Shown: in pieces, positions 1 to 64,000 of the stretch
Numbering within the stretch: the stretch's first letter is position 1
Layout: every line of letters starts with the position of its first letter
Source of the DNA: Octopus vulgaris
Taxonomy: Eukaryota
Length of the DNA: 64,000 nucleotides
NCBI GenBank assembly: GCA_951406725.2
Contig: OX597833.1
Location: 4,030,001 to 4,094,000, forward strand
Direction: 5' to 3'
The notes under the pieces: model-generated
The model's input: the letters and a program-made list of their open reading frames with translations, nothing else
Told to the model about the DNA's origin: nothing
Databases searched by the model: none
Program-made: the position numbers and the translations under genes

Positions 1-82
1 TGGATTTTGCATTCGATGTAGTTGTTGGTGGGCTTAATGTTTTGTTCGGAGAGAGGGAAGTACCATAAGAGGATTTTACCAT
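1..82 (-). CDS. Possible first coding segment of a gene running off the left edge (MVKSSYGTSLSPNKTLSPPTTTSNAKS...)
   Basis: ATG at 82-80 is open for 27 codons to the edge, in CpG-containing non-repetitive DNA (1-560) with a CAGGAAGT ETS-like motif at ~517. No family recognised. Confidence 0.25.
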   Translation of the reverse strand, partial: MVKSSYGTSLSPNKTLSPPTTTSNAKS

Positions 83-1323
83 TATGGGTCACGCAAAAGT
101 TCTTGCTATCGTAGATAGTTCGACTGAGGATGTCACAGAGCGTCTGGTGAGGCTGAAAATCGAGAGTAAAATCACGTCCTGAATCGATTCTGAAGCAAAT
201 CTGCATCGCTGCTGCTCCACTGCTGGTTTGTCCTTTCGACATATCGCTATAATTGCAATCAGACATGACTTAATTCCTTCCTTCCTTCTTCTTCTTCTTG
301 GCTTTTTCTCTGGCTCGATGTTGACAATAAAGACTTCACACGTGAATCCTTAAAACTGGAATGCGAGTCTTGGGCTAAGTCTTTCAAATGAATGTAATTG
401 GTAAAAAAAAATTGGGAAACATCACAGCACAAAATGCTGCCTGACATGAACTACATTCCGAGGAAATAGGCGAATAGCAGCCGGGTGAGCCAACAACGGT
501 TTGTGCAAAACACGCACAGGAAGTCAGGTGGAAAACAACGCCAGCCAAACTAAACCAGCCGTAGAAAACATAACTCCTTCAAATATTCGTTTACATAAAA
601 TTAAACTAAAAGAAAAATATTTTAGTGATATCATTACAATGTGATTAAACTTTAAACCTTTATAAATGAGGTATTAGCACTTAGAATAGAATGTTTATAA
701 TTTGTGAATAGTTTCATGTTTCGTCGGAGCCATTCCGTGTTTTATATGAACCATAGGCAGCGCTATGGAAAATGGCTGAATGTTATCAAAGTTTCGATCT
801 ACAAATCCTAAATTTCCTCAGAAATACAAAAAATAAGTATTTTCTCTTGAGTATTTTCTGTTTTTGAACCATTCTTGTTTTTTCACTTGTAACGCCGGCA
901 CCAGAAATACGTTTTTCCATGTGTTTATCAAAGAAAATCCCGACCTATTCGACCCACAAAACAACAAACAAATTATAATTGAGCGAAATAAGAAATATTT
1001 ATTTCCTGGGAAAATTGCCAAATCTTAAATTTCACGTAATTTAATCCGACCATAATTTACCATCATAATTTCCTCCTTATAACCAAGCATATTTCCCTAC
1101 GATGGAGATTATCTCCTGTCCCCTTTGTCTACATTTAGCAATGAAGTCATTCGCCTCTTTGGCCATCACCATTATTATTATTATTATTATTATTAGTATC
1201 TGTTCCAGTTTCCTCGCATTAACATAGATCGTTATCAGTAGAAACTGCTTCGTTCTCGTGACTCCCACTACAGTCGTATATATCTACCTATTTCCCTGCA
1301 TATATATTCATATATATATGTGG

Positions 1324-1500
1324 TGGAGGCGCGATGGCCCAGTGGTTAGGGCAGCGGACTCGCGGCCGTAGGATCGCGGTTTCGATTCCCAGACCGGGAA
1401 TGTTCTGAGTGTTTATTGAGCGAAAACACCTAAAAAGCTCCACGACGCTCCGGCAGGGGGTTGTGGTGATCCCTGCTGTACTCTTTCACCACTCTTTCTT
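1324..1500 (+). mobile_element. tRNA-derived SINE (GGAGGCGCGATGGCCCAGTGGTTAGG head)
   Basis: A-box TGGCCCAGTGG and B-box GGTTTCGATTCCC. Related copies at ~53232-53555 (+) and ~57497-57880 (-). Confidence 0.8.
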
Positions 1501-1734
1501 CTGTTGTTTATACTAACATTCTCACCTACCAGCTAGAAATAGCAGCCAAATCACCCTTCTTGTCTTTAAAAAAGTAGCATTGGAATCGTAGCTACGCTAT
1601 GTTTGGATGGTCATGACTGGAGCAATGCGATGTCATTAATCTGCCTATATCCACTGACCTTTCTATATAAAACAATGCGAAGCGCATTGTGACCAGCGAT
1701 GTGTAACATCTGATGGTCTGGTCGGTCACGTGAT

Positions 1735-1776
<42 letters not shown>

Positions 1777-3177
1777 CTATCTCTCCATAAGTATCTATAT
1801 GTAGATATAGCATTCTCGCTATACACACTCCCTCCCGCCTATCTTTCTATCTACCTGCCTACCTACCTATATAAATGCATATGTATACATATCATTATAC
1901 ATACATATACATGTATATTTATATATATATACGACCTTGCTTCTCTCCTTTGTTCATCTGTGTCTGGTAGTAGTTAGACTACATATATAATTATAATATA
2001 TACATATATATTATTATGTCATATATCATTTTATATACGCATATATAAAGTAAGAATGTGTGTTGTGGGAGAAATAACAAGCATGGCTTTGTATAATTCT
2101 TGTCTTTGTTGATTTTAAAACAAAAACCAAATTTAAAATAAAATAATTCCGAAACAATTTAGTTCCGAGTATTTATTTTACTTCTTTTTTCCCCTTCTTC
2201 TTGAGATTAATTAATTATCAAGTTTGCATTATTTATTGCTATTAAATTGCTGTAGTGTTTTTAATTAAACCGTGATACGTTTGTTGTGAACGTATTTATG
2301 TATTTATAAACAATACACGCACATGGGGAAGGAGAGAGAGAGAGAAAGGGATGTGAGTGTGTGTATATCCCTCTCTCTCTCTCGCGCGCTCTGTTTATAC
2401 TAATATTTACGGACCAGCAAGGGGTTCTCAATGTGGTCGCTTCACCTACCAGCTAGAAATAGCAGCCAAATCACCCCTCTCTTTCCCAATCACTGCCTAG
2501 TCTTTAAAAAAAGTAGCATTGAGAATGGAATGGTAGCTACGCTATGTTTGAAAACACTAGATGGATGGCCATGACTGGAGCAATGAGAGGTCTTTAATCT
2601 GCCTTATCTAGACTGGTTCTATATCCACTGACCTTCCTATATATGTATATCATCATCATCATCGTGTACACACATATATATGAGATCCAAATACCGATTC
2701 TCCGAGCACTGATGATCTGGAATCTCTTATCTGCATTAATTTACGAGCAAGGACATCAAATTCCCGTGGTCACCAGACTAGTTTATTAGTACCTTGCACT
2801 TCACTAATAAATCAACAGGTATTTATACCAACCTACAGGTACCTGTGTTTCATTTAATATTTGTTTAATTCAGAGTGTGATGACCAAGGTGACCATTCCT
2901 GGTTCAGAAAATTCTAATTCAGGTCTTTGGAAATAATAGTTCCAGAAAATATATGTGGTACCAATGTGTGTGTGTGTAGGGTGTTCGGGCTAAATTTGAC
3001 AGTCTGCATAAAAGGAAAAGAAAATAATATCTCGTCCAAAAAATAAGAGTATTTTTTTTAAAATCCAAAAATGTCAACTAGATCATGACTGAAAAGTTAA
3101 CTCAAAGAATCTGTTCTCAGATTCCATCACAGTCTCAAGACAGCTTCGGAACTTGGCACATATGTTCATCACTGTCA

Positions 3178-3420
3178 TCATCATCATCATCGTTTAACGT
3201 CCGTTTTCCATGCTGGCATGGGTTGGACGGTTCGACTGGGGTCTGGGAAGCCAGGAGGCTGCACCAGGCTCCAATCTTGATCTGGCAGTGTTTCTACAGC
3301 TGGATGCCCTTCTTAACACCAACCACTCCGAGAGTGTAGTGGGCGCTTTTTACGTGCGGCACTGGCATCGGCCACATTCGGATGATGCTTTTTATGTGCT
3401 ACCGGCACGGGGCTCACAAC
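3178..3420 (-). mobile_element. RTE-LINE-related 3' end with (GAT)n tail
   Basis: catcatcatcgtttaacgtccg...catgggttggacgg motif. Other copies near 6890, 12036, 12700, 13599, 16420, 16950, 33590, 39068, 41058, 43155, 49280, 51895, 57075. Confidence 0.75.
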
Positions 3421-3888
3421 TACCTCTAGTAAAATCTTTGACCACTAGCTCATCTTTGGTGTTGCAGGTAGAACGGTTGGTGTTTTTCTCAACTGCTCAG
3501 GGGAATTGGGAAGACAGAAACTGGAGCAGATCAAGTCATAGCAATTCACCAACAACCACTTCCGACTCTTTCCAGAGATAGAGCAAGGAGCCGAATCCTG
3601 TCTCTGGTTGAGACATCATCATTTAACATCCATGCTGGCTGGGGTTGGACAGTTTTACAGGATCCAGTGTGACCAAGGCCTGCATCGTGCTCTGTAATGC
3701 CTGCTTAGGAATGATCTCTATGGCTAGATGCCCTTCCTAATACAAACCATTATACAGTGTGGACTAGCTGTTTTTATGGTGCAACCAGCACTTGTGAGGT
3801 CATCATGCTGATCACAAGACTACAAACCTTGACGGATTTTGGAGTCAGCTTTATGCTAAGGAACAAGGGTGGGTGGGTGCGATCTGAG

Positions 3889-4028
3889 CAGGTGTGGGCA
3901 ACCTTTTATGAGAAGTGGGCCACATGAGACAAGGCTCATCACCAAGCTGCACCAAAATGATTTCAAGATAATTTTTCATTGGGCATGCCATTGAGAAGAA
4001 CCCGTGTGCCACAGGTTGCCCATAACTG
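3889..4028. mobile_element. Small hAT-like MITE
   Basis: Imperfect TIRs CAGGTGTGGGCAACC / GGTTGCCCATAACTG. Confidence 0.45.
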
Positions 4029-4619
4029 TTTTGGAGGATATGCATGGCTAATTGCATTTAGTAGAAGGGAAGAAAAAGAAAAGAGAAATGATGAGCAGGG
4101 GTTGCAAAGGTGGTCCCAGAAGGCACATGGTGAGCAGAAGGGAGTGGTTTGCAAGATTGTATGGGGTGGCAGACTGTACCACAGATATGCAGGGACACAT
4201 AGTGTAAGCCTTCCAAAACTAGGATACAGGTATGTGTAAGATGTTGAGAAAGCAGGTGAGCATTTTCAAATCAATATAGAAACGGTGCACATTTAAAAAC
4301 ACACAAAAACTGTTAGATTCACTTCAACATTTAAATTTAATTTGCCAAAATATTTTCATCGCTTTGAAACTGGGACCTGTTCACTGACAAAATTCCATGC
4401 CGCATGGAATGGATGTCTTATAAACACCTTCCGCGCTGCAATTGTTTTCGTTCCAGCACACGATCTCAGGTCAAATCACTTGCTATGCAAGTACATCTCC
4501 GTAATAGAAACAGTGATTGTACTGATATGGAAAGCCATCGAGGTGGTCAAACAAACCATTCACAGCTGTTGTAGGCACTCTTTAAGTATCTCCCCAACCT
4601 CAAAAATGTGTGTTTGAAG

Positions 4620-5092
4620 CTAGTATGCTTCATTAGATGTGCATGTGTGACGGAGTGTAAATGTCATGAGAGAAAAATTGGACCTAAGAGGCATCAGCTG
4701 TGGTGTGCAAGAGAGACAATTGCACTGGTATGGACATGTGTATGGGTGAGGAAGTGCTGATCTCTAACTGTGGAGGGCACCTGTGGGAGAGGTTGACCCA
4801 GGAAGACATGGGACGAGGTGATGTAGCATGATCTTCGAATGTTGGGCCTCACAGAGGCGAGGGCAAGTGATCAAGACTTTTGGGAGTATACTGTGCTTGA
4901 GATGACCTGTCAAGCCAAGTGAAATTGTCGTGGCTGGTGCCAGTGACATAAAAGTACCCATTACACTCTTGGAGCAGTTGGCATTAGGAAGGGTATCTAG
5001 CCATAGAGACCATGCCAGATCAGCCTGGAACCAGGTCCAGTCAAACTGTCCAACCTTTTGCCAGCATGTAAAGCAGACACCAAATGATGACA
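4620..5092 (+). mobile_element. Degenerate RTE-clade LINE 3' fragment
   Basis: Translates MREKLDLRGISCGVQERQLHWYGHV, then RKTWDEV..HDLRMLGLTEA, typical of RTE ORF C-termini. It runs into the same 3' tail as the (GAT)n-tailed repeats. Confidence 0.7.
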
Positions 5093-5136
5093 TGTTACCA
5101 TACCATTTACAAACTGCTTGTCACAAGAACACATGT

Positions 5137-5168
<32 letters not shown>

Positions 5169-6126
5169 CATCCTCATCTTTTAACATCCATCTTCCCTGC
5201 TGGCATTGGTTGGATGGGTTGACAGGATATGACAGATCAGAGGACTACACCAAGCTCCAGTCTTCTTTGGCATGGTTTCTAGCACTGGATGCCCTTCCTA
5301 ATGCTAATCACTTTGCAGGGTGATTATAGGGTGGTTCTAGTGGTACCAGCATTACATTAGGTTTCTGTGCGGCTCACAAGACAAAGATTCGCTTTGCCTA
5401 AGTGGGGTTGCATTAAAGAGGGAGGAAGGCTTATGATGGGCAGTGAAAGAATACAGTTTGAATGAAGATACCAGAAGAGGTTTCTTGTTGTAGAAGAGAT
5501 ACATGGGACAAGGTGTCTGGGTGAATTGTGAGGGTAGAGAAACAGGAAGGGTGACTGGGAAGCAGTAGTAAGGCTGCATGGAAAGAGTAAGGGATGATTA
5601 GAGAAGTTGGGAGTGCAAACACTGATGGAACAAGGGCTGAGGTGGGGGTGACAATGAATTGGATGGAAAGTAAGGGGGCACAGAGGATGACTGGGAAGAT
5701 GTAGGGGGTGGATATAGTGGAATGGCAGAAGGGTAATCAATAATAGGAGTTTGTGGGGTGAGTAGGTACTTTTCTACTCTAGGCACAAGGCCTGAAATAT
5801 TTGGGGAGGGGGCTGGTCGATTGGATCAACCCCAGTATGCAACTAGTACTTAATTTATCAACCCTGAAAAGATGAAAGGCAAAGTGTGTCTGTTTTCCCC
5901 CCACCCCCACTGCTTGACAATTGGTGTTGGTGTGTTTATGTCCCTGAAACTTCATGGGTCATCAAGAGTCTTATAGAAAAAGCAGCAAGCGTAAAAATAA
6001 ACATTGCAGTCGATCCGTTTGACTAATCTTTACCAGGCAATGGCACAACATGGCTGCAGACCATTAACTAAAACAAATGAAAAAGATGACACACACACAC
6101 ACACAGCTATGTGTGTGTGTGTATAT

Positions 6127-6520
6127 ACGCAGGAGTGGCTGTGTGGTAAGTAGCTTGCTTACCAACCACATGGTTCCGGGTTCAGTCCCACTGCGTGGCA
6201 CCTTGGGCAAGTGTCTTCTACTACAGCCTCGGGCCGACCAATGCCTTGTGAGTGGATTTGGATGACGGAAACTGAAAGAAGCCTGTCGTATATATGTATA
6301 TATATATATGTGTGTGTGTGTTTGTCCCCCTAGCATTGCTTGACAACCGATGCTGGTGTGTTTACGTCCCCGTCACTTAGCGGTTCGTCAAAAGAGACTG
6401 ATAGAATAAGTACTGGGCTTACAAAGAATAAGTCCCAGGGTCAATTAGCTCAACTAAAGGCGGTGCTCCAGCATGGCCGCAGTCAAATGACAGAAACAAG
6501 TAAAAGAGTAAAGAGAGAGT
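6127..6520 (+). mobile_element. Abundant tRNA-derived SINE (GGCGCAGGAGTGGCTGTGTGG head, internal TA/TG microsatellite, AAAGAGT tail)
   Basis: A-box TGGCTGTGTGG and B-box GGTTCAGTCCC. Near-identical copies at ~6540, 8775, 20440(-), 22760, 30100(-), 32468(-), 35759, 45160(-), 45830(-), 47810(-), 49055(-). Confidence 0.9.
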
Positions 6521-7091
6521 AAGAGTATATATATGGATAGGTGCAGGCATGGCTATGTGGTAAGAAGCTTGCTTTCCAACTACATGGTCTCAGGTTCAGT
6601 CCCACAGCGTGGCACCTTGGGGAAGTGTCTTCTACTACAGCCTTGGACTGACCAAAGCCTTGAGTGGATTTGGTAGATGGAAACTGAAAGAAGCCTGCCA
6701 TATATATATATATATGCATATGGCAAATGAAAGACGGAAAATGGAATATATGAGAATTTATTATTAATCACAATTGTTTCAACACATCCAGCATTGATCT
6801 CTCATGGGTGGGACTTGCAACAACTGGTTCAGGAGCATCTGGCAGTATCTCATCAGGTGATACAGGTGTAAACCAGTCATATTATCCATTAAAGCACCCA
6901 CTACACTCACGGAGTGGTTGGCGTTAGGAAGGGCATCCAGCTGTAGAAACACTGCCTGATAAGACTGGAGCCTGGTGCAGCCTTCTGGCTTCCCAGATCC
7001 CCGGTCGAATCGTCCAACCCATGCTAGCATGGAGAACGGACGTTAAACGATGATGATGATGATGATGATATATATATACACACACACACAG

Positions 7092-8549
7092 ACATTGAAC
7101 TGCGATTTTTTCAAATATTTTATATGGTAAATTCTTAAAATTTATTTTGGGGCTGTAAGTATAAATATCCAAAAACATTGGTTTACGGCTGAGACCCAAA
7201 TTGCAGGTAACCTTTCAACTTTTCCTGAAGGGAGAATGCCACCAAAACACAGCTGTGTTGAATGTTGTGGGTGGCAGTCAGAAACAAACGTCATGAAAAC
7301 CGAAATGCATGTGAATCTCATGGAGGTTATGGGTATAAAAATCAACTTGAACTACGTTCCTGGCATTTTCAATTTGAATGCATCAGGTATGACCCAATTG
7401 TCAGCAGCGCAGAGAGAACAAGCCAGTGACCGATCGCAAACAGAGCAGAGCAGCATGCCATAGTTATTGTGAAAGCTTCCAATGTCCATCTCAGCACCAC
7501 CTATCACCTGCAACAGCACTGCAGACCATGCCCACAGAGGGCACCCCCGGGTAACCATGCCCAGGCAGGACTGCTTCATCCACCTGCAACACCTCCATGA
7601 TCGCTTCAGACCAGCCAGCATGACAGCTCACGAGACCATTGGCACTGGACAGTGACCCATCAGCGACGACACGGTACAACATTGACTGGCCACCAACAAC
7701 CTGCATTGAGGTCATCCTGCTCGAGATCCTGTCCTCATTGCCCACCACGACTACAGTGGCCTACACAGCACTGACATTGATGTCATCAACAACAGGGGTC
7801 AGTAGTCTTCTGACGAGAGCCAGTACTGCGTTTCCACCTCGGATGGCAGAGTGAGGGTGTGGCATAGGAGGGGTGAACGCTACAGAGACGCATGGGATGG
7901 CCAAAGGATCATGGTTTGGGGTGCTATAGACCTGAATGAGAGAATTGGGCCCCATATGCTCCAAAATGTTAGTGCAGACAGAGGGAATGGCATCACAGCA
8001 CAGCACTACGTTGACCAGATCCTAAGGCCTCACATCGTGCCCTAGCCATGTGTTCCAACAGGACAGTGCCCCCTCACACACGGCCAGGGTCACCGTGGAC
8101 TTCCTGCATCAGAACAACATCAGAACCATGCCATAGGTGGCTCTCAGCTCGGATTTGAACCCAACTGAACACCTGTGGGATGAAATCCAGAGACACCTGA
8201 ACCAGGTGGTCCCAAGGTTGACAACTCATGTGGAACTGAAGGCAGCTTTCCTCAGGGTGTGGGCACAGATGCCAACGGCTTTTGTGAACCGCCTCATGCA
8301 CTCCATGTACAGACGTATGACCGTTTTGAACACCCAGGGAAGGCATACACGGTATTGAACGTCATGCCCTACAATCTCGATCTGCTGGATCCACCCACAA
8401 CCAGAACACATGACAATGACCCGTTGACTGTGGTGAAAGTGCATCCAAGAAATTGACTTCATCAGATTTATCAAAATTTATCTCTGACATAATGAAATTA
8501 AAACATATTTCAGTCCCACACGTCTCGCATTTCTTTTGCAGTTCAGTGT
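7092..8549 (+). mobile_element. Decayed Tc1-family DNA transposon
   Basis: Partial TIR match ACA(T/C)TGAACTGC ... GCAGTTCAGTGTA enclosing a transposase pseudogene. Confidence 0.8.
7389..8358 (+). pseudogene. Tc1 DDE transposase pseudogene
   Basis: Frameshifted pieces: MTQLSAAQREQA, RVWHRRGERY, IMVWGAI, GITAQHYVDQILRPHIVP, FQQDSAPSHTARVT, SSDLNPTEHLWDEI. Confidence 0.9.
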
Positions 8550-8774
8550 ATATCTGTATGTATTTGTGTCAGTGTATGTACGTATCTGAGTGTGTGTCTG
8601 TCTCCCCGCCATAACTTAGCAGTTCAGCAAAAGTGACCGATAGAATAAGTACTAGGCTTAGAAAGAGTAAGTCCTGAGGTCAATTTCTTCAACTAAAATC
8701 CCCTTTAAGGCAGTGCTCCAGCATGGCCGCAGTCAAATGACAAACTAGTAAAAGAATAAAATATATATATATAT

Positions 8775-8944
8775 AGGCGCAGGAGTGGCTGTGTGGTAAG
8801 TAGCTTGCTAACCAACCACATGGTTCCGGGTTCAGTCCCACTGCGTGGCATCTTGGGCAAGTGTCTTCTGCTATAGCCCCGGGCCGACCAATGCCTTGTG
8901 AGTGGATTTGGTAGACGGAAACTGAAAGAAGCCTGTCGTATATA

Positions 8945-8997
<53 letters not shown>

Positions 8998-9190
8998 TTG
9001 TTCCCCTAGCATTGCTTGACAACCGAAGCTGGTGTGTTTACGTCCCCGTCACTTAGTGGTTTGGCAAAAAGCGACCGATAGAATAAGTACTGGGCTTACA
9101 AAAAGAATAAGTCCTGGGGTTGAGTTGCTCGACTAAAGGCGGTGCTCCAGCATGGCCGCAGTCAAATGACTGAAACAAGTAAAAGAATAA
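8775..9190 (+). mobile_element. tRNA-derived SINE copy
   Basis: Same family as 6127-6520. Confidence 0.85.
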
Positions 9191-10024
9191 TATATATATA
9201 TATATATTTATACACACACACACATATATACAGGTATGTATATAATCAAAAGACAAAAGTAGTGTTTAAAATATTTACTTCATCATTTCAAACAAATTCA
9301 TCATTTATTCAATCCAATTGGTTTTTTCTTAAATATGGAAGCATGTACGCACAATAATTTGGTCATCAGTAAACTTGCTTTGAGAGTTTCAGTTTGATGT
9401 GACAAGTTCAAGCTGTCTCCATAAGTATTTTTTTTTTATCTGTTTTTGTTTGTTTCATTTGCTTTCCATCTTTGTTTCGCTTTGTTTGTTTTTGTTTTTT
9501 TTTTGTTCTGCTTTTCATGCTGCACATTTTTGTAAACGAGGCAAATATTTGTTCAATTAATCTTTATATCACCCATCACCTTTTGTGACCAACACAGACA
9601 AGAGGCCTTAGACTAGCCATATACATTATATATGTACATATATACACATATACTGTACATTTTATATATATATATACATATATAGTAAAGATATATATAC
9701 ACATGTATATGTATAAGCATTATATATATGATATATATATTTATATATATGCATACACAAACATATATATACATACATGTATGTGTGTGTGTATATATAT
9801 ATATGTAAAATGAAATTCATATTGTCTGGGACTTTTACCTGACCAGTTATGCAAATCATTGAATAAACGCTCAGGTAAAACCTAAATAGAATTTTATAAA
9901 TTTCACTCTACTCTCAACGTTGAGCCCCGCTACACCCTCCTCAATAAATATTCCATTTTTATGCTTAAACTTACTTAAACCTCTATTTTAATATATGTAC
10001 TATATGTACGTGCATGTATATATC

Positions 10025-10056
<32 letters not shown>

Positions 10057-10093
10057 ACACACACACATACATACAAACATATAGTTATTGAAT

Positions 10094-10141
<48 letters not shown>

Positions 10142-10176
10142 ATGTAGATATATATATATATATATATAAAATAACA

Positions 10177-10211
<35 letters not shown>

Positions 10212-11122
10212 TTATGCTTGTGTCTAAGGTCTTCTTTGTTCCATGTTTGCTTTTTTTTATCATTAAACTTAAAAACCGTTTTTTGAAGTCTCTCTACAAG
10301 ACATTTTTTCAAAGTTTAACTATTCCCCACCAAAAAAAAAAAAGAAAAAAGAAAAGTATTTCTCTCTTTCTTTCTCTAACATAGAGAAAAAAAAGATCTT
10401 TAAAAAGTGAGAAAAAAAATGGTAAAAGAAAAGTAGGCAAATCCAAAATGTGGATTTTACTTGTTGATTTGGCAAAAATTGAAAAGAAAAAAAACATTTT
10501 TGCTTTTGCTGCTACCCAAGAATTTCAGCTACTCACAGTTGAGGTTTGAATATTTGGTAAGGTAAGAAAGAGCGTAAAGAATTTCAGATTCAGAGATGAT
10601 ACCTGTGGCTAAGATGGAGAACCTCCTGGTTTTCCCCAGGAGTGAATGTAATGAATGTCACACACACATACAACTAGTTTCATTTTAATGAAAGAAAAAA
10701 GTTTGTGAGAAAGTTATTTGACATGAAATATCTGGTTGAAGTTCAGTTGAAGTCAGGAAAGTTTGTTCACCATTTCAACAGAAAAGAAACCATTGAATGG
10801 AATGAGAGTCTTTAAATAAGCTTTGAATAATAGTCCTTCTTTTGAGACCCCTGGTAAGAGCACAGTGCATTGTTATGGCCTCTCTTCAGTCTAAATGCAG
10901 GGCCTCATGCTTCAATCCAGAAACAGAAATAAACCAGCTCTTGTTGAATATACAGACAGATTCATATCCAAACGGTTTGCACTTCAGATAGCAGCAGAGA
11001 AAAGGGTTAGAATTGCAAGGTTAAAACTTTAGATGAGGCTTCAGGGAAGAGTGCAAGGCAGGGAGCAGGGTGATAGATGGGATCTAATCAAAACAGGTAC
11101 CAAAATGTCCAGGAACTTTAGA

Positions 11123-11872
11123 TTAAAATACTGTGAGAAGGGCAAATACTCCGTAGACTAGAGCACATGGATAGGCAACAAGGAGCTGCTGGTGATCCAT
11201 TGCTAGGGCAGAGACAAACAGCTTTGAGGCCGAGAAACTACACCAGAAAACTGCCATGACAGTTAGGAATATACCAAGGGCTCCCTTCAAAGAGATCATG
11301 ATAGATATGGATGATAGGATCACCATTGGTAATAGACAATAGCCTAACACACTTATTGTACATCCAGACGAAACCCCAGTGATACTCATTAAGTTCAACA
11401 GACCATACATGGCCAGACACCCGACAACGCCGATTCCATAGATGTAACCGAAATGCAGTTTGCCAGACAGCATCAAAGCAGCACCGAAAGCAACGCAGAA
11501 TACTAAAGGTCCAGCCAGATCAGTGTCCTTCATTATGTTGTGGTCAGCATCTTGTAACGGGTTCAATACGGCCATTGTCTTTTGTGTGATGTGGTCAAAG
11601 TTAATGCCCAGTTCTTCCATTAGTGGTGGCTCATCCTCAAAACTGTCTGGTGCTGTAGTCTGGTACACGGTCGGTTCCGGTGTCATAATAGAACCAAAAT
11701 AGGGATCTTGACTGTTGGTCGTGATGTATTCTGTGGTGGTGGTCTGGCTGTAGACAAACTGACCGAACTGAGGATCCTGGCCAAAGCCTTGAGTGTCCAT
11801 GTTATATCCAGAACTTTGGTTTTCATAGTAGTTGGATGAGTAAAACTCTCCTTCTTGGCCGAAAGAAGACAT
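11123..11872 (-). CDS. YIPF5: Yip1 domain family member 5 (ER-Golgi trafficking), 249 aa, single coding exon
   Basis: Motifs [61 protein letters not shown]. The likely start is MSSFGQ (ATG at 11872). The extra 51 aa in the ORF track cross a splice acceptor (ttttctctcatttttccag, AG at 11895-11896). Confidence 0.95.
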
Positions 11873-14173
11873 TTTGGAACAATTTTGAGAATATCTGGAA
11901 AAATGAGAGAAAACAAAAATTAAAATTATTGAAAACGTAGGAAAACAAATGAAAATTATGCAACGATAAACAAATTCTTTTAACCCTTTTGATATCAACC
12001 CAGCTGAGACTGCCTCATTTTCCAAGCACCAACTTCATCATCATCATCATCATTTAGCGTCCACTTTCCATGCTGGCATGGGTTGGACGGTTCAACTGGG
12101 ATCTGGGAAGCCAGAAGGCTGCACCAGGCTCCAGTCTGATCTGGCAGTGTTTCTACAGCTGGATGCCCTTCCTAACGCCAACCACTCTGCGAGTGTAGTG
12201 GGTGCTTTTTACGTGCCACCGGCGCGGGGGTCAGGCGAGGCTGGCAAACAGCTATGGTCGGATGGTGCTTTTTACGTGCCAAATGACAAATTTATTTTAC
12301 AAAATTCTTCATTATTTTAAAAAGTTATTGAAACAGAGAACATGTTGCAACAAAAATGTGGTATCAAGGGTGATCGAAATTAAAACTTTCTGCCGAAATT
12401 TAAGTTCCAGACACCAGCTTAAATATTTACAGCTATTTTACTGAACTCTTTGTCATTTCCAAAATTTATTGAAACCATTGGTCCTCACAGAGACAATGAC
12501 GAAAGACCGAGAACTCTGGAGATAAGCTGTGACTGAGAAGACCCGGCAAATAAAGTGAGTTCACAGCTATAATCTACATAAGTGTTGCATAACCTGCCCA
12601 CTCAAAAGTACTTTGGATCGTAGGGCGAAATGCTGTGCTTGAGGAGACCTATTGAGTCAAGTACATCAACATCAAATGGAAATTGTAGTTGTGATGCCCC
12701 ATGCCGGTGGCATGTAAAAAGCACCATCCGAACATGGCCGATACCAGCGCTGCCTTGACTGACTTCCGTGCCGGAAGCATGTAAAAAGCATCAACTGATC
12801 ATGGTCATTGCTAGCCTCCTCTGGCCCCTGTGCTGGTAGCATATAAAAAGCACCCACTACACTCTTGGAGTGGTTGGCATTAGGAAGGGCATCCAGCTGT
12901 AGAAACACTGCCAGATCAGACTGGAGCCTGGTGCAGCCTCCTGGCTTCCCAGACCCCATTCAAACCATCCAACCCATGCCAGCATGGAAAACGGACGTAA
13001 AACAATGATGATGATGATGAAAAGCAGAAGTATGGCAGCAAAAAGGTTAAACTAAAATGTTGAGGGTTTAAATACAAAAAAAATGCAGGCACAAATCAGT
13101 TTGACTGGACATTGAATAAGAGAAATATTTTTGAAATTGGAGCCAAATATGCCCCTCAACCTGAATACATTAAGGTACTTTGATACGGGATTGAAAGAAG
13201 AGATGGAAGATCAAACTCGTGAGATATTGAAGTAACGAGAAAAGTAATGAGCAAATATTATCTTTGATTTAATGAAAAGCAATCACTGAGAGATAGACAA
13301 GAAGAAACAGCGGACATCCTTTGTCAGAGTCCTTCATTGGTTTAGTTGCAGCTAAACCAAGTGGTGGAGACATGTGAGGGATATTAGCAGGGTATTGGAG
13401 CCATCAGAGTGGTAGAGATCTGTGAAAGATGGGCAGCAGTGACTGTAGATAATCCATGTGGTATAGATATGTGATGGGTAAGTACTTGTGGGTGGTTGTG
13501 GCTAACCCAAGTGATAAGGATATGCAACTGCAAAACACTTTGTGGCTGAAAGCTAAATGAAAGAGTACAGTCATATTATTTGGTAAGTACTAGAGGATCA
13601 TCATCATCATCGTTTAACGTCCGCTTTCGATGCTAGCATGGGTTGGACGATTTGATTGTGGGCTGGCGAACCAGATGGCTGCACCAGGCTTCAATCTTGA
13701 TCTGGCAGAGTTTCTACAGCTGGATGCCCTTCGAAACACCAACCACTCTGAGAGTGTAGTGGGTGCTTTTACGTGCCACCAGTACGGGGGCCAGTCAGGC
13801 GGTACTGGCAACGACCTCGCTCGAATCTTTTTACATGTGCCAGTAAGGCGATGCAACTGCAAAACACTTGTGGCTGAAAGCTAAATGAAAGAGTACAGTC
13901 ATACTAATTGGTAAGTACTAGAGGATAATAATAGATAAACCAATGGTGCAGACAGGTGATAGATAAATACTATTGAATAATTAGAGCTAGATTATAGCTA
14001 AATCAATAAAAAGTGTACAGCAAACTTGCCATGAAGAGTGGAAAATCCAGTGTTTTGGTCACAGACCTTCTTCAGGGGGAAAATTGAAAGGAAAAAAATT
14101 AATAAAAGAGTTTTACATCGTTTAAGTTGAAACATTAATTTCTCTCCATGTGTGTGTGTGGAGTGTACATATA

Positions 14174-14384
14174 GAGGGTTGGCCAAAAGTCACCTGACAG
14201 TAAATCAAAACCATTTAACAACCGAATGAATTTAATAAAAGCATCTAAATACGAAACATCATGAAAATGGTTCAACCTGAAGTCCTTCCTAAGCGACTCC
14301 ATTTTCCCATTCAAGTCAATACAGAATTACAGATAGTATTTAAGGAATTTTGGTTTACTGTCGGGTGACTTTTGGCCAACCTTG
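14174..14384. mobile_element. Mariner/Tc1-type MITE
   Basis: ~35-bp TIRs (GAGGGTTGGCCAAAAGTCACCTGACAGTAAATCAAAA / TTTTGGTTTACTGTCGGGTGACTTTTGGCCAACCTTG) flanked by TA on both sides. Confidence 0.85.
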
Positions 14385-14646
14385 TAGAGGTGTATAAGTC
14401 GTAGCATGCAGGTGATAGGAGCATGGGTGTGTAGAGGTATATGTGTGAAGTCATTAGGTACAAATAGGCTGAGAAACAGGGGGTACAGCCAGTGCAAGTG
14501 CACTCCCTACAATTTTCGTTGGGGTTAGTGAATTTGCTTTGAACTTCCTCCTAAAAAAAACTGGGTTTGTCATCTCTAAGCAAATTTCATTTCCACATTC
14601 ATGGACGTACACCATCCACTCTGACGAAGTCTCTTGTATCACTTAC

Positions 14647-14689
14647 CTTTTTTAACTCAGCCTCTTCACTCAGTCATGTGGCAGACGGT
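14647..14689 (-). other. Candidate 43-nt 5'UTR exon of YIPF5
   Basis: Strong acceptor gtttgtttttctcgtccacag and consensus donor AAG|GTAAGT, same strand and upstream of the YIPF5 coding exon. Confidence 0.55.
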
Positions 14690-15527
14690 CTGTGGACGAG
14701 AAAAACAAACAACTTTTACTTTTACACAACAATAACATCACACACATACACACACACAGTCATCATCATTATCATTGTCATCATTGCCATTGTGTGAAGG
14801 TGAGAAACTCAAACCAGCAATATTGGTAAACTTCAGGTAACAATGGTTTCTGGTTTAGGAACAAGGTCAACAATTTTGAAGGAGGGGTGAATACCATCAG
14901 CCCCAGTACATGACTGGTACTAAATTTCATCAACCCCGAAAGTGAGGAAGGCAAAGCTCACCTCAGTAGGATTGCAATCATCATCATCATCATAATAATA
15001 ATAAATTGTTTCTTTATTACCCACAAGGGGCTAAACATAGAGGGGACAAACAAGGACAGACAAAGGGATTAAGTCGATTACATCGACCCCAGTGCGTAAC
15101 TGGTACTTTATTTATCGACCCCGAAAGGATGAAAGGCAAAGTCGACCTCAGCGGAGTTTGAACTCAGAACGTAACGGCAGACGAAATACGGCTACGCATT
15201 TCACCTGGTGTGCTAACGATTCTGCCAGCTTGATAATAAATTGTTTCTTCTTCTTCTACTACTACTACTACTACTATACAAATAATAATAATCCTTTCTA
15301 CTGAAGGCACAAGGCCTGAAATTTGATGGGAGGGGACTAGCGGATTACATTGACCCCAGTGTTTCACTGGTACTTAATTTATCGACTCCTGAAAGGATAG
15401 AAGGCAAAGCCGACTTCGGCGGAATTTGAACTCAGAATGTAACGGTGGGCGAAATGTTGCTAAGCATTCTGTCCAGCATGGTAATGACTCTGCTAGCTTG
15501 CTGACTTTAATAATAATAATAATAATA

Positions 15528-15921
15528 AGCATGTCCCTCAGTGGCTGATGATATGTGCATCTCTGATCACGAGCAGAAGTAGTGGGGGAGCATCATAACC
15601 ATGTGTTGAGAGGGATTCTTTGGGGTTTGGATAATTCACCTCTGGAAACATGGGTGTTTCATTTAACATCCTTAAATAACCCTTATTCAAGGACCTTTTG
15701 AGTGGGATGGGTTACTCGACCAGAAGAAAATTCTAACTGGGCCCCACCTGCAAGGTCATATGCTGTTTATCTTCATATGAGATCACCATGTCGCGCACAT
15801 ATGGTTGTGATGCATGTGCCTGGTGTACCCTTATCAGACGGGTAGTCATGATGGGTATACTGGGCTTCGTATATTTTACCCCAGCGTCACTTTGATGGCA
15901 TGCACTGCTCTCTCACTCACT
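15528..15921 (+). mobile_element. (AAT)n-embedded non-autonomous retroelement, 5'-truncated
   Basis: Shares the 3' end CTGCTCTCTCACTC-(AAT)n with copies at 42040-42598(-), 51332-51562, 59660-60215 and 61048-61596. Confidence 0.75.
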
Positions 15922-17598
15922 AATAATAATAATAATAATAATAATGACAATCCTTTCTACTACAGGCACAGGGTCTAAAGCTTTGGGGGTGGGGAATAAT
16001 CAATTACCTCAACCCCAGCACTTCATCCAAAAGGATGAATGGCAAAGTCAACCTCAACGGAATAATAATAATAATAATAATGGTTCAAATTTTGGCACAA
16101 GGCCAGCGATTTTGAGGGGAGGGGCAAGTGGATTACGTTGACTGCTTCTATATTTTAGTGGTCTTAAGAGTATTGACATGTTGTGTATCTAAGAACAGTC
16201 ACACATGGGGTACCGAAGAGTACTGTATCCAGGAGTACTAAGACTGGATTCACAATACCTAGGTGCATAGATTTAGAGCGTACCCAGGATTATTCAGACA
16301 TGGTGCATATGCGGCGGTGATTTGAAACTGAACCACTAGGTAACTGGCCATGCATCATAATCAAACCATAGTTGTTTCACGTGATCGGTTTTATTAAGCA
16401 ACCAATCAGTGTCAAACCATCATCATCACCGTTTAACATCCACTTTCCATGCTAGCATGGGTTGGATGATTTGACTGAGGTCTGGCAAACCAGATTCCAA
16501 TCTGATCTGGCAATGTTTCTACAGATGGAAGCTCTTCCTGACGCCAACCACTCCTAGAGTGTAGTGGGTGCTTTTTACGTGCCACCGACACAAGGGCCAG
16601 TTAGGTGGTACTGGCAACGGCCACGCTCAAATGGTGCTTTTTATGTGCCACCTGCACAGGAGCCAGTCCAGCTGCACTGGCAACGACCTCGCTCGAATGT
16701 TTTTTCTCACGTGCCCCCAGTACAAGTGCTGAGTAAATTTCCAAGAACTTTCTGCATGTGCCCAACATAGAGCCCTTTTTGGTACCAACTCTTTGCAGAG
16801 CATTGAAACCAGCAGACCGATCCACACACATCTCACCTCTTGCCAAGCAGAATGTTAAGGCAGCCACATGTTGTGTCTCCATCCTCACTACATTCAGCTG
16901 ATTACAACAGATGGCAGATAGTCGACAGGAATTTTCATCACTATGAAGTACCAACCGATTGTGGCCGCTGCCAATCTCCCCTGGCACCTGTGCCGGTGGC
17001 ACGTAAAAAGCACCATCCATATGTGGCCGATGCCAGTGCCGCCTTGACTGGCTTCCGTGCCAGTGACACATAAAAAGCACCAACCAGTTGTGGCCGTTGC
17101 CAGCCTCCCCTGGCACCTGTGCCAGTGGTACATAAAAACCACCCACTACACTCACGGAGTGGTTGGCGTTAGGAAGGGCATCCAGCTGCAGAAACACTGC
17201 CAGATCAGACTGGAGCCTGGTGCAGCCTCCTGGCTTCCCAGACCCTGGTCGAACCGTCCAACCCATGCTAGCATGGAAAACGGACGTTAAACGATGATGA
17301 TGATGATGATGATGAATGTATCACAATTGTTTTCCTGTTATGATGGACCAACCACAGATTGCTGCATGAATAAGCTTGTCAACTCCAAGCCATATGTCTC
17401 TCCCAGTTAGTAATTACTGCTGTGATAATTCGTAAAAGATCAACACGGTTAAAACTCTGTGTGTAATAATAACATCTGTTAATGGTTTGCAGGTGTTGTC
17501 AGTTATTTCTTCCCACAACCCGAGAAATACATTTTCATTCTGCAACTCAACCAGTTATCACCTCAAATCAACCATCAACACTACAACTCGCGACACAC

Positions 17599-17655
17599 CT
17601 AAGATGGTGCATCGAGGAATATTACAAAGACGCGGGATATCTAGGAAGTAGTTTG
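17599..17655 (-). promoter_or_regulatory. Candidate first non-coding exon/TSS region of YIPF5
   Basis: CpG-enriched unique DNA with a CTTCC motif and donor-like TAG|GTGTGT at 17598. An alternative CpG/ETS-motif region lies at 19380-19520. Confidence 0.25.
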
Positions 17656-19588
17656 ATATGATGTCTGAGTGTCAAAAATAAAGTCCCCTGGATGTTGGTG
17701 CTTCGAGCTCTGGGACTCATGGGGCCAGGTATCTGGTTTCCATGGCGAAGAAGTGTCCGACATAACATTCCCGCCAAACGAGACGCCAGTCCGTCCCAGG
17801 GTTTACTCGTTTATAGCGGAGTGGACGGGAGCAATGAGAAATGAAATAGCTTGCTCAAGAACACAACGGACCGTCCGGTCTGGGAATCGAAACCGCGATC
17901 TTGCGGTCGCGAGTGCAACATCCAAACCACCTGATCACTCGCTGAGACGTATCGAAGATTACTCAGACTTGGAGAATTAAGATGTACAAAATCAAAGAGT
18001 ACTCATATTCGGTGCATCAAGGAGTACTTAAGATAAAATATGTGTAGTTGTCAGACTTGTGTTCCTGGAAGTACAGACATTACGTACTTTTAGAAAGAGT
18101 ATGCCCAGACATGGTAGATCTGAGAATATTCGGCAAAGTATACCGAGGAATATTAAGATTTAGAGCACTTATGAGTATTCAGGCATGGTATAACAGGGAG
18201 TACAAACATACAGTGTACCACAGAATGTCAGCAAAAAAGGCCAAGAACACATCACTTCCTGCAGACCAAAACAATTTTTAAAAATATATTAAAATATCCG
18301 GACATGATGTACCTTGAACAATAGAATACTTATGCATAGTGTACCTAGGAGTACAGAAACCTGTGTACCTAGGAGTACAGAGACGTTGGAACGATGAATA
18401 TCTGTGTGATTCGATAATCCTGGGGGTTTTTTTTTTAAAGGTGGTTTATTTATCTGATCGAAAACCTGAAAATGTCAAACTTCAGCGATTTTGGTGGGTG
18501 GTGACCTGTTTAGAACGACGTAATACATGGTTATAACAATAATAATAATATTAATGCCTTAATTATCATTTATAATATAATTAATTACCAAAGTATCTTT
18601 GTGTTCAATTAATAATATACATGTCAAAATATTATATATATATATATACATATATATATTATGTATGTATATATATTATGTATGTATATATATTATGTAT
18701 GTATATATATATTATGTATGTATATATATATGTATATTATGTGTATATATATATATATATTATGCATATATATATATTATGTATATATATATATGTATTT
18801 ATATATATATATATATATGGCAATATTTGACAGCATGCGAGGACTGTGTGTGTATATACACACACATATATATATGTATGTATGTATGTATATATATATG
18901 TGTGTATGTATATGATATTGGGGAATATAGTGTAGAAGGTGATGATATTTGAAGGAATTTAGTGCTATAAGGGAATAGAAAAAAACTGTTATTTACCCCA
19001 AAATCACCAGCTGGTATGAGAGAGTGAAGGAGAGAGTGTGAGCAGACACGTACACAGAGACAGTAAGAGAGTGGGAGGGAGAAAGAGAGAGGTTGCAAGG
19101 CTTAGACAGAAACTGTGAGAGAGTAAGGAAGAGAGATACACAGAGACAGTTAAAGAGTGAGAGGAAGAGAGAGAGAGAGTGATAGACAGACGGAAAGTGA
19201 GGGTAGGAGAGCGATTCGTAGAGACAGTGAAAGAGTGAGAGTGAGAAAGAGGAAGTAAGAGATAGACAGAGAGTGTAAGAGAGAGCGAGAGATAAACAAA
19301 GACATTAATAGAGAGGGAGAGGGGTAGAGATAGAGAGAAAGGTGAAGAGAGAGTGAGAGGCGGAGTAAAGTGAAAGCAGCCAATCGTCAACCTTGACTAC
19401 GTGGTCGATTTCTCCAAACACTAGAGAATTTCACTTCTGGTTATAACAGGAAGTTGCTTAGGTATTTGGTTTCCGGGTCCAAGGATCGGGATTCGAACGT
19501 GCAACGACGGTTGTTAAACCTCCAAGATATTTCTTTTGTACCAATATATTTGGTTATTGTGATGAATGATAATATTTAAAGATTGGCG

Positions 19589-19991
19589 ATCTTTCGTCTC
19601 TAGTAGACCTTTCCGTCAATTTCCGTAAAAAAAAATTTTTTTTTTACATATGGGCTTGCGGGAACTTTTGAAGTAATATACATACATATATACACATACA
19701 CCGAGTAAAAAATTCAGTTATCTCTCTCTTTCACACATTACTCTGTCTCTTCACACACACTAACAGAAGCACTTCACTTACACAACATACTGTCTGTCTC
19801 CCACACCCCATCAAACACACACACACACACGCACACACAAACACATGTACATCAATGCTTGCCATGCACGGTAACTTCAAAAGAACTTCCCTCGTCATAA
19901 AATCGCCTTCTGAAGTTCCCGCAAGCCCATATGTAAAAAAAAAAATTTTTTTTACGGAAATCGATGGAAAGATCTACTAGAGACGAAAGAT
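19589..19991. mobile_element. MITE with ~85-bp terminal inverted repeats
   Basis: ATCTTTCGTCTCTAGTAGACCTTTCC...GGGCTTGCGGGAACTT is mirrored by AAGTTCCCGCAAGCCC...TCTACTAGAGACGAAAGAT. Confidence 0.85.
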
Positions 19992-21119
19992 TTCCTATGA
20001 GGCAACATTATTTAATTTGTCGTTTATTTTCAAAGGCAATCCAATGTGGTTTTAGGGAGACACTGCTGTGAATGTTTTAGTTTTTCCCTCTTGATTTTAA
20101 CAATCAGTTGAGAAACTGGTTAAAAGAAATCATAATCATAGTCCTAGAGCAATTCTGATTGAGTCGACCTAATGTAATAAAGACGTTCCACCTGCGCCCA
20201 TCCAGTCTTTTTTGTTTTTTCGATATAATTTATTTAGGATGACGTAATATGCATTAATTAGATATTTTTTGTGGTTGTTAGCAACAAGTCGTTTCGAGTT
20301 TTATATTAACTGTCTTTTCAAGATAATATATATTTGAAATATTTTACTCTGTGTGTTACATAAAGTCCTTAAGGTTCTGGTGAGCTGTTCCGTTCTGTTG
20401 TATTTCCGACCTTCGGGGTGGAATTCGGGATACACTTTACTCTTTACTCTTTTACTTGTTTCAGTCATTTGACTGCGGCCATGCTGGAGCACCGCCTTTA
20501 GTCGAGCAAATCGACCCCGGGACTTATTCTTTGTAAGCCCAGTACTTATTCTATCGGTCTCTTTTGCCGAACCGCTAAGTGACGGGGACGTAAACACACC
20601 AGCATCGGTTGTCAAACAATGCTAGGGGGACAAACACAAACACACACACACATATATATATATATACATATATACGACGGGCTTCTTTCAGTTTCCGTCT
20701 ACCAAATCCACTCACAAGGCTTTAGTCAGCCTGAGGTTATAGTAGAAGACACTTGCCCAAGGTGCCACGCAGTGGGACTGAACCCGGAACCATGTGGTTG
20801 GTAAACAAGCTACAAAATTTATTTCTTTGAAATTTTTAAGAAAGCGTGATATTTGATTAGAGATCGGAAGAGCTGCTCTGATGACGCTGCCTTCCTAGTT
20901 TCAATAGAAAGCACCACTACCAGCCGAAGAAATCTACGAAAATACAACCAACAAAAATAAGAATGAAGAACAGAAAAATCAAGAAATTAAATTGTCGTTT
21001 CAACAGATCTTCAGATTTCCACCTCTGCTATCACTATAACCGTTCACACCAAAACCAAGAAACTACGACAAGCAAATTGAACGTTGATCAATTTAGCGAC
21101 ACTGTGTGACAGATAGCTT

Positions 21120-22360
21120 TTGAAGATACTAGAATTTGCCGGACAAGAAGCCTGTCTTAAAACTTTGTACAAATCGACAGGATTAAAAATTCGGGATACA
21201 GAGCAAGTAGCACGGCACAAGAAGAAAAATACCTCAGATCGAACTTGGGTACAATGTACATTGCTAAGGGGAAAAAAATATGGTACAGTAAAGATGAGAC
21301 TGCCCAAAGAAGATGAGGCTAGGAAGTACCCTTATAAAGATGAGGCTAGGAAGTACCCTAGTAAAGATGAGACTAGGAAGTACCCTAGTAAAGATGAGGC
21401 TAGGAAGTACCCTTGTAAAGATGAGGCTAGGAAGTACTCTAGTAAAGATGTAAAGATGAGGCTAGGAAGTACCCTAGTAAAGATGTAAAGATGAGGCTAG
21501 GAAGTACCCTAGTAAAGATGAGGCTAGGAAGTACCCTAGTAAAGATGGATGAGACCTCCCAAAGAAGGTGAGGCTAGGAAGTACCCTTATAAAGATGAGG
21601 CTAGGAAGTACCCTTGTAAAGATGAGGCTAGGAAGTACCCTAGTAAAGATGTACAGATGAGACCTCCCAAAGAAGGTTAGGCTAGGAAGTACCCTTATAA
21701 AGATGAGGCTAGGAAGTACCCTAGTAAAGATGAGGCTAGGAAGTACCCTAGTAAAGATGTAAAGATGAGACCTCCCAAAGAAGGTGAGGCTAGGAAGTAC
21801 CCTTATAAAGATGAGGCTAGGAAGTACCCTAGTAAAGATGAGGCTAGGAAGTACCCTAGTAAAGATGTAAAGATGAGGCTAGGAAGTACCCTACAGCAAC
21901 ACTAAGGAATGACAAACTGGTCTTCATGCCAATGTATTTTAGCTCTAGAGTACAGAAATTAAAGCTACAAGATGTGCCTCCAGAAGTAAAATATTTGCTG
22001 GTTGGTGACAGCTGTTCTCTGAAACAGAAACTGAGTCAAGGGATGGAGAGATTAATCCGAGGAAATTGGGAAAATGTGGAATCCATCCTGGATCTAATTA
22101 ATCTGCTGGACAGCTTATACATGGCTGTTGTGGACAGAAAGCCAAGGTGTCATTTGTGTGGCGGCAAACCATTTCAAGACTTTCTGCCCACAGCAAAATA
22201 TGAAAGAAGAGAGATTCGCCCCATCTTAACCACCTCTGCTGACACCATCACCATGGCAGTAACAACAGCAAAAAAACCCCAGCAGCATGTGGCCTCTGCA
22301 GCGATAAAAAGCAATGGCAATGCTAAAAACAACAGCCATGAAACCAGAAACAACATTAGG
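21120..22360 (+). pseudogene. Probable decayed LINE ORF1 (gag-like) interrupted by a minisatellite
   Basis: GKKYGTVKMRLPKEDEARKY ... MPMYFSSRVQKLKLQDVPPEV ... DRKPRCHLCG (zinc-knuckle remnant) followed by a T/A/K-rich tail. Confidence 0.45.
21289..21893 (+). repeat. 27-bp minisatellite AAAGATGAGGCTAGGAAGTACCCTAGT with higher-order variants
   Basis: About 20 directly visible units, with a recurring AAAGATGAGACCTCCCAAAGAAGGT variant. Confidence 0.95.
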
Positions 22361-22923
22361 AAGCAAGCTTCTTACCACACAGCCACTCCTACACCTATAC
22401 ATATAGATCGTTAGACACTACACACATTTTTTTCTCTGCTTGTTTTTTCTGTGTCCCTTTCTGTCGAAGAGCGTAGGCTCGAAACGTAAAAGATTTTTTC
22501 TATTCCTGAGCGTTATACTAATACATCTGTTTGTTTTGTGCACCACATGTCTTCCTCTTTTGTTTTTTTTTCATAAACTTTCCCTATATATATATATATA
22601 AATATATATATATCGGGAACGTGAAACAAATTTTGTTATATTTCTGCTGCTTTTAAATAAAGCATATTACTCTATCTCTGGTATTTGAGTACTCTTTTTT
22701 CACCTTGTTTCACATTTATGTGCTTACTTCGGTATATATATATATATATATATATATATAGGCACAGGAGCGGCTGTGTGGTAAGTAGCTTGTTTACCAA
22801 CTGCATGGTTCCGGGTTCAGTCCCACTGCGTGGCACCTTAGGCATGTGTCTTCTACTATAGCCTCGAGCCGACCAAAGCCTTGTGAGTGGATTTGGTAGA
22901 CGGAAACTGAAAGAAGCCCGTCG

Positions 22924-22965
<42 letters not shown>

Positions 22966-23996
22966 TATACGTGCGTGTATGTTTGTGTGTATGTGTTTGT
23001 CCCCCTAGCATTGCTTGACAACCGATGCTGGTGTGTTTATGTCCCCGTCACTTAGCGGTTCGGCAAAAGAGACTGATAGAATAAGTACTGGGCTTACAAA
23101 GAATAAATCCCGGGGTCGATTTTCTCGACTAAAGGCGGTGCTCCAGCATGGCCGCAGTCAAATGACTGAAACAAGTAAAAGAGATAGATAGATATACTGT
23201 GGCTTTGTGACTGTTTGATAACTGGTGCTGGTGTATTTACATTCACGTGACTTAGCAGTTCGGTAAAAGAGGCCAATAAAAAAGAACTGGTGTTGATTTG
23301 ATCAATTAAAATTCTTCGAGGCAGTGCCCCAGCCTGGTCGCAGTCTGATAACTGAAAAAGATGAAAGAACCACTAAATTCCTTAGCGAATCCTTAAGCTA
23401 AGGGAGGTAACTCTTATCGCCTATCTGTAATACTATGGCCCTGAAACCTCTTACAGTCACTTTACCTGCTAGAAATAGCAACCCAAATGCTTTTAAATCT
23501 GATCCTAATGTTGGATGTCCAAGAACCAAATGAAGGGCAGATTTATAATTCCAAAAAGGTATAATATGTCTTTGTAGACTGAGATACTGGGGTCCCAGAT
23601 GGACAGACAGAGTTTTGCTTTCGTTTATAGAGATGTGAGTTTGTGCCATTCATCCATGTCACATACGCGTTACGGTTGTATTGTCAGGCAATGTTCTGAA
23701 ATGGCTGTGGTTGTGGTATGATGGTAGTGGTGGAAATGATGGTAGACTTCTTTGGTGTAACCTTGGGACAGCCCTGACTGAGGGGACCCATGGCACAGAG
23801 GTAATCAGCAGGATGACCGAGTGTGTCTCACAAAGCCATGCTACTTGTTCTGACATGCTGTATGGGTTTGTAGAGTGACAATCTGAACATGTTTTGTAAG
23901 GATTTGGAGCACCCAAGCTAGAAAAGTTCCCCTTGAACAATGCCAATGCCCTCTCTCTCTCGCTGCTAGTCATTCTATTTTGGTTACTTTCTAGAG

Positions 23997-24187
23997 CAGT
24001 GACTCACAACCTTTTTAATAGCTGGGGCCAGATCCAAACCTGGATTTTTTTTTAGGGGTTTGCACCAAAAAAAGTTAAACAGAAGTTAGTTAAAGAAAAA
24101 TATGTTTATAGAGGGAAGATCATTGGGGGCCACTGAAAGGATGCCTGAGGGCCACAGGCAGCCCTGGAAAACAGATGAGAACTGCTG
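23997..24187. mobile_element. hAT/Charlie-like MITE
   Basis: CAGTGACTCACAAC ... GATGAGAACTGCTG termini with TCTAG-containing flanks. Confidence 0.5.
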
Positions 24188-24993
24188 CTCTAGTCTCTGG
24201 TGGTTGAGGTCGACTTTGCCTTTCATCCTTTCGAGGTCGGTTAAATAAATATCAGTTACGCACTGGGGTCGATATAATCAACTTAATCTGTTTGTCTGTC
24301 CTTGTTTGTCCCTTCTGTGTGTAGCCCCTTGTGGGTAGTAAAGAAATAAGTTATCAGTTGTGATGGGCAAAGTGCACATAATCAGTGCACAAAGCTGAGT
24401 ATTTCTCTGCCCTTGTTATTGGTATTACACAACCCAGAAAAATATTAGGGGCCAGAGAGGCTATACATATTGCAGCTATTTCTATGTGTATGAAATTCCC
24501 TTATTTCATTTTTATTTCGATATTCACTTTCCCACACTTGCATGGATCTGGAAGAATTCACTGAGACAAATTTTCTACAGTTGGATGCCCTCCCTGTCAC
24601 CAACCTTCACCTGTTTCCAAGGGATCGAATATTTCTTTGTGGCTGAAAACAAATCACACCGCTTGTATGATGAGGATGTTTGTTTACAACAGTCACATGA
24701 TGTCAAGACAAGGGGACACAAGCAGGGGACACTGGTTCAACATAAAATCAAGCAAACAAGATTTATAAAGAAAACGAACAAAATTATTTGTTTAATTAAT
24801 TTCAATATTTATTTCCATTATATGATATTTTTATGTCTCCATTTACTCACTTACTCCTCATTGGTATATTTTGGTGTCTGTGTGGATGTATATATGATTA
24901 TATGCATACATATTTTTTATGTGGGTACATATATATATATATATATATAGGAATATATTTAAATATACACACACATATGTGTGTATATATATG

Positions 24994-25073
<80 letters not shown>

Positions 25074-25624
25074 TGTATATATATATATGTGTATGTATAT
25101 ATTTATATATGTATATATATATGTATGTATATATAAAAGATTCCCAACATGTCTAAGTGAATTAATCTGCTCCCTTAAAGGCAGAAACAAAGACCATTCT
25201 ATCAACTGGGAATTAATTAGTACTGCAAAACCATACATGCCAGGAACTAATAAATATTTTTACCAGGTTTTTACATCTAAGCAATGATGTAATAAATTCT
25301 AGACAGGAACAAACTTTCAGATGCTCGCAGGTGAGAAAATGTACCTTTGCTCAATATTAATGAGTAATAAACATCTGAACAACAGAGTATTTGAAATAAC
25401 TGGCTACAAGAGATAATCCAATCAAAACTTGAATTGAAGAAGGTTTGCGTCTAAATTAACAAACAACTCCACATCGTACAATGCAGAGAAGATAGATGAA
25501 AACCTTTAAACAGTTACATCAAAGGATATTAAAGTGAAGACTCTGAAGAAACTGCACCGGTATTATAGCAAGGTTGTAAGTTCCTAGTCAATGCAAAAGA
25601 AACCTGTGTAGGTCTATTTGAAGC

Positions 25625-25664
<40 letters not shown>

Positions 25665-25745
25665 ACAAGGATAACTTCTTAATAAGGAATCTTAACAAGA
25701 AATTATCAGGTAGTTAGCGTGAAAAACCTCATAAGAATTTTTTCA

Positions 25746-25874
<129 letters not shown>

Positions 25875-25930
25875 GAATTAAATGTAATGCTATGCTACTT
25901 CATAATATTCCTTATTAATCCTCAGGTATT

Positions 25931-25983
<53 letters not shown>

Positions 25984-26069
25984 CAGTGTGGAAGGCACAT
26001 ATCAGCCTTTCAAAAGTGCATAGCAATTGTCAACAATTTCCCTTAGTAATTTATTATATAAAGTGTTAA

Positions 26070-26162
26070 AATTTTCATCACACTATCTGCAACCTGGTCA
26101 CTGACACAGCTCCATTGTAACTCTGTGTCAGTGACCAGGTTGCAGATTGTGTGATGAAAATT
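26070..26162. repeat. Near-perfect palindrome, Penelope-like inverted terminus
   Basis: ATCTGCAACCTGGTCACTGACACAG - 12-nt loop - CTGTGTCAGTGACCAGGTTGCAGAT, with arms extending to TTTTCATCACAC. Confidence 0.8.
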
Positions 26163-26423
26163 TTGACCCCCTTATATAATAAATGACTCAGAGAGAAATT
26201 AACGGCTTTTTATGAATAGTTGATGTATGCCTTCCAGATTGTAATAGCTTTAGTCTCCGACCCAATCACTTGCTTGACAAGTACCGTTCCAATACACACA
26301 CACACACACACATATATATGCACATATATAGATACACACACACACATACATATATATATGTATGTGTGTGTATATATGTATATATATCTGTAAATATAAT
26401 ATGTGGCAATTATTCAGTAGCAA

Positions 26424-26486
26424 CGATAAAACTCTGAGTTTCGGATGTTGGGGCAGAAACCCACGCCGGCATCTCTTCAGTTATCG
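26424..26486 (-). ncRNA. Minimal type I hammerhead ribozyme motif
   Basis: Minus strand reads CGAUAA-CUGAAGA-GAUG..CAUCC-GAAA-CUCAGAG-U-U-UUAUCG: 6-bp stem I, intact core, palindromic stem III. Confidence 0.7.
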
Positions 26487-26753
26487 GGCCATCGAAAAAA
26501 CTCAGAGTTTTATCATGGCTACTGAATAATTATCGCACATTATATTCCTATATTTACAGATAAATTCCTCTATTTACATAATATCGAGGTCTCTTTCATT
26601 CTTTTATTGTCTTGCCACTTCTATCAATATATATATATATACACACATATATATACCCATATATACATATTTATTTAAACCAAGTTATATAATATATATA
26701 TACATACACACATATTTATATACACACATATATACATATTTATATACAAATAC

Positions 26754-26784
<31 letters not shown>

Positions 26785-26957
26785 TACATATATATATCTA
26801 TATATAATACAGTTCAGTGTGTATGTACATTACTACATATATATGTGCATGTGTGTTTGTATGTATGCATGACTGTAGTTCATCATATAATCATTTATAT
26901 GTTTAATCTGTTAGTTAATGTCATTCATTCTTTGTTATCCGCATCATTCTGCTTACA

Positions 26958-26971
26958 TCAATGCTTCTTCA
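26958..26971 (-). CDS. Candidate terminal coding exon of the modular EGF/His-Gly gene, (V)KKH*
   Basis: Strong acceptor cttttatttgtttctattttcag; phase-1 reading gives GTG AAG AAG CAT TGA, with ATTAAA about 50 nt downstream. An alternative stop exon is 28715-28758, (G)NEILIRKIKMVLK*. Confidence 0.5.
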
Positions 26972-27633
26972 CTGAAAATAGAAACAAATAAAAGAATATC
27001 AATGATGGTGGAAGAAAAAGCAAACAATCACAGATTTATATATGTATATATATATATATAGATAGATATATAGAGAGATAGATATATATATATTTATATA
27101 TATATAAAAGTGTGTGTATGAAAATCTAAAATGTAATTATTACAGAGTTGTAATTAATAATTAAGAAAAATTGTATGAAAGCCATAGATTACACATTTAA
27201 TGAAAAATCTGTTCAATGGTTAAATTAAAATTGTGTGATTGAAATAAATACAGTTTGTTGGGAAAAGTAAACAACATTTTGTTTTTAACTCTTTTATATA
27301 AATAAATGACAAATTTATATAAATCTTTTTAGATACAAAATTTTATATCGAAATATTCCAGTACGTTACCCCAATATGCTGTAGAAATAATTCATATAAT
27401 CACACACGTATTCTTACTCATCCACTCGTACACGCTTACACACACGCATAGAATCTTGTAAGTTTGATAGATGCAAACTAAACCACGAGTATATGAATAA
27501 CACACATACAAATGGCAAATAAGAGAAAAACATACATGGTACAGAAACCATCAACAGAATTGGGCATATATGTGTGTATAGGTGTATCTATATAAATATG
27601 TGTGTGTGTCTGTATGTATTTGTGTATGTGTTT

Positions 27634-27689
<56 letters not shown>

Positions 27690-27772
27690 ATGTATATACA
27701 GACATGTATGTTTATAAAATAGCTCTAAGCATCTCGAATTTTCAAGATAAAATAGCTATATTTATTTATTTA

Positions 27773-27857
27773 ATTATTATTATTATTATTATTATTATAA
27801 TTATTATTATCATTATTATTATTATTATAATTATTATTATCATTATTATTATTATTA

Positions 27858-27909
<52 letters not shown>
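27773..27909. repeat. (ATT)n microsatellite
   Basis: Direct observation. Confidence 0.95.
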
Positions 27910-28237
27910 GTTATGTTTCTGAATTTCTGTTGCAAGTTTCCTAATGTGAAGTGTGTTGAAACAGATATATATATATTGCCAAATAAACACACGCACTATA
28001 TATATTTGTTCTTCACTCATTTATTACTGTTTTTATTCTCACCCATTATCTGGAAATCTTTCATCACACATCTGTGACCTCTTCAGCGACACTTCCCTCT
28101 TGACTATTCGTGGGTCAAAGGAGTATCCAACATCAACTATATAGCATATGTGGTGCACCTTGTCCACCACCACTAGGTCCTGTCTGTTATGCTCTAGCAC
28201 CTGATGTTTTTGAATTGGAAAATCCCAGACGATTTTG

Positions 28238-28273
<36 letters not shown>

Positions 28274-30064
28274 ATATGTGTGGGGGTGTATACATATATA
28301 TATCATATATATATGTATTTATGTTTGTAAATATATGTGTGGGGGTGATATATTTATATATATCATATCATATCGTTATATTATATTTATTATATTACAT
28401 TATATTATATTATATTATATTATATTTATTATATTATATTATATTATTTTATATTTGTTTAAATATTCTTTTAAAAAACAAGTTTAGTTCAGATTTAGAA
28501 TTGTACATTTAATATTTTCTTACATATAATTCACAAGTGGCGTTCAATAAATATAGTTTTAATACAATGATAACATTAATCAATGATAAATTAAGAAACT
28601 GTTAATTATTTTGCCAGAAGTCATATATAAAATTCATTAAGATCCATAATTATAAAGAAATGCTAACAGATTCAATGAATTATTTTTCAGTTTTGTTGTT
28701 TTTTTTTATATATGTCATTTAAGCACCATTTTAATTTTGCGTATTAAAATTTCATTACCTGATACAAGAAAAGAAGATTCAATTAGAAATTAGGAGGTAA
28801 ATTTTTAAAAAATATCAGTTTTACATTACACTTTTCCTGTTTTAAAACCTTTTTCAATGAATTTTTTTCTTCCTTTCTTGAATTTTAAACTTAATATAAG
28901 TTATACTTTACTTGCAACTTTTAACAGAGATTTTTTTTTTTAATGTTTAACGCAGTCTGGTAGGTAGATAAAAGATTTCACAGATGTAGAATTTTTTTTC
29001 CGTGTCTTCTTATTGTTCCATATTTATTTTGTAGTTTGTTCACTTTTATTGTCATTTCTCAGAGGAAAATAAAAAAATTTGACAATTTTAGACAAATTAT
29101 ACGATTATTATAAGATTTATGAAAACATTTACAATCTATGAAAATATTTTAGTGTTTTCAAAATTTATTACTGTTAAACAGTTTAGTAAATTGGTATATT
29201 AAACAGAGTAATTAAACATTAATTAGGTAGTATGAATTAGCAATAATGTTTGATGATGTTTAATAAATTTATTAAGATCATTCTAAGATTGTTACAAATA
29301 GTTTAATCTTAATATATATATATTGTGAAGATGACGTTGACAAGGGTTTCAAATTTCCCCTATCAGCTTAATCATGTGAGAGAGAGAGAGAGATCAAGGA
29401 TCCTGGATAACTGTGATGCAAACGACCCAATCATCTGTAACATCATCTGACTGATCAACCAGTACAGTGGATGCGCAGGCCAACCAGACCACAGCAGGAA
29501 AGGGAACAGGAGCTTTGAACCATTCAAAACAACTGAGTTCATTGCCTTCGGATTTTGTGGAGATGCATAGCTTAGTGGTTAGGGTGCTGGACTCGTGATT
29601 GTTAAACCATGGTTTCGATTCCCAGACTGGGCAAAGCATTGTGTTTTTGAGCAAAACGCTTCATTTCACATCGCTCCCATCCATTGAGCTGGCAAAAAAA
29701 ATGAGTAACCCTGTGACAGACCAGCGTCCTGTCCATGGAGGGATATCTATATGCCAGAAAAACCAGGAAACCAGCCCTAGATTCCTTACAGAGTAATGTG
29801 GACAAACCATTGTCAGACTTAATTGTCTTACACACTCTTTTCACTCAACAAGCTTTGAATGCCAGTGAACAGCAATGACGATACCGGTTTGACAATTCAA
29901 TCTCTTTAACAGTTCAAAATAATGAATTTAATTCCTCTTAATTCTACCTCAGTTCATCTAATTGCATTTATTTATTGCTACTTTTCATTAAAAAAAAGCC
30001 ATTATTCTTTAAATATTCAATGTGCATTTTCGCTTTTTCCTTCTTACTTTCTTCATATCTTTTC

Positions 30065-30095
<31 letters not shown>

Positions 30096-30310
30096 CTTTT
30101 ACTCTCTTTTACTTGTTTCAGTCATTTGACTGCGGCCATGCTGGAGCGCCGCCTTTAGTCGAGCAAATCGACCCCGGGACTTATACTTTGTAAGCCCAGT
30201 ACTTATTCTATCGGTCTCTTTTGCCTAACCGCTAAGTGACGGGGACGTAAACACACCAGCATCGGTTGTCAAACGATGCTAGGGGGACAAACACAGACAC
30301 ACAAACACCC

Positions 30311-30360
<50 letters not shown>

Positions 30361-31112
30361 GATGGGCTTCTTTCAGTTTCCGTCGACCAAATCCACTCAC
30401 AAGGCTTTGGTCGGCCCGAGGCTATAGTAGAAGACACTTGCCCAAGGTGCCACGCAGTGGGACTGAACCCGGAACCATGTGGTTGGTAAGCAAGCTACTT
30501 ACCACACAGCCATTCCTGCGCCTATATATATATATATACGTGTGACAGGCGTCAACAGTTTCCATCTCCCAAATTCACTCCTGCAGTAGTAGTGGTGACC
30601 TCAGGTCTATAGCAGAAGACACTTGCCCAAGATGGGATTGAACCTAAAACCACACGGCTGCCAACCGATCTCCTTCACTACAGAGCAATACAAAGCCAAA
30701 AGAGAGTTGCCTCCCTTTACATTTAGCAGATATCAGCCAAATCTACATAAATTCATGTATTTGTTTTCTTGTGATTTGCCTTGCATTTACTTCGCATCGT
30801 CCTGGCCTTACCCACGATCCCTCATACAATATATATATGTTTGTTTGGGTTTTCGATGTCAATTTGTATATAAAAATAATTCAACATTAAACTCAATATT
30901 ACGGAGATGTACTTGCATAGCAAGTGATCTGATCTGAGATTGTGTGCTGGAACGAAAACAATTGCAGCGTGGAAGGTGTTTGTAAGCCATTTAAGAAACA
31001 CACAAAAGCCGTTCGATTCACTTCAACATTTAAGTTTAATTTGTGAAAATATTTTCGTCGCTTTAAGACCGCGACCTCTTCACTGACAAAAATCAGGGAT
31101 GCATCAACTTAA

Positions 31113-31508
31113 TCTTTATATATAAAAGTGAAGTTGTGTGTCTGTCTCCTACGATTTAGATTCCTAACTACTCCCACATTTTGCGGTGCAGTTTAACCAA
31201 AACTGGGTATCTTATAGTCGTAATTCATATCGAGCCCTTCTGGGTATTAGCGCGCGTCTACGAAGAGTCTACGATTTAAAAAAAAAATTACCATCATTTT
31301 TTCCATTTGAATGCATTTTTTTCGCTATTATATAAGGGAAGTAACTCTCTAAAAATGTCTACGATGAGTCAACGATTTAAAAAAAATTTACCATCATTTT
31401 TTTCCATTTTTAATGCATTTTTTTGCTATTTTTTGGCTATAACTCTCTAAAAATGCTTATATAGTTATTTCCCTTACAAACCCGAGCAATGCCGGGCGAT
31501 ACTGCTAG
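31113..31508 (+). mobile_element. Non-autonomous Helitron
   Basis: A|TC start, subterminal hairpin CCCGAGCAATGCCGGG, CTAG|T end, no TSD. Confidence 0.85.
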
Positions 31509-31794
31509 TATTCTATAGAAGAATACAAATGTATTAATTTTTGCAAGAAGCAAACCAAAACTTCAAAGTCCCTGTCAACCTTTTCCTCATCAACATATAT
31601 ATGTATACACTTGTTTTTAAAGAAAGTTAAGCTTTTAATCTCGGTCTTTATCCTAGCCACTGCTTTAATGAAATCTAAGCTGTTGCTTTAATTAATGATT
31701 GTTCATTTGTATTGCAAGAAGAGAATCATTATTATTTTAGTTTTACATAAGTGATGTTACGTTTGAGTTTGGTGGAATAAAATATGGCATTTAA

Positions 31795-32015
31795 CCCTTT
31801 AGCATTTAAACTGGCCATATCCGGCCAAAAGTATTCTGCCTGTTTTATGTTCAAACTGGCCAGATCTGGTCTCTCACACCAACCCTACAATGTCATTTTA
31901 AAAATTAACAGCTACCTCATCAAAATCTCATAGCTACAAGATAATACATGATTAGCTCAAAACAATGTGGATAAAGAAGGATTAATTTTAGCAGAATAAT
32001 GCGAACACTAAAGGG
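31795..32015. mobile_element. piggyBac-type MITE
   Basis: TTAA|CCCTTTAG ... CTAAAGGG|TTAA. Similar TTAA-flanked elements at ~11980-13050 (interrupted) and ~37848-38064. Confidence 0.8.
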
Positions 32016-32121
32016 TTAATCTTTATGCATTTTACTTAATTTAACTTTTTACTTTTTTGTTTTATTGAAGGAGAATATATAAACAAAGAAAAGAGAGGGA
32101 GAAAAGGAGTCTATACGTTAC

Positions 32122-32283
32122 CAATGTCACAACATTTTGTGCCATAATAACCGGTCGCGCAACCCTGCTCACAGTAGCCATTATAAGGATTACAGTAACC
32201 ATAGAGACAATGACCACATTTAAAACAGTTTCCATGATCCCTGTAATATCCGTGCTGACAATGTCCCAAGCTGTATTGATAAT
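32122..32283 (-). CDS. Modular gene exon 17: Tyr-rich EGF-like module, 9 Cys
   Basis: 162 nt, phase 1-1, cttccag/GTAACG. (D)YQYSLGHCQHGYYRDHGNCFKCGHCLYGYCNPYNGYCEQGCATGYYGTKCCDI. Confidence 0.9.
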
Positions 32284-32662
32284 CTGGAAGAAAGAGAAGA
32301 TATCAGAATCTGTCTGTGTATCGCAAATCTGGTTGATATTGTGTGATATCATTTGATAACAGTTTAGCTACCATATTTAATGATATACAAGACATACTTT
32401 TGCCCTCCAAAAATTTTCCCAAAATTTATCCTGGGTTCCATGTGTGAAGATGTGCCTATATTGCATACTCTTTACTCTTTTACTTGTTTCAGTCATTTGA
32501 CTGCGGCCATGCTGGAGCACCGCCTTTAGTCGAGCAAATCGACCCCGGGACTTATTCTTTTGTAAGCCCAGTACTTATTCTATCGGTCTCTTTTGCCGAA
32601 CTGCTAAGTGACGGGGACGTAAACACACCAGCATCGGTTGTCAGGCAATGCTAGGGGGACAA

Positions 32663-32695
<33 letters not shown>

Positions 32696-33109
32696 CATAT
32701 ATATGACAGGCTTCTTTTAGTTTCCGTCTACCAAATCCACTCACAAGGCTTTGGTCAGCCCGGGGCTATAGCAGAAGACACTTGCCCAAGATGCCATGCA
32801 GTGGGACTGAACCCGGAACCATGTGGTTGGTTAGCAAGCTACTTACCACACAGCCACTCCTGCGCCTACATTAATGCAGTAAACACTTTTATCTCTGAAT
32901 GTGTGCAGCTGAAATTGCAGTGCATCTAATGAACCCATGCATCTAAAATGCCATCATACACAGCAAATTAATGATGCCATCTCCGATTTGCCAAAATTTC
33001 TTCTGTATTCTTGGACTGAGAAGGAAAACTAAGAGGCAAAATACATTGCTTATACTTAATGAATAGTAATTTATTTTAGCCCTTGAGCCCTGTGCTAGTA
33101 GGGTATTAA

Positions 33110-33590
33110 GTTAGTTAGTTAATTTTTTGGCTCAAAAAGCAAAAAGCAAGGCCATGTAGGGGGACATGGAGTTATGTACAGGGTGGTGTTCATGTAAAGA
33201 GTTCAGGCCACTTGTGGTCAAGGGAGACTTTGAACCAAGCGGTCGTCGGCATCTTCACCATCTCGTCCGGCAGCTTATTCCACGGATCCGCAACCCGGAC
33301 AGAGAAAGCCCCTCTCCTTCGATTGAGATGAAATCATCGCAGATTGAGCTTTTCGGAATGACCCCGTAGCCGACGCTCTGGAGCAGGACTGAAGAACAGC
33401 TCTTTCGAGAGGTTACACTTTCCACTTATGATGTTGTGAGCAAGAATGAGATCACCACGGCGTCGTCGTTTTTCTAGAGAATAAAGGTCGAGCATCTTCA
33501 GCCTTTCTTCATAAGACAAATTCTTGAGACCAAGAACCATGCGGGTAGCCAGCTTCTGGACTCTTTCGAGATGCTGTATGTCTTTGAGGA
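33110..33590 (-). mobile_element. CR1/L2-group LINE 3' fragment
   Basis: KDIQHLERVQKLATRMV..LSYEERLKMLDLYSLEKRRRRGDLI..RLRGHSEKL, with a (TAAC)n tail. Confidence 0.9.
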
Positions 33591-33938
33591 GCACCATCCG
33601 AGCATGATTGTTGCTAGAGCAGCTATCTGGCCTCTGTGCTGGTGGCATGTAAGACACCATTCGAGCGTGATCGTTACCAGCATCGCCTTACTGGCACCTG
33701 TGCCGGTGGCATGTGTAAAAGATTCGTGCAAGGTCGTTGCCAGTACCGCCTGACTGGCCCCATGCCGGTGACATGTAAAAAGCACCCATTACATTCTCGG
33801 GGTGGTTGGCGTTAAGAAGGGCATCCAGCTGTAGAAACTCTGCCACATCAAGATTGAAGCCTGGTGCAGCCATCTGGTTTGCCAGCCCTCAGTGAAAATC
33901 GTCCAACCCATGCTAGCATGGAAAGCGGACGTTAAATG

Positions 33939-33971
<33 letters not shown>

Positions 33972-34850
33972 ATAATATTTATGTGTTGAAAAACCTGAAC
34001 TTGGTGTCAATTAATTTTGGAAATAAAGAACTTAGTAAAATAACTTTATTATTATTAAGCAATTATATGGAACATAAATTAGTATGAAATTTTCTTGAAA
34101 GGTTTTAATTTAGCTCAATTTAAAACAGGAAATTGTGTTATGGAATCAAGGGTAAACTCAAGATGGTTGCTTTCAAATTAATTGGTTAAAGGATCAGTGC
34201 CTGGAGGAAATTAGCCAATGTTTCTGAGGAATTTGGTAAAACCATAACAATAACAACAATATTTTATTTATTTATTTTTCATGGCTCTGTCAAAGAAAGA
34301 AGGATTGTGCTTAAGATATTTTATCAGAACCTCCAAAACTGATGGATGGAGGGAAGAAATTATCTACAGATCAGAAAGAAGACCTGCTCTGGATGCCTGC
34401 AACAGAGAGGGCTCAACTGAATATACCTAAGGGTGTTAAACCTGGCAACAAATTAGGTATAACTCATAAAATTACATATAAATACAGACAAGAATATATA
34501 AACTATATATATTGTGATCAACCAAACTTCACATGACGCAGTGCCAAACCCTCAATATAACAAATATAGAGGTAATCTATGATTTATTTTTCCAATTATA
34601 GAATCTAGTTAATATTATTCATAGTTTCACAAATCATTCAAAGAAACTGAGTTCGTATTTGACCCTTCATCTGGTTTAAAATCAACACCAGGTTCTTGAG
34701 TAAATTTAGTAGAATTCACCCAGTCACAAGAATACAAGCCAGGTCTAGTTTGAGGAGATGTGCACAGCTAAAGACCAAGTATTCAGTAAAATGAAATTAT
34801 AACAATAAAAAATTAGTAAAACAGAACAAAAAGTAATATTATATAAATAC

Positions 34851-35009
34851 CATTGTCTTGACATCTTCTACCATAATAACCAGTTATGCAGCCATCTACA
34901 CAGTAACCTGTGTAAGGGTCACACAGATTATAGAGACAGGGACCACATTTCTTACATTTTCCATGGTATTTGTAGTATCCTGGGTAGCAAGGGTTTGTGT
35001 CATAATATC
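34851..35009 (-). CDS. Modular gene exon 16: Tyr-rich EGF-like module
   Basis: 159 nt, phase 1-1. (G)YYDTNPCYPGYYKYHGKCKKCGPCLYNLCDPYTGYCVDGCITGYYGRRCQDN. Confidence 0.9.
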
Positions 35010-36411
35010 CTGTAATTAAATTTTATATAATTTAATATCAGTCAATGATATCCAGACATCAGTGAAATAAGAATTGATATAGTTATGCATTTCGATTTTG
35101 GATTTGGTTTGCAAGATTCTTTATATGAGTTTGTGTGTTGAAGCATGTTCTGTTGTGTCTGAGGAGAGTCATTCTCTTTTAGTGCCTTATAATAGTCTTG
35201 ACTATTTCAAGAGTCAAAACTATTGAAAAGGTTGCAAGACGCAACAAAAATTTTAGGAAAATAAAAATAAGAAAAAAGTGGAAATTTTACCAGTGAGTGT
35301 GTTAAATTATAAGGCACAAAAAGAAAATGACTCTCCCCAGACACAACAGGACATAATTAATTGCTATAAGCAATTGCTATGGAAACGAGCAACAGATCTG
35401 TAGGCTTATTGTCCCATCTTCAGTTATTCATACAGGAAAGATGTCTACAGCTGTAGGTTTGTGTCACATTCTACAGGAACATTTAATTCTTAATAATCTA
35501 GATATGTTTCTGTTACAGAATGGAAATGAATGAATACTAGAAGGGATTGTTGTTATCTCCCTTTACATTAGAGAGTCCCTCATTGCTTTTACAATGAATG
35601 TAAACAAGGTTGTTATGATTGTAGTGATGTTGTGTGTTTCAGCACTGAGGGATTGATTTAGTGTCATGTGATACTGTATCTTACAGGAAATTGAAAGTTA
35701 ATTCCATGTAAACCCAGAAATAACATCTGCTCCCTTGTATATAAAATATAGGGATATAGGCGCAGGAGTGGCTGTGTGGTAAGTAGCTTGCTAACCAACC
35801 ACATGGTTCCAGGTTCAATCCCACTGCATGGCATCATGTGCAAATGTCTTCTGCTATAGCCCTGGGCCGACCAATGCTTTGTGAGTGGATTTGGTAGATG
35901 GAAACTGAAAGAAGCCTGTCGTATATATGTATATATATATGTATATGTATATATATATGTGTGTGTGTGTTTGTGTGAGTGTGTTTGTCTCCCCTAGCAT
36001 TGCTTGACAACCGATGCTTGTGTGTTTACGTCCCCGTCACTTAGCGATTCGGCAAAAGAGACCGATAGTATAAGTACTGGGCTTACAAAAGAATAAGTCC
36101 CGAGGTCGAGTTGCTCGACTAAAGGCCGTGCTCCAGCATGGCCGCAGTCAAATGACTGAAACAAGTAAAAGAGTAAAAGAGTAAGAGTATAGGGTGTTAA
36201 ACCCTCACCCACTAAATGCTTTGTACAACCACAGTTAACAACTGGTCCCTTGTATACAGAAAATAAACAGTGCAAAGCCATTGCCTATTTAGTCCTATGT
36301 AAATTCAGGAATAATAACCACTCCCTTTTATGAGGTATGAAGCCATCAATTACTTAATATTTTGTAAATCCAGAGATAATAACTGGTCCCTTTTATGTAG
36401 GGTATCTATAT

Positions 36412-37006
36412 ATTTCTTTACTACCCACAAGGGGCTAAGCATAGAGGGGACAAACAAGGACAGACAAACGGATTAAGTCGATTACATCGACCCCAGTGCA
36501 TAACTGGTACTTAATTTATCGACCCTGAAAGGATGAAAGGCAAAGTCGACCTCAGTGGAATTTGAACTCAAAACGTAGCGGCAGATGAAATACCTATTTC
36601 TTTACTACCCACAAGGGGCTAAACACAGAGGGGACAAACAAGGACAGACAAACGGATTAAGTCGATTACATCGACCCCAGTGCATAACTGGTACTTAATT
36701 TATCGACCCTGAAAGGATGAAAGGCAAAGTCGACCTCAGCAGAATTTGAACTCAGAACGTAATGACAGACGAAATACCTATTTCTTTACTACCCACAAGG
36801 GGCTAAACACGGAGGGGACAAACAAGGACAGACAAACGGATTAAGTCGATTACATCGACCCCAGTGCGTAACTGGTACTTAATTTATCGACCTCGAAAGG
36901 ATGAAAGGCAAAGTGGACCTCGGCGGAATTTGAACTCAGAACGTAACGACAGACAAAATACCACAAAGCATTTCGCCCGGCACGCTAACATTTCTGCCAG
37001 CTCACC
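36412..37006 (-). mobile_element. SINE with its ~184-bp body triplicated in tandem
   Basis: Three head-to-tail ATTTCTTTACTACCCACAAGGGGCTAA...GAATTTGAACTCAGAACG units with a single head. Family also at ~15005, 52090, 55940, 60438, 61818. Confidence 0.85.
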
Positions 37007-37057
37007 ACCAATGTAGAGTATATATATGTGGCATTGAGGTAAAAATCTATACTGTAC

Positions 37058-37216
37058 CTATATTATAACATCTTGAGCCATGGTAGCCATTTTCACAACC
37101 TCCTTTACAATAGCCATTGTAAGAATTACAGTAACCATGGAGACAGTAACCACATTTCCTACATTTTCCTTGGTACCTGTAGAATCCTAGGTGGCATTTA
37201 TGTTTTCCGTAATAAT
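37058..37216 (-). CDS. Modular gene exon 15: Tyr-rich EGF-like module
   Basis: 159 nt, phase 1-1. (D)YYGKHKCHLGFYRYQGKCRKCGYCLHGYCNSYNGYCKGGCENGYHGSRCYNI. Confidence 0.9.
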
Positions 37217-37308
37217 CTGTAAAATATTTCAAGACAATAAATGTACTTTGATGGGCAAAATGTGGAGAGATATACTGTGGTCAAATTGTAAATGTATAAC
37301 AAGAGATG

Positions 37309-37358
<50 letters not shown>

Positions 37359-38136
37359 TACTACTCATGTATTCTAATTTAACTTAAAAAAAAAATGAAC
37401 GAACTAGTGAGTTTAGTTTAATGGCCTACCAATGTATACTATGAGTTTCTTTGCCCTAGGAGTCGGGAAGACACTCAGCAAGAAATGGAAGCAAATTTGA
37501 AAGAAGAAAAAAAGATAGCAACAATAATAATAATAATAATAATAATAATAATTATAATAATAATAATAATAATGGTAATAATAATAATCTTTTCTACTAT
37601 AAGCTCAAGGCCTGGCTTTTGTAGCAAGGGGACCAGTCGATCACATCGACCCCAGTATTCAACTGGTACTTAATTTATCAACCCACAAAGGATGAAAGAC
37701 AATGTCAACGTCATCAGAATTTCAACATGGAATGTAATTAATCTCAGAAAATTCTAAATCAACAGACAATTTTATTTCAATAAAATTCAAATCTTTCTAT
37801 CATTTCATTTTACATTTTTAACTATTTAGAAAAAAAAATTTATTTGTTTAATCCTTTTTATACCAACCCATCTCAGATTACCCCTGATTCTATCATACCA
37901 AGTTCCTGTTTTAAAGCGATCTAAATTTAAACCGTTCATTAAAATTTCAAGTCCAAAATTCAGTTTAATTATGATCATGTTTTTTTGCTAAATTCTTCAT
38001 TATTTTAAAAGTTAATTGACAAAAAGACCGTATACTTCAAATGAATATGCTAATGAAAAGGTTAAACAGTTTTGAGACAGGAAACAGTTAAAGGCCCTGA
38101 ATAAGGGGATCAAACACTTAATAAAATATTACCTAC

Positions 38137-38694
38137 CTTTATAATTGCATCTCAGTCCATAATAATTTTTGGCACAACCATCGATACAGTAGCCATTGTA
38201 AGGGTAGCAGCTTCCGTGGAGGCAGTGACCGCATTTCTGACAGTTTTTACCATGTTTGTAATGTCCAGCTTGGCAACCGGTATAACCTTGTCCATAGCCG
38301 TGACCGTGGCTAATACCATATTGAGGACCAAAACCATAACCGTGACCATGACCATGACCATGTCCGTAACCATGACCATGACCATGTCCGTGACCATGAC
38401 CATGTCCGTGACCATGACCATGTCCGTGACCATGATGGTGGCCATAGCCTAATCGGCGACCATAGCGTAATCGGCGACCATAGCGTAATCGGCGACCATA
38501 ACCAAATCCATGGCCATAACCATGATGGTGGCCAAAACTAAATCGATGGCCATAACCATGACGACGACGATAACCATGATGATGACCATAACCATGACGA
38601 CGACCATAACCAATGCGATGACCATATGGACCACCATATCGAATTCCATGATGATAACCAGGGCCATAATCACCATAACCATATCCATAAGGAG
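38137..38694 (-). CDS. Modular gene exon 14: Gly/His/Tyr/Arg-rich block plus EGF-like module
   Basis: 558 nt, ttgcag/GTAGGT, phase 1-1; this frame is absent from the ORF track. (A)PYGYGYGDYGPGYHHGIRYGG..YGRRLRYGRRLRYGRRLGYGHHH(GH)n..GCQAGHYKHGKNCQKCGHCLHGSCYPYNGYCIDGCAKNYYGLRCNYK. Confidence 0.9.
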
Positions 38695-39822
38695 CTGCAA
38701 ATAAATTCAGACAATAGAATCAGATATTATTATTGTGGGGTGTCATAAACAAATTATGACGCTATAAAAATTCTCCCTACGACACTCTTGCTACCTTTAC
38801 CAATACCTACTGGTCATCTCTCAGTCTCTCACCCTTCCCCTATTTACTGTATCATCATCATCATAATTATCATTAATAACCCTACTCTCTCTTCTATTTA
38901 CCCTCTTGTACTTTGAGGGTACACTCTGACACCATATTTATCTCAGTTCCAGCTTTGTCCTAACTGCTTCCGTCCACCCTTACATTAATGTGAGGTAGCG
39001 ATGTATTTCCCCGACAGCAACAAACCTTTCTTTCTTTCATTTCCAATACCAAGCATAAGACCACCTTCATCATCATCATCATCATCATCATCATCGTCGT
39101 TTAACGTCCGTTTTCCTGCGCTAGCATGGGTTGGACGGTCCGACCGGGGATCTGGGAAACCAGAAGGCTGCACCAGGCTCCAGTCTGATCTGGCAGTGTT
39201 TCTACAGCTGGATGCCCTTCCTAACACCAACCACTCCGCGAGTATAGTGGGTGCTTTTTACGTGCCACCTGCACAGCTGCCAGGGGGGTCTGGCATCGGC
39301 CACGATCGGTTGGTGCTTTTAACTTGCCACCGGCACGGAAGCCAGCCAAGGCGGCGCTGGCATCGGCCACGTTCGGATGGTGCTTTTTATTCCTCTCTAC
39401 TATACTCTCATTCATGTGAGAAGACTCTTTGAGTCTTGTGAATTTCAGGACAACCTCACTAGTGCTGGTGCCATGAAAAACCATACCAAAACAAACATTG
39501 GAACATGGTGCAGTCCTCTTACTCATCAGTTCCTATCGAGCTGTCCAATCCATGCCAACAGGAGAGATAGGCACTAAATGATGATGATGATGATGATTAT
39601 GACAATCTATTCAGTACCTTGGGCTAGTGTCTTCCACTGTAGCCTTAGGCTGACCAAAGGCTTGTGAGTAGACTTGGTAGCTGGAAACTGAAAGAAGCCC
39701 ATTGTGTGTGTGTTTGTCCTCTCCACCTCCGCTTGACAACCGATGTTGATCCATTTACATCCCTGTAACTTAGCAGTTTAGCAAACGAGATTGATAGAAT
39801 AAGTACTAGGCTTATATATATA

Positions 39823-41046
39823 CTAGCAGTATCACCCAGCGTTGCTTGGGTTTGTTTCGACTCTTTAGAAACATTTTTCTGGTTGAAATACACCGAAAAA
39901 TGGTGACACAGCAGTCAAAAAATCGTAAAAAATAGGGATTTTCATAGAAAAAAGCACCTTTTTGATGTAAATAATTTTTGGTGTTAACATGGCCCAATTT
40001 GAATTTTTTCTTCTATGGAAGGAAGAGCAAGCCTTCTTCTACCATACTCTCAATTTTGGTCAACTTGTGCCGCAGGGTCTCGGAGGAGATGGTGTTAGTT
40101 GAAGGCCACCAAACCTGCCGTACACAGACAACTTCAGCTTTATATATATACTAGCAGTATCACCCGGCGTTGCTCGGGGTTGTAAGGGAAATAACTATAT
40201 AAGCATTTTTAGAGATGTAAAGTATAATAGCCATCTCAATATGGCTAACCACAAAGAGGGGCGTTACTGTAGCTTTTTACGTTCTGAGATTTAATAATAC
40301 ATTTTTAGAGAGTTACTTCCCTTATATAATAGCAAAAAAAAATGCATTAAAAATGGGAAAAAATGATGGTAAATTTTTTTTTAAATCGTAGACTCATCGT
40401 AGACGTGCACTAATACCCAGAAGGACTCGATATGAATCACGACTATAAGATACCCGCTTTTAGTTAAACTGCACCGCAAAATGTGGGAGTAGTTAGGAAT
40501 CTAAATCGTAGGAGACAGACAGCACACAACCTCACTTTTATATATATACTAGCAGTATCGCTCGGGTTTGTAAGGGAAATAACTATATAAGCATTTTTAG
40601 AGAGTTACTTCTCTTATAGATGCCAATTCGGGCTTTCTTAGCCATTTCTGTTTTGGTGTCTTCAAGCCATGAAGTCGTTGTTCTAAAAGAACGCTGGTCT
40701 CCTTGACAACGCTTTACGACGTTGATTTCCTTACACTCCCTTCCCCACAGCTTCACAAGGGAGGGAAGAAGGGGGAGAAGCAACACAGGTGTGACCATGG
40801 ACGCCAACTCCGCCACCATCGACACACGAAAAATTATGCATTAAAATGGAATAAAAAATGATGTTAAATTATTTTTAAAATCGTAGACTCATCGTAGACG
40901 CGCGCTAATACCCAGACGGGCTCGATATGAATCACGACTATAAGATAACCGAATTTGGTTAAACTGCACCGCAAAATGTGGGAGGAGTTAGGAATCTAAA
41001 TCGAAGGGGACAGACACTCACACAACTACAGTTTTATATATATAGA
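39823..41046 (-). mobile_element. Three head-to-tail non-autonomous Helitrons
   Basis: CTAG 3' ends at 39823, 40151 and 40549 (hairpin intact in the first two). The second and third are homologous to 31113-31508. Confidence 0.8.
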
Positions 41047-41349
41047 TATATATATATCATCATCATCATCATCATCATCATTTAGCGTCTGTTTTCCATG
41101 CTAGCATGGGTTGGACGGTTTAACTGGGGTCTGTGAAGCCGGAAGGCTTCATCAGGCCCAGTCAGATTTGGCAGTGTTTCTACAGCTGGATGCCCTTCCT
41201 AACGCCAACCACTCCTCGAGTGTAGTGGGTGTTTTTTACGTGCCACCTGCACAGGTGCCAGACAGAGCTGGCAAACGGCCACGAACGGACGGTGCTTTTA
41301 CGTGTCACCAGCATATATATTTGTTTCCTAGTTTCAGCTCAGAGCTGCG

Positions 41350-41380
<31 letters not shown>

Positions 41381-41489
41381 GCTGTTTCAATAGTTCTTGC
41401 CTAACCAATGTGAGTATGGAAGAAACAATGGTGATGATGATGATGATGATGTGAAATATCAATAGTTATAAACCAAAATGTTGCCTCAC

Positions 41490-41648
41490 CGTCATAATAA
41501 CACCGAGCTCCATAGTAACCATTGGCGCAACCCCCTTTGCAAAACCCATTGTAAGAGTTGCATAGCCCCGACAAGCAATGACCGCATTTCCTACATTTGT
41601 GGTGGTACTTATAATATCCCGAGTGACATTTTCGTAGACCGTAATACT
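41490..41648 (-). CDS. Modular gene exon 13: Tyr-rich EGF-like module
   Basis: 159 nt, tttacag/GTGAGG. (E)YYGLRKCHSGYYKYHHKCRKCGHCLSGLCNSYNGFCKGGCANGYYGARCYYD. Confidence 0.9.
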
Positions 41649-41814
41649 CTGTAAATAATTGGAAATGGTCGAATTAGTTGATAAATGGTATTAGTGATTT
41701 ATAGAGTAAACAGACTAAATGATTTATAGGCACAGGATTGGCTGTGTGGTAAGCAGCTTGCTTACCAACCACACGGTCATGGGTTCAGTCCCACTGCACG
41801 GCACCTTGGGCAAG

Positions 41815-42022
41815 TTCCCTTCTTGATCATTCCTAGTGCTCCTACGATCACTGGTATTGTAACCGCCTTGAGATGCCACATTTTCTCAATTTCAATGAGC
41901 AGGTTTTTATATTTTCTGAGCTTGTCAAACTCTTTCGCTGAGATATTATGATCACAGGGGATGCTCATGTCGATCAATAAGCAAACTTTATTGTTTTGGT
42001 CTTTCACAACAATATCCTGTTT
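41815..42022 (-). mobile_element. R4/Dong-like retrotransposon fragment (RLE endonuclease end)
   Basis: DIVVKDQNNKVCLLIDMSIPCDHNI..KYKNLLIEIEKMWHLKAVTIPVIVGALG. Confidence 0.8.
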
Positions 42023-42039
42023 ATTGTTATTATTATTAT

Positions 42040-42594
42040 TGAGTGAGAGAGCAGTTCATGCCATCAAAGTGACACTGGGGTAAAATATACGAAGCCCAAT
42101 ATACCCATCATGACTACCCGTCTGATAAAGATACACCAGGCACATGCATCACAACCATATGTGCGCGACATGGTGATCTCATATCAAGATAAACAGCACA
42201 TGACCTTGCAGGTAGGGCCCAGTTAGAATTTTCTTCAGGTTGAGTAGCCCATCCCGCTCAAACGGTCCCTGAATAAGGGTTGTTTAAAGATGTTGAAAGA
42301 ACCACCCATGTTTCCAGAGGTGAACTATTCAAACTCCAAAGAATCCCTCTCAACACATGGCTATGATGCTCCCCCACTACTTCTGCTCGTGATCAGAGAT
42401 GCACATATCGTCAGCCACTAAGGGACATGCTCAACTGGTTAAGGTCAAACAACTGACAAGCAAATCTGTGGTATTGAGCAGAATATTTCCTGTAACCCAT
42501 CTTTTATACCAAGACAAAACAATGTACATGATAACACTTCCAATCAGTTAAGATCAGAAGCCATGAGAGCCACTGCCTGGTACTGCATCAGAGC

Positions 42595-42598
<4 letters not shown>
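42040..42598 (-). mobile_element. (AAT)n-embedded non-autonomous retroelement, full length
   Basis: Same family as 15528-15921; (TAA)n on both sides. Confidence 0.8.
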
Positions 42599-42630
<32 letters not shown>

Positions 42631-42639
42631 CATTATTTT

Positions 42640-43135
42640 ATTGTCTTTGCACAGCTTCTAATGCTGGAGATGTACTACAGTGTCAGCTGTTCACTACCAG
42701 TGAACAAAGGTAACACCCCTTATTTTTCGAGCACCATCCAGAGTATTCGAGCAGTTCCAAGCAGTGCTGTTTTCTGCAAGTGCTCCACCCTTATTGCAGC
42801 CCCTATTTGTTCCATGTACTTCTCAAGATTTTTACTCACTGTTCCCAGGGTTCTGACAATTATTGGTACTACTACCACCTTTTTCATCGACCACAACTGC
42901 TTAACCTCCCAAGCTAACCTGTCATACCTATCGACTTTTCTTTCTTCCGTATCTCATGCCTTGTTGTCAGCTGGTCATGCTATATCTATGACCCAGCATC
43001 ATTTGCGTTCTTTCTCAATTAACACTATGTCTGGTTTCCTATTCTCTATCTCATGGTCGCACTGAATCATAAAATCCCACAGGATCTTTGCATTATCATT
43101 TTCGATGATGCCTTTGGGTTTATGTTCATACCACA
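42640..43135 (-). mobile_element. R4/Dong-like retrotransposon 3' fragment
   Basis: WYEHKP..KILWDFMIQCDHEIENRKPDIVLIEK..IDIA..LQKTALLGTARIL, a PD-(D/E) RLE domain, lying between (TAA)n tracts. Confidence 0.85.
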
Positions 43136-43478
43136 TAATTATTATTATTATTATTACTACACTCTCGGAGTGGTTGGCGTTAGGAAGGGCATCCAGCTGT
43201 AGAAACACTGCCAGATCTGACTGGCCTGGTGCAGCCTTCGGGCTTGCCAGACCCCAGTTGAACCGTCCAACCCATGCTAGCATGGAAAGCGGACGTTAAA
43301 CGATGATGATGATGATGATGATTATTCTATGTTTGACTTTTGCTTTATGTCTGTACAAGTTGGCTCCAAGTCTCACCCAGAGACCTCAAGAGACAACAGG
43401 TTGGAAGTTCACGTTGTTGTTATGCTTAAAGTGCCATATATTTGGGGTTTTTTTTTGGGTGTTGTACTAGTGAATGTC

Positions 43479-43518
<40 letters not shown>

Positions 43519-43589
43519 GTTATTGTTATACATTTTCTCAAACAATAAAGCAACAAAAATACTAATAACTCAGAGTGTTAGTAATTTAC

Positions 43590-44243
43590 CTTTATAATCA
43601 CATCTCGGTCCGTAATAGTTTAATTCACAACCATCAGAGCAGTAACCACTGTAAGGGTAACAGTATCCATGGAGACAGTGGCCACATTTTCGGCAGCTCT
43701 TGCCATTTCTGTAATATCCTGTACCACAATCACCATAACCATTATAATAGCCATAACCATAACTGGGACCATATCCATAACCATGTCCATATCCAAAACC
43801 ATGTCCATATCCAAAACCATGACCATGTCTGTAACCATAACCATGACCAAGATGATGACCATAGTGGCGGCCACGTCTGCTATGAAAACCAGAACGGTGA
43901 TGACGACCATGATAGGGACCAAAACCATGACCGTGATGATGACCATGACCATGATGATGACCGAAACGACGACGATGACCGAAACCGTGGTGACGACCGA
44001 AACTGCGGCGATGACCGTAACCGTGGTGATGACCATAACCTTGATGATGACCGAAATGACGACGATGACCAAAACCGTGGCGACGACCGAAACTGCGGCG
44101 ATGACCGTAACCGTGGTGATGACCGTGACCATGATGATGACCATAACCTCGGCGACGACCGAAACCGCGGTGACGACCGAAACCGCGGTGACGACCGTAA
44201 CCGCCGTGACTATGAACATTACTGTAACCGCGGCGATGGGATC
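43590..44243 (-). CDS. Modular gene exon 12: Gly/His/Arg-rich block plus EGF-like module
   Basis: 654 nt, tttacag/GTAAAT, phase 1-1. (G)SHRRGY..GRHRGFG..GHHHGYGHRRSFG..DCGTGYYRNGKSCRKCGHCLHGYCYPYSGYCSDGCELNYYGPRCDYK. Confidence 0.9.
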
Positions 44244-44594
44244 CTGTAAATAATTGCAAACAAAATAATTAGATTTCATTAGCAAAAACACTGTCACTTC
44301 TTTACTACACAAATCCTAATTGTCAAAAGAATAAAGAATAATGTTTGAGGTGGACTAACACACTACTATATGTTAATAATTAGGGACTCAATCACTCAAA
44401 TACTTGATTGATGTTTTTTTAGATTTAATGACAATTCAAGCAATCCTATATAGTAGTATCACATTTGTTAATATGTGTGTGTATATATATATACACACAC
44501 ATGTATATATATGTATATATATACCGGAGTAAACACATAAATGTGAAACAAGGTGGAAAAAAGAGTACTCAAATACCAGTGGTAGAGTAATATG

Positions 44595-44759
44595 CTTTAT
44601 TTAAAGCAGCAGAAAATTCAACAAAACCTGTTACTCTGAGTTCCACGTTCCCGTTCGTCGGACAGTTTCTGCTAGAATCTAGCAAAAACTGTCCGACGAA
44701 CGGGAACGTGAAACTCAGAGTAACAGCTTTTGTTGAATTTTCTGCTGCTTTAAATAAAG
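44595..44759. repeat. ~165-bp palindrome (Penelope-like inverted terminus)
   Basis: ~80-bp arms around GCTAG-AAT-CTAGC. A related fragment lies at 22615-22735. Confidence 0.85.
44689..44726 (+). ncRNA. Minimal hammerhead ribozyme-like motif (U4C variant)
   Basis: CUGU-CCGACGA-ACG GGAA CGU-GAAA-CUCAGAG-U-A-ACAG. Confidence 0.55.
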
Positions 44760-44880
<121 letters not shown>

Positions 44881-47628
44881 ATATATGTATGTATGTATAT
44901 ATATGTATATATATTAAATTCAAGTTACGTTGAAAGTCAACAAACAAAGTTTGCTTTAGAAGCGTTGAGATGTATTGAAAGATAAAGATAAGGAAATAAT
45001 TTTATTCTCAAGCGCAGGATAATGCTAATAATATAGCCTGAACAGGATAAACTACCCCTGTTTTGCAGAAAAATCTGCATTTGAGAATAAAATTATTTCC
45101 TTATTTGTGTGTGTGTATATATGTGTGTGTGTGTGTATGCATATATATATTTTTTTTTTTTACTTGTTTCAGTCATTTGACTGCGGCCATGCTGGAGCAC
45201 CGCCTTTAATCGAGCAACTCGACCCCGGGACTTATTCTTTGTAAGCCTAGTACTTACTCTATCAGTCTCTTTTGCTGAACCGCTAAGTGACGGGGACGTA
45301 AACACACAAGCATCGGTTGTCAAGCAATGCTAGGGGAGACAAACACACTCACACAAACACACACACACATATATATATACATATATATATACATATATAC
45401 GACAGGCTTCTTTCAGTTTCCGTCTACCAAATCCACTCACAAGGCATTGGTCGGCCCGGGGCTATAGCAGAAGACATTTGCACAAGATGCCACGCAGTGG
45501 GATTGAACCCGGTACCATGTGGTTGGTTAGCAAGCTACTTACCACACAGCCACTCCTGCGCCTATATATATATATATTACATCAACCAGACTAACAGATG
45601 CTGTTATACATCACTGGTCACAATGCGCTTTGCATCATTTAAACTTACAGATGATGCCAGCCTGTTGGCTAGAGGGGCCAGTGATGTTCCTCTGAATGAA
45701 AGCAAAAGCTCAGCTGGGCCCGACATGATGCAAGATTCAAAGACAACCGGTGACGATGTGCAATGGTCAAGTGGCATCGCAGAGATCAGAAAAGGTTGAT
45801 ATAGGGAGGTACATACACACATACATATTCTGTTCTTTTACCTGTTTCAGTCATTTGACTGCAGCCATGCTGGAGCACTGCCTTTAGTCAAACATATCGA
45901 CCCCACGATTTATTCTAGTACTTATTCTATCGGTGTCTTTTGCTGAGCTGCTAAGTTACAGGAAGGTAAACACACCAACATTAGTTGTCAAGCGATGGTG
46001 GGGGAACAAACACAGACACACAAACATATACATGTATGTGTGTGTATATATATATATATATTGGGCTTCTTTCAGTTTCCTTCTACCAAATCCGCTCACA
46101 AGGCTTTGGTTGGCCCAAGGCTATAGTAGAAGACACTTGCCCAAGGTGCCACGCAGTGGGACTGAACCCAGAACCATGTGGTTGGGAAGCAAGCTTTTTA
46201 CAACATAAGTATATATATGTGTGTGTGTGTGTGTGTTTGGATGTGTGCATAAATTCAATTAATTAAATGCTGTGCAATATTTAGTTTTGACTCTTCATGT
46301 TCTGAGTTCAAATCCCTGGTTGTAATTCACGGTTCCCTGCAGTGCAAATTTGTGGCCCTGTTATTATGCTAAAAATATAATTCACACACACACACACACA
46401 CATATACAAACATATATGTCTGCTACATATAAATTTATATATATATACACACATATATACGTACATATACCTGGACAAACAGAGGGAGTGTTTGTCCAGG
46501 ATAGGACTACACAGCCACAGCAGAAAATGTATCAGGACATGAAATATAAAAGCCGGACTAGACTACTTTATGCGCAACTCCATTGTCTCCCGAGACAAAA
46601 AGAATGCCAACCAATATATGTCTGCAACATATAAATTTATATATATACACACATATATACATACATACATATACATATATATACATGTATGTATGCATGT
46701 ATATACGCTATATATAAATATATGTGTGTGTGTGTTATATTATGCTTGTGCACATAGATATATTTAATCTATCATTATCATTGTCATTATCATCATTATT
46801 ATTATTATTACCATTATTATTATTTTTATCATTATTATTATCATTGTTGTTGTTGTTGTTGTGAGTAATTACAAACAAAGTCATAACTAAAAAAAAAGTG
46901 TTGAGTGCTCTCAATATATAATGTGCGTTAAACATTTATTTCCTTCATAGATATCAGTGCCTGAAATATTGGGATTTTCAATATTTACAGCAACCAAACT
47001 AACTGAACCTACAAACTCTTGGATTTTAACATTACATATTAAAGTTGTAGTACTCCCATAACAATGGTTTCAGGCCAATATCAAGGAATTTCACTACAGC
47101 GAATATTTTATACACTGTCTGCAACTCACCATTAGCTCTGTCTTTCTGTTTTCATTTGTATTATTATTTATGACTTCATATTTCTCATTCAAACATAAAC
47201 TTCAATGTTTTGGATTATTATTGTATAAACTGTTCAAGACAGGCCATATATATGTTTTATGTTTTATGTTTTCCAGTTTCAGCTCTTGAGCTGTGGCCAT
47301 GCTGGGGCACGAGCACTTTCCTGCACTATTGCAAAGAAAATACTACATTGCTCTCATAGCATATTATGCAAAAATGCAATTATGGGCAAATCTACCAGCA
47401 TTGTATAGTCAATCTTAGGAAGGGCCATTCCTAAAATAATATAGTTTAAAACAGTGCAATTATATTGTAAATTTTATATATGACAAACTTGTATTACAAT
47501 AAAGTGGTTTATCATAAAACTGTGTTAAAAAATACAGACTTGTATTCTATTAATATATTATATATTTAAACTTGTAATAATAAAGTTATGTGGAAAATAA
47601 ATAAGATTTCCTAATGATTATAACTTAC

Positions 47629-47676
47629 CTCCCGCAGGATAACCTCTCGAACGATATGGGTGTATAGCGGATCGAA
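47629..47676 (-). CDS. Modular gene exon 11: 16-codon linker
   Basis: atttccag/GTAAGT, 48 nt, phase 1-1. (V)RSAIHPYRSRGYPAG. Confidence 0.75.
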
Positions 47677-48185
47677 CTGGAAATATTTTGGTATCAAAAT
47701 TAATATTAATGTCACAAATTTGTCTTTTAGATGTTATTGTTGCTGTTTTTCTTTTTTTTTTTCAGTATTAAAATATATTTATGGAGAATTTTAAACAAAT
47801 CGTTTTTTTTTTACTTGTTTCAGTCATTTGACTGCGGCCATGCTGGAGCACCGCCTTTAGTCGAGAAAATCGACCCCATAGCTTATTCTGTGTAAGCCTA
47901 GTACTTATTCTATCGGTCTCTTTTGCCGAACCGCTAAGTTACGGGGATGTAAACAAAACAGCATCGGTTGTCAAGCAATGTTGTGGGGACAAACACGGAC
48001 ACACAAACACACACACACATATACGACAGGCTCCTTCCAGTTTCCGTCTACCAAATCCACTCACAAGAATTTGGTTGGCCCGAGGCTTATAGTAACAGAC
48101 ACGTGCCCAAGGTGCCACACAGTGGGAGTGAACCCATGACCATGTGGCTGGTAAGCAAGCTACTTACCACACAGCCACTCCTGCA

Positions 48186-48238
<53 letters not shown>

Positions 48239-48452
48239 ATATAGATAATTCATTATTGCCATTATTGCTTTCATGTTCTCATGGGTCATATGGAATTTAT
48301 TGAGACAGATCTTTTTTACAGCAGGATGCCCTTCCTGTCGCCAACCCTCACTTATTTTCCAAGCAAGGTAACATTTCTTCCATGACCAGAAATGTTTTTA
48401 CAGAATGTAAAGAGGCATAACAAGATACTGATATCGCTAATTTGCTTTCCTT

Positions 48453-48577
<125 letters not shown>

Positions 48578-48750
48578 CCTTTCTGCTAGCACAAGGCCTC
48601 AAATTTGGGGGAAGTCTTAAGTCGATTACATTGACCCCAGTGCATAACTGGTACTAATTTTATCGACCTTGAAAGGATGAAAGGAAAAGTTAACCTCGGT
48701 AGAATTTGAGCTCAGAACGTAAAGACAGACGAAATGCCACTAAGCATTTC

Positions 48751-48785
<35 letters not shown>

Positions 48786-49739
48786 TGATAGATAATAATA
48801 ACAACACCAATAATTCTTTCATTTGTCAAAGTAACACCAGATGAGTGGGAGCACAAGGCCAGCAGTTTTTATGGGGAGAATTTAGTAAATACTATTGTCC
48901 CCAGTATCAGACTGGTGTTTATTACATCAACCCCAGGGAGATGAAAGATAAAGCTACCCTTGGCAGGATTTGATCTCACAATGTCAAAAGTGAGAACAAA
49001 TACTGCAAAACACTGTTTTCTCTTACTTAACTCCTGTCCTAATCCACCACACTCTCTTTTACTCTTTTTACTCTTTTACTTGTTTCAGTCATTTGACTGC
49101 GGCCATGCTGGAACACCACCTTTAGTCGAGCAAATCGGCCCCAGGATTTATTCTTTGTAAGCCCAGTACTTATTCTATCGGTCTCTCTTGCCGAATCGCT
49201 AAGTTACGGGGATGCAAACACACCAGATCGGTTGTCAAGCAATGCTAGGGGGACAAACACAGACACACAAACACACATAAAAAACACCATCCAAGTGTGG
49301 CCGTTCGCCAGCCTCGTCTGGCACCTGTGTCGGTGGCACATAAAATCACCCACTACACTCTCGGAGTGGTTGGCGTTAGGAAGGGCATCCAGCTGTAGAA
49401 ACACTGCCAGATCTGACTGGCCTGGTGCAGCCTTTGGGCTCCCCAGACCCCTGTTGAACTGTCCAACCCATGCTAGCATGGAAAGCGGATGTTAAACGAT
49501 GATGATGATGATGATGATATATACGACAGGCTTCTTTCAGTTTCCGTCTACCAAATCCACTCACAAGGCATTGGTCAGCCCGAGACTATAGTAGAAGACA
49601 CTTGCCCAAGGTGCCACGCAGTGGGACTGAACCCGGAACCATGTGGTTGGTTAGCAAGCTACTTTACCACACAGCCACTCCTGTGTTACTAATACTAATA
49701 ATAATTATGAAGATAGAAACACGAGAATTCTTCACTCAC

Positions 49740-49928
49740 CTGATCGATGGCACTTTTGTCCATGCCACCCTGGTTCACAACCTCTTCTACAATCACCAGT
49801 CTGTTTGTCACATGGTTGTCCGTTTTCACATCGACCGCACTTTTTAATTCCCTTCCGGAAGATATAATAGCCATCTGGACATGTCGTTACACGATAACGA
49901 GGCTCAGGTTTTACCACAACATTAGTTA
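49740..49928 (-). CDS. Modular gene exon 10: basic 7-Cys EGF-like module
   Basis: 189 nt, tttacag/GTGAGT. (V)TNVVVKPEPRYRVTTCPDGYYIFRKGIKKCGRCENGQPCDKQTGDCRRGCEPGWHGQKCHRS. Confidence 0.9.
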
Positions 49929-49980
49929 CTGTAAATAATGATTAATTATATTTGTGTCAGGAAAGAAATTTTAAAAGTAA

Positions 49981-50371
49981 TTAGCAGTATCGCCCGGCGT
50001 TGCTCGGGTTTGTAAGGGAAATAACTATATAAGCATTTTTAGAGATGTAAAGTATAATAGCCATCTCAATATGGTTAACCACAAATGGGGGGGTTACTGT
50101 AGCTTTTTACGTTCTGAGATTTAATAATAAAGTTTTAGAGAGTTACTTCCCTTATATATGCCAAAAATACATTAAAAATGGGAAAAATTGATGGTAAATT
50201 TTTTTAAAATCGTAGACTCATCGTAGACGCGCGCTAATACCCAGAAGGGCTCGATATGAATCACGACTATAAGATACCCGGTTTTGGTTAAACTGCACCG
50301 CAAAATGTGGGAGTAGTTAGGAATTTAAATCGTAGGAGACAGACACACAACCTCACTTTTATATATAAAGA
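49981..50371 (-). mobile_element. Non-autonomous Helitron
   Basis: Homologous to 31113-31508 and 40151-40547, with hairpin CCCGGCGTTGCTCGGG. Confidence 0.8.
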
Positions 50372-51042
50372 TATATCAAAAATTATTCTCCTTAATTTTT
50401 CACGTCTGTTTTGTTGGGTTTTTTTGTTTGTTTTTCATGTTTTTCCCTTTTCTCGTGGGTTAGATGAATATATTATTAAGGCCTTGTTTTACAGCCAGAT
50501 GCCTTTCCTGTAGCTAACCCTTACAGATCGAAAGCTGCTACGCATTTTGTATGAGGCATTAATGATTCTATCAGCTCACTACCTCGATCAAGGGTACAAT
50601 GCCCTAACAGCTAGGTTTCATGGCCTAGTGGGTAGGGTGTTGCACCTATGATCATAAGACCATGGTTTCAAATCCCAGACTGGCTATGTGAAAAACACTT
50701 TTCCCATTACTCGAGTCCACGGATCTGTAAAGTGTAACCTTGTGAGATCAGCTTACAAGGGTGAGACACTGACTCAGGTAAAACACTTGAACGGAGGTCA
50801 CGTGGGCCACATTTTGTATTCAGAAATCAGTAACTTGAATAGTACAACTCATACAGTGACCCGTGACTTGTTGTGATTGGTTGTCCAACCACTTCAAAGG
50901 ATCGTCATCATATTCTATTGATCCAAATGGCTGAAAGACAAATTTCACCTCAGCAGTATTTGAACCCAGAACATGATGAGTGAGAAGATATATTGCAAAG
51001 CATTTTGTTCAAAGTACAAGAATTAAAGAATTCGGCACTCAC

Positions 51043-51228
51043 CTCTTTGCTCACATCTTTGTCCATACCATCCTGTTATACAACCTCTTATACAATAACC
51101 AGTCTGTTTGTTACATGGTTCTCTGTTTATACATTGACCACACTTTTTTATTCCGTTGCCGATGATATAATAGCCATCTGGACATGTTGGTACACGATAA
51201 CGAGGCTCAGGTTTTACCACTTTAGTTA
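51043..51228 (-). CDS. Modular gene exon 9: basic 7-Cys EGF-like module
   Basis: 186 nt. (V)TKVVKPEPRYRVPTCPDGYYIIGNGIKKCGQCINREPCNKQTGYCIRGCITGWYGQRCEQR. Confidence 0.9.
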
Positions 51229-51278
51229 CTGTAAATAATAATTAATTATATTTGTGTCAGAAAAGAAATTTTAGAAGA

Positions 51279-51331
<53 letters not shown>

Positions 51332-63556: not shown

Positions 63557-64000
63557 CATTCCTGTAAATGATAAATTATTAATTTTTTTATTAGAAAAGT
63601 TTATAATAATATAATTTCTTGCATTTACATAAATGCAGAAATTAATATATTCAAGTTATGATTGATTTTACTGACATCCAATATACAATCGTTCCAAACA
63701 GCAGCTTAATAATGTCAGAGTAGCTTTGTTAAATTCCTCAAAATTCTCAAAATTAACTGAAGCAAAGACAGAATATTCCAACAGAAATATGGTTTACAAA
63801 AATCTTGAAGTGATTTAATCTGAAGCTTTTCATTAAAATTCCATGATAATTTATGTTCTAATTAGCAACTTAATAATGACAAAGCTTTCTTAGTAAATTC
63901 CTTATTATTTTCGAAATTAATTGAAATAAAGTCAGAGTATTCCAACAGAAATATGATAACAAAAGACTTTGACTCTGCTTTTCTCAGAAATAAAAAGAGT

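Follow-up and report, generated by a model that had tools for sequence, protein, structure and literature searches.

A minus-strand run of phase-1 exons in Octopus vulgaris combines Gly/His/Arg/Tyr-rich repeat tracts with Draper/MEGF10-like disulfide modules and may encode a secreted structural protein

Among cephalopod proteins, the squid histidine-rich beak proteins (HBPs) DgHBP-1 to 3 are built from modular Gly/His/Tyr-rich repeats. In the sections of the sources drawn on here, HBPs have a pI near 6, carry GHGxY/GAGFA repeats and coacervate upon His deprotonation (PMC11931252), and they are hydrophobic, with 16-19% Ala (PMC11931252, PMC9999432). HBPs are present in three decapodiform genomes and were not found in O. 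bimaculoides (PMC9068888), and published beak proteomics deals with a single squid species (PMC9716703). Buccal-mass expression and His-catechol cross-links are further traits of HBPs. Outside the cephalopods, the Nereis jaw protein Nvjp-1 assembles when triggered by Zn; it is described in the available part of PMC9999432 as G36 H27, with GYGHG and (GH)n motifs and about 15% Asp+Glu. In Sepia, the egg-case proteins SepECP1/2 are cationic and Cys-rich, form a disulfide-linked mesh and act both structurally and as bacteriostatic agents (PMC4500399). The mussel proteins MFP-2 and Pvfp-5beta, adhesive secretions subject to DOPA modification, consist of tandem disulfide EGF-type modules that are cationic and rich in exposed Tyr and Lys/Arg, and Pvfp-5beta does not need DOPA to coacervate at neutral or basic pH according to the portion of the literature at hand, in which one study cited alongside disagrees. 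Receptors of the Draper/MEGF10/SCARF type possess a signal peptide and an N-terminal EMI domain.

The window analysed here is a 64-kb stretch of O. vulgaris DNA, in which the minus-strand exons 44243-43590 and 38694-38137 are exons 12 and 14 in a run of 17 phase-1 exons, all 17 of them open, with lengths that are multiples of 3 and with AG/GT ends. A first-pass annotation had placed two exons, each capped by a disulfide module, at 38137..44243, and both ends of that interval coincide exactly with splice sites (acceptor 44243, donor 38137), with 8 Cys in each of the two modules. It left the module unnamed and overlooked both the 7-Cys modules upstream and the optional exon 13. Reading frames on the opposite, plus strand (e.g., 43569-44249) were discarded, since a spliced contig matches the minus-strand GT/AG ends. 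The features of the run are the following:

49740..62998, minus strand: exons 1-10, which carry modules and Pro/Arg/Val linkers and were duplicated recently; 7 Cys only in 8 of the 10
47629..47676, minus strand: exon 11, a 48-nt candidate mini-exon without Cys, predicted and not directly in contigs
43590..44243, minus strand: exon 12, 654 nt, phase 1-1, a 171-aa Gly/His/Arg/Tyr/Phe tract plus an 8-Cys module; contigs of X2, X18, X6 in part
43930..44199, minus strand: hexad block of exon 12, 15 consecutive [YFH]-G-[HR]-[HR]-x-[GSHR] units in three 90-nt higher-order repeats
43771..43824, minus strand: (Gly-His/Tyr/Phe)9 dipeptide block of exon 12
43600..43728, minus strand: 8-Cys laminin-type EGF-like module of exon 12, Tyr 8, net +3
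41490..41648, minus strand: exon 13, 159 nt, module only, skipped in X2 and covered in X18
38137..38694, minus strand: exon 14, 558 nt, phase 1-1, a 139-aa Gly/His/Tyr/Arg tract plus an 8-Cys module
38429..38626, minus strand: hexad block of exon 14, 9 of 11 units fitting the pattern, with YGRRLR twice within
38330..38431, minus strand: (Gly-His/Tyr/Phe)17 block of exon 14, containing (GH)10
38147..38275, minus strand: 8-Cys module of exon 14, net +4 with 6 Tyr and 4 His, sister to its counterpart in exon 12
37058..37216, minus strand: exon 15, module only; in X2 and X18 the depth of its bin is that expected when the exon alone is covered
34851..35009, minus strand: exon 16, module only, Tyr 9, predicted and outside the stretch to which contigs were aligned
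32122..32283, minus strand: exon 17, its module bearing an extra, ninth Cys, candidate last exon

Exons 1-10 likely belong to one gene with exons 12-17. Reading through past exon 17 meets a stop three codons on, with AATAAA at 32066, and from this arrangement exon 17 is possibly the terminal one; an alternative candidate for the last exon, at 29135, comes with a weak acceptor. A scan of 44244-64000 for a signal-peptide exon returned no convincing candidate, and neither a signal peptide nor a Met lies within the 64-kb window, the 5' end of the gene being beyond 64000, so that secretion is a property that we infer. No hydrophobic segment was found in the 17 exons (best 19-residue mean 0.43, with exon 17 as the provisional 3' end), whereas one above 1.9 was present in 168 of 226 fetched relatives.

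Contigs were assembled from runs presumed to be RNA and devoid of tissue labels, four of 20 runs (X2, X6, X14 and X18) being aligned. Record 18 of the X2 contigs (656 nt) consists of 432 nt of exon 12 joined directly to 224 nt of exon 14, and the contig cover of X2 and X18 ends exactly at the exon 14 borders (38137 and 38694/38695). That the two exons are coding and spliced, as the earlier reading had assumed, is supported, the run being presumed RNA. Exon 13 is absent from the X2 contig and present in the X18 cover, and the contigs point to its use being optional; X18 also carries a net 33-nt, frame-keeping insertion within exon 12. In X14 the exon bins are uncovered and X6 yielded fragments only, and neither counts as evidence either way; intronic repeats account for most of the word share in those runs. 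Five of the six differences listed in or beside the tracts alter a residue, which suggests that the exact tract sequence is weakly constrained. A difference at 44057 (H to R) was not counted as a sign of editing, since the contig may sit on the wrong 90-nt copy.

Exons 12 and 14 share one block order, in which 6-residue repeats are followed by (Gly-His/Tyr/Phe)n and then by the 8-Cys module. The exon 12 tract (G30 H26 R16 Y11 F7%) contains the units GRHRGF, GHRRSF and GHHHGY, two of each, and the exon 14 tract (G36 H23 Y15 R12%) contains GYG eleven times and a run of ten GH pairs. These motifs had been correctly read at first pass, except that YGRRLR occurs twice and not three times, the third copy being YGRRLG. 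The 6-residue period is beyond chance in both exons, as lag-6 identity reaches 0.48 in exon 12 and 0.51 in exon 14, compared with 0.20 and 0.22 in shuffles, values attained in 0 of 10,000 shuffles per exon. Arg stands at most two residues from Tyr/Phe in 16 of 27 cases in exon 12 and 10 of 16 in exon 14, counts made without a shuffle control that agree with the Arg-aromatic pairing proposed earlier. Whole-exon identity between the two exons is 62%, and since the tracts of these sister-module exons align in the same block order despite a module pS of 0.74, the tract design appears to be old and kept.

Relatives of the repeat exons were found neither in a search with the exon 12 module among proteins of 381-2000 aa nor in an alignment of both exons against proteins of 101-380 aa (8000 candidates scored), and Atlas features for exon 12 gave no usable match; low complexity and length limits blunt such searches, and these blanks are thus weak. 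Pfam applied to four whole reading frames gave a single sub-threshold compositional match (TrAA12), and a solved-structure search with exon 14 gave compositional matches only, to Gly/Arg/His stretches. The predicted structure of the whole exon 12, made from two sequences, has a pLDDT of 35 throughout, module included, a value that is uninformative and no proof of disorder. At the level of sequence, no homology of the tract exons to any characterised biomaterial protein was found in these searches, and the likeness to Gly/His/Tyr biomaterial proteins that had been pointed out before holds by composition. Gly at 30-36%, His at 23-27% and the GYGHG and (GH)n motifs are common to the tracts and, in the part of the literature available, to Nvjp-1 and Glycera MTP. 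The octopus tracts depart from Nvjp-1 in holding a single Asp each, in an Arg content of 12-16%, in their strict period of 6 residues and in lying between folded modules.

Judged by its profile, the 8-Cys module that ends both exon 12 and exon 14 is a laminin-type EGF repeat, shifted out of register, of the Draper/MEGF10-like class known from molluscs. The profile matches 1531 proteins at E<=0.001, the named relatives being MEGF10/11-like, draper-like, SCARF-like or receptor phosphatase/kinase and the others unnamed. Weak matches were obtained with Pfam EGF_laminin (10 of 16 modules, best E 0.019), with human SCARF1 (E 0.051) and between the module model (pLDDT 81) and perlecan and netrin LE repeats (TM 0.56, E 0.2, Z 3.5, rmsd 3.5 over 50 residues). 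Within a clade of exons 12-17 (100/99), modules 12 and 14 group as sisters (100/91), and by a pS of 0.79 vs a pN of 0.25 over 15 pairs, the modules of this clade are under purifying selection. In exons 12-17 the module has shifted to a Tyr-rich and cationic make-up, with 6-9 Tyr and a net charge of +1 to +6, compared with 1.8 +/- 1.0 Tyr (at least 6 in 2 of 235) and a net charge of -1.1 in its relatives. The 7-Cys module of the upstream exons is common to O. bimaculoides and occurs in none of the other 225 proteins. O. bimaculoides XP_014771587.1, a fragment auto-named SCARF1-like, aligns with the exon 8 region at 83% identity (69 aa) and contains upstream-type modules only, without the repeat exons. 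The literature searched contained no paper on the gene and no mention of XP_014771587.1; the gene may be listed in the octopus genome paper of 2015 or in the main supplementary tables accompanying PMC9068888.

The mussel MFP-2 and Pvfp-5beta resemble these exons in their tandem, cationic, Tyr- and Lys/Arg-rich modules. Theirs, however, is a 6-Cys Notch-ligand-like EGF in the material available, whereas the octopus module is of the 8-Cys laminin type and has Gly/His tracts inserted; no sequence or fold match between them is listed, an absence that is not exclusion, and the resemblance is convergent at best. SepECPs are likewise cationic and Cys-rich, but they lack repeats, are N-glycosylated and carry the motif CX2GX2CCXGCCX8-9C, whereas the octopus exons are repetitive, have no N-glycosylation sequon in any of the 17 and lack this motif.

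An HBP-like protein, self-coacervating on His deprotonation and hardening the beak by His-catechol cross-links, would suit tracts with 23-26% His plus Gly and Tyr, and octopuses would need a solution other than the HBPs not found in O. bimaculoides (PMC9068888). However, the squid-beak analogy fits by half only: compared with DgHBP-1 to 3, the octopus tracts contain no GHGxY/H, no GAGFA and no Ala, they have a pI of 11.5 (exon 12) and 10.3 (exon 14) and a hydropathy of -1.7 and -1.5 where HBPs are hydrophobic, Ala-rich and of pI ~6, and they sit within a far larger Cys-rich chain. By computation, the tracts lose about two thirds of their charge when His is titrated but are not neutralised, and because the tracts stay at +26 (exon 12) and +15 (exon 14) at pH 8.2, His titration alone is unlikely to trigger self-coacervation. 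The squid-beak-like pH switch suggested in the first-pass annotation thus finds no support in these values in the form given there, and the Zn/Cu link is one of polychaete jaws in the portion of PMC9999432 used here, which describes squid beak as devoid of transition metals. We regard an HBP-like role as unlikely. A barrier or defence role in mucus, skin or eggs, with cationic His/Gly tracts that bind microbes and Zn/Cu and perhaps release peptides at Arg-Arg in the manner of shepherin or histatin, and with protease-resistant modules, is also rather unlikely in our judgement. It would explain the strong positive charge of the tracts and their 10 (exon 12) and 6 (exon 14) dibasic sites, and it has parallels in shepherin I, a Gly/His-rich peptide for which the available part of PMC10698721 ties Zn(II) to fibrils and antifungal activity, and in the cuttlefish egg-case proteins, cationic, Cys-rich and structural plus bacteriostatic (PMC4500399). 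Nevertheless, the furin site R-x-[KR]-R occurs in neither tract, the Arg pairs belong to the hexad itself, and a chain of 16 modules is large as a peptide precursor. A defence role is compatible with a structural one.

The module relatives raise another reading, a scavenger receptor of the Draper/MEGF10/SCARF type that is anchored in the membrane and binds polyanionic ligands through its cationic tracts. The Cys spacing of the module matches these proteins, every named relative falls in the receptor groups given above, the O. bimaculoides fragment and the weak human SCARF1 match point the same way, and another exon may come after exon 17. On the other hand, the repeats of such receptors are contiguous, with a first loop of 8 residues in 232 of 235 relatives, whereas linkers or long tracts separate the octopus modules, which in exons 12-17 have a first loop of 10 residues, differ in their Tyr-rich, cationic make-up and are in 8 cases one Cys short. 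The receptors have a single transmembrane segment and a cytoplasmic tail, and the 17 octopus exons, of which the last is only inferred, have none, with a possible stop and AATAAA after exon 17; His density reaches 16-17 per 40 residues in the tracts and never exceeds 7 in 226 relatives. A receptor is accordingly a quite unlikely product of this gene. Highly improbable, in our view, are near-neutral slippage expansions in the linkers of a repeat gene, leaving tracts without a function of their own. Such expansions agree with the narrow codon use (GGT in 44 of 52 Gly codons of exon 12 and 35 of 50 of exon 14), with a microsatellite-rich genome and with tract lengths that differ between organisms. 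Yet the same alphabet, period and block order recur in two exons with modules near synonymous saturation, the open frame is preserved over 513 nt in the exon 12 tract and 417 nt in that of exon 14, and the 90-nt copies differ at 3 of 19 synonymous vs 5 of 71 replacement sites, although these numbers are small.

Phase-1 cassette exons, 12-to-14 splicing, a conserved disulfide module that derives from the Draper/MEGF10-like repeat and became Tyr-rich and cationic, and two paralogous diblock tracts are established for this locus. On balance, we lean towards an octopod secreted structural or cement protein that would work like a fusion of a mussel EGF-type foot protein and a polychaete Gly/His jaw protein, the mechanism being drawn from analogy of composition; secreted glues and hard tissues typically show this union of repeat tracts with disulfide-knotted modules. 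The gene would have been built via exon duplication, and its protein would be a beads-on-a-string chain in which rigid Tyr/Lys modules alternate with flexible stickers. It could be stored in soluble form inside an acidic granule, the tracts having about +0.4 charge per residue; upon release to seawater, about two thirds of the tract charge would be lost from His and the remainder screened by salt, and Arg-aromatic and Tyr-Tyr contacts would then condense the protein, a polyanion (for example a sulfated glycan or an acidic protein) probably taking part. Curing may involve His-metal or His-catechol/di-Tyr links and the spare Cys of the upstream 7-Cys modules and of exon 17 (its ninth), and exon skipping would alter the ratio of modules to stickers. 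Candidate sites are the beak, radula, sucker cuticle, egg-string cement and hatchling skin. More tentatively, and as a possibility that we would not bet on, the protein could be the octopus's own counterpart of squid HBPs or of the protein of another hard or adhesive structure such as the egg-string cement, in which a receptor-derived EGF exon was freed from its array, became Tyr-rich and cationic, and acquired Arg/His hexad stickers and spare thiols under tuning by exon skipping. If so, it would stand for an octopod family, so far undescribed, of modular biomaterial proteins whose condensation depends on salt, polyanion and metal, and not on pH alone.

The gene is a concrete and apparently unannotated candidate for hardening or gluing the extracellular structures of octopuses, expressed insofar as the runs are RNA, as presumed, and it offers testable peptides, its Arg/His hexads being possible new coacervate building blocks. 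If the structural reading is true, the gene would plainly illustrate the recruitment of a receptor repeat into a material protein, in convergence with the EGF adhesives of mussels and the Gly/His proteins of worm jaws.

A scan for Cys-rich frames on the minus strand revealed, between 32.1 and 63.0 kb, 16 copies of one Cys-rich module, one per exon, and a candidate mini-exon brings the exon total to 17. All 17 have a length that is a multiple of three, phase 1-1, an open frame and AG and GT ends. The two low-complexity exons, each capped by a Cys module, that the first-pass annotation had described correspond to exons 12 and 14:

47676-47629, minus strand, candidate mini-exon of 48 nt
44243-43590, minus strand, exon 12, tract plus module
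38694-38137, minus strand, exon 14, tract plus module

By residue counts, Gly, His, Arg, Tyr and Phe make up 91% of the exon 12 tract (171 residues) and 88% of the exon 14 tract (139 residues). The 6-residue units proposed earlier were recovered, since identity at lag 6 is 0.48 and 0.51 vs. 0.20 and 0.22 after shuffling, and none of 10,000 shuffles reaches either value. The hexad pattern [YFH]G[HR][HR]x[GSHR], derived post hoc from these same tracts, so that the lag-6 test is the fairer measure of the period, matches 17 times in exon 12 and 9 times in exon 14 (shuffle maxima 8 and 4; 5,000 shuffles). YGRRLR, previously counted three times in exon 14, occurs twice. Both exons have the same block order, with Arg-rich hexads followed by (Gly-His/Tyr/Phe)n (9 units in exon 12, 17 in exon 14) and then by the module. 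Just upstream of exon 12, at about 44560-44760, an inverted repeat beside a long (TA)n run has near-identical translations on both strands.

Twenty sequencing runs contain part of 38100-44300, none recorded as RNA and 14 guessed to be RNA. Four were aligned to 37000-44400, all as assembled contigs with no tissue on record and with depths that cannot rank expression. In run X2, a 656-nt contig (record 18) consists of 432 nt of exon 12 up to its donor and 224 nt of exon 14 from its acceptor, with nothing between; because donor and acceptor are joined directly, exon 13 is skipped. Absence from mRNA had been named as grounds for refutation; this spliced contig, from a run guessed to be RNA, points to the repeat exons being transcribed, and we regard them as real and expressed. 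In run X18, contigs end precisely at 43590 and at 38695, a single base ahead of exon 14, and exons 12 and 13 have just a final G in common at their ends; such break points are what a branch with either exon preceding exon 14 gives. The exon 13 bin depth there is 9.29, i.e., 14.4 x 159/247, and we infer that forms including and skipping exon 13 both exist in X18. Exon 15 bin depths (1.88 in X2, 18.2 in X18) agree with contig depth x 159/247 (1.87 and 18.15), so the contigs cover exon 15 but not its flanks. Contigs X2-17 and X18-9 stop matching at 38137 and continue beyond, and a contig of run X6 matches 44245-44079 with 94 unmatched letters ahead, which means that another exon lies upstream of exon 12. 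In X18, exon 12 is also longer by a net 33 letters, an insertion that preserves the frame, and 5 of the 7 listed exonic contig differences alter a residue. Two differences are A-to-G in transcript sense (38311, Ser to Gly, exon 14; 44057, His to Arg, exon 12); alleles, other species, mis-placed repeat copies and RNA editing cannot be told apart as their source.

The 17 exons (1240 codons) contain no Met, no N-glycosylation sequon and no hydrophobic segment (best 19-residue mean 0.43); such a segment is present in 168 of 226 relatives. If the frame is continued past the exon 17 donor, a stop follows three codons later, with AATAAA at 32066. The unmatched part of X2 record 17, 535 letters long, has the length of exons 15-17 and 55 letters more, which would put its end at 32067. 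As a gene end this is suggestive only, since a chance AATAAA is expected within 60 nt in about 11% of cases here, and exon 15, with a comparable read-through, is nonetheless spliced.

Pfam matches to the 16 modules were weak (EGF_laminin in 10, best E 0.019; Furin-like_2 in 9), and the exon 12 module had none. A profile built from the modules matches 1531 cluster representatives; those with names are molluscan proteins of the MEGF10/11-like, draper-like, SCARF-like and receptor phosphatase or kinase types. The upstream modules have their best relative in the Octopus bimaculoides model XP_014771587.1, which shares 83% identity with the exon 8 region across 69 residues, a match that leads us to regard the window as octopod. 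The gene descends from the Draper/MEGF10 class and no longer resembles it. The predicted module structure (pLDDT 81) has weak alignments to perlecan, laminin and netrin, in their laminin-type EGF repeats (TM 0.56, E 0.2; Z 3.5, rmsd 3.5, 50 residues), the netrin range, 377-437, presumably spanning parts of two repeats. Such a range fits an exon that combines the last Cys pair of one laminin-type repeat with the six-Cys core of the repeat after it, so that all eight Cys could pair inside one exon.

Compared with 235 modules from 109 of 225 fetched relatives, those of exons 12-17 have 6-9 Tyr (vs. 1.8 +/- 1.0), a net charge of +1 to +6 (vs. -1.1) and a first loop of 10 residues (vs. 8 in 232 of 235); among themselves pS is 0.79 and pN 0.25. 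A tree of 34 modules (16 from the window, 3 from the O. bimaculoides protein, 15 hand-picked relatives), with 45 columns, few for the number of rows, groups exons 12-17 (100/99) with exons 12 and 14 as sisters (100/91) and leaves a grouping of 13 with 15 unresolved. The lowest pN values, 0.17 each, belong to pairs 12-14 and 13-15, suggesting that a tract exon and a plain exon were duplicated in tandem as a pair. Eight of the ten upstream modules have 7 Cys, the second being missing, a form found among 226 fetched proteins only in the O. bimaculoides one, and exon 17 carries an additional, ninth Cys; with such spare thiols, chain-to-chain disulfides would be possible. The eight 7-Cys modules have a pooled pS of 0.13 and pN of 0.07, and exons 1-10 (49724-63132) are recent tandem duplicates together with their introns (1645 nt at 92.8%, 1035 nt at 91.1%). 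The intron between exons 4 and 5 holds an 815-nt (CCA)n/9-mer microsatellite (58392-59206), read on the minus strand as poly-Pro/Lys/Thr or poly-His, with stops in all three frames across the region and no splice sites found for it. A dispersed intronic element is present as 184-nt units arranged head to tail at 36411-36962 (3.0 copies) and 52145-52486 (1.9).

Elsewhere in the window, an uninterrupted 303-codon minus-strand frame at 11126-12034 has a Yip1 domain (PF04893, E 4.9e-10, above the cut-off) and is apparently an intronless YIPF5-like gene or retrocopy. On the plus strand, a 27-nt tandem array (21310-21893; 20 copies, 108-nt higher order), translating as KDEARKYPS-like repeats, runs into a 183-codon frame (21863-22411) without a Pfam match. 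An 89-codon minus-strand frame at 3-269 looks ubiquitin-like by eye.

The tracts had been read as pH- or metal-switched domains, with squid beak proteins cited as a precedent. Squid histidine-rich beak proteins (HBPs) are described as having a pI near 6 and condensing upon His deprotonation in GHGxY units (PMC11931252). Such a pH switch is not supported here: at pH 4-5 the charge of the tracts is about +0.4 per residue, and at pH 8.2 it is still +0.15 (exon 12) and +0.11 (exon 14), so His deprotonation cannot bring them to neutrality. They do not share the tested HBP features, and an HBP-like beak protein, narrowly understood, is quite unlikely. HBPs are reported in squid and not in O. bimaculoides (PMC9068888), and beak proteomics is said to cover one species (PMC9716703). 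The mussel EGF-type foot proteins are closer analogues, both MFP-2 (11 EGF repeats) and Pvfp-5beta, a cationic Tyr/Lys EGF adhesive whose unmodified form is reported to coacervate, with cation-pi contacts invoked (PMC9314366). Closer too is the Nereis jaw protein Nvjp-1, whose Gly/His/Tyr composition and motifs match the tracts, although it and the octopus protein differ in the features tested for membership; PMC9999432 describes Nvjp-1 as assembling with Zn at seawater pH and squid beak as lacking transition metals. Tested features of Sepia egg case proteins (PMC4500399) are likewise absent.

Because HBP-style neutralization is out of reach and these other proteins are closer, we lean toward a secreted material protein, each functional step being drawn from composition and analogy. 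It would condense through partial His titration and salt screening, probably aided by a polyanion or metal, and would then be covalently cured. A defence or barrier protein is an unlikely alternative reading of the same cationic tracts and Cys modules; a scavenger receptor, the class that the SCARF-like and draper-like matches bring to mind, is improbable; and neutral expansion of the tracts we consider very improbable.

Sequence searches found no relatives of the repeat exons, no His-rich stretch occurs in any of the 226 proteins that contain the module, and no published account of the gene was found in the literature, where subscription papers or supplements may contain one. The octopus oviducal gland produces egg cement, according to PMC8976471. 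The combination of Gly/His/Tyr tracts with Tyr-rich laminin-type modules of receptor origin, together with spare thiols and exon skipping, appears to be undescribed. Repeats rich in Gly, His and Tyr are frequent in the secreted proteins of invertebrates, and the kind is therefore already known.
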